Assembly: GCA_964541945.1 (NCBI GenBank)
Contig: CAZISE010000018.1
Coordinates: 5,260 to 69,259, forward strand
Reading direction: 5' to 3'
DNA length: 64,000 bases
DNA from: an uncultured Verrucomicrobiota bacterium
Lineage (GTDB): Bacteria > Verrucomicrobiota > Verrucomicrobiia > Palsa-1439
In this document: one piece after another, positions 1 to 64,000 of the stretch
Layout: each line of letters begins with the position of its first letter
Numbering within the stretch: position 1 is the stretch's first letter
Translations under genes and position numbers: made by a program
The notes under the pieces: model-generated
Database searches by the model: none
What the model was told of the DNA's origin: nothing
Seen by the model: only the letters and a program-made list of their open reading frames with translations

Positions 1-990
1 GGCGGCGGCGACCCAACCTTCTTCGCCGTCAAAGCGTTCGCCACAGGAGCCATGCCAGTATTTGTTACCGCGCGAGAGAATCATTTTTGTCCCGTTCGGG
101 AAATGCGTGACCATGCCGTCGCCGGTTTCGTTCGGGACATATTCGTAGGCAATGGGCGAGCTGTAGCTGGCGTCCAAACCCGCCTGGGCCTGCGCAAACG
201 TGTGAGCGCCCCATTCGCCGATGCAACTGGTGTGAAAATCAAAATGCCCCCGCCAACCGCCGTTGACATAGGCTTTGTTGTAGGGGCGCCACGGGCACGG
301 CCCCAACCACGCATCCCAGTCCACTTCCTCCTTTGGCGGCAACGGTTCTTCGGGCAGCCAGTCGGTCCGCATCTGAGCGGCGTCCCACGGCGCAATGTGG
401 GCGTAGGCGGTGTGGACCTTGCCGAGGCGACCGCTGCGGGCCATCTCGATGCAGAACACGTGGTTTGGTTCGCTCAAGCGTTGTGTGCCGGTCTGGTAGA
501 TGCGACCGTATTGTCGGGCGGTCTCGACCACGGCGCGCCCCTCGGCAATGGTCATGCAAGAGGGTTTTTCCGTGTACACGTCCTTGCCGGCGCGCATGGC
601 CCAGATGGACATCAGCGCGTGCCAGCGGTCACCCGTGGCAATGAGCACGGCGTCCACATCGGAACGGGTGGCCAGAAACTCGCGGGCATCCGAATACATC
701 GCGCAATCTTTTGTGCCATATTTCTTGTCAATCATCTCCTTGACGGCCTCGCGGCGATCCTTGCGAATGTCGCAAATGGCGACGAACTGGACATCCTTCT
801 CGCGCATCATCCAGTTCAGGTCGTGTGAGCCGCGATTGCGGATACCAATGCCGCCCATGATAATGCGCTCGCTGGGCGCCACGCCGCCGCCGCGTCCGAG
901 GACGGAGGCCGGCACGATCTGCGGCAACGCAAGCAACGCGCCCGCCCTGGCGGCGCTGGTGAGGAACTGACGACGACTGACTGATTTCAT
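1..990 (-). CDS. Gfo/Idh/MocA family oxidoreductase, Tat-exported; 3' end (C-terminus) lies beyond the window start
   Basis: Reverse complement of 961-990 reads ATG AAA TCA GTC AGT CGT CGT CAG TTC CTC = MKSVSRRQFL (twin-arginine motif). The minus frame stays open to position 1. Nucleotide and protein sequence are clearly paralogous to the adjacent gene 1021-2337. The track omits it because it has no stop in the window; plus-strand ORF 52-828 is its antisense artefact. Confidence 0.8.
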   Translation of the reverse strand, partial: MKSVSRRQFLTSAARAGALLALPQIVPASVLGRGGGVAPSERIIMGGIGIRNRGSHDLNWMMREKDVQFVAICDIRKDRREAVKEMIDKKYGTKDCAMYSDAREFLATRSDVDAVLIATGDRWHALMSIWAMRAGKDVYTEKPSCMTIAEGRAVVETARQYGRIYQTGTQRLSEPNHVFCIEMARSGRLGKVHTAYAHIAPWDAAQMRTDWLPEEPLPPKEEVDWDAWLGPCPWRPYNKAYVNGGWRGHFDFHTSCIGEWGAHTFAQAQAGLDASYSSPIAYEYVPNETGDGMVTHFPNGTKMILSRGNKYWHGSCGERFDGEEGWVAAA

Positions 991-1020
991 GTTTTGTCTC
1001 CTGTGATGATTTCTGCTGCT

Positions 1021-2337
1021 TCAGATTCTCCACGGCTCCCGCATGGCGCGGGAACGCATCCGATTGGCTTCAGGGTCTCCAAGAAATTCGTATTTCACCA
1101 AGTCGAGTTTCAGGTTCCGCTTCAACTGCTCGCACATGTCGGCAGCCAGACAAATGGCCATCGAACGTAGCATCACTTCGGGATTGGCCACCGTCGGACG
1201 ACGGGAACGGACACAATCGAGGAAATCGCGCATGTGATTCAACGAACGCTGCGTCCGGCTGGCGTAATCCCCGACAACCTTCTTGAATTCACCCAACCAC
1301 AACGGCGACGAAACCTCGGTCATCGCATACCCATCGGCGGCGGCAGCCCAGCCGTTGGGACCGTCGAACCGCTCGCCACAAGCGCCATGCCAGAATTCGC
1401 ACGGCTGCCAGCAAGAACCGGCGCATCGGAACAAAACCAGTTTCACGCCGTTGGACAGGCGGGTATGGATCGTCTGGTCCGGCCCCGCGTACTCGAACTC
1501 GATGGTGGTGACGTTCGTCAGGTCCAGACCCGCGAGCGCCTGGGCCACCGTGTGCGCGCCCCACATGGCAATATCGGTGGCAAAATCGTGGTAGTTGTAC
1601 CAGCCGTGGTTGACATAACCGGCGTTGTACGGACGCCACGGGCACGGCCCCAGCCACGCATCCCAGTCCAACTCCTCCTTCGGCGGTAACGGCTGTTCGG
1701 GCAACCAGTCGTGTTTCTGCCCGCCGCGATACCGGCAATCGGCATACGCCGTGTGAATCGGGCCGAGCCGCCCGCTGCGGGCCAGTTCAATGGCAAACAC
1801 GTGATTCGGCTCGCTGAGCCGTTGCGCGCCCGTCTGAAAAACCCGCCCGTACCGTCGCGCCGTCTCCACAATCGCCTCTCCCTGCGCAAAGGTCAGGCAG
1901 GACGGTTTTTCGCAATAGACATCCTTGCCGGCTTTCATGGCAAGCACGGCCGCCAACGCGTGCCAGCGGTCGCCCGTGGCAATCAACACGGCATCCAGGT
2001 CCGTCCGTGCCGCCAGAAACTCGCGGATGTCGCTGTACACGGCGCAATCCCGGTTGCCGTACCTGGCGTCCACCATGTCCTTGGCGGCTTCGCGCCGTTT
2101 CTTTTGCACGTCACAGAGCGCGACAAACTGCACGTCCGACTCGCTCATTATCCAGTTCAGGTCGTGCGTGCCGCGTCCGCCAATGCCGATGCCCCCCGCC
2201 ACGATCCGCTCGCTCGGCGCGACCGCGCCACCGCGCCCCAGCACGGAGGCGGGGATAATCTGCGGCAACGCCAGCGCGCCGCACGCTACCGCGGTCTGCC
2301 GAAGAAACGAACGCCGGCTCAGCTTTCGATCACTCAT
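1021..2337 (-). CDS. Gfo/Idh/MocA family oxidoreductase (NAD-binding Rossmann + C-terminal alpha/beta domain), Tat signal
   Basis: N-terminus MSDRKLSRRSFLRQTAVACGALALP is a Tat signal. IVAGGIGIGGRG is a Rossmann GxGxxG. Conserved EKP motif (DVYCEKPSCLT) and a WxxYNxGY-type C-terminal region typical of periplasmic Gfo/Idh/MocA dehydrogenases. Confidence 0.9.
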   Translation of the reverse strand: MSDRKLSRRSFLRQTAVACGALALPQIIPASVLGRGGAVAPSERIVAGGIGIGGRGTHDLNWIMSESDVQFVALCDVQKKRREAAKDMVDARYGNRDCAVYSDIREFLAARTDLDAVLIATGDRWHALAAVLAMKAGKDVYCEKPSCLTFAQGEAIVETARRYGRVFQTGAQRLSEPNHVFAIELARSGRLGPIHTAYADCRYRGGQKHDWLPEQPLPPKEELDWDAWLGPCPWRPYNAGYVNHGWYNYHDFATDIAMWGAHTVAQALAGLDLTNVTTIEFEYAGPDQTIHTRLSNGVKLVLFRCAGSCWQPCEFWHGACGERFDGPNGWAAAADGYAMTEVSSPLWLGEFKKVVGDYASRTQRSLNHMRDFLDCVRSRRPTVANPEVMLRSMAICLAADMCEQLKRNLKLDLVKYEFLGDPEANRMRSRAMREPWRI

Positions 2338-2424
2338 AAACGTTTCCCGTTGCCATCGTGTCGGATTGACGACAATCGGCGCGTCCTATTCAGCCACGTG
2401 ACGGCTCAAGAAGCAAGCATCGGG

Positions 2425-4188
2425 TTACGATTGCAGCTTCTGCAAGGCGGCTTTGGCTTCTTTCGGGTGATGCTTCTTCACCAACTCGGCAATGTTTTTC
2501 ACCGCCAGCTCGGTTTCGGCGCGAAGGGCGGGCGATGCCAACTGCTCCAACGCCAGCTCCAGCGCGCCGACGTGATCGCATCCGCCGAGCGCCCCGAGCA
2601 CGCGACGACGCTCGTCGTCGGTGCGCGCTTCCGACAGCAATTGCCGGTAACGGCCAATCGTGGCGGGGCTGGGTTGTTTGTTTTCCTCCTGCGCCAACCG
2701 CACCAGACCGCGCCAGGCCAACACGCCATACGACGGTTTCGCCGGCTGCGCGTGAATCGCGACCAGCGAATCCCACGCCGAGGCATCGGGCCAATCGGCC
2801 AGTGCGCGGACGGCGGTTTCGACGATGACAGGATCGTTGTCCCGCATGGCTTCGCGCACGTGGGCCAACGCTTTCGGGCCGGAACAAAACCGAAACATTC
2901 GCAGCGCGCTGCCCCGCGCCTCGCCCTTTGTTACGCCGCCAAACACCTCTTCGACCAACGCGGTACGGGCGTCGGGCGACTCGATCCGGGCCAGCGCTTT
3001 CGCGGCAACCGTTTCGGCCTCGGCGCGCAACGGCAAGTTGGCGGCGGTCAGTGGCTTGAGAAGCTTCGGCGCGTCCTCGGCCGTGACCAGTTCGCCGAGC
3101 GCGCGATAGGCGGCTTTGGCGGCGTTGGCGTCGGCGCCCCCGGCGATGGCCAGCAACGCGGGCACGGCATTGCGTTTGGCGCGGTGTCCGACGATGCCGA
3201 TGAGGCTGAGTTTCAACTCGCCGCTGGATTCGTTCAGCGCGGAGAGAACGGCGGCATCGGTCTCGGAGTCGGTGAGCCGTTCGAGCGCGTTCAATCCAGC
3301 GCTTTGGAGAACCACATCGCCGCTTTTCAGGGCGGCGAGCGCCAGCGGCAGAACGGATGAATCGCCGAGGTTGGCGAGCGATTCGATGAGGATGGCCTTG
3401 ATGGACGGCTGAAGTTTATCGGAGCCCGCGACAAGTTTTTTGCGGCCGGCGGGACCGAGGTCGTTGATCATGCCGAGCGCGACGGTGCGTCCGTCAGCAT
3501 CGTCGCCGGCGAGCAGGTCGAGCAGTTTCGGGACGGCGTTGTCGCCGTCGGCCAGAAGTGAGGCGCGCAACGCGCTGAACCGGACCTGTCGCGGTTGTGT
3601 CGGTTTCAAGAGCGCGGCGGGTGTGGCGGTTTTATCGCGCAGCGCGACGTCGCCGGCCACCGCGGCGTCGTCAGGGCGGGGTTGGCTGCGGTGCGACGGC
3701 GGGCAGTCGGGGTTGTTGTCGAGGGCGATCTGGGCGTCGCTGGCCACGTGCGGGTCGGCGTCCTTGAGCAGTTTCACCAGCGTCGGGACGGACTCGGCTT
3801 TGCCGATGTTCTGGAGTTGATGGATGAGGTGGGATTTGACCCGCGGTGGTGTGTCGGCGGCGTTGAGAATGGCAAGAATGGCATTGCAACAGGCGAGTCG
3901 TTCGGCCTCGGCACCGGGGCGCGCGGCGTAGTGACAGGCGGTTTCGAGCAGCACCAGCGCCTGGTGATCGGCGTTGGCGAGTCCGGCCAAAAGACTGCGG
4001 ATGCCGGTGCGGTAGGCGGCGGCGAGTTGGTCGGGTGTTTCGTTGCCGGTGAGTTGGACAATGGATTTGTTCTGGTCCGGCACCTTGGGCAGTGGAGCGG
4101 TGGCGGGACGATCGTTTTTGGCGCCGGGTTTGGGGGCGGCAAACGCCGCGCCGGTCAGCAGGAGGGCGATGAGGATGAGTGGTCGCAT
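2425..4188 (-). CDS. secreted HEAT-repeat domain protein
   Basis: Signal peptide MRPLILIALLLTGAAFAAP. Multiple ~35-aa repeats of the form LxxALxDxDxxVRxxAxxALGxxG along the whole length. Located between Gfo/Idh/MocA paralogs. Confidence 0.7.
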   Translation of the reverse strand: MRPLILIALLLTGAAFAAPKPGAKNDRPATAPLPKVPDQNKSIVQLTGNETPDQLAAAYRTGIRSLLAGLANADHQALVLLETACHYAARPGAEAERLACCNAILAILNAADTPPRVKSHLIHQLQNIGKAESVPTLVKLLKDADPHVASDAQIALDNNPDCPPSHRSQPRPDDAAVAGDVALRDKTATPAALLKPTQPRQVRFSALRASLLADGDNAVPKLLDLLAGDDADGRTVALGMINDLGPAGRKKLVAGSDKLQPSIKAILIESLANLGDSSVLPLALAALKSGDVVLQSAGLNALERLTDSETDAAVLSALNESSGELKLSLIGIVGHRAKRNAVPALLAIAGGADANAAKAAYRALGELVTAEDAPKLLKPLTAANLPLRAEAETVAAKALARIESPDARTALVEEVFGGVTKGEARGSALRMFRFCSGPKALAHVREAMRDNDPVIVETAVRALADWPDASAWDSLVAIHAQPAKPSYGVLAWRGLVRLAQEENKQPSPATIGRYRQLLSEARTDDERRRVLGALGGCDHVGALELALEQLASPALRAETELAVKNIAELVKKHHPKEAKAALQKLQS

Positions 4189-4204
4189 GGGGTAGAGTCT
4201 CCTT

Positions 4205-5428
4205 TCAGGCGATCTGGTAAGGTGCGCGGCGTGGACGGCTGAGCCAACGGTTGGCCTCGTCGTCGCCGATGAATACTTCTTTGACGGGGTCCCATTTGAG
4301 CGGGCGGTTGAGCCAGTAACAGATGTTGCCGATGTGACAGAAACTGACGGTGCGATGGGCGACTTCGACGTGGCGGAACGGTTGTTGTCGGGTCTTCACG
4401 CAGTGCAGGAAATCGCCGAGAATGCCGCCGGAGCCTTTGTAGTTGGGGATGTAAAGATTCGGGGCGGGGAATCGTTTCATGTCGCCGGTGCTGACTTCCA
4501 TTTTGGTGCCGCGGAAGGTGTGTTGGCCTTTGGCGCCGCCGTGGTAGATACGGAGTCCGTTGGCGAAGATGTAGGTGAGGTATTTGTAGTCCTTGCCGTC
4601 GGGTGGGTGGATTTCGGTCGGGCCGGTCATGTGGAGGTTGCAGGCAAAAAGAGCGCCACCGAAGGAGTGGGCGCCCCAGTCGGTCATGCCGCCGCCGGAG
4701 TAATCGCGCCAGACGCGGAAGTTGAGAAGTTGGCGGTTGAACGGCACCCACGGGGCGGGACCGAGCCAGAGGTCCCAGTCGAGGCCGGGCAAGATCGGTT
4801 CTTCGGGAAGATTGCTGGGGCGAGACGGGCCGCCGACATTGACGAAGACCTCCTTGACCTCGCCGAGGGCGCCGCTTCGGACCATGCGATGGAACCAGTT
4901 GTAGTCGCCCCAGATGCGCTGACTGCCGCCGGAATAGACGCGACCGGTGCGGCGGACGACTTCGATGAGTTGCTGGCCTTCGCGGACCGTGAGGGTTTCG
5001 GGTTTTTCGCTGAAGACGTCCTTGCCGTGGCGCATGGCGTCAATGGCAATCGGCACGTGCCAGTGGTCGGGCGTGCCGATGAGGATGCCGTCAATATCAT
5101 CGCGGCGGGTGATTTCGCGGTAGTCGTTGACGGCAGCGCAGGAGCTGTTGCCGTAGATTTTGTCCACGACGGCCTTCATGGCGTCGCGTCTGTCCTTGCG
5201 AACGTCGCAGACGGCGACCATCTGGACCTCGCTGAACCCGCAGAGGGATTTGGTGTTGCCCGAACCGCGTCCGCCGACACCGATGGATCCGAAGACGAGG
5301 CGGTTGCTGGGGGCGGGGCGGTCGCCGAGTCCGAGGGCGTTGGCGGGAATGAACAACGGCGCGGTGGCGGTGGCAAGGATGCCGCCGAGGAAACGGCGGC
5401 GCGACAGGCGTGGCATGGTCTGACTCAT
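4205..5428 (-). CDS. Gfo/Idh/MocA family oxidoreductase, Tat-exported
   Basis: Chosen internal start MSQTMPRLSRRRFLGG gives a Tat motif directly after the start (ATG at 5428..5426). GSIGVGGRG Rossmann; FSEKP motif. Paralogous to 1021-2337 and 5495-6841. Confidence 0.85.
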   Translation of the reverse strand: MSQTMPRLSRRRFLGGILATATAPLFIPANALGLGDRPAPSNRLVFGSIGVGGRGSGNTKSLCGFSEVQMVAVCDVRKDRRDAMKAVVDKIYGNSSCAAVNDYREITRRDDIDGILIGTPDHWHVPIAIDAMRHGKDVFSEKPETLTVREGQQLIEVVRRTGRVYSGGSQRIWGDYNWFHRMVRSGALGEVKEVFVNVGGPSRPSNLPEEPILPGLDWDLWLGPAPWVPFNRQLLNFRVWRDYSGGGMTDWGAHSFGGALFACNLHMTGPTEIHPPDGKDYKYLTYIFANGLRIYHGGAKGQHTFRGTKMEVSTGDMKRFPAPNLYIPNYKGSGGILGDFLHCVKTRQQPFRHVEVAHRTVSFCHIGNICYWLNRPLKWDPVKEVFIGDDEANRWLSRPRRAPYQIA

Positions 5429-5494
5429 GGTGTATTCCTTTCCGGCTGTTTTGTCAGACGCCACCGCGACCGTTTCATTCAGCGCGAGTGCGCG

Positions 5495-6841
5495 TTACAA
5501 GCCGTGGACCTGCCAGCCGCGGCGATAACGGCGGCGAAGATAATGGTTGGCCTCGGCGCAATTGGTCACACGCAGGTGATGCGAATCCCATTTCAGGACC
5601 GTGTCGGGAACGCGAATGGCCACGGTGCCGAGCAGAATGGCCTCGGCCATCGGACCGGTTTGCAGGAAATGCGACTCGGTCATCGGGCCGCCGAGGCAGG
5701 CGTCCACAAAATGATGGTAATGGTTGCGCGGGGGAATCTGCGGTTTCGGGTAGCCTTTGAATTTCGCGCCGGGCAGCAACCGCGGCCCGGAGGTGTGCGG
5801 CAACAGCAATGCCCCTTCGGTGCCAATGATCATGGCGGATTCTTCGGGGTATTTCTCCATCTCCGACAGTTTTCGCACTTCTTCGGGCGGGAACATCTCG
5901 CCGTCGAACCATTCCACCGTCAACTCATCCCCGTCGGTCTTGTCGTTGCCGGGGAAGGTCCAGGTAATATGGTCACACTGCGGCCAGGTGTCGCGCCGGC
6001 GCGCGGGCGAATCTTTCCACGACGCCTGTACCTCTGCCACCACCGTGCGCGGCGCCCGCAGACCGAGTCCTTTCCAAACCGCGTCAAAGATATGGCAACC
6101 GATGTCGCCGGACCATCCCGTGCCGAAGTCCTGCCACGCCCGCCATTTGACCGGGTGATAAATACCCGGCGCAAACGGTCGTTCGGGAGCCGTCCCCAGC
6201 CACAAATCCCACGCCAGATACGGCGGTGGCGGTTCTCCCTGGGCGGGACGCGGCCCGACGAGACGGTAGTTCTCCACGGCGCCGGAGCGGTTGGAGCAGA
6301 GCACCACGCGGCGGACCTTGCCGATGACGCCTTCGCGCAGCCATTGCACGGCCATTCGGTCGCCGATGCCGGAGGCGTGTTGGGTGCCGAGTTGCGTTAC
6401 CACGCCCGCCGCCTCCGTGGCGCGGGCCACGGCGCGGCATTCGGCCACGTCGTGACAGAGCGGTTTCTGGCAATAGACGTGCCGACGACAATGCAACGCC
6501 GTCATGGTGATGGCCGCGTGCATGTGGTCGGGCACGGACACATTGACGGAATCAATGCGCGGCCCTTCCTTGGCGAACAACTCGCGCCAGTCGGTGTAGC
6601 GCCGCGCATCGGGCAGCAACGCGGCCGCTTTGGCGAGGTGGTTTTTGTCCACGTCACAGATGGCGACGATCTGGACGGCGCGGTGATCCTTGAACTGGTT
6701 CAGATCGCCCCACCCCATTCCGCCAACGCCGATGCAGGCATGGTTGAGTTTCGAGTTGGCGGCAACTCCCGGCCGACCGATCGCAAATGTGGCGACGCCG
6801 GCGGCGGTCGTTTTCAGGAAGGTTCTACGCGAAATCTGCAT
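5495..6841 (-). CDS. Gfo/Idh/MocA family oxidoreductase, Tat-exported
   Basis: The track ORF has a long Gly/Arg-rich N-terminal extension. GGAGGA lies 6 nt upstream of ATG 6841..6839 (MQISRRTFLKTTAAGVATFA, Tat motif). ACIGVGGMG Rossmann; VYCQKP motif. Confidence 0.85.
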   Translation of the reverse strand: MQISRRTFLKTTAAGVATFAIGRPGVAANSKLNHACIGVGGMGWGDLNQFKDHRAVQIVAICDVDKNHLAKAAALLPDARRYTDWRELFAKEGPRIDSVNVSVPDHMHAAITMTALHCRRHVYCQKPLCHDVAECRAVARATEAAGVVTQLGTQHASGIGDRMAVQWLREGVIGKVRRVVLCSNRSGAVENYRLVGPRPAQGEPPPPYLAWDLWLGTAPERPFAPGIYHPVKWRAWQDFGTGWSGDIGCHIFDAVWKGLGLRAPRTVVAEVQASWKDSPARRRDTWPQCDHITWTFPGNDKTDGDELTVEWFDGEMFPPEEVRKLSEMEKYPEESAMIIGTEGALLLPHTSGPRLLPGAKFKGYPKPQIPPRNHYHHFVDACLGGPMTESHFLQTGPMAEAILLGTVAIRVPDTVLKWDSHHLRVTNCAEANHYLRRRYRRGWQVHGL

Positions 6842-6855
6842 GTTGGTTCCTCCGT

Positions 6856-7905
6856 TCATGGTTTGTTGTTTGGACCGATCCAAAGCTGTTGCGCCGCATC
6901 CCACTGCCAGCCCGGCCACGACAGCCTCGTCACCCGCCGCCGCCAGCCCCGCGCCAGCCGCCGCCGCAATGCCGTCCACGTCGGCACTCCGCTGGTAGCG
7001 TCGGGCACCTCGCAACAGCATGCGCCGACGGCCACCGCCGTTGTCAATGTTTCCTCCAGCGAAAGCCCGCGCAACCACGCGGCCAGGAAACCGGCGATGG
7101 CGCAGTCGCCCGCCCCGGTCGTCCCTGCCACCTTCACCTCGAAACAGGGCGCCAGCAGTTCGCGGCACGCCGTGCGCACGTACAGGCCACGGTCGCCGAG
7201 TTTCAATCCCACCAGACCCGCGCCCCAATCGAGCAGGCGTTCGGCCAGCGCGCCCGGTGTTGTCTCCCGTCCAATCATCCACTCAATCTCATCGAGGCTC
7301 GGCAGAAACAGGTCCACCTGCGGCAACACCCGCCGCAACAATGCCGCCCAGTTCACACGGCCCGCCTCGGAGTTTGGGTCCACCATTACCATGTCCAGCG
7401 AGGTGGTCAGGCCGAGCCGTTTGACGCGGCGAAACAACGATTCCAGTTCGCGTCCCTCTTCGAGGTAGAAGCGGCGCATCAGCGGTGGGTAGCCGAAGTG
7501 GAACAGCTTCGCGCCACGCAACGCCCCGTCGGTCACGTCGGCGGCGCGAAACGTGTCGTTGGCGCCGGGACAGTGCAGGAAGGCGCGGTCCACGCCGGGC
7601 GGGCTGATGACGACGGTGTAGGAACTGGTCTCGCCCCGGGCGACGATCATGCCGTCGGCACCGGCAATCTCACGAATGGCGCGTCCGAAAATATCGTCGC
7701 CGACCTTGCCAATGAGGCGGGTCGGTATGCCGAGTCGTTGAAGGGCGAGGCCGGTGTTGGAGACGGCGCCGCCGGTGGAGAGGACGGCGGGGCCGATTTT
7801 ACAGAGTTTGCCCGGCTCAATCGCCACGGGCCGGTCAAACGTTGGAATGATGTCGAGGCAGATGTGGCCGGCGACAACGGCAGTGGGCAGAGAGCGCGCG
7901 TTCAT
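6856..7905 (-). CDS. PfkB-family carbohydrate kinase (ribokinase-like fold)
   Basis: Start MNARSLPTAVVAGHICLDIIP (ATG 7905..7903, overlapping the upstream stop as ATGA). PfkB signature 2 GTTGAGDCAIAGFL near the C-terminus. GG dipeptide motif (STGGAVSNTG). Confidence 0.8.
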   Translation of the reverse strand: MNARSLPTAVVAGHICLDIIPTFDRPVAIEPGKLCKIGPAVLSTGGAVSNTGLALQRLGIPTRLIGKVGDDIFGRAIREIAGADGMIVARGETSSYTVVISPPGVDRAFLHCPGANDTFRAADVTDGALRGAKLFHFGYPPLMRRFYLEEGRELESLFRRVKRLGLTTSLDMVMVDPNSEAGRVNWAALLRRVLPQVDLFLPSLDEIEWMIGRETTPGALAERLLDWGAGLVGLKLGDRGLYVRTACRELLAPCFEVKVAGTTGAGDCAIAGFLAAWLRGLSLEETLTTAVAVGACCCEVPDATSGVPTWTALRRRLARGWRRRVTRLSWPGWQWDAAQQLWIGPNNKP

Positions 7906-9038
7906 GGCAGTGGGGCGGATTGTATCATATCGCGCAAGAGTTGTTTGCGTCCCGGCGGCCAATCCGGCTCCGGCCAGAGCGCGTCGAAGTTTCGTTCCGC
8001 CGGCGACAACAACGCCAGGGCCGCCGCCGCGCCTTGCGCAAACCGCCACGGCGCGATCCCGGCATCCAACGCCAGCCGCATCGTGCCAATCAGGCGATCA
8101 TCCCAGCCGAGTTTGCGACGCGGATCGCGGATCACACGCGCCACGGCGTCGCGCAGCCACGGATTGATCATTCGCGCCAACAGGTCATCGGCATACGCCT
8201 GCCAGCCCGTTGCCGTGAAAAGCGCGTCCACGCCCTGGTGACGGGCAATCAGCGCGCGTCCTGATTCTTCCAGAAAGGCCTCACGTGCCAGCGCCAGCAG
8301 CTCGGCGTCCACCTCCGAGAGGAAACGATAACCTTTGCGGTGGGCCAGGAAACCGAGCAGCGCGTGCGTGGCGTTGTGGCCGTAGAGTTTCGCCTCCTCG
8401 AACGGCAGCAGATCGTTTTTTTCTTCGAACACGGTGAGGCCGCGCTGAAAACCGGGCAACCGGATCCGTGAGATCAGGATCCGGTTGAACTCCTCGACCA
8501 GAAACGCTTCCGACAATTCGTCGGTCACGGGCGCCAATCCATCGAGTTCCCGCACCACGCCGCTCATCTTGCCAATCACGGTGTCCAGCAGTTGAACGTT
8601 GTCGGGCACCCCGCCCAGAGCCTGTTCGAGAAGCGCGGCGGCGCGATTGCGGTTCTCGGCAGCATACAACACGCACGGCTCGGTCTTGCCGCGCAAGCCC
8701 TCGGCCAGCCATCCGGCGACGCTGCCGTAAAAATCCACACTCGGCAATGCGGTGCAAAGCTCCGTCGCCTCCGCCACGGCAGCCACCAGCGACGGGCGGT
8801 CGGAAGGGTCGTTCGGGTTGAGGATTTCGATGCCGTTGACCTCGTGAACTTCGAGTCCAGTGCGGGTGGCGACGTTGACACGGTAGCGCCCGCCGGCGCG
8901 GCGCACGGCGCGGACGACTTCGGGGCGCACCTCGGCAACGATGATCCGCTCAAAGCGCCCGGAGCGGAACGCCTCGTAGGCAAACAACCCGGCTTGAATC
9001 GCGCCAAAGCCAATCCCGGTGAAGATGCCTCGTTTCAT
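7902..9038 (-). CDS. mannitol-dehydrogenase-family protein (MtlD-like polyol or polyol-phosphate dehydrogenase)
   Basis: N-terminal Rossmann GIGFGAIQAGLF aligns with MtlD GAGNIGRGFIG. YAAENRNRAA resembles MtlD IIACENMVRG. HNATHALLGFLAHRKGY resembles MtlD NTGHAITAYLGKLAG. Stop overlaps the kinase start. Confidence 0.6.
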   Translation of the reverse strand: MKRGIFTGIGFGAIQAGLFAYEAFRSGRFERIIVAEVRPEVVRAVRRAGGRYRVNVATRTGLEVHEVNGIEILNPNDPSDRPSLVAAVAEATELCTALPSVDFYGSVAGWLAEGLRGKTEPCVLYAAENRNRAAALLEQALGGVPDNVQLLDTVIGKMSGVVRELDGLAPVTDELSEAFLVEEFNRILISRIRLPGFQRGLTVFEEKNDLLPFEEAKLYGHNATHALLGFLAHRKGYRFLSEVDAELLALAREAFLEESGRALIARHQGVDALFTATGWQAYADDLLARMINPWLRDAVARVIRDPRRKLGWDDRLIGTMRLALDAGIAPWRFAQGAAAALALLSPAERNFDALWPEPDWPPGRKQLLRDMIQSAPLP

Positions 9039-9955
9039 GGTCGTTCCGTGATGGCGATGCCACTCTCGCCGGCAACGGCGTAGAGCAAGTAGGCGCGCTG
9101 GTCGTCGTCCACGAAGACATACGGGTCGCGCAGGGCGTGTTCGCGGTGTTTGGCGGCGCCGGAACGGGAGGCAGTGACGAGCAGGTCGGTGCCCTCCCAG
9201 TTCATTTCCGGGCGAAGAACGGACTGGATGTCCTCGGCTTTCCAGGTTGTCCAGTCGCTCGTGAGCCGAATACGGCCGCGGAGAATGTGTTCGGGCGCGT
9301 CGCCGATGTTGGACCAGTACACCCAGAGGGTGTCGCCGCGCCGCTCAAGCGCAACGTGGCGCGGATGGATATCTCTGGACATCGGAAGCGGATGGCCGCC
9401 CGCCTCGAACGGTGTCAGGCCATCCTTGGAGCGGAACAATGCCCCGCTTTTGGCGAGGCCATACCACATGCTGTTCCAGCGGAATGCGCGGAGGTAAAAT
9501 GGACAGAGCGGTTTGCTGTCGGCAACAAAATGCACACCGTCCTTGGAGAGCGCCACAAAGGTCATCTGTTCGCCGCTGTGCCGGGCCGGGCCATGGAAAT
9601 ACATGCGGATTTCCTTCTGTTCGTCGTCCACATGGACATCCGGCGAGGCGATATGCCCCTTGGCACCGGGCGCGTCCTGAAGGCGCAAGACGCCGCCTTC
9701 GTGAATTTTCCACGGGCCTTCGAGACGGTCGGCGTACGCGAGGCGGATGTAAGAGCCGCCGTGGTGAGCAAAATACAGGTAGTATCGGCCGCGCGGGTTT
9801 GGCAGCCACGACGGGGCGAGGATCAATGATGGGCCGTTGATGTTTGCGCCGTCCTTGCCGGGAAACATGTCGGGGCGGATGATGAGCCGGCGCTCGGCAA
9901 ACGTCGCCGTCGCCAGCGCCAGGCACCCCATTGCCAGGAGCACGACTCGCTTCAT
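9035..9955 (-). CDS. secreted beta-propeller glycoside-hydrolase-like protein (GH43/GH32/GH130 clan-like), putative
   Basis: Signal peptide MKRVVLLAMGCLALATATFA. Repeated propeller-blade-like segments (YYLYFAHHGG, IRMYFHG, TLWVYWSN, AYLLYAVAGE). DPYVFVDD motif. Stop overlaps the start of 7902-9038. Confidence 0.4.
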   Translation of the reverse strand: MKRVVLLAMGCLALATATFAERRLIIRPDMFPGKDGANINGPSLILAPSWLPNPRGRYYLYFAHHGGSYIRLAYADRLEGPWKIHEGGVLRLQDAPGAKGHIASPDVHVDDEQKEIRMYFHGPARHSGEQMTFVALSKDGVHFVADSKPLCPFYLRAFRWNSMWYGLAKSGALFRSKDGLTPFEAGGHPLPMSRDIHPRHVALERRGDTLWVYWSNIGDAPEHILRGRIRLTSDWTTWKAEDIQSVLRPEMNWEGTDLLVTASRSGAAKHREHALRDPYVFVDDDQRAYLLYAVAGESGIAITERP

Positions 9956-10034
9956 GCGCCCCCATCATGCGCGGAGCGCGAGAAACTTCAAGCCGCTTCT
10001 TGCGTTTGCGTGGCAACCGGCTATGATGCCGCGC

Positions 10035-10661
10035 ATGAGACGAACCGCCCGTGGTTTCACGTTGATTGAGTTGCTGGTGGTAATTACCATCATCGCTGTC
10101 CTGGCGGCATTGTTGTTTCCGGCATTTGGTGGTGCGCGAGAACAAGCCGCCCGTGCCACCTGCGTTTCACGTCTGCGCCAGTTGCACTCCGCCCTGGTCA
10201 TGTACGCCAAGGACAACAAGGACTACACGCCCGTCGGTTACTATGGCAACTGGAGCAACCTCTGTTGGCGCGGCGATCTTATCTCCTACCTCAACAACGA
10301 CTGGCGCGTCTATCTCTGTCCCAAAGCCCCCGCTAAGGCAAAGAATAACTATAGTCATGCCAACTACGGCATCAACGCCTACATCGGCGAGAACCCCCAA
10401 AGCGTCTGTCTTTCCGAAATCCTTCATCCGGGGCAAACGATCGCCTTTGGTGAAAACGGCGATGGCGACTGGGTCTGCGAACCGCGGAATGAAGCCCCCT
10501 TCTCCGTCCCGGCTCCCGGCCCGTGGCCGGATCCGGGCTGGATGTACCCTGTGCATGGCAATGGCTCAATGGTGGTCTTCCTGGACGGGCATGCCCAGTT
10601 TCTCACGATCACCGAGGCCCACGCCAAAAACTGTTATCTGTTTTTACGGATCAAACCCTGA
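10035..10661 (+). CDS. prepilin-type N-terminal cleavage/methylation domain protein (DUF1559-like, PVC-type)
   Basis: MRRTARGFTLIELLVVITIIAVLAALLFPAF, then a conserved C-terminal HxnDG-like tail (FLDGHAQF). In-frame ATGs at 10023 and 10035; the long upstream ORF extension was rejected. Confidence 0.8.
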   Translation: MRRTARGFTLIELLVVITIIAVLAALLFPAFGGAREQAARATCVSRLRQLHSALVMYAKDNKDYTPVGYYGNWSNLCWRGDLISYLNNDWRVYLCPKAPAKAKNNYSHANYGINAYIGENPQSVCLSEILHPGQTIAFGENGDGDWVCEPRNEAPFSVPAPGPWPDPGWMYPVHGNGSMVVFLDGHAQFLTITEAHAKNCYLFLRIKP

Positions 10662-10670
10662 CGGGACGGT

Positions 10671-11621
10671 TTACACGTCGCAGAGACTGACCGCACGCCG
10701 CAATCCCACCAGCGGCGGAATCGTCGGAACAAATTCCTGGCCGACATACCCTTGGTAACCGAGATTGAGCAGGGCGCGCATACAAGCCTCAAAGTTGATC
10801 TCCTGTTCAGGCAGGTCCAGTTCACAACGTCCGGGCACACCAGCCACATGAATGTGACCGAGCAGGTCCTTGTACTGACGCAGGCGGGTGATGACATCAC
10901 CATCCATGATCTGGACATGATAAATGTCGAACAACAGCTTTGCGCGGGGCGAACCGACGCCGCGCATGATTTCGGCGCAATAATCTGCGTGATCGCCCTG
11001 ATAGCCAGGATGCCCCTTCATCGGATGATCGGAAACGCGACTGTTGAGGATTTCGAGGCAGACGTTTATCTTCTTCTGCTCGGCATAGCTCATCACGGTT
11101 TTCAATCCCTCGATACAGTTGGCGGCGCCCTCCTCGCGCGAGATTTTTGTGCTCTTCGGATTGGTCGGGTCCTTCGTTTCGTAACCGGTAAAGGTGATGA
11201 CGTTCGGGTAACCGTACTTGGCAGCAATGTCAATGGCGTCGCGGGTGCGTTTCTGCATCAGCGGCCAAAAATCGCGATTGTTCCAGCCGCGAAGGAAGGG
11301 TGGTTCGTCGCCGGTGTCCAGTTGAACGATGGCACAGATCAGGCCGTGTTTCTGGAGCACAGGAAAATCCTTCCATGCCACCAGTTCGACGCTGTTGCAA
11401 CCAAGTTGGCGTGCCACGGTGCAGGTCCGTTCGATGGACCATTTCTCCGGCGAGGTTTCCAAGCACCAGTGAACCAGCGATTGCTTGATGCGTCCATTTT
11501 TCACAACCGGTTCGCTGCCCGCGGCAAGACTTTCCAGCGAATGCATTCCAACCGCCCCCCCCGCGGCGGCAACCGCGGCGGTGGCAGCAGTGCGTTTCAA
11601 CATCGAACGACGACTCATCAT
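10671..11621 (-). CDS. sugar phosphate isomerase/epimerase (xylose-isomerase-like TIM barrel), Tat-exported
   Basis: GGAGGA precedes ATGATG at 11621 (MMSRRSMLKRTAATAAVAAAGG, Tat). TIM-barrel family hallmarks: HIHVAGVPGRCELD, and EILN / GYQGYVGQEF. Confidence 0.8.
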   Translation of the reverse strand: MMSRRSMLKRTAATAAVAAAGGAVGMHSLESLAAGSEPVVKNGRIKQSLVHWCLETSPEKWSIERTCTVARQLGCNSVELVAWKDFPVLQKHGLICAIVQLDTGDEPPFLRGWNNRDFWPLMQKRTRDAIDIAAKYGYPNVITFTGYETKDPTNPKSTKISREEGAANCIEGLKTVMSYAEQKKINVCLEILNSRVSDHPMKGHPGYQGDHADYCAEIMRGVGSPRAKLLFDIYHVQIMDGDVITRLRQYKDLLGHIHVAGVPGRCELDLPEQEINFEACMRALLNLGYQGYVGQEFVPTIPPLVGLRRAVSLCDV

Positions 11622-11679
11622 GGTATCCTCCTGGGATGGGTTTTGCGTTGGCATCTCAATGGGCTGCATTATCCAATAA

Positions 11680-13665
11680 TCATGGCATAACGTCAAACGG
11701 CGAAACCTCCTCCGGCTCTTCTATCCGCGGCACGGAGAGCGTACTGATTGCTTTCAACTTTGCCGCCAGCCGAAAATGTTGCTCGGCCTGCCCGGTTTCG
11801 CCCCATCGCTGGTAATGCCCGGCGGTCGCCTCGTGGTACAGGCCGTTGCGTGGATCGCCCTGGAGCGCCAGCTTGTATTGTTCCTCGGCCTTTTCACGGC
11901 TTCCCAAGACATCGTAAAGTTGTCCCATCTTGATCCGCAGTTCGTAGGCGTAAGGGTTGAGGATGATTGCTTGCTGGTAGCGGCTCAACGCCTGCTCCCG
12001 CAGTGCCAGCGCTTCATCGCTATCCATCGCCGCACGGGCAACGTACAGGTCACCCAATCCCACCAGGGCCTGATAATTGCGGGGATCCGAACGAATGGCC
12101 CTGCGGTAAAATGCTTCCGCCTCGCTCCATTCCCGATGCAACGCATACTGCTGTGCGCGCGACAGAAAAACCTCCCCCGGACATGTGGTGATCACCAGCC
12201 ATAGAAACAACAACAACAACAAAATCGAGCCTGCCGTCAGCAGCACCCGATGTACCCCCGTCAACCGAAACAACGTGAGCTTGCCAGGTGTGTGGGATTT
12301 TTCCGGGTTATCGTTGCGGTTATGGAGCGCGCTGGTCAGGGTGATCGCCATGATCGTCAACAGCACAAGCTGGTTTCCACACGCGCCGAACCCCTTCATC
12401 AGCAAACCATCCACCACCACCGCCACGAACGCCGCCAGTCCGGCCACCACATAGGCGTAACGATTCGAGGCTGTAGAGGCAGAATAACGGCGAGCACGGG
12501 CATTGAGAATCTGAACAGCCGCCACCACAAACGCCACGGCCACCCACACGGTCAAAACCACACCGATAAAACCGGATTCCACAAAAATGCCGAGCCAATC
12601 GTTTCCCGCATCCGTCGGCGTCCCTTGCTGACCACGATAAAATGGGTACCGCCATTCAAACATCCCCAAACCGACCCCCATCAACGGATTCCGCAACGCC
12701 ATGGTCAGCGCGCTCCGCCACAACGGCACGGACGGGGATGCTGGCGCGATCGGAGAGACTGTTCCCGTTGTCTCCAACGTCTCCACATGCGCCCGCACCG
12801 GCGACGGAGCCATGACCTCCAATTTGTACGCTGCCAACCAGGCCGCGCCGACCACCAGCAGAAGCACGCTGGCCCCCAACAAGGCCCATCGGAATTTCCA
12901 CCCTCGTTTTCGTAGCAAATAAATTCCAAGTACTGTAATAGATAACACCCAGCCGACCCAGTACTGCGCCTGCCCTGTCGCCACCAGCGCCAGCCCTATG
13001 ATCCCCGCCACAAACGCACAAACCATCTTCAGTGAGAGCGGATAACGCGAAAAAAGAAAAAGAGAGACAACCACGGAAAACATCATGTGCAAAAACACCG
13101 CAAACTCAGCAGAGCTGGCAAAGGGCCCTCGAATCGCTTTTTTGCCCATCAATCCCGTCACGGAGATGGCGTTCCCCCATCCGTTCATCAGCCATTGGCG
13201 CAATCCTTCCAACGCCGCCAATGCCCCCAAGGCCACTAGAATCCAAACCAACCAGTGAAACTGCCAGCGATGATAGATGACGTTGGTGCTGACAAAAAAC
13301 AAAATCGCCATCCCCAGAAATTTCATCATAACCCCACGCGCCGACAGTTCGACCTCCGTCAAGCCGTACCGCACCACCATGTAAGAAGCCAACAACAACA
13401 CCGGAGCGCTGAGCAACGTGGAAACCAAATGCACTTCCCGCCCGGAAAACTGACTCAACACCCACATCGCCGCAATAACACCCGCCAAGCACATGGCTAC
13501 ATTCCAGCCCCACACTGACATCGAGACGGGCACCAATGGAACCGTTGCCAACAGCGCCGCCGTCAGAAAAAACGAAATCTGCTGGCAACGTATCGCAAAC
13601 GGAACCAACAACGGCCTTTCGATGTCGGCGGGACGATAATCTCTTTTCTTATGAGAGTGTCTCAT
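11680..13665 (-). CDS. O-antigen ligase (Wzy_C) family polytopic membrane protein with C-terminal TPR repeats
   Basis: About 12 predicted TM helices in the first ~430 aa. C-terminal ~200 aa carry TPR-like repeats (AEAFYRRAIRSDPRNYQALVGLGDLY...; AEEQYKLALQGDPRNGLYHEATAGHY). Confidence 0.7.
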   Translation of the reverse strand: MRHSHKKRDYRPADIERPLLVPFAIRCQQISFFLTAALLATVPLVPVSMSVWGWNVAMCLAGVIAAMWVLSQFSGREVHLVSTLLSAPVLLLASYMVVRYGLTEVELSARGVMMKFLGMAILFFVSTNVIYHRWQFHWLVWILVALGALAALEGLRQWLMNGWGNAISVTGLMGKKAIRGPFASSAEFAVFLHMMFSVVVSLFLFSRYPLSLKMVCAFVAGIIGLALVATGQAQYWVGWVLSITVLGIYLLRKRGWKFRWALLGASVLLLVVGAAWLAAYKLEVMAPSPVRAHVETLETTGTVSPIAPASPSVPLWRSALTMALRNPLMGVGLGMFEWRYPFYRGQQGTPTDAGNDWLGIFVESGFIGVVLTVWVAVAFVVAAVQILNARARRYSASTASNRYAYVVAGLAAFVAVVVDGLLMKGFGACGNQLVLLTIMAITLTSALHNRNDNPEKSHTPGKLTLFRLTGVHRVLLTAGSILLLLLFLWLVITTCPGEVFLSRAQQYALHREWSEAEAFYRRAIRSDPRNYQALVGLGDLYVARAAMDSDEALALREQALSRYQQAIILNPYAYELRIKMGQLYDVLGSREKAEEQYKLALQGDPRNGLYHEATAGHYQRWGETGQAEQHFRLAAKLKAISTLSVPRIEEPEEVSPFDVMP

Positions 13666-13712
13666 TCATGCAAAACCGCCCGACCATCGTCCCCCGTTCA
13701 GAATCACTCCGA

Positions 13713-14348
13713 CTAAAAGATACTGCGAGGAACATAAATGGAATCGCCCGGCTGAATCGCCACATCTTTCTCCGGATTGCGTCGGATCTCTTCGCAATCG
13801 TACACCAGCTTGGTCCGACCGCGGGCAATCTCCACCTTGGTGCGATTGGCAAAATCGGTAAATCCACTGGCCGTATTGATGGCCTTCAGTAACGTCATGT
13901 CCTTGCTCCATTGAAAACGGCTCGGATTCTTGACTTCGCCGCCCACATAGAAAAAGCGCACCGGCGCCAGCACCGTTGCCGTACACCGCACATAATACCG
14001 CGGCACATACGCTTTTTGAATGCTGTCGGCCAACTCGCTCGTCGTCAAGCCTCCCGCCTTCAATCGGCCAATCAACGGCAGGGCAATCTGCCCCTCGTCA
14101 TCCACTGCCAGCTCGTAGGTCTGCGCCGGGATGCTGGGATTGGTTTCGATGCGGATTTGCAACGGATCACCGGCGCGCAGACGCGATTCCGACTCGCGCG
14201 TCGCTTCCGCAGGAGGTGGAACCGCAACGGGTGGCGTCGTCTTGACACCACTACCGCCGCCACAACCGCTCAGAAAAACCAGTCCCCACCACCCGGCAAC
14301 CATCATAATGGCGCTCTCACGAAGGAAACCTTGCAGGGTTGTTTTCAT
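13713..14348 (-). CDS. polysaccharide biosynthesis/export protein (Wza-like Poly_export + SLBB), lipoprotein
   Basis: Lipobox LSGC. PLQIRIETNPSI...YELAVDDEGQIALPLIGRLKAGGLTTSELADSI is the Poly_export motif. C-terminal GDSIYVP is the SLBB motif. Confidence 0.75.
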   Translation of the reverse strand: MKTTLQGFLRESAIMMVAGWWGLVFLSGCGGGSGVKTTPPVAVPPPAEATRESESRLRAGDPLQIRIETNPSIPAQTYELAVDDEGQIALPLIGRLKAGGLTTSELADSIQKAYVPRYYVRCTATVLAPVRFFYVGGEVKNPSRFQWSKDMTLLKAINTASGFTDFANRTKVEIARGRTKLVYDCEEIRRNPEKDVAIQPGDSIYVPRSIF

Positions 14349-14376
14349 ATCACCAGATCAACCGGTCCTGATCGTT

Positions 14377-16497
14377 TTAGTATTTGCCTTCCAATTTCAT
14401 TTCCTCTGCCTTTTCGTCCTTGTCGGACTTCGGCGTTTCATGATCGCGTAAATAGTGTTCGTAGTGCTCGTGGTAATAATAGTAGTTATCTTCCTGGCCC
14501 ACGTGGACGTTGTTAGCCACCACGCCCAGGAGTTTGCCGCCGGCGTGTTCGATCATCTTGCGGGCGCGTTGTGACATCGCGCGCGGATAACGGCGATGCT
14601 GGACCACCAGAATGGCGTTACCGACTTCGCGCGCCACCACCGCCGCGTCACTGATACCCAACACCGGCGGTGTGTCGTAGAGTACCACGTCGAACCGATG
14701 AGCCAATTCTTGAATCAGTTGGTTCATCCGCTGCGATGTCAACAAGGGCAAAGCCGCCCGTGCCGATTGCGGGTCGCCAGCAGGGATCATCCAGACATTG
14801 TTCCAATCGCTCTTGTGGATGACCTCATCCAAGGATTTGACTCCGGCAAGGTAATCGGAAAGTCCGCACTCACGCGAAATTCCATAGTACTTGTGCGCGG
14901 TGGGACGCCGCAGGTCGGTGTCCACTACCAGCACGCGCGAGCCTTGCTGCGCGTACACAAATGCCAGATTGGCCAGTGTAAAGGACTTCCCTTCACCGGC
15001 GGCGCTACTGAGGACGGCAATGGATTTCGGCCCTGCGCCGGGATAGCTGAAATCGAGGTTTGTGCGAAGCATCCGGTAGGCCTCCAGATGAAGCGGAGAG
15101 GCATTGGGGCTGCTAAGCAATGTGGCCTGTTGTGGGATAACGCCGAGCACGGGCAAGCCAAGGTACCGTTCCACGTCTTCCATGATTTTGAGGCTGGTGT
15201 CGAGGAACTCGATGAAGAACGCCAGCCCAATCCCCAACAGCAGCCCCACCAGTCCGCCAATGCTCAGATTGAATGTCCAGTCCGGCTTGACTGGAACGAT
15301 GGACGGCTCGGCGCGATCAATCAATTCCACCGGGCTGCGCGGCACCTGTAACTCAATTGAAACCTGTTGCAAACGCTGTTTGAGCACTTCGTATAATTTT
15401 GTCTCCGATTCCTCGTCCCGCTGGGCGTTGCGGAAGGGCAAAAATGCCTCGCTTTCCATCAAAAGGCTGGCTTTTTTCAGTTCGTCCAGTTGCTTCTGCA
15501 GTTCGGTAACCCGTTCTTTGGCCATGGCATAGTCCACTTCGTAGCCGCGCATGATGCCATCCAGGCGGGACTCGATCTGCTGGTTCAAGGTATCGCGTTG
15601 CACGATCGCCGCCTTCACCTGCGGGTGGTCAGGGCCGTAATCCTGTTTCAACACCTGCAACCGCACTTCCGCGTCGCTGAACTGTTGCAACAATTGTTGA
15701 ACCGTCGGATCGCCCACGGTCGTCGCAATCGCATTCCGTAACTGGGCGGGATTGAGTTTCTTCAATTCCTTCAGGCGGGTCTCTCGCCCGACAAACTCGA
15801 CTCGCGCCATCGTCAATTGTTGTTCCAATTGCTGGATGGTCAGGTCATTGAGTTTGACCGCGCCAAATACCGGCACATTCAGCTCTTTGCGCAATTTTTC
15901 CACCTTGTCCTGGGCCTCGCGCACTTTTTTGTACTGACGATCCATTTCTTCCTGGACCTTGGCCAACCCCTTCATGGTCTGTTGCCGTCGGACTTCCAAA
16001 CGGTCTTTTTCGAAGGTATCTGCAATGCTGTTGGCAAGGTCCGCCGCCAATTGCGGATCCTTGTCAAAGACACGGATTTCAATCAAACTCGTATCGCGAT
16101 AACGTTGGACCGACAGATTCCGCTTCAACATCCGAAACACCACTTCCATCGGAAGCGGGTCTGCTCCATACGCCCATCGTTTTCGAAGCTCAAATCGCTC
16201 AATGACCGGTTCCAGAATCTTCTTTGACTGGATAATCTCATACTGGGTCTGCAAAAAATACGGGTCATACCCCGTGTACCCCTGCTGCTGGAACAGTTCC
16301 ACCGTCAGCCGCTCCTGTTCGACCTTGATACGAGCGGCGGACATGTAAATTTTCGGCTGGAAAAAGGTGACCGTGGCCGCCACCAACGTCACAATTAAAA
16401 ACACCACGAAGACAATGGCTTTACGGGACTTGATTACACGCCAGTAATCAAGGAAATGCAGCCGCGCCTCCGGCATTGAACTTTTGTCAGGCTCCAT
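14377..16497 (-). CDS. polysaccharide co-polymerase / tyrosine autokinase (Wzc/GumC-like)
   Basis: N-terminal TM + Wzz domain + long coiled coil + second TM. C-terminal P-loop GEGKSFTLANLAFVYAQ (Walker A), DTDLRRP, VLYDTPP. Tyrosine cluster near the C-terminus (NYYYYHEHYEHY). Confidence 0.85.
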   Translation of the reverse strand: MEPDKSSMPEARLHFLDYWRVIKSRKAIVFVVFLIVTLVAATVTFFQPKIYMSAARIKVEQERLTVELFQQQGYTGYDPYFLQTQYEIIQSKKILEPVIERFELRKRWAYGADPLPMEVVFRMLKRNLSVQRYRDTSLIEIRVFDKDPQLAADLANSIADTFEKDRLEVRRQQTMKGLAKVQEEMDRQYKKVREAQDKVEKLRKELNVPVFGAVKLNDLTIQQLEQQLTMARVEFVGRETRLKELKKLNPAQLRNAIATTVGDPTVQQLLQQFSDAEVRLQVLKQDYGPDHPQVKAAIVQRDTLNQQIESRLDGIMRGYEVDYAMAKERVTELQKQLDELKKASLLMESEAFLPFRNAQRDEESETKLYEVLKQRLQQVSIELQVPRSPVELIDRAEPSIVPVKPDWTFNLSIGGLVGLLLGIGLAFFIEFLDTSLKIMEDVERYLGLPVLGVIPQQATLLSSPNASPLHLEAYRMLRTNLDFSYPGAGPKSIAVLSSAAGEGKSFTLANLAFVYAQQGSRVLVVDTDLRRPTAHKYYGISRECGLSDYLAGVKSLDEVIHKSDWNNVWMIPAGDPQSARAALPLLTSQRMNQLIQELAHRFDVVLYDTPPVLGISDAAVVAREVGNAILVVQHRRYPRAMSQRARKMIEHAGGKLLGVVANNVHVGQEDNYYYYHEHYEHYLRDHETPKSDKDEKAEEMKLEGKY

Positions 16498-16663
16498 ATT
16501 TCCTTCTTCTCAAAAAAGAGGTTGTACTAAACACCATCCCTTTGTCCTTTCGCAAGCCAAAAAACACCCTCCTTGCCTATTTGCCTTCTGGGTAAATAGG
16601 CACACAAGTTTCACCCTTCCAAGCTGGAAAAAACTTGGCCGTCCCGCCGTCAAAATAAACCGG

Positions 16664-16948
16664 CTATTCCTTCGGGATGAGCTTTTGGCTGGCGCGAATG
16701 ACTTCGTTCAACGTATCTCGGAATTGTTCAATGCCGCTTAGCGGCACAATAATGGCGTCGCGGCGTCCACCGACTTCTTCCGTGATGCGCAAGAACTGTC
16801 CACGTGGATTCTCTTTCAGTTCAAAAGTGAACTGTTTGCGTTCCACCCGCAGGCTCTGGCTCGGCACAGGTAAATCCGTGCTTCCCATTGTCCCATACGG
16901 CGTATCTGGTTGCATCATTCCTCTCATTCTCTCCTCTTTCCCACCCAA
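16664..16948 (-). CDS. small PUR-alpha-like (DUF3276-type) nucleic-acid-binding protein, putative
   Basis: 94-aa ORF. Core KQFTFELKENPRGQFLRITEEVGGRRDAIIVP matches the PUR repeat pattern of bacterial DUF3276 proteins. Real start may be internal (MRGMMQ). Confidence 0.4.
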   Translation of the reverse strand: MGGKEERMRGMMQPDTPYGTMGSTDLPVPSQSLRVERKQFTFELKENPRGQFLRITEEVGGRRDAIIVPLSGIEQFRDTLNEVIRASQKLIPKE

Positions 16949-17304
16949 TGATCTATCTCTAAAGGGTAGTAATTACCGTACACGCACTACTAACACACAT
17001 ATTGCGGAGCGTCAACGCTTTCCCTAAAGCCTATTGGCGACGATAATTTTCCGCCACGATGAATCTGATATTGTTTCGATTTATAAGCCGTTGAGCGCCA
17101 TTTCTCTTTGATCCGTTCCTTGCTGCAAGGCATCCTCATCTATCGCCACTACACCCATTCACGATCGCCTTGCCTGACAGCCAATGTATATGCCCATTTG
17201 CCAGGTGTTCCAAGCTTTGTCATTTGTTGTTTCAGTGCAATCTAGCAGGGAATGAAGTTTGTCTTGATTTGCCGTCAAAACCGGCGAGAATATCGCCGTT
17301 GCAA

Positions 17305-17378
17305 GCGGGTGTAGCATAGTGGTAATGCACCGGCTTCCCAAGCCGGCAAGGAGGGTTCGATTCCCTTCACCCGCTCCA
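17305..17378 (+). tRNA. tRNA-Gly (anticodon CCC)
   Basis: GCGGGTG acceptor stem pairs with CACCCGC. D-arm GCAT/ATGC. Anticodon stem CCGGC/GCCGG with loop TTCCCAA (anticodon CCC). T-arm GAGGG-TTCGATT-CCCTT. Discriminator U plus encoded CCA. 74 nt. Confidence 0.9.
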
Positions 17379-17390
17379 GTTTTTAGCGGG

Positions 17391-17819
17391 TCAGTTGCGC
17401 ACGCCGACGGCCAGCACAATCCAATCGTTGCCGACTTCAGGACCTTTGACGAAGAGATGACCATTTTCGACAATCTTCACAACGCTGCGCACAAGCAGGG
17501 TTTTTCCCGAATACCATTCCAGTTCGAGTTCCTGCTGATGACGGTCGGCCGATTTCGGGAGGATAAACAGTACAAATTCCTGTCCGAGATCAAGACGCAG
17601 TTTGTCACCGGCCTTCAGCGGACGTTGTTGGGCGCCGAGTTGCTGGTAGAATTGGTAACCAAACGTTTCCTTGAGCTTGCTCTCGATGTCGCTCAACCGT
17701 TTGTCGGCTTTCCTGCTGTCGTTGGAAGCCAGCACTAACCGCGCCTGGACGACAGCGGCATCAGCGGAGATCGCCAACAATACCGATACAACAACCCCCA
17801 GAAGCCAGCGCATGATCAA
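17391..17819 (-). CDS. hypothetical secreted protein
   Basis: Signal peptide MIMRWLLGVVVSVLLAISADA. No recognisable motif. Last gene of the rtcB-sigma-anti-sigma array. Confidence 0.35.
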   Translation of the reverse strand: MIMRWLLGVVVSVLLAISADAAVVQARLVLASNDSRKADKRLSDIESKLKETFGYQFYQQLGAQQRPLKAGDKLRLDLGQEFVLFILPKSADRHQQELELEWYSGKTLLVRSVVKIVENGHLFVKGPEVGNDWIVLAVGVRN

Positions 17820-18355
17820 GTCTCAATGTTGTCGAAGCGTTCCTTCATCTGATCAAGGTCGGGGGTCCACTCCAGACCCGACACCCAGATGACGGCAACA
17901 TCAGATTCGGCCCCTTTCAAAGGGGTCGCAACCGTATTCGGAATGACAGTGTCCACGCGTTCCACCATGACCGTACCCGGCCCGGCAGGACGAGATTGTT
18001 CGCGCATAAGGCAAAGCCCCAGAATCAACACCACCCCCGATGTGACCGCCGCCAAGGCGGCGCGATGCACCACCAGCCAGTCACGCCACGACAAACGCGG
18101 CATGGGTATCGAAATCGCTTGCGACTCGCGCACCTCAATCTCACGCCGCACTTTCGACCAGAAAAACTCGGCCGAATCACTCATTTCCACCACAGGCGGA
18201 CAGGCCGCAAGCGCCTCACGCACTCGTGTGATCCGTTGAAACTCAGCCGCACACGACGGACAATGCCGCAAATGCCGCTGGGTCAGCCAGCGGGACAACC
18301 CTTTCAGCTCGCCGTCGGCCAGCGCGCTGATCCGTTCTGTGTTGTGACTTTTCAT
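17816..18355 (-). CDS. anti-sigma factor with zinc-finger (HxxxCxxC, zf-HC2-like) and one TM helix
   Basis: Start MKSHNTERISALADGEL (ATG 18355..18353, overlapping the sigma stop as ATGA). HLRHCPSCAAEF zinc motif. TM helix AALAAVTSGVVLILGLCLM. Confidence 0.6.
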   Translation of the reverse strand: MKSHNTERISALADGELKGLSRWLTQRHLRHCPSCAAEFQRITRVREALAACPPVVEMSDSAEFFWSKVRREIEVRESQAISIPMPRLSWRDWLVVHRAALAAVTSGVVLILGLCLMREQSRPAGPGTVMVERVDTVIPNTVATPLKGAESDVAVIWVSGLEWTPDLDQMKERFDNIET

Positions 18356-18996
18356 AGCACCTTTCGTAATAATTTTTGTAAATGTTTTCGGGCATAGTGA
18401 AGTCTCGACATCACCGTGCCCATCGAGCATCCGACCGCCTTGGCAATCGCCGCATAATCTAACCCTTCAAATTCTCGAAGTTGCACCACCACACGGTGCT
18501 CCGGCGAAAGCCGTTCCAGCGCTGCCTCGATCAACTCGCGTAGTTCCCGCCGCCGTACTTCGTCGGTTGGCAGCGGCTGGCTGGAGGGCGGCACCTCGAC
18601 GTCCACATCGGCGTCCGGGTCCACCGCCTCTTGAAACTCCACCGTCGGACGGCGTTCACGACGACGAACGTGGTCAATGCAAAGGTTGGTGGTAATACGA
18701 TACAGCCACGTGTAAAACGAGGCGTTCTTCTTGAAACCCCGTATCGCCTGCCAACCCTTCACGAATGTTTCTTGACAAAGATCCGTTGCATCCTGCTCAT
18801 TTCTCACCATGCTGAGCGCCAGAGCATACACACGGTTTCGATATCGGGAAACGAGCTCGCCGTAGGCTTCCAACTTCCCCCGCTGGCATCGCTCGACCAG
18901 CTCCCGATCACTCAGCTCCGTGAGAACTTCTTGGTCCACCCGCTTCGACGCAGGGCGCGTCTCTTTATTCAACCCCGCTGTGCGCCGTGCGACCAT
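18352..18996 (-). CDS. ECF-type RNA polymerase sigma-70 factor
   Basis: Start MVARRTAGL (ATG 18996..18994). Region 2 (YALALSMVRNEQDATDLCQETFVKGWQ) and region 4 HTH (GLDYAAIAKAVGCSMGTVMSRLHYARKHL). The 136-aa Gly/Asp-rich N-terminal ORF extension overlaps rtcB and was rejected. Confidence 0.85.
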   Translation of the reverse strand: MVARRTAGLNKETRPASKRVDQEVLTELSDRELVERCQRGKLEAYGELVSRYRNRVYALALSMVRNEQDATDLCQETFVKGWQAIRGFKKNASFYTWLYRITTNLCIDHVRRRERRPTVEFQEAVDPDADVDVEVPPSSQPLPTDEVRRRELRELIEAALERLSPEHRVVVQLREFEGLDYAAIAKAVGCSMGTVMSRLHYARKHLQKLLRKVL

Positions 18997-20429
18997 CAGC
19001 CTTTGATCACTCCAAGAGGTCGCAATCGCGCCACCTTCCGCGCAATCCCAGCTTGGTGGCAAACCTCCACCACATCCGACACATCCTTGTAGGCCCACGG
19101 CGCCTCTTCCAACGCTGTCCCCTTCCCGTGTGCCATCATTATCACTCCCGCCTCTTCCATCGTCCGACGCAGATCTGCCATCGAACCGTGTTTCATCGCT
19201 GCCGCACGGCTCATCATCCGCCCTGCGCCGTGGCAAACCGTTCCCCACGTCTGTTCCATCGCCGTCTGCGTGCCGACCAGCACAAACGAACACCGCCCCA
19301 TGTCGCCCGGCACCAACACCGGCTGGCCAATCCCGCGATACCGCGCCGGCAACGACTCGTGCCCCGGCGCAAACGCCCGCGTTGCTCCTTTGCGATGCAC
19401 ACAAAGCGTTCTGCCCTCGTGCCGCTCCAACTTCGCAATGTTGTGCGGCACGTCGTAAATCAATTCCATCCCCAATTCCCGCGGTGAAATCCGCAGCGCA
19501 TGCTCAAACGCCCGCTCCGCCTTCGCCATCAACACCTGCCGGTTCGCAAACGCATAGTTCGCCGCGCACCGCATCGCGGACAGATACTCGCGTCCTTCTG
19601 GCGAGTCCACCGGCGCGCACACCAACTGACGGTCAGGAAGGCTGATTCCATACTTCTGCGGTGTGTTCCGCATCATCTTCAAATAATCATCGCAAACCTG
19701 GTAGCCAAACCCGCGCGAGCCACAGTGGATCATCACTGTAATGCCACCTTTTGTCAGCCCCATCACTTCGGCCGCCAATTCATCGAACACCTCGTCCACC
19801 ACCTGCACTTCCAGAAAATGATTGCCACTGCCCACCGACCCCACCTGCCCCGCCCCTCGCTCCAGCGCCCGACTCGTAATCCCCGTCAACTCTGCCCCTT
19901 CCAAGCAACCGCGTTCCTCGATGAAATCGAGGTCTTCCGGTTTGCCGAACCCCCGTTTCACCGCCCACGCTGCCCCCTCCCGGATACACGCCTTCTCATC
20001 GGCAAACGACAAGTCCAAATCGCTCCCCTTCCCCAACCCGCACGGCACATCGCGAAACAACTGTGCCACCAGTTCTTTGACTCGCGGCACCACATCGGCC
20101 TGACGCAGATTCGTGCGCATCAGTCGTACCCCGCAATTGATGTCGTACCCAACGCCGCCCGGCGAAATCACGCCTCCGTCGGCAGGATCCGTGGCCGCGC
20201 AACCGCCGATGGGAAATCCATAACCCCAATGAATGTCCGGCATCGCCAATGAATATTTCTGGATACCCGGCAAAAACGCCACGTTCGCCACCTGCTCCAG
20301 CGCATTCTCGTCCACCGCATGACGCAACATCTCCTCCGTGGCGTAAATCCGACCCGGCACCCGCATCCCGCTTTTGTATGTCACGGGCACCTCCCACAAC
20401 CAGTCATGGATTTTTTGAAGCTCTCTCAC
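18996..20429 (-). CDS. rtcB: RNA-splicing ligase RtcB
   Basis: Full-length RtcB hallmarks: DIHWGYGFPIGG, GYDINCGVR, GSGNHFLEVQ, HCGSRGFG, GTVCHGAGR, APWAYKD. Confidence 0.95.
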   Translation of the reverse strand: MRELQKIHDWLWEVPVTYKSGMRVPGRIYATEEMLRHAVDENALEQVANVAFLPGIQKYSLAMPDIHWGYGFPIGGCAATDPADGGVISPGGVGYDINCGVRLMRTNLRQADVVPRVKELVAQLFRDVPCGLGKGSDLDLSFADEKACIREGAAWAVKRGFGKPEDLDFIEERGCLEGAELTGITSRALERGAGQVGSVGSGNHFLEVQVVDEVFDELAAEVMGLTKGGITVMIHCGSRGFGYQVCDDYLKMMRNTPQKYGISLPDRQLVCAPVDSPEGREYLSAMRCAANYAFANRQVLMAKAERAFEHALRISPRELGMELIYDVPHNIAKLERHEGRTLCVHRKGATRAFAPGHESLPARYRGIGQPVLVPGDMGRCSFVLVGTQTAMEQTWGTVCHGAGRMMSRAAAMKHGSMADLRRTMEEAGVIMMAHGKGTALEEAPWAYKDVSDVVEVCHQAGIARKVARLRPLGVIKG

Positions 20430-20506
20430 GCCAGCAGTCTAGCGGGCGAAAGGGTCGGGCGCAAGACACAGTGTGTCTATCCCTTCATGGACTCAACAAC
20501 CAGCCT

Positions 20507-23500
20507 CTACAACAGCGCCTCGCTACACACAATCCTTGGGACAGGATGCTCTTTGTCGGAAGCCCTCCGCCGATCCACCCAGTCGCGGAGGTTGTGCTGA
20601 TCGTAGAGCTTGGCGAGGGACTTGAGCAACGGCTGGCCGGTAACGCCGTTGCGGCGCAATAGATTCAATTCCTTGTTCACGGCACGGGTGACCGGACCAC
20701 GAAACGCTTTTTCGAGGACATTGATCATGGCCTTCTGATCTTCATCATCGGTCGCGGCGAACAGGACGCGCAGTTCGCGCAGGACATAGTTCTGGCCGTG
20801 GCTCAGCGACAATGTGTGCTGACGCTCAGCTTGCCGGTGTTTGACTTCCTCGGCGAAGATCCGTTGCGCGCGCATCACGGCGGCGTTGTAATCTTTCGGC
20901 AGCGGCAGGGCTTTGGTTTCCGGGACGCACTTGATGAGGCCGAGAATCTTCGGGATATCCTTCGAGACAACGTTGCCGGCTTCATCCAGCAGGAACAATT
21001 GCTGGTAGCCTTTTTGGTCCGGCTGGTTCGGGTAGGTGGCTTCGCAGAAAACGAACTGGCCTTTGTGTGTGGACAACTTGCCGGTGCGGATACCGTCGCG
21101 CAGGTCGGCGATGCGCTCGTATTCGGCGGGGTTCTCTTTGCGAAGTTGCCGGAGAATTTCCTCGGCTTCGTTGAGGTCGAGGAACTCCTCTTCCGTCTCG
21201 TCCTCGAACAGGCTCAACTGGCCGCCGTTTTTCTTCTCGTAGATGGCGTACATCGCGTCTTCGTTGAGCCGCTCGGTGCGGTCAAGTATCTCGGAATCCT
21301 CGCCGATGGTGTCGTGGATTTCCTGAATCCGGTTGTGGAGTTTCTGCTGGAGATTGAGGTTTTTCTCGATGCCGGTTTCCGGGAGGAAGTTGAAGCCATA
21401 GACGACATCGTGATCGCTGCCGATGCGGTCAATGCGGCCAAACCGCTGGATGAGCCTTACCGGATTCCAGTGCAGGTCGTAGTTGATGATATTGTCGCAA
21501 TCCTGCAGGTTCAAGCCTTCGGCTAGCACATCCGTCGCCACCACCGTCATCAACTCCGCTTCGCCGGCCGGGCGTTGATACTGCGGATTGGCTTTCGGCG
21601 CAAACCGGCCAACGACGCGCATCTTGCTTTTGTCGCCGCTGAAGATCACGTCAATGTCGTCGCGTTTGCCACCGGGATTGAGGTTCTCGTACAAATACCG
21701 GGCGGTGTCGGCGTATTGCGTGAAAATCAATCGCTTGCGGTCTTTGAGGGGCGGTTTGCTCAGATATTCCTTCAACTTCTGCAACTTCGCATCCTGTTCA
21801 GGCGTGATCGGCTCAACCAGTTGCAGGATCTTCTTCAGCAGTTTCACGTCATGCGCGATGGCAGCCTTTAGCTTCGGCAAGTCGAAATCGGCAATGTCGT
21901 ACCGGCCCGATACCTTCCGCAGTGCGTCCATCAAATCCTGTTCTTCGTCCTGGTTCGGCTCGTATAGGATCGCCTGCGCATCCTCGCCGGCCGGGACAAC
22001 CCCTTCGTCCAATGCTTTCAGGAATCGTTCGTGAACGACGAGCAGACGGCGGACGGTTTCCTTGAAGGCGAACACCGATGACTCAAACCGTTTGAACAGC
22101 AGAATGCGAATCAGCCCACGCAATGTCGCCCCCGCCCGTTGCAGGCTCGCGTACGGCTCGTGCTTTTGTTTCTCGGCAGGGACGTAGTTGTAAAGACCGT
22201 ACCGGGCATACGTAAGCTCTTCACCGGTTGGCTCGATGACCCGGCGGCGAAACCTACCGGGTTTTCCGAGGTAGCCGCGCAACTGCTGATACAGGCCCCG
22301 GTAGGTGTCCTCGATGCTGTATTCGATGGTCTCCAGCTCGCGTTTCGGGAAGAACTGATGCTTGCCGCCGACGATGACATAGGCGCGTTTCTTCCCGTCG
22401 AGGTAGTCCCGAAACCGCGACGGATCAATCGGTTGATTTGTCTCCGAATCAAACCCGTACCAGCGCAGGATGTGGTTGCGGGTGCGCCGAATCAGGATGT
22501 TTGCCAGCAAGTCCGGCAGCTTGCGCTCGCCCTTTTCGATCAGCTTGAAATAGTCCTTCAAATTCGGCGGATCCACCGGCAGGTCGGTCTTGTCGTCCTG
22601 ATGGAACAGTTTGATCTGGTGATAGACATCCCACGCGCTTTTGTTGCGCGGCGTGGCCGTCAGAAAACAGCACCGACGGCCCGTGCTCAGGAACGCCTCC
22701 ATCACCTTGTATCGCTGCGTGTCGGGATGCCGGAGATTATGGCTCTCGTCAATCAGCACAAAATCCCGGTCTTTGTAGAGCACATCCTCCAGCAGGCGGT
22801 TGACCGCCCCGGTGTCGTCCTCGCGCAACATGTCCATCGAAAGCACGCGAGCGTTGAGTTGATAGACCTCGTTGTATCGCTCCCACATCTCCGTCAACGG
22901 CGCCGGGCACACAATTAGCGACCGGGCATGATCTGTCCGCTCGAAATGTTTCACGATGGCCGCGCCGATGTAGCTCTTGCCCAACCCGACCACATCCGCC
23001 ACAAACGCCCCGCCGAAATCGCGGATCATCTGTACCGCCTGACGGACCGCCACCTTCTGGAAATCGGCCAGTCGCTTGGTGATCTCGTCGTCCCACAGAA
23101 TGTCTTTGTCGTCCTCGCCTTCGAGCCGGTCGCGCACCAGCGTGTAGAGCGTCTTCATGTACACGTCGTACGGGCGCACCGGCGCGACCGCCCACGACTG
23201 CTTCATCTCCTGCATCAACGCTTCGTCAAAATCCTGCGCTTCCTTCCAAAGCTCATCGAACCACTTCACCAACTCGGTGTGATTGTCGTTGCCCTGCACC
23301 AGCACGTTCAACTCGGTGTTGTGCGTTACGCCCGACAACGTAAGATTCGACGACCCGACAATAGCGATACCCTTCTCGTGCCGCTCGACCGGCTTACCGT
23401 CGCTGCCATAGACCTTGCCGTAATCGAAGATGTACGCCTTCGCGTGCAACCGGCCCTTCGTATAGACCTTCACCTTGAGCCGTTTCTGCTCGATCATCCG

Positions 23501-23875
23501 CACCAACGTTGTCACCACCGCCTGCGCCTCATCGGTCTGATCCATCAACTCGATGGCCGACCGGATGTTCTGGGCCGTTTCCCGCTGCATCTGTTTCTCG
23601 GCGTGACGTTTCGGATACGCCTCCGCCTCGCGCGCTTCCGCGACCAACTCCAACCGCCGGTACCCCTCCGCAATTTGCTCCAACGTCTCGCGGTTCGTCG
23701 TGTTGCCAATGAGCAACCGCAACTCCTTCAGCCCGGCCAGCCGCGACGCGATGCTCTCCAGCCCCGACAGAAAGAAATACCCCACCGCAAACCGCGCCGC
23801 TTCCGTGGACGACAGAATCCGGTTGATGTGATCCACCAGCTTCTCCTTGCGATTGTCGATTATGTCGTGCGCCAT
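20507..23875 (-). CDS. fused PLD-family nuclease (N-terminal single HKD) / SNF2-family SF2 helicase
   Basis: N-terminal HAKAYIFD...GSSNLT is the PLD HxK(x)4D(x)6GSxN motif. Motif I GLGKSYIGAAIV. Motif II VLIDESHNLR. Helicase-C domain ATDVLAEGLNLQDCDNIINYDLHWNPVRLIQRFGRIDRIG. Confidence 0.85.
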   Translation of the reverse strand: MAHDIIDNRKEKLVDHINRILSSTEAARFAVGYFFLSGLESIASRLAGLKELRLLIGNTTNRETLEQIAEGYRRLELVAEAREAEAYPKRHAEKQMQRETAQNIRSAIELMDQTDEAQAVVTTLVRMIEQKRLKVKVYTKGRLHAKAYIFDYGKVYGSDGKPVERHEKGIAIVGSSNLTLSGVTHNTELNVLVQGNDNHTELVKWFDELWKEAQDFDEALMQEMKQSWAVAPVRPYDVYMKTLYTLVRDRLEGEDDKDILWDDEITKRLADFQKVAVRQAVQMIRDFGGAFVADVVGLGKSYIGAAIVKHFERTDHARSLIVCPAPLTEMWERYNEVYQLNARVLSMDMLREDDTGAVNRLLEDVLYKDRDFVLIDESHNLRHPDTQRYKVMEAFLSTGRRCCFLTATPRNKSAWDVYHQIKLFHQDDKTDLPVDPPNLKDYFKLIEKGERKLPDLLANILIRRTRNHILRWYGFDSETNQPIDPSRFRDYLDGKKRAYVIVGGKHQFFPKRELETIEYSIEDTYRGLYQQLRGYLGKPGRFRRRVIEPTGEELTYARYGLYNYVPAEKQKHEPYASLQRAGATLRGLIRILLFKRFESSVFAFKETVRRLLVVHERFLKALDEGVVPAGEDAQAILYEPNQDEEQDLMDALRKVSGRYDIADFDLPKLKAAIAHDVKLLKKILQLVEPITPEQDAKLQKLKEYLSKPPLKDRKRLIFTQYADTARYLYENLNPGGKRDDIDVIFSGDKSKMRVVGRFAPKANPQYQRPAGEAELMTVVATDVLAEGLNLQDCDNIINYDLHWNPVRLIQRFGRIDRIGSDHDVVYGFNFLPETGIEKNLNLQQKLHNRIQEIHDTIGEDSEILDRTERLNEDAMYAIYEKKNGGQLSLFEDETEEEFLDLNEAEEILRQLRKENPAEYERIADLRDGIRTGKLSTHKGQFVFCEATYPNQPDQKGYQQLFLLDEAGNVVSKDIPKILGLIKCVPETKALPLPKDYNAAVMRAQRIFAEEVKHRQAERQHTLSLSHGQNYVLRELRVLFAATDDEDQKAMINVLEKAFRGPVTRAVNKELNLLRRNGVTGQPLLKSLAKLYDQHNLRDWVDRRRASDKEHPVPRIVCSEALL

Positions 23876-23881
23876 GTTGCC

Positions 23882-25033
23882 TCACGGAAACAATCCGTTC
23901 CTCCCATCCATGATTGCCGCCAGTGGGACGGCTTCCACCCGGTCGTGCATGGTGTACCGTTGCGAGCCGGGATAGATCACGGCGATTCGTTCCAGCGTCA
24001 AATCTTCCAAAGCAATTCGCATCGAAGGGGTCATCTTGGGCGCATCTACTCGCTTGCACTCCACGCCATACAACCGACCTTCTTTCTGCAACACCAGATC
24101 AATCTCCGCCCCTTGATGCGTCGCCCAAAAATAGGCCGCGTCCGGCGCGACCGCCTTTAACGTCTCCTCCACCACATAACCTTCCCACGACGCGCCGCAC
24201 TTCGGATGCCGCTCCAACTCCCCCGCGTCGCGGATGCCCAACAGGTGATGCAGCAACCCGGTATCGCGGAAATACACCTTGGGCGACTTCACCTGCCGTT
24301 TCTTCAAATTCGCATGCCAAGCCGGCAACTGCCGGACCATGAATAGGTCGTTGAGTAAATCCAAGTAACGCCGCGCCGTCGTCTCGCCAATGCCCAGCGA
24401 GCGGGCCGGTTCCGCCGCATTCCAAATCTGGCCGTGATAATGCGCCACCATGCTCCAGAACCGGTGCAACGTCAGCGCCGGTGCCGCAAACCCCAGTTGC
24501 GGCACATCACGCTCCAGAAACGTCATCACAAACTCCTGCCGCCACCGAAACGATGCCGCTTCATCCGCCGCCAAGAACGACAGTGGAAATCCGCCCCGCA
24601 ACCAATGCCGCTCCTGCGCCGGCAACCCGACTTCTTGCAAGCTAAACCCGCCCATCAAGACCCGTTCGATTCGCCCCGCGAGTGATTCCGACGACTGTCG
24701 CAACAGCGCTGGTGATGCGCTGCCAAGAATCAAAAACCGGGCTGGCAAGGGTTCACGGTCGGCCAGCACCCGCAACACCGGAAACAGTTCCGGTCGCCGT
24801 TGCACCTCATCAATCACCACGATATCCCGCAGATTTCCCAGCGCCGACATCGGCTCGTCCAAGCGCGCAATATGACGCGGGTCTTCCAAGTCGAAATAAT
24901 TGGCTAACTCGGCCGGTACAATCTGGCGGGCCAAGGTCGTCTTCCCGCACTGACGCGGCCCAAGCAGCACCACTATCCGGCTCCGTTTCAGAGCCGCCCG
25001 TACCTGCTCCAACAATTGCGTGCGAGGAATCAC
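23882..25033 (-). CDS. AAA-family ATPase with DUF4143 C-terminal domain
   Basis: Walker A VVLLGPRQCGKTTLA. Walker B IVVIDEVQ. C-terminal DUF4143-like region (YFRDTGLLHHLLG...WEGYVVEE). GTG start at 25033. Confidence 0.8.
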   Translation of the reverse strand: MIPRTQLLEQVRAALKRSRIVVLLGPRQCGKTTLARQIVPAELANYFDLEDPRHIARLDEPMSALGNLRDIVVIDEVQRRPELFPVLRVLADREPLPARFLILGSASPALLRQSSESLAGRIERVLMGGFSLQEVGLPAQERHWLRGGFPLSFLAADEAASFRWRQEFVMTFLERDVPQLGFAAPALTLHRFWSMVAHYHGQIWNAAEPARSLGIGETTARRYLDLLNDLFMVRQLPAWHANLKKRQVKSPKVYFRDTGLLHHLLGIRDAGELERHPKCGASWEGYVVEETLKAVAPDAAYFWATHQGAEIDLVLQKEGRLYGVECKRVDAPKMTPSMRIALEDLTLERIAVIYPGSQRYTMHDRVEAVPLAAIMDGRNGLFP

Positions 25034-25044
25034 GGGGAGAGCCT

Positions 25045-25074
25045 ACCATGAAAATCCGCCACAGCAAGGCGGAT
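25045..25074. terminator. perfect 10-bp inverted repeat with 7-nt loop (AAAATCCGCC-acagcaa-GGCGGATTTT), terminator-like in both orientations
   Basis: Seen directly in the sequence. Lies between the last methyltransferase-tail relic and the ATPase GTG start, inside a locally low-GC 220-bp spacer. Confidence 0.4.
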
Positions 25075-25252
25075 TTTCAGCCTCATGTTGCAACCTATTG
25101 CGGGAACGCATCCTACCATGCCACCTGCAGCCAAAAATTCCGCATTCACAGGTTATCCTTTGGATTTTTCATGGTAGCTTCGCATCTGCGTTCTTCACCT
25201 TCAGCCCTCAGTTTTTAGCCTTTCCCTTCCGCCATCTTGATTTCCTCCGGCG

Positions 25253-25516
25253 TCAGGCCGTAGAAGCGATAACCGAGCTGTGCGAGATGCCGTCGTGTGT
25301 GTGGCAAACGTGCTGGTCTATCTCACGCTCCGGCGCCGACGTGTTTACCGCCGGATCAGGACGCTTCGAGACAAGATCATGAACCATATTTCTTGACCGT
25401 TTTTTCGCGGACGACGGTTGCCGATTCGGCAATGGCATAGTCCATGGCACGAGGATTTTCCATCCGTTCGGAGGCGTCCAGGATTTCCATGCCGACGAGA
25501 TTGCCGTCTTTGTCAT
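25253..25516 (-). pseudogene. degenerate relic of a methyltransferase C-terminal tail (frameshifted copy of the ...ALEREIDGxVYALYGLTPEEIKIVEE motif)
   Basis: ORF contains RPDPAVNTSAPEREIDQHV, homologous to ANPAADTSALEREIDGLV of the other two copies. The rest of the motif (YGLTPEEIK) is present in the +1 frame. Confidence 0.45.
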
Positions 25517-25877
25517 AGTCGAGGATGACGCCCGGCTTGTCCTCGTCGCTTTCCTCGATTGGGGTGTTGCGGAACAGAATCCGCAGCACGTCCACTTCGG
25601 GGTCGTAGATTACTTTCATGGTTGTCTCCAATACTTGCTGATCTGGCTGGTCCGATATACGGTTGACCACCACCGCTGGCTCGACCGTATCATCCACAAT
25701 CGCCCGCACCAGCATGATTCTACCACCACCCACATCCACTTGCGACTGGTAAGCTTTCTTGGGCGGTCGTTCGGGCACAATCTGCTGGGGCTGCCGCAAC
25801 ACCTCGTCCACCACGTCGCGCGGGATGCGGCGCAACACCAATTCTGATTCGGCATGGCTGGAGTACCGGAATGTCAT
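25377..25877 (-). CDS. DUF4258-like / DUF2283-like toxin-antitoxin-type protein, the two domains fused in one reading frame
   Basis: N-terminal half (ESELVLRRIPRDVVDEVLRQPQQI) matches DUF4258. C-terminal half starting MKVIYDPEVDVLRILF...DYDKDGNLVGMEILDAS matches DUF2283. No stop codon between them. Lower GC than surrounding DNA. Confidence 0.55.
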   Translation of the reverse strand: MTFRYSSHAESELVLRRIPRDVVDEVLRQPQQIVPERPPKKAYQSQVDVGGGRIMLVRAIVDDTVEPAVVVNRISDQPDQQVLETTMKVIYDPEVDVLRILFRNTPIEESDEDKPGVILDYDKDGNLVGMEILDASERMENPRAMDYAIAESATVVREKTVKKYGS

Positions 25878-26143
25878 TTTCCCGCCCCTTCCTCCACAAT
25901 TTTGATTTCCTCCGGCGTCAGGCCGTAGAGGGCGTACACCATCCCGTCTATCTCCCGCTCCAACTTGGTCGCGCCGATGGCGATGCGGTCGTGACTGGCC
26001 TGGCTCAACAGGCTGTAGCAGATGTCTTGAACGAGCGGCGTGTTCATGATCTCGGTTGCACTCGGATTATCGGTGGCATGGTCTATTCGCTCATTTAGGC
26101 GGCAGATCATCTTTCGGGTTAAATGGAACTCCCCATCCCCCAA
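25874..26143 (-). pseudogene. relic 3' end of a gamma-class N6-adenine methyltransferase / type IIG gene (C-terminal tail only)
   Basis: 89-aa ORF ending ...IGATKLEREIDGMVYALYGLTPEEIKIVEEGAGK*. This is the conserved extreme C-terminal motif of PglX / type IIG enzymes. 65 bp are near-identical to the copy at 26786-26855. Confidence 0.5.
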
Positions 26144-26759
26144 GCGGTGAAGCGTAAAACTCGTCTTTTCGCCCGTTCGCGATCAACCACTTCACGAACT
26201 CTTTGCCCTTTTCAGTAATTCGCAACATCGGTGTAGCGTCTTTTGTAACCAACTCAATAAATCCTGTCCCATTCAGCTTCCGCAAGAACTCGTCACCCCG
26301 AAAGCCACCAGTAGCCCACCCCTTACCGCGTGTTCCATGTTGATACGTATGTCCAAACGGAACGTATGGAAATAGGGCATTCTTTTCCGCCATGAGAATC
26401 AGGTGTTGTTTGAAGGTGTTATCTATAATGTTGTCGATAAGTTGATACACTGCGGTGGTGTCTGTTGGATTGCTTGCAACTTTTGCTGCCTGCTGAACAA
26501 CAGGAGCCCCTTGGATGGCATCTACAAAATCCTTTGGTGAAATATTCCCGAAGTCCGATGGCGAGTAGAAGTGGTATGGCTTGTGCCAAAGGATGTAAAA
26601 AAATGCTGACGCAATGCCAATGGCGAACAGCATGACAAACACCGCGAGTGCGCCTTGAATCCATGAATCTGTCTTGGTGACAGCGTAACCCAAAACGGCT
26701 TCTGTAAAGGTCACGAATATCGAGATGATCCAAAGTGGGGATAACTTGCTGGGATGCAT
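26091..26759 (-). CDS. hypothetical membrane protein (2 N-terminal TM helices + soluble C-terminal domain), cassette gene
   Basis: ATG at 26759..26757 (MHPSKLSPLWIISIFVTF...), preceded by AGGTGA inside the preceding tail micro-ORF. About 45% GC versus >60% for flanking DNA. Confidence 0.45.
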   Translation of the reverse strand: MHPSKLSPLWIISIFVTFTEAVLGYAVTKTDSWIQGALAVFVMLFAIGIASAFFYILWHKPYHFYSPSDFGNISPKDFVDAIQGAPVVQQAAKVASNPTDTTAVYQLIDNIIDNTFKQHLILMAEKNALFPYVPFGHTYQHGTRGKGWATGGFRGDEFLRKLNGTGFIELVTKDATPMLRITEKGKEFVKWLIANGRKDEFYASPLGGWGVPFNPKDDLPPK

Positions 26760-26761
26760 AT

Positions 26762-26893
26762 TCACCTCTTCGCGCTTTCCTCGACGATTTTGATTTCCGC
26801 CGGCGTCAGGCCGTAGAGGGCGTACACCAACCCGTCTATCTCCCGCTCCAGCGCCGACGTGTCCGCCGCCGGGTTCGCCCGCTTCGCGCTCAT
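26762..26893 (-). pseudogene. 43-aa micro-ORF encoding only a methyltransferase C-terminal tail (MSAKRANPAADTSALEREIDGLVYALYGLTPAEIKIVEESAKR*)
   Basis: Read from the reverse complement of 26762-26893. Its ATG overlaps the stop of fragment 26890-27405 as ATGA. Third copy of the tail repeat. Confidence 0.45.
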
Positions 26894-27405
26894 TTCTGCC
26901 CGGCCTCCTTGATGATGCGGACTTCTTCTACCTTTCTCAGATCGGCGAGCATGGCAGGGGGCGGGCTTTTTTCGGCGGCGGCTTGCAACGCTTGCAACGC
27001 AGCCAGCTTTCCTGCCTGCGCCGCGCTTCGCTTGTCCGGCGCGGCAGGCAGGTGCTTCGTGGGGATTTTCGACAAGTCGGGCGGGGCGGGCTTCGCGGTG
27101 GCGTCAAACAGCGTCAGCCGCCGGGCGCGCAACTCGCCGGGGAAGAACAACTCATACACCAGCCCGTTCAGCCACCGCTCGAAATACGCCACCAGCAGCC
27201 CCACCGACTCCTTCGTCACGCCGGGCGTGTGCAGCCAGATCCACGCCGCCGCCAACCGCTCGCACCACATCCGCTGCGCCTGTGCCATTGCAGCCGCTTT
27301 CACGTTCGTGCTTCCGTGACGGCTTTCGCGGGGGAATCGGGATTTGTGTTGGATTGAGCCGCCGGCTCCACGAACGAAACCGACGGCAGGATGATCATCG
27401 GCCAC
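26890..27405 (-). pseudogene. diverged duplicate of the 3' ~400 bp of the PglX-like methyltransferase gene (C-terminal fragment, with a 17-aa insertion)
   Basis: ...WCERLAAAWIWLHTPGVTKESVGLLVAYFERWLNGLVYELFFPGELRARRLTLFDATAKPAPPDL...KVEEVRIIKEAGQK is colinear with the last ~130 aa of 28634-32551 (WCERLAEALIWLHSPG...KVEEVRIIEEAGQTRG). Nucleotide identity roughly 85-90%, with one indel block. Confidence 0.6.
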
Positions 27406-27752
27406 GGACCACGCGCCGTAATACCGGCAATCATTTCGCGAGCCGCCGCATACAGAAGGCTTGCTCCATTGACGCGCACCAACTGCTCGACTTTGTCTTT
27501 CGGAAACTTGTCGCTGACTGTGAACAATCCCACGAACTCACAGTTGCCGGAATATGCGGGCGGCTCTTTACCGGTCGTGGCGAACTCCACCCGAAGCGAC
27601 ACCATCCATTGCAGCGGATCATCTTTCTTCCGCTGAGTGCAGGTCGGCTTCACGTCCACCCGCAGTTCGCCCTTGTGTGTCGCGCCGGGGCTGGCGTCCA
27701 CATGGATATGCGAGACGAAATGCCGGTCAAGCCGCAAGGGCGAGGGCTTCAT
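27300..27752 (-). CDS. SecB-like chaperone of a toxin-antitoxin-chaperone (TAC) module
   Basis: LRVEFATTGKEPPAYSGNCEFVGLFTVSD...LLYAAAREMIAGITARGPWPMIILPSVSF aligns with E. coli SecB [25 protein letters not shown]...[33 protein letters not shown]. Confidence 0.65.
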   Translation of the reverse strand: MKPSPLRLDRHFVSHIHVDASPGATHKGELRVDVKPTCTQRKKDDPLQWMVSLRVEFATTGKEPPAYSGNCEFVGLFTVSDKFPKDKVEQLVRVNGASLLYAAAREMIAGITARGPWPMIILPSVSFVEPAAQSNTNPDSPAKAVTEART

Positions 27753-28170
27753 TGGTCGCCTCCGGTTTGGTGGTCACGGTGGTTGTCGCGGACGCGGGGA
27801 GTGTGCATTCTCGCCGCCAAGTCAACGGCTCGGCTTGGATTGCGGGCACTTCTTCCACCGCGTCCCAGACATCGAGCCACTGGGTCTTTGTGCCGATGGG
27901 CTGCAAATGAACGCGGACATCGGCGTTCAATGCGCGCGCAATCTTCACCATGGTTTCGAGGGTGAAGTTGGTGCTGCCACGCAGCACTTTCGTCACGTAC
28001 GCCGGGCTGGCATTCAGCCGTTTCGCCAGTTCCGCATTCGACACACCCTCCGCCTCCATCCGTGCGACGATCTCCTCGGTGAATTCGAGGATCACGCCTT
28101 CCACATAGTACGCCAAGCGTTTCCGGGCGGTCTCGAACAGTTGCTTGAACGTTTTTTTATTGCTGCTCAT
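27727..28170 (-). CDS. XRE-family HTH antitoxin with C-terminal extension (putative chaperone-addiction segment)
   Basis: Start MSSNKKTF (ATG 28170..28168, overlapping the toxin stop). HTH: VSNAELAKRLNASPAYVTKVLRG. About 50-aa C-terminal tail beyond the HTH fold, ending in a Thr/Ala-rich segment. Confidence 0.6.
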   Translation of the reverse strand: MSSNKKTFKQLFETARKRLAYYVEGVILEFTEEIVARMEAEGVSNAELAKRLNASPAYVTKVLRGSTNFTLETMVKIARALNADVRVHLQPIGTKTQWLDVWDAVEEVPAIQAEPLTWRRECTLPASATTTVTTKPEATNEALALAA

Positions 28171-28604
28171 AAGATTGTTTCCTCGATGACGATGACTTGT
28201 TGCGTCTGTCTTGCGATTTGGTACTTCTTTTTCCATTCTTCCGCGCGCTTGACTTCCCGACTTAGCCGTTTCTCCTGGCTCTTCGGGAAGCCATGCGTGC
28301 AGATGATCAACCGTCCCGCATCATAGAACCACAGCACGCGCACCCCACCGCGCGTCTTGAACTCAAACAAATCCTTTCCCACCGGCCGGCACTTCTCTTT
28401 GTTGCGCGGCGGCTCGTTGTCCGCCACAAACTCCAGCAACCGCACCAGCCGGGCATGCTCATCCGCATCGCTCGCCTCCAACTCGTTGAGGAAATCCTCC
28501 AGAGGCCGATTTGGCTCAACGTTTTCACCGACCACGGGCCGTTCTTCGAGCGCATAGATGGCATAGCGTTGTCCTCTGCACACCCTGTGTAGAACAACTC
28601 TCAT
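28167..28604 (-). CDS. RelE/ParE-superfamily toxin of the Gp49/HigB-like (DUF891) type
   Basis: KDLFEFKTRGGVRVLWFYDAGRLIICTHGFPKSQEK is the Gp49-like signature. Immediately followed by the XRE antitoxin and the SecB-like gene. Confidence 0.6.
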   Translation of the reverse strand: MRVVLHRVCRGQRYAIYALEERPVVGENVEPNRPLEDFLNELEASDADEHARLVRLLEFVADNEPPRNKEKCRPVGKDLFEFKTRGGVRVLWFYDAGRLIICTHGFPKSQEKRLSREVKRAEEWKKKYQIARQTQQVIVIEETIL

Positions 28605-28611
28605 GCTATCT

Positions 28612-28641
28612 TTAACCTATAGGTTAACATCCGTCAACCCC
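28612..28641 (-). promoter_or_regulatory. putative promoter/operator of the TAC operon: perfect 16-bp palindrome TTAACCTATAGGTTAA (28612-28627) between a TTGACG -35-like hexamer and the toxin ATG
   Basis: Seen directly. Minus strand reads GGGTTGACGGATG-TTAACCTATAGGTTAA-AGATAGC-ATG. The palindrome is 7 nt upstream of the toxin start and typical of HTH-antitoxin autoregulation sites. Confidence 0.5.
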
Positions 28642-31600
28642 TTGTTTGCCCCGCCTCCTCGATGATCCGCACTTCTTCCACCTTGCTCAAATCCGCGAGC
28701 ATGGCGGGGAGCGGGCTTTTGTCGGCGGCGGCTTGCAACTCTTGCAACGCGGCCAGCTTTTGTTTTTCTGGGATTTTCGCGAGGTCGGGCGGGGCAAGCT
28801 TCGCGGTGGCGTCAAACAGCGCCAGCCGCCGGGCGCGCAACTCGCCGGGGAAGAACAACTCATACACCAGCCCGTTCAGCCACCGCTCGAAATACGCCAC
28901 CAGCAAGCCGGTCTCCGTGGGTCGGGCGCGACCGCCAGGAGAATGCAGCCAGATCAACGCCTCCGCCAACCGCTCGCACCACCCACGCTGCTCCACAGTC
29001 GCAGAGGGGATGGGGATTTGCTCGACATACTGAGATATAAACCGGAGGTAGCCACCTCGAATCATGTTGCTTGTCTGCCGATAGAACCAAAGAACCGTGC
29101 TTGAATTAAGCACCGGGACAACCCACTCTGGCGCTTGAACCATGTAACCCGTGTTTCCGAGAAAATGCTTCCCAATGTCCCAAGCAAACTGTGTTGTCTC
29201 GGCAATGTCCGGAAACACAACTTTCCCGGGGATTTCGAAACTCTCCCAGTAGGCGGTGTTGTCCTGAATCTCATACCACTCGTAGTTACCGGGTTTTCTT
29301 CCTCCTGGGATGCCGGGAATGAGTTGCTTCTTGAATTGCTTTAAGTGCTCGTGAATTGCCGGATACTTCCAAATATCGCAGCCACGCCGCGTGAAGATTA
29401 GCCACAGGTCTTGCGAATCACACCGCCACCGCTTCACATCGCGGCCACGCAGAAAGGGCTTGAGCAACTCAGCGGATGATTTGTGTTCAGCAATCAGTCG
29501 GTCGCGTGTTTGGCGGTCCACAACAAAGGCTTCGTTCCTACCGGTCGTCACTCCGCGATAGAACCTCTCTCCGCAATACTCGCCGAGCGGCTTACCGGCT
29601 TTTCGCATTCGTTCGAGGAGGCGGAGGCTTACCGGGCTTTCGAGACGCCAGCCGTCGGGTTTGAGGTCGCGTTGGGCGATGGCGTGGGCTTCGGCATCGA
29701 ACAGGTCCGGGAAGTCCAGCAGCACTTTGCCGGGATTCCAAGTGTGGACGCGGACTTGCCAGTCGGCGGGCGGCAGGTTGGTGGCGTGGAGGATGCCGGT
29801 GGGGCTTTGCGGGTCGGGCAGGCGTTCGACGTGCCGGGTTTTCTCGGCAACGAGGATGCAGGGATAGGCGATGGAGGTGAACACGGGGGCGTCGCCGAAA
29901 TCGAGGATGGCGCGGGGATGGGTAGCGTAGAAGAGGTAGGCGCGCAGCCGTTCGCCGTAGGCGGCCCGCATGTATTTGTTGGAAGTAACGAAGCTGAGGA
30001 CGCCGCCGAGTTTGAGGAGTTGGAAGCTGCGCTCGAAGAAATAGACGTAGAGGTCGGCGGTGCCGGTGTAGCATTCGTATTGGTCGCGGAGGGCGTCCTT
30101 GAGCGGACGCGGTTTGCCGTCGCTGCCGGTGACGGTGACGTTTTTGAGTTCTTCCTGCCGTACGTAGGGCGGGTTGCCGACGACGATGTCGAACACTGCG
30201 CCGCGGGCGTCCTCCGGTAGGGACGGACCGCCGGGCCGTCCGTCCGTGGCATCACTCGGCGCGCCCGGCGGTCGCGCCCTACCACCGGTCAGGCCGAACA
30301 TCCAGGCGGGATCGAAGAAGGGGGCGGCTTTGTTGGTGTCGTAGGGATTCCACGCGGCGAGGCGTTGGGCGTCGTAGGGGGAACATTCGCCGCTGTCGGT
30401 GAGGGCGGCGGCGAGTTGGTCGCAGAGTTGCTTGTCGCGGGCGCGGAGGGCTTTTTTGTCTTTGTAGCGGCGGGCGGTGAAGTAGTCGTGTCGGACTTGT
30501 TGGAGTTCGCGTTCGAGTTTGCGGACGGTGTCCGAGCCGAGGAGGAGTTGGCCGCGCTGGAGGCCGAGGAGGGTGTTGGCGGCGACGATCTTGGTTTCGA
30601 GGTTGGGCAGTGGGAGGATGCCGTAGTTGGGTTGTTTGGGGTCAATGGACTGGTCGCAGATCAGCGAGATGAAGAAGCGGAGCTTGGCGATCTGGCAGGC
30701 GATGGGCTGGATGTCCACGCCGTAGAGGCAGTTTTCGATGAGGTAGAGTTTGCGGCCGTAGTCGTCGTTGTCGCGGGCGAAGGCGCGTTCGATGGCTTGC
30801 CGGGCTTCGTCGCGGGCGGGGGCGCTCTCGAAGGTGTCGAGCGCGGCTTCTTGCCGGCGACGCCAGCCTTTGTTTTCGGGGTCGAGTTTGCGGAGGACGT
30901 GGACGAGTTTCTGGAGCATCCCCATCGGGAAGGCCCCGGAGCCGCAGGCCGGGTCGAGGACTTTGAGGTGGTCAATGGCGTCAATGAGTCGCTCGACTTC
31001 TTTCGGGGTGAAATCGTGCCCGGTATCTTCCCAGGAGAGCAGCCGGCGGAGGCGGGGGTCGTTGGGTTTATTGAGCGCCTTTTCCAGATGCGCCAGCAAC
31101 GCCTGATCCACCATCCAGTCCACTACGACGCGCGGGGTGTAGAACGAGCCGGTCGCCTTGCGGGCGATGGTGCCGGTCTCCGGGTTGTAGGCGGCCAGCA
31201 GGTTCTCGAAGACGTGGCCGAGCAGTTCGGGGTCGAGGGCGACTTCCTGTTCGAGCGGGGTGTTTTCGGTGAGGGTAAAGTTGTACCGGCTCAGGATCGA
31301 GAGCAGCGGGCGCACCGTCTCGCGTCGCCTACCGGCATCGCCATACGCGCCGGAAAGATCAGCCACTTGATCCGCGCCAAAGAACAGGAAGTTCGGCAGC
31401 TTGGGCTGTTTCTTCGGGTCGTTGGAGAAGCCGTCAATGCGGATTTCGTCGGTGAAGTTGGATTTGCCGCGCTGCACCCGGTCGTCGAGGCACTCGAACA
31501 GGCCGCCGTTGAGGAACGGCACTTCGCGCAACAGCTTGGCGAGGGCGTCGGGATCACGGAGGAGGCGTTGGTTTCGCCAGAGCGTGTGGATCATGTGGTC

Positions 31601-32551
31601 GTTGCTGCGCTGGCCGTCGCCTTCCTCAATGAAGCGGCGGTTGGGCGGCTCGCCCGGCTTGTCCATTTCGGTGTTGAGCGTGGCGAAGAAGAGGTTTTGC
31701 AGGATGGCCGGGTAGTAGGTGCAAGCGTCAGGCGAGGCATCCTTGAGCAACCCGGCAATACCGCGCGGTTCGAACAGCACGTCCGGCAACAAGCCTTCGC
31801 CCGTGACCGGGTTGCGTTTCTCGCGCAAGAACCAGCAGAAGATCAGCCGCGTGAGTAAGCGAATAAGGAACAGAGCGCGGTCTTCCTTTGTTTGGACATC
31901 TTTGGGGAAGACGACCTGACGGCAATCCCGCGCCCAGAAATACCAGTTGGCGATTTCGGTGTAGAAATCCTTGGTGACCTTCTCGACATCGAACGCTTCG
32001 TCGTGCCGTTGCTGAATCTCCAGCGCCGAGAGGCCGAACATGTCGCGCTCAAACGACGCGAGGTCGAGCAAAGCGAGTCGTTCGCTGGCCGTCCGTTGCC
32101 CCTCCCCGGCATGGACGGTGATCCGGCGGAACAGGCGGCGTTTCTCTGGCGTGTCGGCGTATTTGACGTTGAGGAAATGCCAGCGGTCTTGCGCTTTGTT
32201 GGAGAACACGAACAGCGCATACGGATGCTCGCGCAACAGGCGTGTCACCACCGGCCGCTCCGCGCCGAGCAGCAGCCGGTCGGATGCCAGCCGACCATAG
32301 ATCACATGGAAATCGCCATTCTCGCCCCCACCGGCAAACAGCACCGGATCCTCCGCCAACGCCTGCGCTGCCGACTCCGTCCACCCTCGCCGCGACAACG
32401 GCTGATTCACCCGCTGATAATTCAGCTCACGCCAAAACAACTCTTTCAGCGGCTCAATCCCGCGCAGTTCCTTGAGCAACTCCAACACCTGCTGTTGTCG
32501 TTCCGGTTTCGCCATGACGCGCAGTGTAACCGGGCGGGATGTGTGGGACAA
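28634..32551 (-). CDS. PglX/MmeI-like gamma-class N6-adenine DNA methyltransferase (1305 aa; type IIG/IIL or BREX/DISARM-type methyltransferase)
   Basis: SAM-binding motif I VLDPACGSGAFPMG. Motif IV VVGNPPYV. N-terminal region with the hhhRLhFhhFLxEK pattern (FLIRLLTRLIFCWFLREKR) shared by MmeI/PglX N-termini. C-terminal target-recognition-like region. Starts at TTG 32551 or ATG 32515. Confidence 0.85.
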   Translation of the reverse strand: MSHTSRPVTLRVMAKPERQQQVLELLKELRGIEPLKELFWRELNYQRVNQPLSRRGWTESAAQALAEDPVLFAGGGENGDFHVIYGRLASDRLLLGAERPVVTRLLREHPYALFVFSNKAQDRWHFLNVKYADTPEKRRLFRRITVHAGEGQRTASERLALLDLASFERDMFGLSALEIQQRHDEAFDVEKVTKDFYTEIANWYFWARDCRQVVFPKDVQTKEDRALFLIRLLTRLIFCWFLREKRNPVTGEGLLPDVLFEPRGIAGLLKDASPDACTYYPAILQNLFFATLNTEMDKPGEPPNRRFIEEGDGQRSNDHMIHTLWRNQRLLRDPDALAKLLREVPFLNGGLFECLDDRVQRGKSNFTDEIRIDGFSNDPKKQPKLPNFLFFGADQVADLSGAYGDAGRRRETVRPLLSILSRYNFTLTENTPLEQEVALDPELLGHVFENLLAAYNPETGTIARKATGSFYTPRVVVDWMVDQALLAHLEKALNKPNDPRLRRLLSWEDTGHDFTPKEVERLIDAIDHLKVLDPACGSGAFPMGMLQKLVHVLRKLDPENKGWRRRQEAALDTFESAPARDEARQAIERAFARDNDDYGRKLYLIENCLYGVDIQPIACQIAKLRFFISLICDQSIDPKQPNYGILPLPNLETKIVAANTLLGLQRGQLLLGSDTVRKLERELQQVRHDYFTARRYKDKKALRARDKQLCDQLAAALTDSGECSPYDAQRLAAWNPYDTNKAAPFFDPAWMFGLTGGRARPPGAPSDATDGRPGGPSLPEDARGAVFDIVVGNPPYVRQEELKNVTVTGSDGKPRPLKDALRDQYECYTGTADLYVYFFERSFQLLKLGGVLSFVTSNKYMRAAYGERLRAYLFYATHPRAILDFGDAPVFTSIAYPCILVAEKTRHVERLPDPQSPTGILHATNLPPADWQVRVHTWNPGKVLLDFPDLFDAEAHAIAQRDLKPDGWRLESPVSLRLLERMRKAGKPLGEYCGERFYRGVTTGRNEAFVVDRQTRDRLIAEHKSSAELLKPFLRGRDVKRWRCDSQDLWLIFTRRGCDIWKYPAIHEHLKQFKKQLIPGIPGGRKPGNYEWYEIQDNTAYWESFEIPGKVVFPDIAETTQFAWDIGKHFLGNTGYMVQAPEWVVPVLNSSTVLWFYRQTSNMIRGGYLRFISQYVEQIPIPSATVEQRGWCERLAEALIWLHSPGGRARPTETGLLVAYFERWLNGLVYELFFPGELRARRLALFDATAKLAPPDLAKIPEKQKLAALQELQAAADKSPLPAMLADLSKVEEVRIIEEAGQTRG

Positions 32552-32595
32552 GGGCGGAATCGGCGTGAACGCGATACGCGAGCGTTTTGCGCGCT

Positions 32596-34764
32596 CTACC
32601 GGTACAGACGCAGGAGACGTGTTTCGCCTCGTTGGATTGGCAATGCGAACTTCGGGCCTTGTCCCACCACCTCATCTGTCAGGGCATCGTGGATCGGTTG
32701 GGCAACGCCGGTGTTGATTTCCAGCGGACCGTCCTGCGAGGCGTGCAGGACGAGGAACGGGCCGTTGGCATAGACATTGCAGTCGGTCTCGGTGAACAAG
32801 TGGACGCCGGCGGCGCGGGCGGCTTCTCGGAGTGATTCGCTGGTCAGGCCGCTCTCATTCACGAACAGGGACCTGCCGTGGCCGCGTTCGCGGGCGATTC
32901 GCGCGATCCGTCGTTGTTCGGCCGGGGTGAAACACCAACCGTTGACGAACACGAACAATTTTGCCTGCACGCGCCCGGCAAGCACATCGTCGAGTAGGTA
33001 TTGGCCGTACGGGGCGCCCATCCGTCCGAGCGCGGCGCGTCCCTCGTAAACCGTTTTGCGGGAAATGGGCACGGCGCCGGGAGCCACGCGCAACATGCGT
33101 TCTTCATCAATCACCACCGCTACTTCGGGGCGAAACGGCGTGGGCTTCTTTAAGAAATACGCGTCGAGTTTCTCCAGCCGTTTCATCTCGGCCCACATGC
33201 CGGGGTCGTTGAACCAGCCGCTGGAGCCGAGGTCCATCCACCACGTCCCAAAGTTGCGGAGCGCCTCCTGCGCGACGTTGCGGACAAGCAGGGCATTTGT
33301 TTCTTCGAGCGTTGCAACGGGGGCGTGCCAGGACCCAATACCCGTTGCCAGATAGGTGTTCGTATCGTCCTCGTGGAGCCACATCTTGCCGGCCAACGCC
33401 ACGCTCTCCGCTGCCGTCATCGAAGGCGCACTCTGGCCGAGGCGGCGGTCGAAATACGAAATCGGCGAGCAAAGCACGTCAATGTCCGGACAATCCAGCA
33501 TCCGCCGTAGGGCGTAGTGTCCCGATGTGGCGGGGCCGTTGGCCACGGGGCCAAACTCGAACACGTAGCCGTAGAAGAACAACACCAACTTTTTCCCATG
33601 CGACGCTTTTCGCACGGCACGCGCGAGTTCGATGACGCAATCGGCCATCGCTTCCTGTTGGAAGCGGTTCCAGTCCGTGACGGTGGCCGACGCAAACATA
33701 TTTGTCGTGCGCCGCTCGGCGGGTGTCGGCACCGGCATTGGCGGTTTGCCGTGCCTCTTCAGCCAGTGATGCCACGCGGCAAGGTCGGCGGGTGCATACC
33801 CGTTGAACGGGCGTTTCCACGTGTCCATGTAAAACCACTCGCCGGTATTCTGGCCGATCGGATGATATCCCGCGATGGTATCTCCGAATTTTTCTTCGAG
33901 ATGTTCGATCAGCGCAGTGAGCCGTTCGGCGGCATCGCGACGGTAGCGCGGTGAGGCCGGAACAACGTAGCCACGGTGCCCGTCGTCCCATTGCATCATT
34001 TCGTCGGGATACGCCTCGCTCCACCAAGTGGGCGGCCTCATCGAGATACGCGGCACCAGCAGAGCGTTGGGGTTGACGCGCAAGACGGTCTCGCAGAGCT
34101 TATCCACGCTGCTCCAGTCCGCTGGAGTGCCGGGTTTGGGCCAGGGTAGCGGGATGGGGAACGTAACGAAGTTGGCACCGGCGTTGGCGGCAAGTTTGAT
34201 CTGCGACTCGAACACATCCGGCGGTCCACCGAGGCGGTCGAAGCAGATGAACGGCGGGCCGGGACGGTAGAAGGCGACCTGCAACGGACAGCCCGGTGTG
34301 GCGCGGGCGTGGAAGCTGACCCGATAACGCTGTCCGGCGACGATGGAGAGATTTTGCCGGGAGTAGATGTGAAAATCGTTGCCTGGTTTTGTCAATTTGA
34401 CACGCAGGACGCCGTCACGCCTCTGAAGGGCGTCCTTCATGCTCGGCGGCCAGACAATCCAATCGTCGAGTGGTTGCTCGTTGAGCGTGATGTCGCGCAA
34501 CTCCACTTCGACGGGGCGTTTGCCGAATCGAAAGTGCATCGTGCCGTTGGTGGCGCTGTCGGTAGCCAGAAACTCGAACTGGACGTGCCGCCAATCGTTG
34601 GAAACCGGAATCGGCGCGGCACCGGGCGCGCCCCAGAACATTCGGGCGCGAACCGGTTGGCCGTTGACGACGATGCGTGGCGCGCCGTTGGGTGATTCGA
34701 CGCGGACGGTGAGGGCAAAGGTGGCGGGCATCACGACCAGTCCGAACAAAGTAGTCCATCTCAT
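32596..34764 (-). CDS. secreted glycoside-hydrolase-like protein (N-terminal beta-sandwich + TIM barrel, GH42/GH35-like), putative
   Basis: AAGGAGA RBS precedes ATG 34764 (MRWTTLFGLVVMPATFALTV, signal peptide). TIM-barrel-like segments (FVTFPIPLPW, LVLFFYGYVFE, HEDDTNTYL). Family assignment uncertain. Confidence 0.4.
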   Translation of the reverse strand: MRWTTLFGLVVMPATFALTVRVESPNGAPRIVVNGQPVRARMFWGAPGAAPIPVSNDWRHVQFEFLATDSATNGTMHFRFGKRPVEVELRDITLNEQPLDDWIVWPPSMKDALQRRDGVLRVKLTKPGNDFHIYSRQNLSIVAGQRYRVSFHARATPGCPLQVAFYRPGPPFICFDRLGGPPDVFESQIKLAANAGANFVTFPIPLPWPKPGTPADWSSVDKLCETVLRVNPNALLVPRISMRPPTWWSEAYPDEMMQWDDGHRGYVVPASPRYRRDAAERLTALIEHLEEKFGDTIAGYHPIGQNTGEWFYMDTWKRPFNGYAPADLAAWHHWLKRHGKPPMPVPTPAERRTTNMFASATVTDWNRFQQEAMADCVIELARAVRKASHGKKLVLFFYGYVFEFGPVANGPATSGHYALRRMLDCPDIDVLCSPISYFDRRLGQSAPSMTAAESVALAGKMWLHEDDTNTYLATGIGSWHAPVATLEETNALLVRNVAQEALRNFGTWWMDLGSSGWFNDPGMWAEMKRLEKLDAYFLKKPTPFRPEVAVVIDEERMLRVAPGAVPISRKTVYEGRAALGRMGAPYGQYLLDDVLAGRVQAKLFVFVNGWCFTPAEQRRIARIARERGHGRSLFVNESGLTSESLREAARAAGVHLFTETDCNVYANGPFLVLHASQDGPLEINTGVAQPIHDALTDEVVGQGPKFALPIQRGETRLLRLYR

Positions 34765-34908
34765 GGTTTTGATGTCTCCTTTACGAGGCGAAACGTCTGT
34801 GTGGTTGGTTTGGCGGCGTTGGGACGCGGTTTCATGGTCGGGCAAAGACCGTTGATACGTCCCATAACAGACAGGCAACCATCCCGTCAAGCGCGCTAAC
34901 GAATTTGA

Positions 34909-35493
34909 TCATTGCGAGGGGCGGGCGCGAACGATTTCCAGCGTGAACGGATCGCCGGGCTTGCGCGGCTTGGGCGGCACGGTGGCGACGATGTAAAGGC
35001 CGTCAGCCCCGGACGCGAATAGTTGTTTGGCGCCCAAGATGCCGTTGAGGATGGCGACCACTTTGGGCAACGGTGTCGGTAGTTGAGCCAGTTGGGACGG
35101 CGAGAATTCCGGGAACCCGTAAAATGACACCACGGCGTCCACGCCGGCATGTTTCTGGAAGAGGGCGACGAATTCGGGCGGACGCAACGGATCAATCGCC
35201 ACCGTCTCCACCGCAACAATGCTGAGCCCGGGCTGTTTCCGAAGAGCTTTCTGGAACGCCTTCACTTCCGCGCCGATGACGGGCGAGTCGAGTTCGCCCG
35301 CGATCACGACGACACGCCCCTTTTGGCCGAGCAATTTGGCGGTTTCCTCGGCGGCCCTGATACCGATCTCTTCGTATGGGCCAAGTTTGAGGGACGGTTT
35401 TTTATGCCACCAGGTCCGGCTTGCGGAGAACAGGGCAACACCACTGGCAAAAATCGCCGCCGCCAGAAGCAACAAAATCCGTCGGTCGTTCAT
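34909..35493 (-). CDS. hypothetical membrane-anchored periplasmic protein
   Basis: N-terminal TM anchor RILLLLAAAIFASGVALF. No recognisable motif. Confidence 0.35.
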   Translation of the reverse strand: MNDRRILLLLAAAIFASGVALFSASRTWWHKKPSLKLGPYEEIGIRAAEETAKLLGQKGRVVVIAGELDSPVIGAEVKAFQKALRKQPGLSIVAVETVAIDPLRPPEFVALFQKHAGVDAVVSFYGFPEFSPSQLAQLPTPLPKVVAILNGILGAKQLFASGADGLYIVATVPPKPRKPGDPFTLEIVRARPSQ

Positions 35494-36203
35494 TGGGGGT
35501 AATAGACGTTCCAGAAACGTCGGTAATCAGGGTTGGTGCTATCAAACGTCTGGCCGCAGTTCACAATCAACGGGCTGTTTGGGTCGGAGGCGGTCCAGGT
35601 CTCGCCGTGTCCATCCACGAACACCAGGTTCATGGAAGTGCGGTGGCGTCCCCAGGCCGGCCAGTCGGTCGAAGCGGTCCAGCCCGCAAACGAACCGGTC
35701 GGACCACGCATCCAGAAAGCGCCCTGGTTGACGCCGGAAGAGCCGCCGCGCGGATCGGTCTCTTCCACAAACAACACCTGACGCCCTGCGTATTGGATGT
35801 CGGAAAGCTGGAGCACGGGGGTTTGCGGTCCGCCGCCGCCGCCAACCGGGCCGACGATTGAGTAGCTCCAGACATGGCCGCTGTCGTCGGAAGGGCATTG
35901 GTAGGTTTTCAGGTTGTTGACGTAGCGAAACAAGACGCCCTGCATGATTGCATTGGTGGAGTTGACCCGTTCGCGGATCCAATCCCATTCACGGTCGGTC
36001 TCGGCTCCGGCCAGTTTTCCATGGTAATCGGAAGCATAAGCCATCCAGGCGACGGCCAGTTGGCGCATGTTGGAGAGGCAGGCGCTGCCCTGGGCGCGTT
36101 CCTGCATGGTTCCCAGGGCGGGGAACAGCAACGCCAGCAACAACGCGATGATGGTGATCACCACCAACAATTCGATCAACGTGAAACCATCGCGTCGCGT
36201 CAT
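35490..36203 (-). CDS. prepilin-type N-terminal cleavage/methylation domain protein (DUF1559-like)
   Basis: MTRRDGFTLIELLVVITIIALLLALLFPAL. C-terminal VFVDGHGE motif. Confidence 0.8.
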   Translation of the reverse strand: MTRRDGFTLIELLVVITIIALLLALLFPALGTMQERAQGSACLSNMRQLAVAWMAYASDYHGKLAGAETDREWDWIRERVNSTNAIMQGVLFRYVNNLKTYQCPSDDSGHVWSYSIVGPVGGGGGPQTPVLQLSDIQYAGRQVLFVEETDPRGGSSGVNQGAFWMRGPTGSFAGWTASTDWPAWGRHRTSMNLVFVDGHGETWTASDPNSPLIVNCGQTFDSTNPDYRRFWNVYYPQ

Positions 36204-36245
36204 GGCTGTTCCTAGCGTTAGGTGTATCTCGAAATGCCTCCGTCG

Positions 36246-38840
36246 TCAACGCGCGATTGCCTGCAACCGCCGCACCAGCGCCGCGGGCCGTTCGCCGGCG
36301 GGCGCGCCGAACACGACGATGGGTGGTTGCGGTTCCGCGTAGCGGGCACCGGGAGCCAGTTCCCGATCCACCGCGCAGCGGGCATCAGGATGCTGGCCGC
36401 CGTGTTCATCAAGCCAGAAAGTTATTTTGAAATCTTTCGCGCGCAAACCGACAACGCCGTACTGTTTGCCGGTGGTCTTGTCCTGCCACGAGGCGAACGG
36501 CAGGTAATAGCTCGGCACGCCGGGGCCGCCCACTTCGCAGCCCGGTGTGGCCACAGCGTAGTGGAAGTATTCGGCCAGTTGCCACGGTTTGGCGCCGATG
36601 TTTTCCACCCAGAGCAATTGCGAGAAGAACCAGTTCTGGCCGGGATAAATGGTAAACCGGTACGATGCGCGGTAATTGTCGTCACGCTCAAACGTCATCT
36701 CAATGACGGCGCGCGATGGTTCGTTGGTCACACTCATGGCCGTGACACGGTCGGGCGCGTTCCAGAAATCCTGCGGCATCTTCTGGTGCAGCAGGGGCGT
36801 GAACCGGCCCAGGAGCACCCCCTCAAACTCGACCCGGTTCCAGGCGTTGCCGTCGGGTTTGTCCTTGACCAGGCGTAACGGGCCGTTGTCCACGACAAGT
36901 CGGTTGCCGTCGCGCTCGATTTTGACTTCTCCCTGGGGCGTAAACGGCTCGGCGGAGGCGCTCCGGCGAGGGGTCGGTTGTTTTGATTCTTTGCCGGAGT
37001 GGATTCGGTACACGAGCGGGTTCAGTTCCGCAAACATGCTTGTCAGCTCTTTGTAGGGCTGGTTGTTTTCGCTGACCAGACCGTAGTTACTGTCTTCGGG
37101 AAAGGAGCTGGAGATGCCAAGCGCGGGTTCGTCGCTCCACATGAAATAATCGCTGCCGACCATGAACGGCAGGCGGAACAACAGTCGTTGCAGCAACTCG
37201 CAACAGCGGGTTTTCTGTTCTTGCGTGTCCACGCGCATTCCGGCGCCGTGTTTGCAGGGCAACGGACGACCGGTGGAGTCCACGGCATCGAGCGCGGGAA
37301 AACTCCACTCGGTGATCATCATTGGTTTGCCGGCGCGCCGCTGCACGTCGCACAGGAACGACTCGATTTCGCTGGTGTCTTCCGACTCCAGATCCAGGTG
37401 CGGATAGATGTTGAGCGAAACGATGTCGCAATACCGGCCCGCGACCGCCCAGACATTGCTGGGCGCGTTGCCGGCGAAACGACAGCCGAGAATGAGATGG
37501 TTCGGGTCGTACTTGCGGATGGCGGCGGTGGTCACGGCAAAATATTTTTCCGCCGCTAGTCGTGTGAACTCGTCGGCATCGGTCGTTTCGGCCACGACGC
37601 GGGCGGGATCGTTGGCGGGCAGTTTGAGCGCCCATTCGCGGAGGTTGCCTTTCCAGGATTTGCCAAACCATTCCAGCTCGTTGTCAATGAAATAGCCGAT
37701 TAACCACGGGTTGTCGCGTTGTGGAGCGCACCGGCGTCGGGCTATTTTCTCGCAGTGGGCAGCGAATTTCGGGTGAAACACGTTCGGAAACCCTGTCCAA
37801 TGTTCCTTCGGCACCAGCGGTTCGATCCCGGCAAAACTGGTGCCGAGGGCCAGAAACTCGATGTGCGGCAGCCCTTGGTAACGCAACGACTCTGAGTGTC
37901 CTGCCGTCAGCGTGTTGAACCCCCACGCCTTCAATTTTGCCAACGTGTCCTGCGCCCAGGCCTCTTCGGAGCCAAACTGTCGTTGTACCACCCGGTGGTA
38001 CGGCGAGTAGCCGAGTTTCTCGCACCAATGTCCGCGATAGTTCACATGATCCGTTCCGATAATGTAGAACGCCTCGCCCTGTGGCGTGTACAACCACCAT
38101 CGTCCCCACGATTTCGCCACATGGAAAAAACCCGTCGCGCGGGAACGCCGCGACCGGTCGCCCGTCACCGTGCAGGGTGGAAACTCGGGTTTCGGTTCCG
38201 GCGGGGCCGCCACAACGTCGTCGCTGCGCGCCATCACCTCGCCGAACGCCGCACGAAACCCGTCCACCGTCAAACCAGGACGCCCCCAGGTAACCGCGCG
38301 CTCGTTGAACCGGAGTTCCAAACGCGCCCGTTCCGCGCCGTCCTGATCACAAACAATGCCCCGGATGCCGTCGGACACCAGTTCAAGGCGAAGACGGTAG
38401 GTGTGACCGTACTGCCAGTTGAAATCTTTGCTGGCATTCTGAGCGTTCCAACGTCCGTCAAGCGATTCTGCCATCTCGACAAAATGGCGCCCCCCGTGTT
38501 TCGTCGGCGCTTCGACCAGCGCCAGATGCCAGTAATTGCTCGACGATTGCGTGACGGTCAAGCCAGCGACCTTCCACTGGCTGCCCACGGCTTTCTCAAC
38601 CGTCAACAACGCCTCGACAACAACCCGACGTCCCGGCGGCGCGTTGTTTAGCAACGCCTCGCTTTTCTCGGTACCGGTGACGATAAACCGTCCGTCTTGC
38701 GTTTCCCAGCCGACATTGGAAGTGTCCCACACCGGCGAGGCATCGCTGCCGGGCGGATATTGGCGGAAGTCGTCGCGGATTTCCCACGCGCCCGCCGAGG
38801 CAAGCGCGGTGGCCAACAGAATAAAAACAAGCCGATACAT
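36246..38840 (-). CDS. large secreted glycoside-hydrolase-like protein (TIM barrel with ITEW-type nucleophile motif), putative
   Basis: Start MYRLVFILLATALASAGA (ATG 38840). MMITEWSFPALD and GYFIDNELEW resemble the acid/base and nucleophile strands of clan GH-A enzymes. Family not assignable by eye. Confidence 0.4.
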   Translation of the reverse strand: MYRLVFILLATALASAGAWEIRDDFRQYPPGSDASPVWDTSNVGWETQDGRFIVTGTEKSEALLNNAPPGRRVVVEALLTVEKAVGSQWKVAGLTVTQSSSNYWHLALVEAPTKHGGRHFVEMAESLDGRWNAQNASKDFNWQYGHTYRLRLELVSDGIRGIVCDQDGAERARLELRFNERAVTWGRPGLTVDGFRAAFGEVMARSDDVVAAPPEPKPEFPPCTVTGDRSRRSRATGFFHVAKSWGRWWLYTPQGEAFYIIGTDHVNYRGHWCEKLGYSPYHRVVQRQFGSEEAWAQDTLAKLKAWGFNTLTAGHSESLRYQGLPHIEFLALGTSFAGIEPLVPKEHWTGFPNVFHPKFAAHCEKIARRRCAPQRDNPWLIGYFIDNELEWFGKSWKGNLREWALKLPANDPARVVAETTDADEFTRLAAEKYFAVTTAAIRKYDPNHLILGCRFAGNAPSNVWAVAGRYCDIVSLNIYPHLDLESEDTSEIESFLCDVQRRAGKPMMITEWSFPALDAVDSTGRPLPCKHGAGMRVDTQEQKTRCCELLQRLLFRLPFMVGSDYFMWSDEPALGISSSFPEDSNYGLVSENNQPYKELTSMFAELNPLVYRIHSGKESKQPTPRRSASAEPFTPQGEVKIERDGNRLVVDNGPLRLVKDKPDGNAWNRVEFEGVLLGRFTPLLHQKMPQDFWNAPDRVTAMSVTNEPSRAVIEMTFERDDNYRASYRFTIYPGQNWFFSQLLWVENIGAKPWQLAEYFHYAVATPGCEVGGPGVPSYYLPFASWQDKTTGKQYGVVGLRAKDFKITFWLDEHGGQHPDARCAVDRELAPGARYAEPQPPIVVFGAPAGERPAALVRRLQAIAR

Positions 38841-38990
38841 ACCGTTCTTTATGCCGTTTCGGCAGCAAAAGCGCAAGAAGTTGCAAGTGGTTGCCTTCCG
38901 TCACCAGAAAACTGTTCCTGACACTCCTCTCAAAATCCTGTGGACGAACCTCGCAGCCATGCCTATACCTACCCCCATCCAATAAACCGT

Positions 38991-39974
38991 ATGAACACCA
39001 CCATTTTTCTCATGGCGCTGAGCTTGTTGATAGCCCTGTCCCAGGTGGGCGCCCAGGCGCCCGGTGTGCCCATCGAGAGCGGTCTCGACCTTTCACAGGA
39101 CAAAAAAACCGCCGACAGCGCCGCCGCGTTGCGCGACGCAGGCCGTCTCCTGAACACAACCAGGGTCAAAGCGCTGCTTGCCAAGCCAAAACCGGAGAAG
39201 TTCGCCTTGCCGCCCGTCGCAACACAGCCACTGGCGCCACGCGAAGTGTACCGTCGCGCTCGCGCCGCGTTTGTGCGGATCGGTTGGTACTACAAATGTC
39301 CCGATTGCAAGGAATGGCATCTTGATCTCAGCGCCGGATACGCCGTTGCCGAGGACGGCATCGTGGCCACCGCCGCGCATGTGATCACGCCGGACAAGGA
39401 CGTGAAGAAAGGTTACCTGGTCGCCGCCACCACCGACGGCCAGGCGTTGCCCGTGACCTCGGTGCTCGCCGTTCACGAGGAACTGGATGCCGCCATCGTT
39501 CGCGTTGAAGGACTCAAAGCCACGCCGTTACCGCTCAACGACAATGTCGCGCCCGGCGACGCCGTCTTTTGCCTGAGCGATCCGCTCGATCTGCGCGGTT
39601 ATTTTAGCAGCGGTATCATCAACCGTTTCTACTGGCTCGACGCCGACAACGGCGACCCCACCACGCTCGGTGGCGCGGCCAAACTGCGCCTGAACGTCAG
39701 CACCGACTGGGCGCCCGGCAGCAGTGGCGCCGCCGTGCTCGATAGTTGCGGCAACGCCATTGGCCATGTCTGCAGCATCGCTCCCGTGGCCGAGGCGCCT
39801 GCCGAAGAGCCGACCACCAAACAAAAGAAGAAAACCGACACGCCCCAGCCCGACGAGGAACCGATCCAGGGGCCGTTGTTTCAGATGCACGACGCCATTC
39901 CCGCACGTGGCGTGCTGCTGTTGTTGAAGCCGATGGCAAAGCCGGCAGCGGCTACTCGTAGTAGTGGTAATTGA
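38991..39974 (+). CDS. trypsin-like (S1/chymotrypsin-fold) serine peptidase, secreted
   Basis: Start MNTTIFLMALSLLIALSQVGAQA (signal peptide). Catalytic-triad-like motifs TAAHV (His), DAAIV (Asp), GSSGAAV (Ser). Confidence 0.6.
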   Translation: MNTTIFLMALSLLIALSQVGAQAPGVPIESGLDLSQDKKTADSAAALRDAGRLLNTTRVKALLAKPKPEKFALPPVATQPLAPREVYRRARAAFVRIGWYYKCPDCKEWHLDLSAGYAVAEDGIVATAAHVITPDKDVKKGYLVAATTDGQALPVTSVLAVHEELDAAIVRVEGLKATPLPLNDNVAPGDAVFCLSDPLDLRGYFSSGIINRFYWLDADNGDPTTLGGAAKLRLNVSTDWAPGSSGAAVLDSCGNAIGHVCSIAPVAEAPAEEPTTKQKKKTDTPQPDEEPIQGPLFQMHDAIPARGVLLLLKPMAKPAAATRSSGN

Positions 39975-41535
39975 TGTCGGGGAAAATGTTGTCGCGCCAT
40001 TCCAGATCGGCCAGCCACGGCTCGTCTATCTGGTGGCTTTTGATTTGCTCGTACAGGCGCGTGAAACGAAGGATGTGATCCTTGGTGCGTTTGACGGCAT
40101 AGTTGACGGCGGTGCCGGTTTTCATGATGAACGCCCAATCGCTGGACTGCGCCAACAACAACTCACGGGCAGCCTGTTTGAGGGCGCGCTGGACAAGATG
40201 GTCGCCGTGTTTATGCTGGCGAGCCAGCTCGGTCATGCGTTCGGCAGCGACGTGCAGGTGCGGGTAAATCCAGGCGTTGGAGCCTTCCAGCCAGACCTCC
40301 CAGTAACCTTTGGCGCCCCAACTGGAGGCGGCCGGGGTGACAACCTGCTGGGTCGGAAACATGCGGAGATACTCGCTGGGGGTGATGAGCTTGAAGGTTT
40401 GCTGGTCATACCAGACTTTGCGCATGAAATAGTTCAGAAACTCGGGGCCTTCAAACCACCAGTGACCGTACAACTCGGCATCGTAGGGCGATACCACCAG
40501 CGGCGCCTGCCCGCCCATCACCCCGGCCAGATGCTCGATCTGTTTCTCGCGGTTGAACATGAAGTGACCGGCATGACGGGCGGCCTTCTCCATCGCCCAC
40601 TGGCGAACGTAGTACTCCTTGTAGGAGGATTTGCCGGTGATACGGTGGTATTTGATGCCAGTAAAACAACGAATGCCATCGGGATGAATGTACGGCTTGA
40701 TGTAGTCAAACGGCAGATCAAACCCAATGTCGCGATAAAAATCACGATAATCCACGTCGCCGGGATATCCTTCCTCGGCGCTCCAGACCTGCTTGGAGGA
40801 TTCCACATCGCGCCCAAACGCCGCCACGCCCGACGGCGTGTACACGGGCGCAAAGACACCGTAACGCGGACGCGGATACCCGAACAGGATGCCGTGGGTA
40901 TCCATCACAAACCAGCGGATACCCGCTTCCAAAAGAAACTCTTCCACACCGGGCACATAGGCGCACTCCGGCAGCCAAATGCCCCTGGGCGGGCGCCCGA
41001 AACACTGGCAATAATGATCGCGCGCCACCAGAATCTGAGCGCGAATGGACGGCGGATGCTCCTGCATCAGCGGCAAAAACCCATGAGTGGCGCCGCAGGT
41101 GATAATCTCCAGTTTGCCCATCTCCTGAAACTGACGAAAACCGGAGACGAGATTGCGTCCGTACGTGTCGCAAAAGGTGGCGCGGGCGTCCTGAAAACGA
41201 TTGTGATAAAACCACGCCAACTCGTGAAGCGTACGGTCGAATTTGGTGCGTTCAATCTCCTTTTCGGTCAGCTCAATGAGCTTCGTGATGTGACGGACAT
41301 AACGCTCCTGCAAAAGCGGGTCCATCAACATCGCGCACAACGGCGGTGTCAACGACATGGTCAGGCGAAACTCCACACCGTCGCGCACCAGCCCGTCCAT
41401 CACCTTCAATAACGGCAGGTAGGTCTCGGTGATGGCTTCATAAAGCCAGTCTTCTTCCAGAAAATCCTCATACTCCGGATGCCGCACAAACGGCAGATGC
41501 GCGTGTAGGATCAGTGAGAGATAGCCTTTCGGCAC
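39952..41535 (-). CDS. GH57-family 1,4-alpha-glucan branching enzyme
   Basis: N-terminal LSLILHAHLPFVRHPEYEDF and internal WLPECAY are GH57 hallmarks (catalytic Glu in the WLPE region). About 527 aa, the typical length. Confidence 0.85.
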   Translation of the reverse strand: MPKGYLSLILHAHLPFVRHPEYEDFLEEDWLYEAITETYLPLLKVMDGLVRDGVEFRLTMSLTPPLCAMLMDPLLQERYVRHITKLIELTEKEIERTKFDRTLHELAWFYHNRFQDARATFCDTYGRNLVSGFRQFQEMGKLEIITCGATHGFLPLMQEHPPSIRAQILVARDHYCQCFGRPPRGIWLPECAYVPGVEEFLLEAGIRWFVMDTHGILFGYPRPRYGVFAPVYTPSGVAAFGRDVESSKQVWSAEEGYPGDVDYRDFYRDIGFDLPFDYIKPYIHPDGIRCFTGIKYHRITGKSSYKEYYVRQWAMEKAARHAGHFMFNREKQIEHLAGVMGGQAPLVVSPYDAELYGHWWFEGPEFLNYFMRKVWYDQQTFKLITPSEYLRMFPTQQVVTPAASSWGAKGYWEVWLEGSNAWIYPHLHVAAERMTELARQHKHGDHLVQRALKQAARELLLAQSSDWAFIMKTGTAVNYAVKRTKDHILRFTRLYEQIKSHQIDEPWLADLEWRDNIFPDINYHYYE

Positions 41536-41550
41536 GCTGACCTCCTCCGA

Positions 41551-42915
41551 TTATGCGGGCGTGGAACGTTGAACGGTCGGTTGAACCGTGCCAACCTCGT
41601 CCCGTTTTTCCGTTTTACGCTCGAATCTCAATTCAACGGCACGCTGCTCGTCGCCACGAGCAGAAACGGCAACAACCGGCAACCGATACCGGCCATCGGG
41701 AAACGCATAGTGAAATTGGAATGTCCCGTCCGCGTTTAGGGCGACCGGTTTGCCGTCAATGGTCACCTTCGCGGACGGCTCGGTGGCGCCATAGATGATG
41801 AGTTCGGCATTGACAGCCATCCAGAATCTCTTGCCGCCAGGTGCCGCCGACCAACTGGCCCCCATCGGGCTGATCCCGCCTGAACTGATGTTCTCCAGCA
41901 ACCGCCGCCGCAACCATTCGCTGATCTCCAGCGACCCCATCTGTCGTCGTTGTAACACGTCGCCGACCAGCGCTTTTTCCAGTGCCGCGGCCTGTTCGGG
42001 TGTCCACGGACCGACTTCCACGTTGACCTTGAACGGTAACGATACACCTTGCGCCTGAAGCCGGTGTAACACATCGGCAAGCGATTCGCCTTTTCGTCCG
42101 TAAGACCGAATGATTTGGAACAACTCTTCCAAGGGCACATCCAACGGAATCGTGGCAAACCGCACCGTCGTATCGGTGGAAACCACGGCTGCGGGCGTGG
42201 TCGTCTCGCGGGACTGGCTGACCACGTGGAAATGCCCTCCAGAGCGCCAATAGCCAAGCTGGGCATGGTAGGTGGTGGACGGTTTGGCGCCCGAAATGTA
42301 CCAATTTCGGGAGTCGTGATGCAATGTCAGTTCCTGCGCGGGATGGACATGATTTTTCTCAAACAAACGCAACACCAGCCGCCCGTCCACGGCCCGTTTG
42401 CGGGCGTCAGCCATCTGTTGAGCAGTCAGGTCCCAGTACGCGTAGAGCCAATTCGGGTCGCGCGCCACCAAAAACAACTTGCCCGTTCCATAGGCTTCGG
42501 GCAGTTCGCCGAGCGATTCCTCCACAAACTTCTGCTTTGGAGGTCTGGCACCGGCAGTCATGTCAAATTTGTGCGCCGCCATCGCGGTCGCCTCGGCCGC
42601 CGGCACCGGTTTTTCTTTGGCTGGGGCCGTCTTGCGTTTGCGGTTGATTTTGGTGCTCGGCGCGGGCGCAAGCACCTGGGGTTTGATCTTCTTGCGAATG
42701 GCCCGGCGTCGAACAAGGAGAGCCGCCTTTTTCGCCACAGCGGCAGCTACGGTCATTGGTTTGCGTTTTGTGTTGGCCTTTTTCTGTTGCTGGGCATTGC
42801 TAATTTTGGTGGCCAGTTCGGCTTTCTTCAAGGTGGTGATACCGCGCAACCCCAAACGCTGCGCTATTTTCAGGAGTTCGGCTTTGGTTTTGGCTGCCAA
42901 ATTGGTTGTCTTCAT
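41551..42915 (-). CDS. DUF4912-domain protein with N-terminal Rho_N-like motif
   Basis: N-terminus KTKAELLKIAQRLGLRGITTLKKAELATKI is a Rho_N/SAP-like motif. Lys/Ala-rich linker. C-terminal domain consistent with DUF4912, which often sits next to GH57 genes. Confidence 0.6.
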   Translation of the reverse strand: MKTTNLAAKTKAELLKIAQRLGLRGITTLKKAELATKISNAQQQKKANTKRKPMTVAAAVAKKAALLVRRRAIRKKIKPQVLAPAPSTKINRKRKTAPAKEKPVPAAEATAMAAHKFDMTAGARPPKQKFVEESLGELPEAYGTGKLFLVARDPNWLYAYWDLTAQQMADARKRAVDGRLVLRLFEKNHVHPAQELTLHHDSRNWYISGAKPSTTYHAQLGYWRSGGHFHVVSQSRETTTPAAVVSTDTTVRFATIPLDVPLEELFQIIRSYGRKGESLADVLHRLQAQGVSLPFKVNVEVGPWTPEQAAALEKALVGDVLQRRQMGSLEISEWLRRRLLENISSGGISPMGASWSAAPGGKRFWMAVNAELIIYGATEPSAKVTIDGKPVALNADGTFQFHYAFPDGRYRLPVVAVSARGDEQRAVELRFERKTEKRDEVGTVQPTVQRSTPA

Positions 42916-43031
42916 GTCGGGAAAACCCTCCTTTCGCGAGCACGACTCAGCTTAGACCAAGCCACCCAAATGTAAAGCAGATTGGCTTTGTCCCACCGAT
43001 TCCCTTTCGTCGCATGTGTTGTCTCCACCGT

Positions 43032-43538
43032 TCAGTAACGCGGTGGCGGCGCGGACGGATAGAGACTTTGGGTGTTGATCATGAAATCAATCACTTTCTG
43101 ACTAACGCCGGAATCCTTCAGGTCAATGATCTCGGCCGTGGTCAGGCGATAGACTGTTCGCGAGTTGCGTATCTGACTGATGATCACTTCGTCGCTAATC
43201 CCTGCTTTTGACAACGCCTTGATGTCAGCAAGCCCCAGCGGTTGCCCCTGTTCGATACGCTGATACGTCTGGGGGCTTTGGCGCGACAATGTCTCACGTT
43301 GTTGCGAATCCATGCCTCGCCCGATCAGGCCACCGGCAAGGGCGCCGAGGGCGCCACCGATAGCCGCGCCGGCGCCGGCTTCTCCGCGTGTGCCTCCAAT
43401 AATTGCCCCTGTGGCCGCTCCGAGGGCGCCGCCAGCCAATGCACCCGTCGCTGTCCGATCCGTCTGCCCCTCCGGGGTCTGGCATCCCAACACGACCAGT
43501 AGGAACAGGCTCAGAAAGTAAACCGTTTTGCTATTCAT
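43032..43538 (-). CDS. lipoprotein with glycine-zipper segment
   Basis: Lipobox VLGC. GALAGGALGAATGAIIGG...GGALGALAGGLIG is a glycine-zipper pattern. Confidence 0.5.
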   Translation of the reverse strand: MNSKTVYFLSLFLLVVLGCQTPEGQTDRTATGALAGGALGAATGAIIGGTRGEAGAGAAIGGALGALAGGLIGRGMDSQQRETLSRQSPQTYQRIEQGQPLGLADIKALSKAGISDEVIISQIRNSRTVYRLTTAEIIDLKDSGVSQKVIDFMINTQSLYPSAPPPRY

Positions 43539-43597
43539 GCTTTGGTTGCTCCTTTTGGGGGGAATCTAACACGGTTCTTTTTCCCTGCCAAGATAAG

Positions 43598-44794
43598 CTA
43601 GAACATGTAGGTAAAGCTTAACGTGACCCGATTGACATCGTAGCTTTGATCCGCCTTGTTGGAGCTGCGTGTTTGATACAAGTAGTTCAGTGTACCAGTA
43701 AGATGACGTCCAAAAGACCGGGTCAACCCAAGATCCAATCGGATGGTGTCATTTTCCTGCCCGGAAAGGCCGCTTTCGTCCTGCTGATGTGCCCACGCGA
43801 TGGTAGGAGATAGTGTGAGTTGTCTGTTCAAGCGGTGGGTGATTTTGTACGAAAGCCCGTAGGTGGTTTGATAGTTGGAGTTGTCCATTGTGGCTGTCAC
43901 TCCTGGCGAGTAGAACACGGAAAGCGAATGGGTGGTGTTGGGGCGCAACGGATGGGAGTAATTGAGGCTGATATTGGCGCTGGCATTATCCATGGATGCG
44001 CCGGGCTTGTTTCCAAATGGCGAATTCACAGGATCAAACTCCGAGTGGACATAACCAACCCCAACGCTCCCCGAAAGCACGGGGGTAATCAGTCCCGACA
44101 CGCCGATCATGCTGGTCATATTAAAGCCTTTCGATCGAGAAACAGTCATTTCGGGATAAACAAACCCAACCGAGTTCGCCCAGAAAACCGAAAAGGTCTC
44201 CTGAAGATAAACAGACGGCGTGATCGAGAAACTGTACACGGTTTCTTCCGTGGTTGGATCCTGCGGTGCCCACCGGTCCATTCGTTGTGTTTCAAGATTC
44301 AAAGCAAATCGTCCAAACCGTCGAAAGGCTGAAAGAGACCCCAAATTATTGTATTGCGTTACACGTTTCCTGCCGACGGAAACAGCGCTTTCCAAAGGAT
44401 CATTTGAAAAATTGAAGTTGTCGCTCACTGTCACCAGCCATTCTTCCACATGCCATGGCAATGTCAGTGCAACACTGATCGGTGAACTAAAAGTACTCTC
44501 CTGCCCGTGTTTAATATAACGTTTATATGTAAATCCAAGAGAAGTGTTTACGGTCAGATCGGCATCTGGTGTGATGGGTAGCTGTAATATCCCGTTGGCA
44601 ATCGGCCCAAAGGTGAACCCAATATCGGTTTTCGGATTGCTGGAACTGGTGTTGACATTGTCGTTGTATTCAATCCCCGCCTGCATACCAAGAGATATCC
44701 CAAGCGGTCCCCAGCGAATCGTTTCGGCATGTACTACCGTCCGACAGGCGACCATTCCAAAAATAAAACACAAGACGCAGTATAAATGGCGCAT
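43598..44794 (-). CDS. putative outer-membrane beta-barrel protein
   Basis: Start MRHLYCVLCFIFGMVA (signal peptide). Alternating hydrophobic beta-strand pattern throughout. C-terminal residue Phe (TLSFTYMF), typical of OMPs. Confidence 0.45.
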   Translation of the reverse strand: MRHLYCVLCFIFGMVACRTVVHAETIRWGPLGISLGMQAGIEYNDNVNTSSSNPKTDIGFTFGPIANGILQLPITPDADLTVNTSLGFTYKRYIKHGQESTFSSPISVALTLPWHVEEWLVTVSDNFNFSNDPLESAVSVGRKRVTQYNNLGSLSAFRRFGRFALNLETQRMDRWAPQDPTTEETVYSFSITPSVYLQETFSVFWANSVGFVYPEMTVSRSKGFNMTSMIGVSGLITPVLSGSVGVGYVHSEFDPVNSPFGNKPGASMDNASANISLNYSHPLRPNTTHSLSVFYSPGVTATMDNSNYQTTYGLSYKITHRLNRQLTLSPTIAWAHQQDESGLSGQENDTIRLDLGLTRSFGRHLTGTLNYLYQTRSSNKADQSYDVNRVTLSFTYMF

Positions 44795-44911
44795 GCGCCT
44801 TGCCTTTCTTCCTATAACACATCCTCTCCTAGTTCGTATGCACATCACAGGTAACAACAAACGTGATGCTACTTTGCACAGGCTTCCAAGTAAATAAAAA
44901 ATCCATTCCTT

Positions 44912-45904
44912 CTACCGACGTTGTGGTTGTTTTCGTCGGACAGGCATGGGAGGAGGCACCTCTTCGTGAACCCACCGATGGAATATCTCTCGATAATGAA
45001 GGTTCAACATGACCCCCAGTGCCACCATGCTCACAATCGCCAGACTGAAAACAATGTAACCGGAATAATCGTGGTAAATCTTCATGGCCCAATCAGATCC
45101 AAATCCCTGAGCCACCAGCGCCACCGTCGTAATGCGCGCAATGTTACCCACCACTGCCAATGGAATGCTGGACACAAACAACACCCATTTCTTCCATCCT
45201 TTATCCATCGTCAAATACCCGTACAACGAAGTCAGCGCCATCAATGCCACCAGCGAACGAACCCCACTGCATGGATCCGCCACATCCAACGGAGCAAACC
45301 GTCCCGACCGCGAAAAAATCCCCGTTCCGTTCTGATACACGTCCAATCCCAAAAGCTTCAAAAAATCCGCCGAAAAATTGGCAACAAATATCCGCAACGG
45401 AAACGAAATGTATGGTTCCAAAAAATTCAACGGAATCATGAATACCAGAAAGGCACACGGAAACCACAAAACCCTCGCCCATTTCCACCCCCCTATATAA
45501 AGAATCAGCCCAAAAATCAGCACGACCAACGAGAGCGCCACCACACGCGGAATGCCGCCGCGCACCCCCACCCAGTAAATCAGGGCGGCGACAACAATTA
45601 CCGCCAACCCTGTTTTCGCGGAATGGACCGGCTCAGCCACCAATCGTCGCCGCCACAACCATACCGACAACCCTGCCGCAATAATCGGTACCACATATCC
45701 GTGTGCATAATCTCCGCCTCGCCCCCAGTACCGGAACAACCACCCCAAAACCGAGGTCGGTTCAATCCCGACAGGACACGTCTTGCTGATGCCATATGCA
45801 TACACCATCAAGACGACCGCCACACCGATCAGCATCAGCCGGCGCCAATCGGTCCGAACATCGCCTCGCAACGAGGCTGCAGACGCTTGCGATTCCACAC
45901 TCAT
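44912..45904 (-). CDS. exosortase family protein
   Basis: Eight-TM protein with conserved exosortase motifs DPCSG (catalytic Cys) and VVGNIARI (Asn/Arg). Confidence 0.7.
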   Translation of the reverse strand: MSVESQASAASLRGDVRTDWRRLMLIGVAVVLMVYAYGISKTCPVGIEPTSVLGWLFRYWGRGGDYAHGYVVPIIAAGLSVWLWRRRLVAEPVHSAKTGLAVIVVAALIYWVGVRGGIPRVVALSLVVLIFGLILYIGGWKWARVLWFPCAFLVFMIPLNFLEPYISFPLRIFVANFSADFLKLLGLDVYQNGTGIFSRSGRFAPLDVADPCSGVRSLVALMALTSLYGYLTMDKGWKKWVLFVSSIPLAVVGNIARITTVALVAQGFGSDWAMKIYHDYSGYIVFSLAIVSMVALGVMLNLHYREIFHRWVHEEVPPPMPVRRKQPQRR

Positions 45905-45962
45905 GGCACACGCAAATGACTCTCAAACAGGATAAAACGAAAGTCAAATCACCTCTTTTGCC

Positions 45963-47714
45963 CTATCGGGAGCGATTACTCAACAACACCTGTTCCCCAT
46001 CCGGGGTCATCGGACGATACACCTGCAACGGGAACCCCGGCGGTGGCGGCGGTTGACACAACCGCAACACAAACCGCTCCTCGCCCAGCCACTCTTCCAA
46101 TACGCTCTCTTGTTCCAGGGTTTTTTGTGTCAGATACACTCCCGCGATCACTCGTACATGGTCGTTGATCTCCATAAAATCTTTTTCGCGCTTCGGCATC
46201 CACAAGGTCGAACGATCCGCATACCAGGCCACCGCCCACGGAATATCACTGCCAAGCAACTCGTCTTCACGAAAAATCCTCCCCAACTCCATACCGACCC
46301 CAAGGTTGTATGGCGGATAGGGCACTGTTTTTCGCGGCGGGAGCACCGCCAGCACCGTCAGCACCAAATTCAGCGCCACAAACAACGCGATTGTGCCTTT
46401 ACGCAATAAGCGCGTTCGAAATTGGAGACGCTCAAACAACACCAGAAAGAATGCGGCTCCATAAATGGTGATCAAGGGGACCATGACCGTGAAAAAATTC
46501 TGCTGTGACTGTCCTGCCACACTCAACCATCCTCCATAGACCACCAGACTCCACAACAACCATCGCCGTAACCGCACGGCTTCATCCTCGCGCCACCGGT
46601 GCAACAGCGACGCAATGAAAAACACGATCAGATAATTGTTCCCCATCTCCTTGATGCTCCCCGCGTAAATTTGCCGCACATTTTCCAGAACCTTCAGTGC
46701 CAACGACCGCAATCGCCATGGGGACTCAACCCCATACAGTCGTTGCCGGTCTCCCTCTTTCACGCGATACCGCCCGTGCCCGATTTCTTCCAGTAAACCA
46801 TACGGCGCAAGCCCCTTCCAGTCCCGCGCCACCACTCGATTCCGCACAAACCACGGCGCCAACACCAGCACAAATATCAGCGCACACAACCCCAAGCGTC
46901 GCCAGCGACCGGTCTTGAAAACAACGACCACATAAATCAGCCAGGGAACCATCACCATCATCAATGCATACCGGGTCAGGGCGGCCCAAGCCAGCGCGAA
47001 TGAGCCGATCAATAACGCCGCGGTGACCCATCGCTCCGAACGTTCCGCCCGCTGCCACCGTTCCGCCTTCAACAGGCAGTATGCCGCCAATAACAACAAG
47101 GTCGCCACAAATCCGGTCGGCAACCCTGCCACGGCGTCCGCCAGCAACGCCTGACAGAACAGATACAGAAACGCGCTTAGTGCCGCCACCCGCCGGTCAA
47201 ACAGCTCCCGCGCCAGCAGGTAGGTGATCAACAGCCCTGTCAGAAAGAAAAACCACCCCGCCAACATCATCACCCGGTCAGCCCGTTGCATCGAAACACG
47301 CGCACCATCTTTTCCGCCATCCGCCAACCGAAACAGCGGCGACAATACCAGCGGATACCCCGGCGGCGTCCATAACTCCGGCAACATCATCCGTTGCGGA
47401 CTCAATGTGGGTTTGCCGATCGCGTTCAGGTAGTAGAGGTCCAACGGACGGATCAAGCGCGTCACATAACCACGTCCCAGCGCGAGGTTCCGCGCCAATT
47501 GTCCGTGGTTCATGGTCTCCGGATCTCGCAGCCCGTAAAACTGCGTTCCTGTGTAGACCAAAACCACACCCGCCACCAGCAGACAGAACATGCCGATGCG
47601 GAAAAACTGCACACCGGTCCCGATGTCCCACGCGAAAATCCAATCCTGAATCCGCTCATACAGCGGACGCTGGCGCTGTAATTGCCGTTTCTGACGCTCC
47701 AGGATGGATGCCAT
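45963..47714 (-). CDS. polytopic membrane protein, glycosyltransferase family 39/83 (ArnT/PMT-like) candidate
   Basis: More than 10 predicted TM helices with a large periplasmic C-terminal domain. No confident motif. Confidence 0.35.
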   Translation of the reverse strand: MASILERQKRQLQRQRPLYERIQDWIFAWDIGTGVQFFRIGMFCLLVAGVVLVYTGTQFYGLRDPETMNHGQLARNLALGRGYVTRLIRPLDLYYLNAIGKPTLSPQRMMLPELWTPPGYPLVLSPLFRLADGGKDGARVSMQRADRVMMLAGWFFFLTGLLITYLLARELFDRRVAALSAFLYLFCQALLADAVAGLPTGFVATLLLLAAYCLLKAERWQRAERSERWVTAALLIGSFALAWAALTRYALMMVMVPWLIYVVVVFKTGRWRRLGLCALIFVLVLAPWFVRNRVVARDWKGLAPYGLLEEIGHGRYRVKEGDRQRLYGVESPWRLRSLALKVLENVRQIYAGSIKEMGNNYLIVFFIASLLHRWREDEAVRLRRWLLWSLVVYGGWLSVAGQSQQNFFTVMVPLITIYGAAFFLVLFERLQFRTRLLRKGTIALFVALNLVLTVLAVLPPRKTVPYPPYNLGVGMELGRIFREDELLGSDIPWAVAWYADRSTLWMPKREKDFMEINDHVRVIAGVYLTQKTLEQESVLEEWLGEERFVLRLCQPPPPPGFPLQVYRPMTPDGEQVLLSNRSR

Positions 47715-47893
47715 ATACCAAAACGCACACTACCTGACCGGCCTTGCGCGTTCAAGTCCGACGGCGGGTGTGATCCGAAGATATAGTTCAGGCAGGACAA
47801 GCTTCCAGCTTGTCCCAATTCGTATTCTGGGCGAAGCGCCGACGACGCTTCCGTTAGTGAACAAACTGGATGCGTCTCCTACAAGGCAACACG

Positions 47894-49348
47894 CTACCCA
47901 CCACTTTGGATCACATCCTCCGACGGCTGGTTGCCGGGGTGACGTCGGGTGGCGGTATGCGTGGCACAGCCGTAAAACACCTCTGCGCACTCTTGCAATG
48001 TCTCCGACAAGGTCGGATGCGGATGCGTGGATTCGGCCAGATCGCGGGCCGTCGCGCCCATCTCGACGGCGAGTACCCCCTCGGCAATCAACTCGCCCGC
48101 GCCGTGTCCCGTGATGCCGACACCCAACACGCGTTCCGTTTCCGGTTCAATGACAAGCTTGGTAACACCATCCGGCCGATCAAACGTCAACGCGCGTCCC
48201 GACGCGCTCCACGGGAACTTCGCTATTTGCACATGGATGCCTTTCTGTTTCGCCTCGGTCTCCGTCAGGCCGCACCAGGCAATTTCGGGATCGGTGAACA
48301 CCACGGCCGGAATGACAACATCTTCCGACGTGCTCGGCTCGCCACAAATCGCGTCCACTGCCACGCGTGCCTCGCGGGAGGCCTTGTGCGCCAGCAACGC
48401 GCCGCCCACCACATCGCCGATGGCGTAGATCCGCGGGTCGGATGTCCGTTGTTGCGCATCCACTTCAATGTAGCCTTTCTCGTCGCGCGTCACCTGGGTC
48501 TGTTCCAGCCCCAGATCGGTCGTGTTCGGCGCGCGGCCCACCGACACGAGAACCCGATCGTACAATTCCTCACGCTGCTGACCGTCTGTTTCGGAAACCA
48601 CCCGGATTTGCCGTCCGGCGGTCGCCATCTTTAGCACTTTCGCGCGGACACGAACCTCCTTGAAAGCTTTTTGCGTGTATTTCAACACCGGCCGCGCCAG
48701 ATCGGCATCCGCACCGGCCAGGACCGATGGCAACGCTTCCATCACCGTCACGTGGCTTCCCAGCGTGGCGTACACCGTGCCCAATTCCATGCCGATGTAA
48801 CCGCCACCCACGATCAGCAGTTCCGCGGGAATCTCCTCCACCTCCAACGCTTCCGTCGAAGTCATAATCCGCGGATTGCCGAGATCAAACGCGCGGGGCA
48901 TCGCCGGACGCGACCCGACGGCCACAATGATCTGCTCATAACTCAAAAACTTCTGCCCGGCGCTCGTTTCCACCCGCAACGTCTTCGAGTCCTCAAAATG
49001 CCCGCGCCCGCGCATCACCTCCACCCCCCGTGCGCGCGCCAGCCCGGCAACACCGGTGGCGAGTTTGTCGAGAATGGAGTTTTTCCAGGCCCGAAGCTGG
49101 TTCAAATCCACCTGCGGTTCTCCAAATACAATTCCGCGGTGGGCCGATTCTCGCGCCTCGGTCATCAATTTCGCCGCGTGCAGATAGGCCTTCGAGGGAA
49201 TACAACCGCGATTCAAACAAACACCGCCAAGCCGCTCCTCCTGCTCCACAAGCACGACCTTCCGACCCTTGTCCGCCGCGTAAAACGCCGCTGTATAACC
49301 GCCCGGACCGCCCCCAAGCACCACCAGATCGGTTTTGATGAGTTCCAT
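47894..49348 (-). CDS. lpd: dihydrolipoyl dehydrogenase (E3)
   Basis: Start MELIKTDLVVLGGGPGGY (FAD-binding GxGxxG). Redox-active disulfide GGVCLNRGCIPSK. NAD-binding site IVGGGYIG. C-terminal HPHPTLSE interface motif. Confidence 0.9.
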   Translation of the reverse strand: MELIKTDLVVLGGGPGGYTAAFYAADKGRKVVLVEQEERLGGVCLNRGCIPSKAYLHAAKLMTEARESAHRGIVFGEPQVDLNQLRAWKNSILDKLATGVAGLARARGVEVMRGRGHFEDSKTLRVETSAGQKFLSYEQIIVAVGSRPAMPRAFDLGNPRIMTSTEALEVEEIPAELLIVGGGYIGMELGTVYATLGSHVTVMEALPSVLAGADADLARPVLKYTQKAFKEVRVRAKVLKMATAGRQIRVVSETDGQQREELYDRVLVSVGRAPNTTDLGLEQTQVTRDEKGYIEVDAQQRTSDPRIYAIGDVVGGALLAHKASREARVAVDAICGEPSTSEDVVIPAVVFTDPEIAWCGLTETEAKQKGIHVQIAKFPWSASGRALTFDRPDGVTKLVIEPETERVLGVGITGHGAGELIAEGVLAVEMGATARDLAESTHPHPTLSETLQECAEVFYGCATHTATRRHPGNQPSEDVIQSGG

Positions 49349-49349
49349 G

Positions 49350-50618
49350 TCAGATCCGCGCCTCCGCTTCGGGGAAATCCTCAAACGCCGCCACCAAATC
49401 CACGATGAACCGCGCCGCCCGACCACCGTCAATCACCCGATGATCGTAGGACAACGCCAACGGCAACATCAACCGCGCCACAATCTGGCCGTCCCGCACC
49501 ACCGGCTTCATCACGCCACGCGCCATGCCGAGAATGGCCACCTGCGGAAGATTCACAATCGGCGTAAACGCGCCGCCGCCAATGCCGCCCTGGTTGGAAA
49601 TGGTAAACGATCCTCCCTTCATCTCCTCGGCGCCCAACTTGCGCTCGCGCGCGCGCACCGCCAGCGCCTCCAACTCCTTCGACAACTCCAACAGACTTTT
49701 CCGATCCACATCCCGAATTACCGGCACCAACAACCCATGCTCGGTGTCCACCGCCACCCCAATGTGGACATACTCCTTCAACACCAACTCGCCCGCCGCC
49801 TCGTCCAGGCTCGCGTTGAAAACCGGATGCCGTCGCAACGTCGCTGCCACCGCCTTCAACGCAAACACGCTCAACGTCAGCCGCGCCCCCCTCGCCTCGT
49901 ACGCGGGCGCATATTTCCGGCGAAGCTCCTCAAGCGCCGTGATATCGGCCTCGTCAAACTGCGTCACACGCGGCACCGCGCTCCACGACTCACTCATCCG
50001 CCGCGCAATGGTCCGACGCAATGCCGACAACGGCTGGTGCACCACCGGCCCCCACCGGGCAAAGTCCACCGACTCCGTTGCCGACGGCGGTCGGGCGACG
50101 GCACTGGTCTGCGGCGCAGACGCCAACTGCTGGAGTTGCTGGATATATGCTCGCAAATCCGCCATACCGATCCGCCCACCCGCCTCGGTCCCGCGCACCC
50201 GACTCAAATCAATGCCCAACTCCCGCGCCACCCGACGCACTGTGGGCGAGGCTGCGACCGGTAATCCGGGGATAACGGGCGGACTGACAACCGCCGGTGG
50301 GGATGAAACGACTTGTTCTGGCGCAGCTTCCATCCGCCGCACCGGCGTTTCCGGCGCTGGCAAGGGAGGGGTAGCGGCGGCCTCCTTGGCGGCAACCAAT
50401 GTGAGGATGGGTTGTCCGACGACAATCTTGTCGCCGACCCTGATACGGATCTGTTGCACCGTGCCGGCAGCGGGCGACGGGATGGTGCCGACGGCTTTTT
50501 CGGTTTCAAGTTCGAGGAGGGGCTGGTCTTTCTGTATGACATCGCCTTCTTTGACCAGAACGCTCACCACCACGCCGCCATCGGCGCCTTCACCGAGACT
50601 GGGGAGTCGAATATCCAT
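49350..50618 (-). CDS. dihydrolipoamide acyltransferase E2 component (lipoyl domain + catalytic domain)
   Basis: Start MDIRLPSLGEG with lipoyl-lysine context LELETEKAV. Catalytic LSYDHRVIDGG near the C-terminus. Stop lies 1 nt from the lpd start. Confidence 0.9.
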   Translation of the reverse strand: MDIRLPSLGEGADGGVVVSVLVKEGDVIQKDQPLLELETEKAVGTIPSPAAGTVQQIRIRVGDKIVVGQPILTLVAAKEAAATPPLPAPETPVRRMEAAPEQVVSSPPAVVSPPVIPGLPVAASPTVRRVARELGIDLSRVRGTEAGGRIGMADLRAYIQQLQQLASAPQTSAVARPPSATESVDFARWGPVVHQPLSALRRTIARRMSESWSAVPRVTQFDEADITALEELRRKYAPAYEARGARLTLSVFALKAVAATLRRHPVFNASLDEAAGELVLKEYVHIGVAVDTEHGLLVPVIRDVDRKSLLELSKELEALAVRARERKLGAEEMKGGSFTISNQGGIGGGAFTPIVNLPQVAILGMARGVMKPVVRDGQIVARLMLPLALSYDHRVIDGGRAARFIVDLVAAFEDFPEAEARI

Positions 50619-50767
50619 ACAGGTGGATAATTTGCTCCGGTTCGGCGGAAACACAAGCGGTGTTTTATCGTTGTCCCGTTTTTGTGTTCTTGGCATGTGC
50701 AGCAGGGTGACTGTTCGATAGGAACCACAAAGCGAGAGTCACAGAGCGCTGTAAAGCGGTTACAGGA

Positions 50768-50920
50768 CGCTACAGAATAGCCGATTCCGCTCAAAAACCT
50801 CGGCGATGAAGCTAATTGAAACGACTCGTGCAGGGGAGGCCAAAGCAGGGTGTCTACCCTGTAGGTTTTAGCGGAATCAACCGCACACACTCCAGAATGG
50901 CGCAAAGCGCTACAGAGTAG
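50768..50920. promoter_or_regulatory. two copies of the imperfect palindrome GCTACAGA(A/G)TAGC (50768-50780 and 50908-50920), 140 bp apart, in the 340-bp lower-GC region upstream of the E2-lpd genes
   Basis: Seen directly. Candidate paired operator sites or structured-RNA elements. No protein-coding potential in this gap. Confidence 0.3.
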
Positions 50921-50960
50921 CGACAAGAACCGACGGGGAATACCAGAACGGCGACAAGGG

Positions 50961-52475
50961 TCAGGCCTCGAAAAGCAATTTGCTGGCAAACTGCGGTTCG
51001 GTGGTCAGATGGACGCCAAGCCGGCGCAAGCCCGCTTCGTCGCCCGGCGTCGGGATGTGGGTCAGGTGGACCTCACAACCTTCGAGTTCCTGGAGTTTAC
51101 CCATGGCCATTTGCGCGGCGGGGTTGGTGGCGGCGCTGATGCTGAGGGCAATGAGTGTTTCGTCGAGGTCGAGGCTGACGGTGCGGGCATTGAGAACCTG
51201 TTTTTTGAGGTTGGCAATGGATTCGATGATGGCAGGGGGTAGCAACGGCATTTTGTGTGGGATTTCGGCAAGGGTTTTGGTGGCGTTGAGGATGAGGCTG
51301 GAGGCGGCATGCATGAGGGGAGAGTTGGCGCCGGTGACGATGGTACTGTCGCGCAGTTCGATGGCTGCGCCGCAATAGACCCCTTCGTTACCCTTACCTT
51401 CGGCCTGAGCCTGGCGGGCCGCTTCGTGGGCGGGGCCAACCGTGGAACGGTCTTCGGGTTTGACACCGAGTTGTTCGAGTAATACGGCAACGCGGTCCAC
51501 GGGTTCGCGGTCGGTGAAGCCGACGGCGTATTCGTATTGGCAGCGGAAATAGCGGCGGATGACCTCCTGTTTGGCGGCGTCGCGCACGGCCTCGTCGTCC
51601 ACAATGCCGAAGCCGGCCTTGTTGACGCCCATGTCGGTCGGCGAGTTATAGGGTGATTTGGCGCCGGTAATGCGTTCGAGGAGGCGTTTGAGGATGGGAA
51701 ACAGTTCAACGTCGCGGTTGTAGTTGATGGCGGTTTGGCCGTAGGCATCCAGGTGGTGCGGGTCAATGAGGTTGAAATCTTTCAGGTCGGCCGTGGCGGC
51801 TTCGTAGGCGATGTTGACCGGGTGTTTGAGAGGGAGATTCCAGATGGGGAATGTCTCGAATTTGGCGTAGCCGGAGGCGATACCGCGTTTATGGTCGTGG
51901 TAAAGTTGGGAAAGGCAGGTGGAGAGTTTGCCGCTGCCGGGGCCGGGGGCGGTGACGACAACGATGGGTTTGGTGGTGGGGATGTAGTCGTTGCGACCAT
52001 ATCCTTCGTCGCTGGCGATCAGGTCCACGTTGGTCGGGTAGCCGGCGATGGGGTAGTGGAGATAGACGGGCATGCCGCGGCGCTCGAGTTTGTTTTTGAA
52101 GATGCGGGCGGCGGATTGGTTTTGAAAGCGGGTGATAACTACGCCGGCAACGTGGATACCCCATTCGCGCAGGTCATCAATGAGTTTGAGAGCGTCCACG
52201 TCGTAGGTGATACCGAAGTCGGCGCGAACTTTTTTGCGCTCGATGTCGCCGGCGTGAATGCAGACAATAATGTCGGCGCGGTCCTTGAGCTGTTGGAGCA
52301 GGCGCATTTTGACGTTGGGGTCGAACCCCGGCAACACACGGGCAGCGTGCATGTCGAAGACGATTTTGCCGCCAAATTCGAGATAGAGTTTATTGGAAAA
52401 CTGTCGGGCGCGCTCCAGGATGGCGGCGGTTTGTTCGCGCAGGTATTTTTCGTTGTCGAAACCGATTCGTTTCAT
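50961..52475 (-). CDS. DUF1846 (UPF0371) family protein
   Basis: GGAGAGG RBS precedes ATG 52475 (MKRIGFDNEKYLREQ). About 504 aa, the typical UPF0371 length. The long Arg-rich N-terminal ORF extension was rejected. Confidence 0.65.
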   Translation of the reverse strand: MKRIGFDNEKYLREQTAAILERARQFSNKLYLEFGGKIVFDMHAARVLPGFDPNVKMRLLQQLKDRADIIVCIHAGDIERKKVRADFGITYDVDALKLIDDLREWGIHVAGVVITRFQNQSAARIFKNKLERRGMPVYLHYPIAGYPTNVDLIASDEGYGRNDYIPTTKPIVVVTAPGPGSGKLSTCLSQLYHDHKRGIASGYAKFETFPIWNLPLKHPVNIAYEAATADLKDFNLIDPHHLDAYGQTAINYNRDVELFPILKRLLERITGAKSPYNSPTDMGVNKAGFGIVDDEAVRDAAKQEVIRRYFRCQYEYAVGFTDREPVDRVAVLLEQLGVKPEDRSTVGPAHEAARQAQAEGKGNEGVYCGAAIELRDSTIVTGANSPLMHAASSLILNATKTLAEIPHKMPLLPPAIIESIANLKKQVLNARTVSLDLDETLIALSISAATNPAAQMAMGKLQELEGCEVHLTHIPTPGDEAGLRRLGVHLTTEPQFASKLLFEA

Positions 52476-52537
52476 GGCTGACCTCTCCGTTTGGGAGCGC
52501 AGCCTAGACAGCGGCTCGTCGGAAATCAAGACCGGCG

Positions 52538-55015
52538 TCAGACCACCTGGGGAAACGGTTTTTCGGGATCCACGCCGAGATCGCCGATTGCCTGTGCCGC
52601 CCGTTTTTTGTCGAGCGCGCCGAGCGTGGCAATGACGATGCACTCGGCGTCCACCTCGAAAAAGCGGCGGAGCGCCGGGCGGGTGTCGCTGCGGCCAAAT
52701 CCGTCGGTGCCGAGTGTGGTGAGGCCGCCGGGAATCCACGGGGCGATTTGGTCGGGAACCATTTTGATGTTGTCGCTGACGGCGATGAACGGGCCGGTCT
52801 GGTTTTCGAGGATGGTTTCGAGATAGGAGCGGCGGGGCGGTTCGGTGGGGTGGAGCATGTTCCAACGGCGGCAGGCGAGAGCGTCGGCGCGGAGGTGTTT
52901 GTAGTTGGTGACGCTCCAGACATCGGCGCTGACGTCGTAGCGGTCGGCAAGGATTTGTTGGGCGCGCAATGCCTCGCGCAGGATCGGGCCACTGCCGAAA
53001 ATCTGTGCCTTGTATTTTCCGCCGTCGGGGCCGGAGCGGAATTTATAGAGGCCCTTGAGGATGCCTTCCTCGACGCCGTCCGGCATGGCGGGCATGGGAT
53101 AATTTTCGTTGTGGAGGGCAAGATAGTAGAAGATGTCCTCGCCCTGCTCGTACATGCGCCGCATACCGTCTTGAAGGATAACGGCGATTTCATAACCGAA
53201 CGCCGGTTCGTAGGCGAGCAAGGTCGGGATGGTGCTGGCCAGCAGGAGGCTGTGGCCGTCCTGGTGTTGGAGTCCCTCGCCATTGAGTGTGGTGCGTCCG
53301 GCCGTGGCGCCGCAGAGGAAACCGCGCGCTCGAATGTCTCCAGCCAGCCAGAAGAGGTCGCCGACGCGTTGGGGGCCAAACATGGAGTAGTAGATGTAAA
53401 ACGGGATCATCGGCACGCCGTGACTGGAGTAGGCGGTAGCGGCGGCAATCCAGGAGCTCATCGCGCCCGCTTCGGTAATGCCTTCTTCGAGGATCTGGCC
53501 GTCCCTGGTTTCGCGGTAGTACAACAGCGAGGCCCGGTCCACCGGCTCGTAGAGCTGGCCTTTGCAGGCGTAGATGCCGTAGTCGCGGAACAACGCGTCC
53601 ATGCCAAAGGTGCGCGCCTCGTCGGGGATGATCGGTACGATGCGTTTGCCGACCTGCGGGTCACGAAGCAACTGGCTGAGCAGGCGCACAAACGCCATGG
53701 TGGTGGACATTTCGAGATGACCGCTGCCCTTGAGGGTTTCGGTGAATTGTTCCCGTTTCGGGATTGCCAGCGGCGGGGCATTGGGGCGGCGCGAGGGGAG
53801 GAATCCGCCGAGCGCCTGGCGGCGGGCGAGCAGGTATTTGGTTTCGGGGCTGTCCGGGGGCGGGCGATAGAACGGGGTTTCGGCGATGACCTCGTCGCTG
53901 ATCGGGATACCGAAACGGGCGCGAAATTCGCGGAGTTCCTTTTCGTTGAGTTTCTTTTGTTGGTGGGTGATGTTGCGGCCTTCGCCGGCTTCGCCGAGGC
54001 CGTAACCCTTGACGGTTTTGGCGAGGATGACGGTGGGTTGCCCCTTGTGTTCGACGGCGGCTTTATAGGCGGCATAAACTTTTTTTGGGTCGTGGCCGCC
54101 GCGGCCGAGGCGACGAATCTGGTCGTCGGTGAGATGATTGACCATGTCGTAGAGTTCGGGGTATTTGCCGAAGAAATGGCGGCGGGTGTAGCTGCCCGGT
54201 TCGACGACGTATTTCTGGTAGTCACCGTCCACGGCTTCTTCCATGCGTTTGACCAGCAGGCCGTGTTTGTCGGCAGCCAGCAGCGGGTCCCATTCGCTGC
54301 CCCAGATGACTTTGAGGACGTTCCAACCGGCGCCACGGAAGGCGGCTTCGAGTTCCTGGATGATTTTGCCGTTGCCGCGCACCGGGCCATCGAGCCGCTG
54401 GAGGTTGCAGTTGACGATCCAGGTGAGGTTGTCGAGTTCCTCGCGCGAGGCCAGCGTGATGGCGCCGAGCGTTTCCGGTTCGTCAATCTCACCGTCGCCC
54501 ACAAACGCCCAGACCCGAGGTTCATCGCTGGCAAGGAAACCGCGCGCTTTGAGATAGCGATTGAATCGCGCCTGATAGATCGAAAGGATCGGGCCAAGCC
54601 CCATCGAGACGGTCGGGAACTGCCAGAATTCCGGCATCAGGTACGGATGAGGGTACGACGAGAGACCGCCGCCCTCGGCGAGTTCGCGGCGAAATTGGTA
54701 AAGATGACGTTCACTGAGACGGCCTTCGAGAAAGGCGCGCGCGTAGATACCCGGCGCGGTGTGGCCCTGGATGAAAACCATGTCATGAGCGCGAAAGAAA
54801 TGGTTGAACCCGACTTCGTAGAGCGTGGCGCTGGAGGCGTAACTGGAGATATGGCCGCCGATGCCGTGGTGATCGCGATTGGCGTTGACGACCATCGCCA
54901 TCGCGTTCCAGCGGATGTAGCTTTTGATGTGCCGCTCCAGGTCACGGTCGCCCGGATACGGCGGTTCGCGGTCGGCGGGGATTGTGTTGACGTAGGGGGT
55001 GTTCAGCGAGTTCAT
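52538..55015 (-). CDS. aceE: pyruvate dehydrogenase E1 component, homodimeric type
   Basis: About 825 aa. Typical AceE N-terminus (DREPPYPGD, ERHIKSYIRWNAMAMV) and ThDP-binding GDGEIDEPE motif. Confidence 0.9.
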   Translation of the reverse strand: MNSLNTPYVNTIPADREPPYPGDRDLERHIKSYIRWNAMAMVVNANRDHHGIGGHISSYASSATLYEVGFNHFFRAHDMVFIQGHTAPGIYARAFLEGRLSERHLYQFRRELAEGGGLSSYPHPYLMPEFWQFPTVSMGLGPILSIYQARFNRYLKARGFLASDEPRVWAFVGDGEIDEPETLGAITLASREELDNLTWIVNCNLQRLDGPVRGNGKIIQELEAAFRGAGWNVLKVIWGSEWDPLLAADKHGLLVKRMEEAVDGDYQKYVVEPGSYTRRHFFGKYPELYDMVNHLTDDQIRRLGRGGHDPKKVYAAYKAAVEHKGQPTVILAKTVKGYGLGEAGEGRNITHQQKKLNEKELREFRARFGIPISDEVIAETPFYRPPPDSPETKYLLARRQALGGFLPSRRPNAPPLAIPKREQFTETLKGSGHLEMSTTMAFVRLLSQLLRDPQVGKRIVPIIPDEARTFGMDALFRDYGIYACKGQLYEPVDRASLLYYRETRDGQILEEGITEAGAMSSWIAAATAYSSHGVPMIPFYIYYSMFGPQRVGDLFWLAGDIRARGFLCGATAGRTTLNGEGLQHQDGHSLLLASTIPTLLAYEPAFGYEIAVILQDGMRRMYEQGEDIFYYLALHNENYPMPAMPDGVEEGILKGLYKFRSGPDGGKYKAQIFGSGPILREALRAQQILADRYDVSADVWSVTNYKHLRADALACRRWNMLHPTEPPRRSYLETILENQTGPFIAVSDNIKMVPDQIAPWIPGGLTTLGTDGFGRSDTRPALRRFFEVDAECIVIATLGALDKKRAAQAIGDLGVDPEKPFPQVV

Positions 55016-55078
55016 GGGCTTTGAGCGCAAGTTATCCAAATCTGGCCAAATTACAAATGCCGGTTATACTGACACTGT

Positions 55079-55798
55079 GTGAAATACCTCGACCTGACAT
55101 TGCCAACCCCCGAGGAAAACCTCGCCTGCGACGAGGTGTTGTTGGACCTGTGCGAGACGGGTGTTGAGACCGAGGTGCTTCGTTTCTGGGAATCGTCCCA
55201 CCCCTTCGTCGTGCTCGGTTATTCCAACAAAACCGCCACCGAGGTTCATCTCGACGACGCCAAACGAGCCGGCCTGCCCATCCGTCGCCGATGCACGGGC
55301 GGCGGTTCCGTCGTGCAGGGACCGGGCTGCCTGAACTTCTCGCTTATCCTTCGCATTCCCGACACCGGCCCGCTGACGGGTGTCACGGAAACCAACCATT
55401 TCATCCTCCAACGCCACCGCGACACACTGCTTCCCATCCTCGGCAACACGCTCGCTGTCCGCGGCATCAGCGATCTCACGCTCGGCGACCTCAAAATCTC
55501 CGGCAATGCTCAGCGCCGAAAAAAACATTGTCTGCTGTTTCACGGCACGTTTCTGTTGAACTTCGACATCGAACTGGTCGAACGAATCCTCCCGATGCCG
55601 TCGCGCGAGCCGGACTATCGCCGACACCGACGCCACCGCGAGTTTCTAACCAACGCGGAGCTGCCCCGCCTCGCCCTCAAAAACGCCTTGAAACAGGCCT
55701 GGCACGCCGCCGAGCCATTGTATGTGCTGCCGTTCGCCGACATCCGACGGCTCGCCTGCGAACGATACGCTTCCCACGAGTGGACCTTCAAATTCTGA
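55079..55798 (+). CDS. lipoate-protein ligase / octanoyltransferase family protein (BPL_LplA_LipB domain)
   Basis: GTG start. RRCTGGGSVVQGPGCLNFSLIL and a conserved Lys in KISGNAQRR. Divergently arranged from aceE. Confidence 0.7.
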   Translation: MKYLDLTLPTPEENLACDEVLLDLCETGVETEVLRFWESSHPFVVLGYSNKTATEVHLDDAKRAGLPIRRRCTGGGSVVQGPGCLNFSLILRIPDTGPLTGVTETNHFILQRHRDTLLPILGNTLAVRGISDLTLGDLKISGNAQRRKKHCLLFHGTFLLNFDIELVERILPMPSREPDYRRHRRHREFLTNAELPRLALKNALKQAWHAAEPLYVLPFADIRRLACERYASHEWTFKF

Positions 55799-55804
55799 CG
55801 CAGT

Positions 55805-56518
55805 ATGAAAACGTTTTTCCTCATCGCTCCCGACAACACACTGCACGAGTTGGCGCCCGACCGGACCCTGATGATCGGTCGTGCCGGCATCAATCACATC
55901 ATTCTCAATGACGGCGCCGTTTCCCGCGTCCACGCCCACGTCACCGTTTCGGCAGACGGCCCGCTGTTGACCGACCGCGACAGCGCCAACGGCACTCTCG
56001 TCAGCGGTCGCGCCGTTAAAGAGACCGTTCTCAAGCATGGCGACACCATTCAGATCGGCAAATTCATCCTTTACGTGTTTCACGGTGAACGCCAGGAGGC
56101 TCAGGCCTGGCTCCAAAACCGCCTCAACAAAGCCAAAAGCGATCAGACCATCACCGACCTCAACCTGAACCGACTCAACCCCGCCGATCTCGTCGGCGAC
56201 CTGACAACCCTCAGCCTCATCAACCTCCTGCAGACCCTCGTCAGCCAAACCCAAAGCGGCGCTCTCGATCTGAACCGCCAAGCCCAACCCATTGGCCGAG
56301 TCTTTTTCACCAATGGACGAATCGTCCACGCCGAAACCACCACCGGCCTCAAAGGCAAAGAGGCATTTTACGAACTGGTCAGCGCCGCCGACGGCCAGTT
56401 CATCTTCCGTGCCGGAATACACGCGCCCGCTTTCAGCATCCTGGAGCCACCGTCGGCTCTCATCCTCGAAGCCTGCCGCCGTCTCGACGAAAAACAAGCC
56501 GGTTCTCCTCCGTCATGA
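55805..56518 (+). CDS. FHA-domain protein with C-terminal DUF4388-like domain
   Basis: FHA core: TLMIGRAGINHIILNDGAVSRVHAHV...GSANGTLVSGRAV. C-terminal LSLINLLQTL...GRVFFTNGRIVHAE matches DUF4388. Confidence 0.6.
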   Translation: MKTFFLIAPDNTLHELAPDRTLMIGRAGINHIILNDGAVSRVHAHVTVSADGPLLTDRDSANGTLVSGRAVKETVLKHGDTIQIGKFILYVFHGERQEAQAWLQNRLNKAKSDQTITDLNLNRLNPADLVGDLTTLSLINLLQTLVSQTQSGALDLNRQAQPIGRVFFTNGRIVHAETTTGLKGKEAFYELVSAADGQFIFRAGIHAPAFSILEPPSALILEACRRLDEKQAGSPPS

Positions 56519-57219
56519 AAAAATCATCCCCCACCCTTCTGGTTCTCCAACACGCCCCATGTGAGACGCCCGGTCTGATTGCCGATGCCCTTCGCGGTTG
56601 CGCCTTCCAAACCATTCGTTCCTACGACGGCGAGCCGGTGCCGAAGACGCTGGCTGGCGCCGACGGATTGATCATCCTGGGCGGCCCACAAAGTGTGTAT
56701 GAACAGGAGCGATTTCCGTATCTGAAAGACGAGCTTCGGCTGATTGAGGAGGCCCTGCGTGCCAGCAAACCGATTCTCGGCATCTGTCTCGGCAGCCAGT
56801 TACTCGCCGCCGCTCTCGGCGCCAAGGTTTACCCTGGCGAACAACGGGAAATCGGATGGCACAAGGTCATCCTGCCGTTCGAAGCCCGACGCGACACTCT
56901 CTTCAATCATCTCCCGTTTTCGTTCATGGCGCTGCACTGGCACGGCGACATCTTCGAGCTACCGCGCAGCGCCGTGTCACTGGCCTCCTCTGTCATGACC
57001 GAACATCAGGCGTTCCGACATGGGTTCCACGCCTACGGCCTGTTGTTCCACTTGGAAATGACCCGTGCCCAGATCACCGAGATGACCACCACGTTTGCTG
57101 ACGAGTTGAACGCGGCCGGCGTGAACGCCCAAAAGATTCTCGACGAAGCCGATGATCACCTGAAACCGCTTCAGGAAATCGGCGCCACCGTGTTCCAACG
57201 TTGGGCCAGTCTGTTGTGA
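56515..57219 (+). CDS. class I glutamine-amidotransferase-like protein
   Basis: GICLGSQLL (nucleophile Cys). HWHGD, and H..E-type catalytic residues. Confidence 0.75.
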   Translation: MKKSSPTLLVLQHAPCETPGLIADALRGCAFQTIRSYDGEPVPKTLAGADGLIILGGPQSVYEQERFPYLKDELRLIEEALRASKPILGICLGSQLLAAALGAKVYPGEQREIGWHKVILPFEARRDTLFNHLPFSFMALHWHGDIFELPRSAVSLASSVMTEHQAFRHGFHAYGLLFHLEMTRAQITEMTTTFADELNAAGVNAQKILDEADDHLKPLQEIGATVFQRWASLL

Positions 57220-57222
57220 CAA

Positions 57223-58017
57223 TCAGGACTTCGGCTTCGGCACTTCCCGTCCCAACTTGCGAACGACCGCTTTCATGTCCTCCCAAACCTCTTTCTTGGC
57301 GGGCGGATTGCGCAGCAGATAGGCAGGATGAAACGTCGGCATGATGGGGATATCCCGATAGGTGTACCAATTGCCGCGCATCTTGGTGATCCCAATTTGA
57401 ATATCCAACAACGCTCGCAACGCCGTTGCCCCCAACGCCACAATCACCTTGGGACGAATCAACGCAATCTGCTGTTCCAAATACGGCAAACAATTCACCG
57501 TCTCATCCGGCAACGGAGGACGATTGTTCGGAGGCCGACACTTCAACACGTTGGCAATATAAACCTCCTCACGCCGAAACCCCATCGCTTCGATGATCTT
57601 TGTCAGCAACTGTCCCGCCCGCCCCACAAACGGCTCGCCCTGCGCGTCCTCGTCCGCCCCCGGCGCCTCGCCGATAAACATCAACTCCGCCTGCCGATTG
57701 CCAACGCCGAACACGATGTTCTTGCGGGTACGAGCCAGTTCCGCGCATTTCCGACAGCCTTTGACCTCCGCCCCCAACACTGTCCAATCGCCACTCACCG
57801 TGATCGCTTGCGAAGCGCGCGGCCCCTGCCCAACCGTCGTCGCCTCACCGGGCGGCTCAACGGAAACCTCGGCCTCCAACCGACGCGAACACAACACCGG
57901 CTTCCACTCCAGCGCGTCCAGTGTCTCTTTCGACACCTCCACATGTGTCACCCCCGCGCGTTTCATCTCCTCCAACACCCGAATGGTATCGTCCACAATC
58001 TGTCTCAACTCTTGCAT
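57223..58017 (-). CDS. family 4 uracil-DNA glycosylase (Fe-S UDG) with N-terminal extension
   Basis: [20 protein letters not shown] plus GEAPGADED motif [10 protein letters not shown] motif B. Confidence 0.8.
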
Positions 58018-58910
58018 AAATTCGCCATGTCCTCCGGCACCGGCGCCTCAAACTCCAACCAGTTGCCCGTGCGCGGATGTGTAAAACCAAGTTTGTAGGC
58101 GTGCAACATCGGGCGGTCAACGGCAATCTCCGACGCCCGCGCACGCCCGTACACCGCATCTCCCACCAGCGGATGCCCAATGTGCGACATGTGAACCCGA
58201 ATCTGATGTGTTCGCCCCGTGTGTGGCGTCACCTCCACCAACGCAAATGCCGCCATTTGCTTCAGCACCCGATATTCACTGAGCGCCGCCCGTCCCCGAC
58301 TCACCCGCGCCGACATCTTCTGACGATCATGCTCGCTGCGCCCGATCACCGTCTCAATCCGACCACTGCGTCGCGCAAATGTCCCCCAACAAACAGCCCA
58401 ATAAACCTTCCGCACCTTCCGCGCCTTGAACTGGTTGACCAGGCCGTCATGCGCCAGGTCGCTCTTGGCCACCACGATGCACCCGCTCGTCCCCTTGTCG
58501 AGCCGATGAACAATCCCCGGTCGCTCCACCCCTCCGATGCCGGAAAGCCGTCCCCGACAATGATGCAACAACGCATTGACCAGCGTATGCTCGTAATTGC
58601 CCGCCGCCGGATGCACCACCATCCCCGCCGGTTTGTTGACGACGATCAGATCGTCATCCTCATACAACACATCCAGCGGAATCGCTTCCGGCTGTGTCGC
58701 CAGCGGCCTCGGCGGCGGAATCTCCACCTCGACCCCATCGCCCACACGCACCTTGTAACTGGCTTTCGATGGCTGGCCGTTGACGGTGACCCGCCCCTGC
58801 TCGATCAGCTTCTGCAAGAACGCCCGCGAGCGTTCCGGCATCTGCATCTGCAGGAACCGATCCAACCGCTGGCCGCGTTCGTTTTCGGTAACGGTAAACA
58901 TGGGCAACAT
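58005..58910 (-). CDS. RluA-family 23S rRNA pseudouridine synthase (RluD-like, S4 domain + catalytic domain)
   Basis: Start [20 protein letters not shown] (S4). Catalytic [10 protein letters not shown]-terminal HTGRTHQIR. Upstream ORF extension rejected. Confidence 0.85.
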
Positions 58911-59074
58911 CCACCACCGACAAACGCACTTTGTCTTTTCCCCATCAACGTCGCAAGCGCAAAAGACCAAATCACCGCCCCCTTCGCGCCGTCGGCACCG
59001 GCTCGACGGAATGGACACGATGAAAACGAGTTGCCACCAGCCCCTCTCCCTGCCCCACTCCGCGCAGGTTCCCG

Positions 59075-60334
59075 TCACAGTGTCCAGGGTTCGCGCATGG
59101 AACGATGCATCATGCGGGCGGCGGTTTCATCTCCGATAATGGTTTCCCTGACCGGGTCCCACCGGATCTTGCGACCGGTGCGGATACAGATGTCGCCGAG
59201 ATGGCTCATGAAATCGGATTGCGCGGCGGAATCAATGTTGCTGACCGGATCTTTGCGGGCGAGAACGCTACGGATGAAGTTGGCATAGTGATCGTTGTCC
59301 TGCAACAGGTGAATCTCTTCCGGTTTGATTTTCACGTTCAACAATGAGGCCGGTTCGGCAGCCAACGTGTGTCGTCCGCGTCCGGCGGCAATCCAGCCTT
59401 CGGTGCCAACAAACGTCGTAAGATCGCTGCCGTGTTTGAGCGTGAACTCCGCGCCGTTGGCGTAACGACCTCTCACATCCCAGTCCACCACGGTATCAAA
59501 CAGGCCTTCGGTCGGGATGACGCCGGTGCCTTCATACTCAACCGGAATGTGAGGGTACCCCCAGTGGGCAATGTCCAGCGGGTGCGCGCCCCAGCCGGCA
59601 ATGAACCCAATCGCATAATCGTAAATATGCCAGCGCCCGATGCCGAGCACCCGGTCCCGTGTGTACGGCGTGACGGGCGCAGGTCCCAGCCACAGGTCAT
59701 AATCCAACCCGGCAGGCACGGGTTGCGGAGTCGGGTCGCCGCCGCGAGCGCCATTGGGAGCAACGACGTGGATGGCTTTGATTTCGCCGAGGTAGCCGTT
59801 GCGTACCAGTTCGGCAGCAAAACCGCAATGCGTATTGAAGGAACGTTGTTGGGTGCCGTATTGGAATGTCGCGCCGTATTGGCGGACGGCAGCCCGCAAG
59901 GCTTTGTTTTGTTCGATACTGAGGCCGAGTGGTTTTTCGCAGTACACATGTTTGCCGGCACGCACGGCCACCAGCGAGATCGGCACGTGCCAGTGGTCAG
60001 GCGTAGCGATGACCACGGCGTCAATGTCGTCGCGCGCGAGCAGTTCGCGGAAATCGTTGTAGGCACGGCAGACGGTGCCGCCGTAGTGTTTGTTGACCTG
60101 CTCGGCGCGCGCTTCGCGGCGATCCTTGAGTGGATCGCACACGGCCAATACCTGGCAGTTCTCGACACCAAGAAATCCTCCCAACAATCCTCCACCCTGT
60201 CCGCCAACGCCGATGTGGCCAGTGGTGACACGATGGCTGGGAGTGTTTGCTCCGAACAGGATGCGGGCGGGCAGGATCATGGGAGCAACCAGTGTGGCGC
60301 TCGTCTTCAAAAACTGGCGGCGACTGGATTTCAT
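59075..60334 (-). CDS. Gfo/Idh/MocA family oxidoreductase, Tat-exported
   Basis: Start MKSSRRQFLKTSATLVAP (ATG 60334). GHIGVGGQG Rossmann. VYCEKP motif. Confidence 0.85.
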   Translation of the reverse strand: MKSSRRQFLKTSATLVAPMILPARILFGANTPSHRVTTGHIGVGGQGGGLLGGFLGVENCQVLAVCDPLKDRREARAEQVNKHYGGTVCRAYNDFRELLARDDIDAVVIATPDHWHVPISLVAVRAGKHVYCEKPLGLSIEQNKALRAAVRQYGATFQYGTQQRSFNTHCGFAAELVRNGYLGEIKAIHVVAPNGARGGDPTPQPVPAGLDYDLWLGPAPVTPYTRDRVLGIGRWHIYDYAIGFIAGWGAHPLDIAHWGYPHIPVEYEGTGVIPTEGLFDTVVDWDVRGRYANGAEFTLKHGSDLTTFVGTEGWIAAGRGRHTLAAEPASLLNVKIKPEEIHLLQDNDHYANFIRSVLARKDPVSNIDSAAQSDFMSHLGDICIRTGRKIRWDPVRETIIGDETAARMMHRSMREPWTL

Positions 60335-60338
60335 GGTC

Positions 60339-63300
60339 TCAATCCTTTCCGTAAATTTCCAGTTCACGAATGGCGGGGCTTTTGGGGTAATAGCCGGTGA
60401 TGTTCAACTGAATCGTCGCGCACCGGGTCGGGGGCAATACCACCAACAACTGGTTGTCTTGGTATTGGGCGTTTGTGACCGATTTCACCACTCGGTCGTC
60501 GCAAAGCACCTCGAAATCTTTCGGCGCATGATTGTGGTGTCGCCAACCGCTGATCCGAATGGCGCACACCGTGGCCGGTTGTTTCAGTTGCACGCGCAAC
60601 TGATACAACGGCTGACCGTCCACTTCATCCCAATACGTTTTGGGATCGCCATCAATCGCCGCCGATGGCGGCCCACCTTGTCCGTCCGGCTTCAGGCCGT
60701 CGGGGTTGGTCGCTGTCGCGCCGAGCGCAAGGTTTTTGCGACCTTTGACATCAAACCCGATCATTTCCAGACGGCTCACGGCGCGTTCGGCCAACGCCTT
60801 CAGTTTCGGGTCGGTCGCGGTGGCGGCCACCTCCTGCAGGTCCGGCAACGGGGCTGCCGTGTCCCAGTTCAACAAGGCCCGCACCGCAGCCAGTTTCGCC
60901 TCGGCATCGTCGCTTTTGAGCGCGGCGCGCAACACCGCCAGCGCCCGCTCACCGCCGAGCGCGCCGAGTACGGGCAGAACAAACGCGCGTTGCGGCCCGT
61001 TTGCCGCGGCAATCAACGGTTGGATGTCGCCGGTCCGTCGGCAGATGGCGACCACCGCCGATTCGACCCCCTCCTTGTCGAGCAACGGGATCAACGGCGC
61101 CGGGTCATCGGCCAATCTGCCCAACGCAACAATGGCTTCGCGGTTACCGTTTTTCGCCAGCGCCAACAGGGCGGGCACGGTGGACTTTGCGTTGCGGGAG
61201 ACCAACGCGCGGATGGTTTCCGGCTGGGCGGCTTTCGCCAGCGCAACGTCAACACCGTCACCACGCAATCGCGCCAGCGCGTCGCTAATGAGGCGACGCT
61301 CCTGTTTGTCGGCGCGTTCCAACAGCCCGACAAGAACCGGCACGGAGGAAGCGTTGCCGATGGCGCCGAGCGCGGTAATGGCGGTCTGACGCACTGCCGC
61401 ATCGTCGCTGGCGGCGGCTTTTGTGATAGCGGGCAAAGCCGACGGTTCACCGGCCAACACCTGGATGAGAGGCGGGGAGAGATTGGGCCGTTGCGCAATC
61501 GCTCGCAATAATTGCGGGTCTTTCGTGTCGCGCGCGGCGCGCAAGGCCGCCTCGCGGGTCAACTTGTCGGCGCTGTCCAGGCTTTCCAGCAGCCGGTCGT
61601 GGTCTTTCGACATCTGCTCGATGAGTTCGGCCAATCGGGTTGGCGGCGCGATTTTTGATGTCTCGCCGCGAATTCGCTCCAGCGCGGCGCGCGCGGAAAA
61701 TCCGAGGTCGGGATGACCCAACCATTTCTCCAGCGCGGGCGCCTCCGCTGCGGTGCCGATCAAACCGAGTTGTTCGCACACAAATTTCTTGCCGTCGAGC
61801 GACGTGGTTTCGGCCACCAACAATCCGACCAGTTTTGGCGCCCATTCAGCGGGGGCGTTTTGCGCAGCGCGCGACACTTCGAGCAACGCTGCGCGGCTGT
61901 TGCCGTATCGGTAGGCGGCAACCGCCTTCAGCAGGAAGTCGGCGGCCGGTTGGGTCACACGACCGGTGGCGGCCCATTCGATGCCGCGAATCAGCAACGA
62001 CTGGAAACCGGGGTTGTCCATGTTCGATACATCGTGACCGAGCAACAGGGTGAACCCGCGTCCCTGACCAAAATGTGTCGCCAGCGCGACCGGTTCGTTG
62101 TCGGCGGTAGCAAGAACGGTGGTGCCGGGCGCGAGGCCGGGGTTGCGCCAGAGTTCGTCGGTGGTGGTGAACGGTTTCAACCCGTCGGTGATGGGGTGCG
62201 TGGTGACGGGCTTGACAGTGAAGGTGTGTTGCTGGCCGTGGTTGGTCTGGCCGAGTTTCCACGAGGCGCCCGCCAATTGTTGGTATTCCGGGCAATCGTA
62301 GAACGAGGAGCTACCGGCGTGGACAGCGACAAAACCTTTGCCGGCGCGGACGAAATCGAGAAGAGCCGTGGGGCGGTTGGTGCCGGCGGGTTTGCCCCAA
62401 GTGTTCCAGTTGCTGAGTACGACATCGTAGCGGGCCAACGTCGCGGCGTCGCACTGTTCGGGTTGTTCGGTCACGTCCGCCATGAACCGTCCATCGGTTT
62501 GGAGGATTGCTCTCAGTTTGGGCGTGGTTTTTTGCCAGTTGTGGTTGTTTTGTCCGCTCAGAATCAGCACACGGATGGGCTGGTCGAGCCAGCGACGGTA
62601 CAATGCCTCGATCTGCGCGGCATCGGGCTGGCCGTCCCAGACGGCGATGCCGTAGCGAAGTTCGAGTGGTTCCTTCAATGTGAACGGGTCTTTCCACAGG
62701 TTTAGTGTCGCGGACAGATAGGCAAATGGAGCGGCCATTGTGAACATCCGCGCGGGATGGCGCGGGTTGGAGGGGTGATCGAAGACGGCGACGGTCGCAG
62801 TCGGAGCGCGGTAGGCGCACCATGTGGCCGCCACGAGCCGTTCGTCGCCGCGCACCACCTCGCCGGTGGCGTTGGCGGCGTTGAGGAACGTGCCGATCCG
62901 GTCCATTTCGGCGACAAATCTCATGCCAAGGCCGAAATAGTGACTTCCGGTCAGTTTGACTTCGTTTTTGGGGATGAGACGACTCTGCCACGTCACCAGT
63001 GTTGCCGGCAAATCGGCGCCCTCGTGAACGATGATACGGCGTGTTTCGCTGAGGATGACCGTTTGGTCGGGGGCAACCCAGTCGAGTGTCTGCAATAATT
63101 CGGAGCGCCCTGTCGTCATGTCGCGGATAAGTTGGCGTCCACACTTCGGTGTTTCCGCCCAGAAATCCACGCCGTTGGCGCCCAGCGCGAACATCAGGCC
63201 GTGATGATGGAGGTGGTCAGACGGTGCATCGCGCAGGACCTGGATCCCGCCGGGCGAGTAGAGCTGGGCCACGTATGGTTTGAACGCCGTATCGCTGCCC

Positions 63301-63410
63301 TGATAGGCAAGCGCGCGTTTGCCGTTGGCCGTCAGCACAAACGACGGACCGCACTCGCCGATGCGGAGTGTTGTCGTCAGGATGACGGCGGCAAGGAACA
63401 AACGTTTCAT
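60339..63410 (-). CDS. large secreted multidomain protein: N-terminal PmoA-like/DUF6807-like domain, ThuA-like (GATase1-fold) domain, HEAT repeats, C-terminal F5/8-type-C (discoidin) domain
   Basis: Start MKRLFLAAVILTTTL (signal peptide, ATG 63410). ThuA region ILSGQNNHNWQKTTPKL...GFVAVHAGSSSF. HEAT/ARM-like repeats at 560-900 aa. C-terminal ATNPDG...AIDGDPKTYWD matches the discoidin pattern. Confidence 0.55.
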   Translation of the reverse strand: MKRLFLAAVILTTTLRIGECGPSFVLTANGKRALAYQGSDTAFKPYVAQLYSPGGIQVLRDAPSDHLHHHGLMFALGANGVDFWAETPKCGRQLIRDMTTGRSELLQTLDWVAPDQTVILSETRRIIVHEGADLPATLVTWQSRLIPKNEVKLTGSHYFGLGMRFVAEMDRIGTFLNAANATGEVVRGDERLVAATWCAYRAPTATVAVFDHPSNPRHPARMFTMAAPFAYLSATLNLWKDPFTLKEPLELRYGIAVWDGQPDAAQIEALYRRWLDQPIRVLILSGQNNHNWQKTTPKLRAILQTDGRFMADVTEQPEQCDAATLARYDVVLSNWNTWGKPAGTNRPTALLDFVRAGKGFVAVHAGSSSFYDCPEYQQLAGASWKLGQTNHGQQHTFTVKPVTTHPITDGLKPFTTTDELWRNPGLAPGTTVLATADNEPVALATHFGQGRGFTLLLGHDVSNMDNPGFQSLLIRGIEWAATGRVTQPAADFLLKAVAAYRYGNSRAALLEVSRAAQNAPAEWAPKLVGLLVAETTSLDGKKFVCEQLGLIGTAAEAPALEKWLGHPDLGFSARAALERIRGETSKIAPPTRLAELIEQMSKDHDRLLESLDSADKLTREAALRAARDTKDPQLLRAIAQRPNLSPPLIQVLAGEPSALPAITKAAASDDAAVRQTAITALGAIGNASSVPVLVGLLERADKQERRLISDALARLRGDGVDVALAKAAQPETIRALVSRNAKSTVPALLALAKNGNREAIVALGRLADDPAPLIPLLDKEGVESAVVAICRRTGDIQPLIAAANGPQRAFVLPVLGALGGERALAVLRAALKSDDAEAKLAAVRALLNWDTAAPLPDLQEVAATATDPKLKALAERAVSRLEMIGFDVKGRKNLALGATATNPDGLKPDGQGGPPSAAIDGDPKTYWDEVDGQPLYQLRVQLKQPATVCAIRISGWRHHNHAPKDFEVLCDDRVVKSVTNAQYQDNQLLVVLPPTRCATIQLNITGYYPKSPAIRELEIYGKD

Positions 63411-64000
63411 GTCAGGATCCGACAGTGGCGCGCATCGAACTTTGCGGTCACGCCTTCGCGGTGGGCGCGCATGGCCATCTGGAGAACGGTTTGCGTGCGG
63501 AATGCGAGGTCCATCGGGCTCCAGGTATCTTTTCGGCCTTGTTGGGCGCATTCGATGAGGTTTTTCCAGTGTTCGATGTTGTTTTCAGGTCGCTCAATCG
63601 GAATCCGTTGCGGTGCTTTGGCGCCCTTTTCCTTGATTGGCGTGAAAACGATCTCTTTGTTGTTGGCATCAATCGAGAGCGATCCTTCCCAGCCGCGGAT
63701 AACGGGGCAACGCTGTCCTGCGCCGCGCAAGGGCGTGGCATTGTAATCATTGGCCTGCGTACCAAGAACGCTGATGGTCACTTTTTCCGGGTATTGTGCC
63801 AGCAGGTTGAACGTGTCGGGCACGCTACGCAGTTCATAGCGGTAACGGTGGATGCCGCCGACAGCCACGACCTCCGACGGGAACCCAACGCCGAGGATGT
63901 CCACCACCTGCGTGAGACAGTGCGGATACAGGTCCGTGACCGGGCCGCCCGCGTACTCCTCAAACAGACGCCAGCGGAAAAACCGGTCCACGCTGAACCT
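63407..64000 (-). CDS. Gfo/Idh/MocA family oxidoreductase, C-terminal domain only; 5' end (N-terminus) lies beyond the window end
   Basis: Minus frame is open to position 64000 (...RFSVDRFFRWRLFEEYAGGP...). GGIHRYRYELRSVPD and the C-terminal alpha/beta domain pattern. Overlaps the start of 60339-63410 by 4 nt. Confidence 0.7.
   Translation of the reverse strand, partial: RFSVDRFFRWRLFEEYAGGPVTDLYPHCLTQVVDILGVGFPSEVVAVGGIHRYRYELRSVPDTFNLLAQYPEKVTISVLGTQANDYNATPLRGAGQRCPVIRGWEGSLSIDANNKEIVFTPIKEKGAKAPQRIPIERPENNIEHWKNLIECAQQGRKDTWSPMDLAFRTQTVLQMAMRAHREGVTAKFDARHCRILT

Follow-up and report, generated by a model that had tools for sequence, protein, structure and literature searches.

A widespread methyltransferase and PLD-SNF2 gene pair as a candidate two-gene restriction-modification-like module, with swappable cassettes embedded between its genes

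Organization of the locus

The DNA considered here is a 64-kb window (the whole stretch of 64,000 nucleotides that was analysed) from the contig CAZISE010000018.1 of an uncultured Verrucomicrobiota bacterium. A first-pass annotation had placed on one strand an adenine methyltransferase gene (28634-32551), a gene fusing a PLD nuclease to a SNF2 helicase (20507-23875) and a DUF4143 ATPase gene; the ORFs proved to be exactly as described, all on the minus strand. The features of the locus, following the direction of reading, are:

28634..32551, minus strand: core gene 1, encoding an N6-adenine DNA methyltransferase of gamma class, Eco57I/MmeI family, 1305 aa (Pfam)
28647..28994, minus strand: 'long tail' 1, the last ~118 methyltransferase codons (aa 1188-1305), left repeat around the TAC cassette (repeat families D1, D3 and D4; alignment)
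27300..28604, minus strand: tripartite Gp49/HigB-like, HTH_3 and SecB-like cassette (Pfam; NCBIfam SecB/HigA)
28167-28604, minus strand: Gp49/HigB-like toxin of this cassette (Pfam Gp49, 2.8e-13)
27727-28236, minus strand: HTH_3 antitoxin of this cassette (Pfam HTH_3, 1.1e-9)
27300-27752, minus strand: SecB-like chaperone of this cassette (Pfam SecB, 1.1e-9)
26897..27280, minus strand: 'long tail' 2, right repeat around the TAC cassette, a copy of the 3' end of the methyltransferase gene that is not functional (repeats, alignment)
26771..26886, minus strand: R_a, remnant of a canonical methyltransferase C-terminus, ending in ...ADTSALEREIDGLVYALYGLTPAEIKIVEESAKR and the stop codon (repeats)
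26091..26765, minus strand: 224-aa protein, apparently membrane-spanning, its sequence judged by eye (ORF)
25883..25962, minus strand: R_b, second remnant of a canonical tail, sharing 93% identity with R_a (repeats)
25377..25877, minus strand: 166-aa single ORF joining DUF4258 (toxin-like) and DUF2283 (antitoxin-like) (Pfam)
25218..25368, minus strand: R_c, third canonical tail remnant, degraded, with ~60% identity and a ~35-nt insertion (repeats)
23882..25033, minus strand: 383-aa AAA_14/DUF4143 ATPase (Pfam; PADLOC PDC-S01)
20507..23875, minus strand: core gene 2, encoding a fusion of PLD (HKD) nuclease and SNF2-type SF2 ATPase, 1122 aa (Pfam, PADLOC)

The two core proteins

The 1305-aa protein matches the Pfam families Eco57I (2e-33), TaqI_C (9e-11), N6_Mtase and, weakly, MmeI_Mtase. 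Its conserved N-terminal domain (aa 1-205) is followed by a helical spacer, by motifs I (D533PACGSGAF, aa 533-541) and IV (N793PPY, aa 793-796), and then by a TaqI_C-type region of variable sequence for target recognition (aa ~900-1180); the C-terminal tail is of the 'long' kind. The position of motif I before NPPY, the C-terminal TaqI_C region and the Eco57I match assign it to the gamma class. Among homologues the catalytic motifs are invariant, and the recognition region is the least conserved stretch of the protein. No D...(D/E)xK set was found among the invariant columns of the N-domain in the homologue alignment and, as far as sequence goes, the chain lacks a nuclease of its own, the acidic/lysine signature being missing from this domain.

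The second core protein carries PLDc_2 (aa 112-210) followed by SNF2-rel_dom, ResIII and Helicase_C domains (Pfam). It has a single intact HKD motif (H144-x-K146...D151, G174SSN), which is invariant across homologues together with Walker A (G297LGKS), D376ESH and Q810RFGRIDRIG. Its top PADLOC match is C3a139 'HKD+Snf2' (1e-80), a family already recorded (PMC6546367), and its relatives form 1763 clusters at 50% identity (E<=1e-30). Weak RapA matches were also seen, no modified-base reader domain was recognised by Pfam, and the structure model of the full-length protein is poor (pLDDT 46.8). The fusion protein is predicted to be a restriction effector.

Pairing of the two genes across genomes

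The comparison covered 81 family loci, and the upstream count was made on the 35 related genomic loci whose flank reaches 9.9 kb or more. In 30 of these 35 loci PLD-SNF2 is preceded on its own strand by a methyltransferase homologue; none was found within 10 kb in the five others, and the homologue is never seen downstream (0/53 loci). The intergenic gap ranges from -22 to 8535 nt across family loci, and compact two-gene operons occur at L034, L074, L008, L012, L061 and L043. No third conserved gene, large or small, was found across the 81 loci, nor was a conserved large third gene seen beside the pair on the annotated plasmids that also carry it (Haloferax pBNX82-1, Synechocystis pSYSX and Pelobacter pPRO1).

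A reciprocal scan from the methyltransferase N-terminus led from the same N-domain to a downstream PLD-SNF2 (57-78% identity), and retrieved 47 loci with a different methyltransferase N-terminus, in which a PLD-SNF2 at 24-31% identity lies immediately upstream, mostly overlapping. This distant branch, in which the order is reversed (helicase, then methyltransferase), includes Synechocystis slr6050. The pSYSX methyltransferase tentatively fits slr6050, the putative M.Ssp6803IV, by its size, plasmid and domain; M.Ssp6803IV has been tentatively assigned to the site GAm6AGGC, and segregation failed in the slr6050 knockout (PMC6105098), as an active restriction partner would predict.

PLD-SNF2 is much better conserved than the methyltransferase (for example 85% versus 52%, or 82% versus 52%), and the same pattern of conserved effector and variable specificity has been reported for MtsD/MtsC of MANTIS (10.64898/2026.09.23.753747). 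A conserved helicase, a variable recognition region, and the different methyltransferase allele of the orthologous locus L166 (see below) are what would be expected of a generic effector served by a specificity subunit. Identity of ~75% spans Verrucomicrobiota, Acidobacteriota, Chloroflexota, Desulfobacterota and Cyanobacteria, which indicates horizontal spread. Taken together, these patterns support the methyltransferase and PLD-SNF2 as a genuine functional pair and the core of a two-gene module, and the minimal methylation-gated helicase-nuclease system suggested by the first-pass annotation, which had also proposed this co-occurrence check, is consistent with both the usual arrangement and the reverse-order branch.

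Could the methyltransferase nevertheless be a self-sufficient Type IIG/IIL enzyme, with PLD-SNF2 merely co-located, for instance as a SauUSI-like modification-dependent enzyme? PLD-helicase enzymes such as SauUSI do act alone (10.64898/2026.09.23.753747), and the best PADLOC matches of the methyltransferase are Type IIG fused enzymes (REase_MTase_IIG, 1.8e-81), so that a residual N-domain nuclease of unusual chemistry is conceivable. However, the N-domain is devoid of the invariant nuclease signature, the helicase has no recognisable reader of modified bases, and the two genes stay together over identities from 97% to as low as 24%, in either order and often with overlapping stop and start codons, all of which makes this explanation unlikely.

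Embedded cassettes and methyltransferase tail remnants

The genes lying between the core pair are diverse. The ATPase gene stops 7 nt short of the start codon of the helicase gene, and its product matches PDLC04790 (PDC-S01, a PADLOC single-gene candidate; 1.6e-91), Pfam DUF4143 (1.1e-47) and AAA_14 (5e-25). Instead of the three toxin-antitoxin-type cassettes initially described, the gap holds one tripartite toxin-antitoxin-chaperone (TAC) set of three consecutive overlapping ORFs, the DUF4258-DUF2283 ORF, and the 224-aa protein (26091-26765), which has no match in Pfam, NCBIfam or PADLOC. In the relatives, the embedded genes are cassettes with a known or candidate role in defence: PDC-M05A/B, PDC-M41A, HEC-01A, PDC-S01, an OLD-like ATPase, Schlafen and HEAT_CxxC_PD-DEXK. 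This recalls the defence-gene embedding of Payne et al., likewise an intergenic hotspot, with the same families HEC-01, PDC-M05, PDC-M41 and PDC-S01. The DUF4143 ATPase and the toxin-antitoxin-type genes (HigB-HigA-SecB and DUF4258-DUF2283) vary between loci and are missing from most of the family, and they are not components of the system. Together with the 224-aa protein they form independent accessory cassettes, probably co-transcribed with the core genes.

A remnant of the 3' end of the methyltransferase gene stands before every embedded cassette. 'Long tail' 2 shares 84-90% nucleotide and 67% amino acid identity with this 3' end, with a 42-nt indel. The stop codon of R_a and the start of the cassette gene that follows overlap, as do the stop of R_b and the start of its next cassette (ATGA), and R_c lies just upstream of the DUF4143 cassette. 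The orthologous locus L166 shares a helicase of 97% identity with the window and differs from it in methyltransferase allele and cassettes; the HigB-HigA-SecB cassette and the DUF4143 ATPase are 96.5% and 95% identical in nucleotides between the two loci, respectively, and at L166 a 23S_rRNA_IVP gene stands between the ATPase and the helicase. The breakpoints of homology between the window and L166 coincide with the tail remnants, homology resuming for example at window position 25222, at R_c. The intergenic gap appears, as a new finding, to have taken in interchangeable accessory defence cassettes, with a leftover methyltransferase 3' end marking each one, and no description of cassette boundaries marked in this way was found in the literature searched.

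The position of the ATPase could also be read as that of a required loader or regulator in a three-part system, analogous to HmaC or MtsA: besides its proximity to the helicase, it is again the last gene before the helicase at L032, L047 and L057 (with a fragment at L072), and an AAA+ ATPase is needed for methylation in MANTIS (10.64898/2026.09.23.753747). This is very unlikely, as the ATPase (cluster C11) occurs in only 5 of the 81 family loci (the window and these four) and is absent from ~94% of them, compact two-gene operons included. It also matches a stand-alone candidate, is separated from the helicase at L166, and follows a tail remnant as the other cassettes do.

Relation to named defence systems

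The domains of both large proteins are as first described. None of the curated DISARM, BREX and MANTIS models of NCBIfam claims either protein, and both fall far below every DISARM and BREX cut-off. PADLOC yielded no match in ORFs flanking the locus, nor in the remaining large ORFs of the window. The nearest named system is MANTIS, and the closest architecture is that of a split Type ISP enzyme.

In MANTIS (Gao_RL, Gao_29 or BREX-related type-2; MtsABCD), the effector likewise joins an N-terminal single-HKD PLD to an SF2 helicase-like ATPase, a likeness at the level of architecture drawn from the description of MtsD, and an N6-adenine methyltransferase likewise carries specificity, the effector being conserved and the recognition region varying. 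PLD-SNF2 scores 161 bits against the cut-off of 1100 of the NCBIfam model 'phospholipD_antiphage', which may not represent MtsD. MANTIS however includes a DUF499 AAA+ ATPase (MtsA) and a DUF3780 protein (MtsB), both missing here: DUF499 was found neither by Pfam in the 10 ORFs that make up the locus and flanking DNA nor by PADLOC in distant large ORFs, and DUF3780 was not found by Pfam among the small ORFs between the core genes. Moreover, MtsC is an alpha-class enzyme with DPPY and a central recognition domain (10.64898/2026.09.23.753747), in contrast to the 1305-aa, gamma-class, Eco57I/MmeI-like methyltransferase of the window, with NPPY and a C-terminal recognition region.

Type ISP enzymes (LlaGI, LlaBIII) resemble the module in arranging their activities from nuclease through SF2 translocase and gamma N6A methylase to recognition domain, a layout with which the reverse-order branch is collinear. 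Their one-strand methylation of asymmetric sites and two-complex cleavage are both predicted for the module. They are single polypeptides with an Mrr/PD-(D/E)xK nuclease and a coupler, whereas the module has two genes, a PLD nuclease and an SNF2-type motor, and the resemblance is one of domain logic and general family knowledge rather than of sequence match. Type IIL/IIG enzymes (MmeI, DrdV, Eco57I, BpuSI) also join a gamma N6A methylase to a recognition domain in one chain, but the catalytic residues of their N-terminal PD-(D/E)xK nuclease are not conserved in the window methyltransferase, which has a separate helicase-nuclease partner.

Class 1 DISARM (DrmA, DrmB, DrmC, DrmD, DrmMI) draws on the same domains, a PLD, an SNF2 helicase and a large adenine methylase of the Eco57I family, and partial PADLOC matches were obtained to DrmD (8e-38), DrmMI (3.5e-27, covering only aa 461-627 of the methyltransferase, for which Type IIG models score far better) and DrmC (1.8e-9). 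DrmC and DrmD are nevertheless separate proteins, the PLD and SNF2 of the window being one polypeptide. The NCBIfam scores (DISARM_DrmD 158.7 bits against 610, DrmD_b 104.8 against 950, DrmC_I 20.8 against 133) contradict the DISARM-like membership proposed at first. So does the absence of DrmA and DrmB, itself correctly noted at that stage: DrmB (DUF1998) has no PADLOC match in the window, and DrmA (YprA-type helicase) none outside a partial match in PLD-SNF2. Four NCBIfam BREX PglX models (BREX-1, -2 and -6) match at 45-72 bits against cut-offs of 400-900, and PADLOC found neither PglZ nor BrxC/PglY in the window. Hma (BREX-related type-1) follows a similar helicase-nuclease and methylase logic, but its helicase bears a C-terminal PD-(D/E)xK nuclease and a TUDOR domain, its methylase is different and it uses a DUF499 ATPase, while the window has an N-terminal PLD and no DUF499; the PADLOC HmaA match (1e-25) is limited to the helicase core (aa 669-838).

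Partial PADLOC matches to DrmD, DrmMI, BrxHII and PglX, and the many gene fragments in the locus, might suggest a decayed, inactive remnant of a larger system (class 1 DISARM, BREX type 3 or MANTIS). That is highly improbable, since neither large ORF is broken and the catalytic motifs of both are invariant, the curated cut-offs are all missed by a wide margin, and dozens of phyla carry the same pair with no DrmA/B, BrxC, PglZ or DUF499.

A proposed mechanism

We consider, with a probability of roughly 0.7, that the core is a two-gene, ATP-dependent, restriction-modification-like module whose function would be defence. The methyltransferase would read a short asymmetric site through its variable C-terminal recognition region and methylate one adenine, marking host DNA, as suggested by its family and by the putative relative M.Ssp6803IV. 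Lacking a nuclease, it may recruit or license PLD-SNF2 at unmethylated sites, the candidate contact surfaces being its conserved N-terminal domain and the clade-specific C-terminus of the helicase; such contact is suggested by the co-variation of these clade-specific ends. The SNF2 motor would then translocate along DNA using ATP. With one HKD per chain, two chains would have to pair into one PLD active site, so that cleavage probably needs two complexes that converge or dimerise, a requirement shared with Type III, Type ISP and MANTIS; this would explain how methylation of one strand can protect the host.

We propose that the module may be functionally a Type ISP enzyme split in two genes, with PLD replacing Mrr or, equivalently, a MANTIS-type effector working without DUF499/DUF3780 loaders. 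That a gamma-class methyltransferase works alone with its effector is an assumption here, because methylation by MANTIS depends on an AAA+ loader. It is scarcely probable that the pair serves some purpose other than defence, for example DNA repair or, with SNF2 as a remodeller, epigenetic regulation: SNF2 proteins such as RapA do act in transcription and orphan methylases may regulate genes, but the helicase is fused to a PLD nuclease, the phyletic distribution is patchy and indicates horizontal transfer, known or candidate defence cassettes lie between the core genes, and the slr6050 knockout did not segregate.

The architecture, which the first-pass annotation had placed outside the named systems, is not wholly unrecorded: no curated DISARM, BREX or MANTIS model claims either protein, but C3a139, the listing by Milman et al. 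of a 'Type II RM CDS next to a PLD+SNF CDS' (PMC9881135) and the MtsD-type effector were already on record. The two-gene module is widespread, and still unnamed.

Gene content of the locus

The ORF table agrees with every coordinate of the first-pass annotation and places three genes on the minus strand: the methylase (a gamma-class N6-adenine methyltransferase), the helicase (a PLD-SNF2 fusion) and a DUF4143 ATPase. The features of the locus and its surroundings are as follows.

28634-32551 (-), methylase, 1305 aa; Pfam Eco57I, TaqI_C, N6_Mtase, weak MmeI_Mtase
27300-28604 (-), toxin-antitoxin-chaperone cassette: Gp49/HigB-like, HTH_3, SecB-like; 96.5% nucleotide identity in the orthologous locus L166
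25377-25877, DUF4258 (toxin-like) and DUF2283 (antitoxin-like), 166 aa, one ORF instead of two genes
23882-25033 (-), DUF4143 ATPase, 383 aa; Pfam AAA_14 and DUF4143
20507-23875 (-), helicase, 1122 aa; Pfam PLDc_2 (aa 112-210), SNF2-rel_dom, ResIII, Helicase_C
18996-20429, RtcB RNA ligase gene, same strand as the helicase and 78 nt downstream of it
17305-17378 (+), tRNA-Gly(CCC) gene, about 3 kb beyond the helicase and RtcB

The small ORFs between the large genes had been counted as three toxin-antitoxin cassettes, a number that Pfam revises to one tripartite toxin-antitoxin-chaperone set, one fused toxin-antitoxin-like ORF and one unknown, a 224-aa product without a match. The tripartite set resembles mycobacterial TAC systems, and the DUF4258-DUF2283 ORF may represent either a fusion or a pair in decay.

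On both sides the locus is flanked by ordinary genes, coding upstream for a GH42-like protein, N_methyl/DUF1559 proteins and a GH57 branching enzyme, and downstream for RtcB and then a Wzz-type tyrosine kinase; no PADLOC model matched the flanking genes or ten other large ORFs of the window. RtcB is kept as chromosomal context in L166, where an ECF sigma and anti-sigma pair comes next, and not across the helicase family at large, so that it is probably a neighbour rather than a part of the system. Between positions 15000 and 18000, the stretch that also holds the tRNA gene, G+C falls to 0.51-0.52; no integrase was seen. Promoter and terminator counts between positions 20000 and 33000 were no higher than in shuffled sequence, and are thus uninformative on operon structure.

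A two-gene pair conserved across phyla

The helicase family comprises 1763 clusters at 50% identity (E<=1e-30), with about 75% identity across Verrucomicrobiota, Acidobacteriota, Chloroflexota, Desulfobacterota, Nitrospirota and Cyanobacteria. Clustering of ORFs over related loci left the methylase and the helicase as the only conserved families, the intervening genes being variable. The co-occurrence of the PLD-SNF2 fusion with such a methylase across genomes, which the first-pass annotation had put forward for checking, is borne out: of 80 genomic loci, 35 have 9.9 kb or more of upstream flank, and in 30 of these a same-strand homologue of the window methylase lies upstream of the helicase, while a homologue lies downstream in 0 of 53. 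The gap between the two genes ranges from -22 nt to 8.5 kb, and in six loci the two form a compact operon by themselves.

When metagenomes were scanned reciprocally, with the methylase N-terminus as the query, two arrangements emerged. Where the N-domain is shared, a helicase 57-78% identical lies downstream of the methylase. In a reverse-order branch of 47 loci (within L092-L163), a PLD-SNF2 protein 24-31% identical is encoded directly upstream of the methylase, the genes usually overlapping, and alignment of these methylases to that of the window begins only at about residue 112-185. The pair also stands without a third partner on annotated plasmids (Haloferax pBNX82-1, Synechocystis pSYSX, Pelobacter pPRO1), the reverse-order examples being L082 (pSYSX 43696-51129) and L083 (pPRO1). 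In pSYSX, the PLD-SNF2 gene and the methylase gene are separated by a gene for a VapC-type toxin and a small ORF without annotation, which probably form a VapBC pair. In size (1100 aa), plasmid and domain (Eco57I), the methylase of pSYSX fits slr6050, the tentative M.Ssp6803IV, an enzyme that methylates GAm6AGGC on one strand and whose knockout never segregated (PMC6105098). Another gene considered as the pSYSX relative, slr6095, proved to be the M subunit of a Type I system and was discarded in favour of slr6050.

Relatives on viral contigs number only two, and there is therefore no sign of a phage-borne system. Milman et al. mention in passing a 'Type II RM CDS with an adjacent PLD + SNF CDS' (PMC9881135), and a literature search for a paper naming or testing the methylase/PLD-SNF2 pair found none: this is a large family, glimpsed before, and neither named nor tested in the searchable literature.

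Features of the two core proteins

The sequences of both proteins retain their motifs intact: a single HKD per chain, Walker A, DESH and motif VI in the helicase, and the cofactor and catalytic motifs in the methylase. The helicase is much more conserved than the methylase (e.g. 85% vs 52%), in which conservation is lowest in the recognition region and highest in the N-terminal 205 residues. No D...(D/E)xK set is conserved in this N-domain, whose model (pLDDT 78) matched DrdV, MmeI, HsdM, PglX and BpuSI weakly, as well as, again weakly, a few restriction-endonuclease-like folds. The AlphaFold model of the full-length helicase is poor (pLDDT 46.8) because the alignment is too shallow, with all rows at least 74% identical. 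Candidate contact surfaces are the methylase N-domain and the C-terminal part of the helicase (aa ~880-1122), since both are restricted to the same clade. Directly before NPPY, the methylase has a Gly/Pro/Ala-rich insertion, GGRARPPGAPSDATDGRPGGPSLPEDARG (aa ~755-785, positions 30190-30290), that is not kept in homologues and is probably disordered.

Relation to named defence systems

The best PADLOC match of the helicase is C3a139 'HKD+Snf2' (1e-80), a cluster defined by its proximity to type III CRISPR loci (PMC6546367), and its matches to DrmD, BrxHII, HmaA and 'PLD_Helicase' are confined to the helicase core. Both proteins score well under all curated NCBIfam cut-offs: 72 bits for BREX-2 PglX (cut-off 400), 161 for phospholipD_antiphage (cut-off 1100), 159 for DrmD (cut-off 610) and 21 for DrmC (cut-off 133). 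The first-pass observation is confirmed and its interpretation holds in part: the methylase and helicase form a conserved pair, and membership in class-1 DISARM, given the DrmD and DrmC scores, falls. A PDB sequence search returned generic SNF2 and methylase matches only, MtsD and SauUSI not being matched.

BREX, a first guess from gene sizes, was dismissed, as the upstream ORFs are the GH42-like, N_methyl/DUF1559 and GH57 genes, without PADLOC matches. Hma (BREX-related type-1) combines a SNF2 helicase bearing a C-terminal PD-(D/E)xK nuclease with a methylase and a DUF499 ATPase (PMC8565338, PMC11232893, PMC12839542); it was rejected since the nuclease of the window helicase is of another type and at the other end, and DUF499 is missing. 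The closest comparison, made by description, is MANTIS (BREX-related type-2, Gao_RL), composed of the DUF499 ATPase MtsA, the DUF3780 protein MtsB, the alpha-class DPPY methylase MtsC and, as effector, the PLD + SF2 helicase MtsD. Only the effector architecture is common to both: DUF499 and DUF3780 proteins are absent from the window, and its methylase, unlike MtsC, is gamma-class, because motif I (aa 533-541) precedes NPPY (aa 793-796) and the TaqI_C region is C-terminal. MANTIS membership is therefore ruled out on MtsA, MtsB and MtsC. By membership, the locus is not DISARM, BREX, Hma or MANTIS, and current tools would break the family up, labelling one gene 'RM type IIG' and the other a DrmD-like orphan.

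Cassettes bounded by methylase gene ends

Every cassette embedded in the window is bounded by direct repeats derived from methylase 3' coding ends (tails).

28647-28994 (-), long tail 1, last ~118 codons of the methylase gene
26897-27280 (-), long tail 2, a non-functional copy, 84-90% nucleotide identity to long tail 1
26771-26886 (-), R_a, direct repeat, canonical methylase C-terminus; stop overlaps next start
25883-25962 (-), R_b, direct repeat, canonical methylase C-terminus; stop overlaps next start
25218-25368 (-), R_c, direct repeat, canonical methylase C-terminus

The long tails flank the toxin-antitoxin-chaperone cassette on both sides. R_a, R_b and R_c, each directly upstream of a cassette, encode the canonical C-terminus of the methylase family (...ADTSALEREIDxxVYxLYGLTxEEIKIVE), with stop/start overlaps GTGA and ATGA at R_a and R_b.

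Across 81 loci (the 80 genomic loci and the window), a tail profile gave 42 matches, which without exception share the coding strand and precede the helicase; 15 of them show the same 4-nt stop/start overlap. Additional copies occur in about eleven loci, and those outside methylase C-termini all lie between methylase and helicase, except for one upstream of the methylase start in L008. In six loci (L007, L008, L009, L069, L072, L077) the intact helicase is preceded by short remnants of its own 5' end (aa ~3-70); a search of the window found none. An inversion shufflon was ruled out, the copies being all direct, on the coding strand and devoid of recognition-domain sequence.

The embedded genes of relatives include PDC-M05A/B (MNT + HEPN), PDC-M41A with an SPL-like protein, HEC-01A, OLD-like ABC ATPases, Schlafen/AlbA_2, HEAT_CxxC_PD-DEXK and PDC-S01 (10.1101/2024.01.29.577857). 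An OLD/ABC-type ATPase gene directly follows a 'long tail'-type methylase or tail copy in L022, L037 and L166 (4293-6950), which suggests that this tail variant and this cassette travel together; in L040 the same gene stands behind a canonical tail. The DUF4143 ATPase is treated as a cassette as well. Its constant position, last before the helicase, would fit a helper serving a subset of systems, a role we consider very improbable for a gene found in just five of the 81 loci.

The strongest evidence for tail-bounded exchange comes from sequence comparison with L166/L167 (positions 1-10000 against window 23880-32551), whose helicase is 97% identical (97.6% over 13.4 kb of helicase and downstream chromosome) and whose chromosomal neighbours are the same. 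The methylase there is a different allele (core 72% nucleotide identity, recognition region unalignable, tail canonical), and the set of cassettes differs as well, comprising toxin-antitoxin-chaperone genes, an ABC ATPase of 885 aa, a Schlafen-like protein, DUF4143 and 23S_rRNA_IVP. Homology breaks at 28713 (in long tail 1), 27040 (in long tail 2) and 25222 (the edge of R_c), and L166 tail fragments sit at matching module borders. Given the repeats at cassette borders and these breakpoints in or at tails, the region may be read as an array of 'tail + cassette' modules, swapped through recombination at conserved gene ends. The tails may be recombination substrates, or mere passengers holding cassette expression signals. 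This tail-delimited array is the most original element of the findings.

Proposed mechanism

The methylase would recognise an asymmetric site and methylate one strand, and at an unmodified site would license the PLD-SNF2 motor. With a single HKD motif per chain, one PLD site would take two paired chains, as in BfiI, SauUSI and MtsD, so that cleavage probably requires two complexes, and hemimethylated host DNA would then be spared, as in Type III, Type ISP and MANTIS. As the Type ISP order (nuclease, motor, methylase, recognition domain) is collinear with the reverse-order branch, a 'split Type ISP with a PLD nuclease' appears to be the best functional analogy, and the pair would work most like a split Type ISP or a loader-free MANTIS-type restriction system; defence activity, methylation motif and protein contact are predicted.

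The boldest reading, which has two parts, is given a probability of about 0.4. In its first part, the pair would be a distinct, widespread and unnamed class of ATP-dependent restriction system, split Type ISP-like with a PLD nuclease, in which a gamma-class methylase by itself licenses a MANTIS-type effector, no AAA+ loaders being involved. In its second, the methylase 3' end, and in some loci the helicase 5' end, would serve as portable homology through which 'tail + cassette' modules, each cassette translationally coupled to a tail remnant, are captured, stacked and swapped by recombination, defence islands thus growing within the operon in an integron-like, integrase-free manner.

Significance

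If two genes suffice for methylation and restriction, the pair would be among the simplest ATP-dependent, one-strand-methylating restriction systems, in a helicase family that is large and present in many phyla. It would then offer a natural comparison for MANTIS, BREX and DISARM, bearing on why those need AAA+ loaders and on how a PLD-helicase effector locates unmodified sites. The tail-remnant borders suggest a concrete mechanism, open to testing, by which defence genes come to lie inside other defence operons, something so far unexplained, and provide a simple sequence signature for discovering cassettes, namely the tail motif followed by an ATGA overlap.

Follow-up and report, generated by a model that had tools for sequence, protein, structure and literature searches.

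The window, a stretch of 64,000 nucleotides from an uncultured Verrucomicrobiota bacterium, carries a methyltransferase gene followed by a series of unrelated genes that are separated by partial copies of methyltransferase 3' ends. In minus-strand order, the locus comprises the full-length N6-adenine methyltransferase (MTase), a toxin-antitoxin-chaperone (TAC) module, a copy of the C-terminal module of the MTase (A relic), a first short terminal element (tail 1), a membrane protein gene, tail 2, a DUF4258-DUF2283 gene, tail 3, a DUF4143 ATPase gene and an HKD-SNF2 helicase gene. All of the elements named in a preliminary description of the region were recovered in place on the minus strand, the third tail being disrupted in frame. 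The features are as follows.

28634..32551, minus strand: full-length Eco57I/TaqI_C-type N6-adenine MTase (Pfam Eco57I, 2e-33; TaqI_C, 9e-11)
28167..28604, minus strand: TAC toxin, Gp49/HigB-like (Pfam PF05973, 2.8e-13)
27727..28236, minus strand: TAC antitoxin, HTH (XRE-type) (Pfam HTH_3, 1e-9)
27300..27752, minus strand: TAC SecB-like chaperone (Pfam SecB, 1e-9; PADLOC PD-T4-9_C)
26890..27280, minus strand: A relic, a copy of the MTase type-A C-terminal module (direct repeats D1, D3 and D4 at 84–90%)
26762..26893, minus strand: tail 1, an intact 43-aa mini-ORF (MSAKRANPAADTSALEREIDGLVYALYGLTPAEIKIVEESAKR) equal to a type-B MTase C-terminus (sequence, tblastn)
26091..26765, minus strand: predicted membrane protein of no known family, truncated at the 3' end (homologue comparison)
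26088..26096, minus strand: AAATGAGCG, 9 nt left over from an 'A-module stop / tail start' junction
25874..25981 (core 25965..25874), minus strand: tail 2, the last ~35 codons of a type-B C-terminus (…ATKLEREIDGMVYALYGLTPEEIKIVEEGAGK) (tblastn, nucleotide repeat)
25377..25877, minus strand: fused DUF4258-DUF2283, one ORF of 166 aa (Pfam DUF2283, 6e-20; DUF4258, 2e-4)
25215..25380, minus strand: tail 3, decayed
23882..25033, minus strand: DUF4143/AAA_14 ATPase, a conserved neighbour and PADLOC candidate PDC-S01 (Pfam, 1e-47; PADLOC, 1.6e-91)
20507..23875, minus strand: HKD (PLD)-SNF2 helicase, presumed restriction partner of the MTase (PADLOC 'HKD+Snf2', 1e-80)

The MTase ORF encodes 1305 aa, and the corresponding database protein (P0001) begins at an ATG 12 codons in. 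An Eco57I-type gamma N6-adenine MTase and a TaqI_C-type target-recognition domain (TRD) are combined in one polypeptide, both above the Pfam gathering thresholds, and the protein is also matched by the PADLOC models for type IIG REase-MTases. Pfam gave nothing at E ≤ 0.01 for residues 1–440 and reported no family of nucleases in the protein, although an endonuclease domain may be present all the same; the candidate nuclease is the separate HKD-SNF2 protein, which lies outside the MTase polypeptide. The C-terminus of the MTase is a long module of 'type A' (about 28994..28637). The resident MTase is complete, and no tail is needed for the full-length gene. Among the 34 related loci with at least 3 kb of sequence downstream of the MTase, an HKD-SNF2 helicase was found in 22, either directly upstream of the MTase or 1.3–5.8 kb downstream, and the DUF4143 ATPase adjoins tails or the MTase also in loci L009, L088 and L100. 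It is presumed that the MTase (M) and the HKD-SNF2 helicase (R) form a two-gene restriction-like defence system, with the passenger genes lying between both. Assignment to BREX or DISARM was rejected on NCBIfam scores far under the cut-offs (72 against 400 for PglX, 159 against 610 for DrmD), and neither PglZ, BrxC nor DrmA/B was seen among the genes of the locus.

Comparison of homologues revealed that the members of this MTase family end in one of two forms. Type A without a tail is the ending of 87 of the 120 best MTase homologues, and the type-B ending reads ...ILAAKKADPxADVSALEREIDxxVYRLYGLTxEEIKIVEG. Both modules (~350 bp for type A, and ~130 bp for type B, the 'tail') are located 3' of the hypervariable TRD, are well conserved and are interchangeable within the family; one homologue, P0011, retains just a few fused tail residues. 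The diverged duplicate of the MTase 3' end, previously estimated at ~400 bp, was confirmed: 27280..26890 aligns with 28994..28647 over ~390 bp, with 84–90% nucleotide identity. This A relic lies inside an ORF (27405..26890), contains a 14-codon insertion, and ends in ...VRIIKEAGQK, with its TGA overlapping the ATG of tail 1. Relative to the full MTase copy it shows 72% amino acid identity, a pS of 0.28 and a pN/pS of 0.47.

The three tails are copies of a conserved element of ~45 codons (…LEREIDxxVYxLYGLTxEEIKIVE). They represent the type-B MTase C-terminus and not the misread ends of intact unrelated genes; the proposal that they derive from this MTase's own C-terminus had to be abandoned, since homologues show them to be the alternative type-B form. 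Tails 1 and 2 share 93% identity over 80 nt (26771-26850 vs 25883-25962), a stretch longer than the ~65-bp repeat originally proposed, while tail 3 is 81% identical to tail 1 over 53 nt. A tblastn search with tail 1 detected tail 2 at 76% identity (E = 9e-13) and tail 3 at E = 1.5e-5, and a 32-mer derived from the repeat was found three times at ≤3 mismatches, against an expectation of 0 (100 shuffles). Tail 1 is intact and matches no family in Pfam or NCBIfam. The upstream part of tail 2 has been swapped for unrelated sequence, with no nucleotide similarity to tail 1 before LEREID, and its stop codon overlaps the ATG of the DUF4258 gene. Tail 3 starts at an ATGA overlap and has an insertion of ~35 nt (about 25307..25273), a premature stop and a change of frame. 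A gradient of decay is seen in the window, from the intact tail 1 through the N-terminally truncated tail 2 to the frameshifted tail 3, the farthest from the MTase; this gradient is not general, because the most distal tail (T5) of the related locus L007 is intact.

ATGA stop/start overlaps were found at 26893-26890 (A relic/tail 1), 26094-26091 (after the membrane gene), 25877-25874 (tail 2/DUF4258) and 25380-25377 (DUF2283/tail 3), and tail 1 adjoins the membrane gene at a GTGA, unless the latter starts at an ATG located 2 nt farther downstream. The preliminary description had each tail coupled by ATGA to the preceding gene. This holds for the A relic/tail 1 and DUF2283/tail 3 pairs but not for the '89-aa tail ORF' (26143..25874), which is not coupled in this way: it has a TTG start, only its last ~30 codons are tail-like, and the ATG at 26094 opens just M-S-E-stop. 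The stop codon of the truncated membrane gene is provided by AAATGAGCG, which is identical to the A relic/tail 1 junction (26895..26887), and the cassette homology stops 15 nt upstream of it. The A-stop/ATGAGCG/tail arrangement of tail 1 is shared by loci L015, L018, L026, L065, L075 and L100. As the order 'type-A MTase stop / ATGAGCG / tail ORF' exists in related clades, and AAATGAGCG is reused at the membrane-gene junction, ATGA coupling looks at least partly inherited, and not made anew with each insertion.

The genes between these modules are heterogeneous. The three overlapping ORFs downstream of the MTase were confirmed by Pfam as a TAC module (Gp49, 2.8e-13; HTH_3, 1.1e-9; SecB, 1.1e-9); the antitoxin gene probably begins with the ATG at 28170, which forms an ATGA with the stop codon of the toxin gene. 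The nearest homologue of the membrane protein, P0242 (84% amino acid identity), is encoded 2 nt after hsdR of a Type I restriction-modification (RM) system in locus L106, and the gene occurs elsewhere after Type I hsdR and also on its own. Nucleotide homology is limited to 26765..26106, the last ~34 codons having been replaced. Lower G–C content, ascribed earlier to all of the cassettes, was found for the membrane-protein cassette (0.47–0.51, compared to about 0.58–0.62; GC3 of 0.51, compared to 0.7–0.78), and the others are not clearly lower. Pfam matches to both domains support the identity of the DUF4258-DUF2283 cassette; its final ~40 nt are matched in L007 by the end of a 53-aa ORF, unrelated to it, that stands before a tail (0/300 shuffles). 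Across the loci, the passengers are unrelated to the MTase and include TAC modules, the membrane protein, DUF4258-DUF2283, AAA_15/SLFN, Fic, DUF3800 and DUF5131 genes; they may be defence or addiction genes that profit from the operon. Most passengers in these arrays belong to no known family.

The same locus is present in a close relative (L009), with flanks that are 91–96% identical at the nucleotide level. Window 37667..30555 matches L009 1-7107 at 91%, and the N-terminal ~665 codons of the MTase are likewise 91% identical; the TRD and the C-terminus are unrelated or of the other type. The MTase of L009 has a type-B ending, behind which the final ~75 nt of a type-A module remain as an orphan. 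The MTase segment that was replaced has its right junction within the A module, at CGCTCCCCGCC. A block of 96.5% identity (window 28713..27040, L009 8567-10240) comprises the last 80 nt of the MTase (A end), the TAC module and 240 nt from the start of the A relic. In place of the stretch from tail 1 to tail 3, L009 has AAA_15 and SLFN_AlbA_2 genes and an A fragment, and identity resumes at 25222, at most 5 nt from the tail-3 stop. The breakpoints vary, being found inside the A relic, 80 nt before the A stop and just after the tail stop; the relics of L009 are the orphaned 75-nt A end, an A relic and the A fragment. Gene order at the repeat boundaries is thus not invariant: the two strains differ in their MTase 3' ends and passengers, with breakpoints in or at the edge of the A-module and tail relics. 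For none of the single insertions was a relative with an empty site recovered.

Arrays of the same architecture were identified independently in L007, L008 and L096-98, most of the related loci being metagenomic contigs. In L007, the MTase is followed by AAA_15, SLFN, an A relic and six more passenger units punctuated by five tails; in L008, by three cassettes with decayed tails and then the helicase; in L096-98, a tail, two genes and another tail are found. An [A]-AAA_15-SLFN-[A] unit is common to L007 and L009 (77% nucleotide identity), and a '240-aa gene / ATGA / tail' unit to L088 and L096, which suggests that units travel together with their flanking modules. Such arrays are a minority: a downstream tail or A relic was found in ~8 of 66 type-A MTase loci with at least 500 nt of sequence downstream. 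Within arrays, the pS between tails is 0.17–0.47, and that between the two A copies is 0.28, whereas the window and L009 have diverged by 3.5% over this region; it is therefore likely that the tails of one array came from diverged sources. Taken together with L009, the independent arrays uphold the core of the preliminary description, namely repeated cassette gain or exchange bounded by conserved MTase 3'-end sequences.

In our opinion, the region is best explained, with somewhat better than even confidence, as an array of recombination scars separating the M gene from the R gene, built by recombinase-independent serial displacement and accretion. Incoming DNA from related loci would recombine via the conserved MTase body or the A and B modules as a homologous anchor, and the other end would join either in another module copy (homologous recombination) or at microhomology (homology-facilitated illegitimate recombination, HFIR). 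Each event would swap the TRD and 3' end and/or import passenger genes, pushing the previous 3' end downstream, where it would survive as a relic (the A relic and tails 1–3 in the window). The relics, being direct repeats, could then act as homology arms, so that the genes between them would be exchangeable among strains, and no dedicated recombinase would be required. The RecA/HFIR pathway and the order of events are inferred from the sequence comparisons. The end of the membrane gene at AAATGAGCG is probably an illegitimate junction, in support of this explanation, which is also favoured by the decay gradient of the tails and by their diverged sources. The recurrence of the relic-and-passenger pattern in related bacteria suggests that the end of the MTase gene may be a recombination landing pad for new genes.

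Several observations count against a scar array, among them the intact distal tail of L007, the low share of loci with arrays and the lack of an empty-site relative. An ATGA overlap also joins many passenger genes to the tail that follows, which would be expected in only ~1/3 of cases from random illegitimate joins, and pure scars should not look selected, so that the constraint on the tails is unfavourable as well. In the clade with an orthologous stand-alone tail after the MTase, pN/pS was 0.31 overall and 0.23 in the motif (18 synonymous and 22 non-synonymous substitutions; p = 0.007 against neutrality), the first 17 codons being nearly neutral, and values of 0.2–0.4 were obtained between array tails. 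The tail could then be a functional mini-gene of ~45 aa, of which each module or cassette has its own translationally coupled copy, with recombination at tails as a by-product and arrays existing because the mini-gene is selected. The peptide is the helix motif in which type IIG-like enzymes end; it might act in trans (for example, on the MTase, TRD or helicase) or ensure coupled expression of the next gene. Stand-alone copies are abundant: all of the 120 best database matches were complete ORFs of 42–86 aa starting with M, V or L, a 50%-identity representative library gave 19,199 matches at E ≤ 1e-3 and 3,042 at E ≤ 1e-10, and 111 of the 150 best library matches were shorter than 150 aa. ATGA overlaps are frequent with both upstream and downstream genes. 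Based on the thousands of copies and a pN/pS of ~0.2–0.3, stand-alone tails may be functional. However, many copies are broken (tail 3 of the window, T3 and T4 of L007, both tails of L008, and those of L075, with a TAG at codon 6, L029, truncated, and L022, degenerate), the G of the invariant LYGLT is changed to W in two, most type-A MTase loci have no tail at all, and P0011 keeps only its fused residues. A low pN/pS is also expected of tails that belonged to functional type-B genes until recently or that gene conversion renews, and no family or function is known for the tail ORF (Pfam and NCBIfam searched). On balance, the mini-gene is an unlikely explanation. Equally doubtful is a reading in which the tail is a selected portable module of ~45 codons, mini-gene and homology arm at once, that defines a widespread recombinase-free cassette system and whose peptide might act in trans. 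Restriction-like operons, probably of Planctomycetota/Verrucomicrobiota-type lineages, would then collect and exchange toxin-antitoxin and defence genes between tails, and ATGA coupling would hold each cassette in the translational chain of the operon.

The direct repeats of the same target region that flank each passenger could also have arisen in situ, if passengers were inserted in the MTase 3' region by an RM-linked mechanism that duplicates a target of 130–390 bp, the copies having diverged in place. Insertion with long target duplication is documented for RM genes in many bacteria (PMC2853133), the inserted genes being flanked by target-derived direct repeats of 100–400 bp without mobile-element genes, as at this locus. 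Here, by contrast, a single site has undergone a series of events, the repeats are divergent and stem from different alleles, and what was inserted does not constitute an RM system. The flanking repeats (84–93% nucleotide identity, pS 0.17–0.28; 0.28 for the two A copies) are far more diverged than the strains (3.5%), tails inside one array differ by a pS of up to 0.47 (from 0.17), tail 2 has no nucleotide similarity to tail 1 upstream of LEREID, and no empty-site allele was recovered, all of which makes such an origin improbable.

The integron-like mechanism suggested in the preliminary description, in which a recombinase from another part of the genome would use tail DNA as its attachment site, is the weakest candidate and very improbable. 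Like integrons and CALINs, the locus has a fixed gene followed by an array of compact cassettes that lack promoters and mostly share one orientation, with an element of ~100 bp recurring between them, and the core GAG CGG GAG ATA GAC is conserved even at third codon positions, the rare ATA codon included; but the repeat is a protein-coding gene end without an attC-like fold, relic lengths are variable, and the window/L009 breakpoints fall at differing positions in different modules, with no fixed core. In single-strand DNA folding, neither strand of tails 1 and 2 showed excess hairpin potential (z = +0.4 to +1.05; 134–176 of 200 shuffles folded equally well or better). In agreement with the initial description, neither IntI nor another recombinase was found within ±10 kb: Pfam revealed no recombinase, integrase or transposase domains in the ten largest flanking ORFs (11.7–20.4 kb and 32.6–38.9 kb), the genes inside the locus are annotated otherwise, and the called genes of the related arrays L007, L008 and L009 include no integrase. 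Phase-variable hsdS and pglX shufflons consist of partial silent gene copies, inverted and with alternative TRDs, and a site-specific invertase, and they share with the locus the partial 3' copies beside a full specificity gene. A specificity shufflon was rejected, because the relics are direct repeats without a TRD and Pfam detected no recombinase domain among the ten flanking ORFs.

The recombination-scar array most closely resembles the arrays of polymorphic toxin loci. For the T6SS effector-immunity arrays of V. cholerae and for Rhs loci, HFIR has been put forward as the route of sequential displacement (PMC5361080), and orphan arrays from C-terminal displacement are described for Rhs/CdiA (PMC5361080; PMC3967940; Jackson et al. 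2009, as cited in PMC5361080). There, as here, incoming alleles are anchored by a conserved part of the gene, its variable 3' part is exchanged, the old 3' end is retained downstream with a neighbouring gene, in arrays that vary among strains, and HFIR without a recombinase is the proposed route. In contrast to those systems, the host gene encodes a DNA methyltransferase of a restriction-like system instead of a toxin, what persists as a relic is the very 3' end, which is conserved and lies past the variable domain (the ~45-codon helix motif or the ~120-codon module), unrelated passengers accumulate instead of cognate immunity genes, and relics often persist as translationally coupled mini-ORFs. 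Allelic TRD replacement and 'domain movement' in Type I and Type IIG RM genes (Furuta, Kobayashi and colleagues: PMC2853133, PMC3077401) likewise give close strains different TRDs and C-termini by exchange via conserved flanks, as in the window and L009; however, clean in-gene replacement is reported there, whereas here orphaned 3' ends accumulate and non-RM passengers are captured between them.

A displacement array at a restriction-like MTase would extend the known 'C-terminal displacement' from polymorphic toxins. It would provide a sequence-level route for the growth of defence islands without mobile-element machinery, in which the conserved end of a restriction gene may serve both as an anchor for swaps of specificity domains and as a landing pad that traps passengers between the modification and restriction genes. 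It would also account for thousands of small unannotated 'methyltransferase-like' ORFs in metagenomes, and the tail motif may be usable as a search handle for new candidate defence or addiction genes. Should the peptide have a function, a terminal helix detached from a Type IIG-like enzyme would constitute a novel type of accessory factor.

Between the resident methyltransferase and the helicase of the window, the minus strand carries three ~45-codon copies of a methyltransferase terminus (tails 1–3), a diverged copy of the 3' end of the resident gene (A relic), and a set of passenger genes.

32551..28634, minus: Eco57I/TaqI_C-type N6-adenine methyltransferase, 1305 aa
28604..28167, minus: TAC module toxin, Gp49/HigB-like
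28236..27727, minus: TAC module HTH antitoxin
27752..27300, minus: TAC module SecB-like chaperone
27280..26890, minus: A relic, ~390-bp diverged copy of the methyltransferase 3' end; its stop codon, TGA, overlaps with the ATG of tail 1
26893..26762, minus: tail 1, 43-aa ORF
26765..26091, minus: predicted membrane protein, 224 aa, without known family
25981..25874, minus: tail 2 core; its stop codon, TGA, overlaps with the start of the DUF4258-DUF2283 ORF
25877..25377, minus: DUF4258-DUF2283 ORF; its TGA overlaps the next ATG
25380..25215, minus: tail 3, decayed copy
25033..23882, minus: DUF4143 ATPase, 180 bp past tail 3
23875..20507, minus: HKD(PLD)-SNF2 helicase, downstream of the DUF4143 ATPase

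The reiterated tail repeat is real. Tails 1 and 2 are 93% identical across 80 shared nt (the preliminary description had put the repeat at ~65 bp), tail 3 aligns to the other tails once an insertion of ~35 nt is allowed, and a 32-mer of the repeat occurs three times at ≤3 mismatches, where chance predicts no occurrence. Other details needed correction. What had been called an 89-aa tail ORF is tail-like in its last ~30 codons and not in the remainder; the ATG of the ATGA after the membrane gene, which was thought to couple that gene to the tail ORF, opens a three-codon ORF only; and, while all cassettes had been described as lower in GC, this is clear for the membrane cassette and not for the others. 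Within the tails, the third codon positions of the core GAG CGG GAG ATA GAC (E-R-E-I-D; window 25315-25329, 25945-25959 and 26833-26847, minus strand) are conserved across 17 distinct tails, with tails in 10 loci. Its Ile codon is the rare ATA in 10, ATT in six and ATC in one of the 17, and the second conserved Ile favours ATC. A DNA-level constraint on the core is possible.

The comparison with L009, the same locus in a close relative, revealed that whole segments differ between the two, with breakpoints inside or at the edge of methyltransferase 3'-end relics. This favours the exchange of cassettes at the 3'-end repeats that had been proposed.

Table. The window compared with L009.
Window 37667..30555; L009 1-7107: 91% identical
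Target-recognition domain (TRD) and C-terminus of the methyltransferase: different; the L009 enzyme has a type-B tail as its terminus, and after it come the last ~75 nt of a type-A module, now orphaned
Window 28713..27040 (end of A, TAC module, first 240 nt of the A relic); L009 8567-10240: 96.5% identical
Window tail 1, membrane gene, tail 2, DUF gene, tail 3; L009 AAA_15, SLFN_AlbA_2, A fragment: different
Window from 25222 (≤5 nt from the tail 3 stop); L009 from 14454: identity of about 95% across the ATPase and the helicase

An additional 89-aa gene of L009 (L009:15827-16096), absent from the window, sits between the DUF4143 ATPase and the helicase and marks a second small insertion point in the operon.

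Typing of the C-termini of the 120 best methyltransferase homologues showed that 87 end, as the resident gene does, in a long type-A module (...CERLAEALIWLH...FEQWLNGLVYELFFPGEL...VVRVIEE...), and about 15 in a short type-B terminus (...LVxRILAAKKADPxADVSALEREIDxxVYRLYGLTxEEIKIVEG). Contrary to the earlier reading, the tails are therefore not the end of this methyltransferase; all three are type-B termini, and the resident type-A gene is a complete gene that needs no such terminus. In one clade of type-A methyltransferases (L015, L018, L026, L065, L075, L100-105), the stop codon overlaps, within a conserved ATGAGCG, the start of a tail ORF of ~45 aa, and the same junction is found in the window between the A relic and tail 1, which suggests that the order A module, ATGA, tail is of older origin and was inherited. 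The ATGA overlaps attributed to each inserted cassette are present, but at least part of them appears to have been inherited. An exact look-up of tail 1 returned a single match, the 2-kb contig L114, which has the same arrangement. The metagenomic contigs L101, L102, L103 and L105 end 110–140 nt past the tail stop, and in the close relatives L015, L018, L026, L065, L075 and L100 the post-tail sequence diverges about 20 nt beyond the stop codon; thus, the end of the tail is a boundary of population-level variation. At L099:8610-10225, the gene ahead of a 74-aa stand-alone tail ORF encodes a C5 cytosine methyltransferase (PF00145) and not an enzyme of the Eco57I type, indicating that tail relics also occur outside the loci of their own family. 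The tail profile matched 15 loci in viral contigs, each with one lower-identity tail, assumed to be an ordinary methyltransferase C-terminus, and none with a tail array. In plasmids, tblastn with the tail consensus gave two matches only, both to cyanobacterial methyltransferase C-termini.

Several details of these sequences point to homology-anchored recombination rather than to a dedicated site-specific system. Breakpoints vary in position (within the A relic, 80 nt before an A stop at a short CGCTCCCCGCC match, or just after a tail stop), and relic lengths vary too, as the start points of stand-alone tails in the databases are spread over many positions in the type-B terminus. Within one array, pS is 0.17–0.47 between tails and 0.28 between the two A copies, and the window and L009 diverge by only 3.5% over the same segment; the copies thus appear to derive from different alleles rather than from fresh duplication. 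Passenger units appear to travel with their flanking modules: an [A]-AAA_15-SLFN-[A] unit is common to L009 and L007, a related metagenomic locus (77% nt identity), and a unit of a 240-aa gene, ATGA and tail is common to L088 and L096 (72% aa identity), where the upstream genes differ. The closest relative of the membrane gene (84% aa identity) lies 2 nt after a Type I restriction-modification hsdR; homology to it spans 26765..26106 only, and the last ~34 codons are lost in the window, where the gene stops at AAATGAGCG. This sequence is a remnant of an A-stop/tail-start junction, and the end of the membrane gene an apparent, still visible illegitimate join. The 5' junction of this passenger (stop codon, AT, ATG) is the same after hsdR (L106:8001-8753) and after tail 1 (window 26759-26767), and in L109-112 the passenger stands alone beside a HicA toxin-antitoxin pair, with housekeeping genes around. 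Whether the DUF2283 ORF ends in a diverged A-module end was also considered; this was unsupported, as 41 and 238 of 300 shuffles scored equally well.

Sequential displacement has been put forward as a model for the T6SS effector-immunity arrays of V. cholerae and for C-terminal displacement in Rhs (PMC5361080): incoming DNA is held at one end by a conserved part, its far end is joined illegitimately, and the old 3' end shifts downstream. The window array would work similarly: the conserved part of the methyltransferase would anchor the incoming DNA, the far end of which would join illegitimately, pushing the old methyltransferase 3' end downstream, and ordinary homologous recombination between relics, acting as direct repeats, would then exchange the intervening genes. 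It is a defining feature of Rhs and T6SS orphan arrays that the passengers and the displaced ends are cognate partners; in the window they are not. We consider this recombinase-free, homology-arm model the probable one, with moderate confidence.

On the other hand, the tail mini-ORF looks more conserved than expected of a scar, and it might be a portable module under selection and, as such, the defining element of a cassette system. Six orthologous post-methyltransferase tails have an overall pN/pS of 0.31 and a value of 0.23 in the motif, the first 17 codons being near neutral; 18 synonymous and 22 non-synonymous substitutions were counted (p=0.007 against neutrality). Low pN/pS could also reflect recent residence in functional type-B genes, or gene conversion. 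The 100-codon methyltransferase control was aligned, and the 135-codon event-counting control, which was not gap-aligned, was disregarded. Within an array, pN/pS does not discriminate present selection on a tail from its recent membership in a functional gene. Stand-alone copies occur in very large numbers: a representative library yielded 19,199 matches at E≤1e-3 and 3,042 at E≤1e-10, with 111 of the 150 best shorter than 150 aa, and the best 120 matches in a set of 5.8 billion proteins are all complete ORFs of 42–86 aa. However, many copies are broken or radically changed (window tail 3, T3 and T4 of L007, both L008 tails, L022, L029 and L075), type-A loci are mostly tail-less (a tail or A relic lies downstream in about 8 of 66 loci with ≥500 nt of downstream sequence), and no curated family was found for the tail ORF. 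A selected module is considered unlikely. The integron-like reading of the preliminary description fails, and the window array is not an integron: DNA folding of the tails shows no excess secondary structure, so they were rejected as attC-like sites, breakpoints are variable, and the ten largest flanking ORFs (11.7–20.4 kb and 32.6–38.9 kb) are ordinary chromosomal genes without recombinase domains.

Arrays of this kind are found in other loci. L007, the methyltransferase of which is 75% identical to that of the window, shares the architecture of the window on a larger scale: the methyltransferase is followed by an AAA_15/21 ATPase, SLFN_AlbA_2, an A relic and six more passenger units, among which there are five tails, several of them intact (48–56-aa ORFs with ATGA overlaps to their neighbours). 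In L008, three cassettes (an unknown gene, DUF3800 and Fic) and two decayed tails separate the methyltransferase from the helicase, and in L096-98 two genes lie between a tail and a second tail. A scan of genome contigs with the C-terminal 421 aa of the methyltransferase found only five distant loci (34–42% identity), and no strain comparison was obtained from it. Two tails of L007 (L007:20908-21102 and 21821-22000) have REP-like palindromes (GGCACAGGCATTCCTGCCTGTGC... and ACAGACAAGAATGTCTGT) in place of their N-terminal part, and two unrelated loci (L007; L096:2464-2727) have tails in which the LYGLT motif is split by the same insert of ~27 nt (translated LPAPxxRQAGG). The closest non-identical methyltransferase (P0002, 87% identical; L006:3939-4264) has a frameshift within the type-A module, with the C-terminus in an alternative frame and an AAA_21 ATPase gene directly after. 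Homologues P0004, P0075, P0087 and P0118 contain a ~250-aa Y1 transposase (RayT/PF01797) domain in-frame between two conserved methyltransferase segments (residues 482–731 of P0004), inserted at a point equivalent to about residue 494 of the window enzyme (around window 31070); this is either a REP-mobilising transposase inside a defence gene or a fused gene call.

As for the passengers of the window, an ATGA at 28167-28170 (minus strand) combines the toxin stop of the TAC module with an in-frame ATG of the antitoxin (residue 23). The SecB-like gene matches the PADLOC model PD-T4-9_C; thus, anti-phage defence, and not addiction alone, may be the role of the module. DUF4258 (toxin-like) and DUF2283 (antitoxin-like) form one fused 166-aa ORF (25377-25877, minus strand), and in L090-L098 each is a small gene of its own, encoded on the opposite strand and adjoining tails. 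The stretch that separates tail 3 from the ATPase start contains a perfect inverted repeat (AAAATCCGCC ttgctgt GGCGGATTTT; 25055-25095, minus strand), which resembles a weak terminator or operator and is absent from the output of a consensus terminator scan. The weakly informative promoter/terminator scan gave no hits on the coding strand within the array.

The host system is a predicted two-gene restriction-like pair of the Eco57I/TaqI_C methyltransferase and the HKD-SNF2 helicase. BREX and DISARM were excluded by curated thresholds, and a DUF499-centred BREX-related system was rejected, as both DUF499 and DUF3780, which such systems require (PMC12839542), are absent here. In relatives, the helicase is located either directly upstream of the methyltransferase or 1.3–5.8 kb downstream, and the gap between the two genes is thus a general insertion hotspot. 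Allelic replacement of target-recognition domains has been reported for Type IIG genes (PMC2853133), and the array of the window would extend it.
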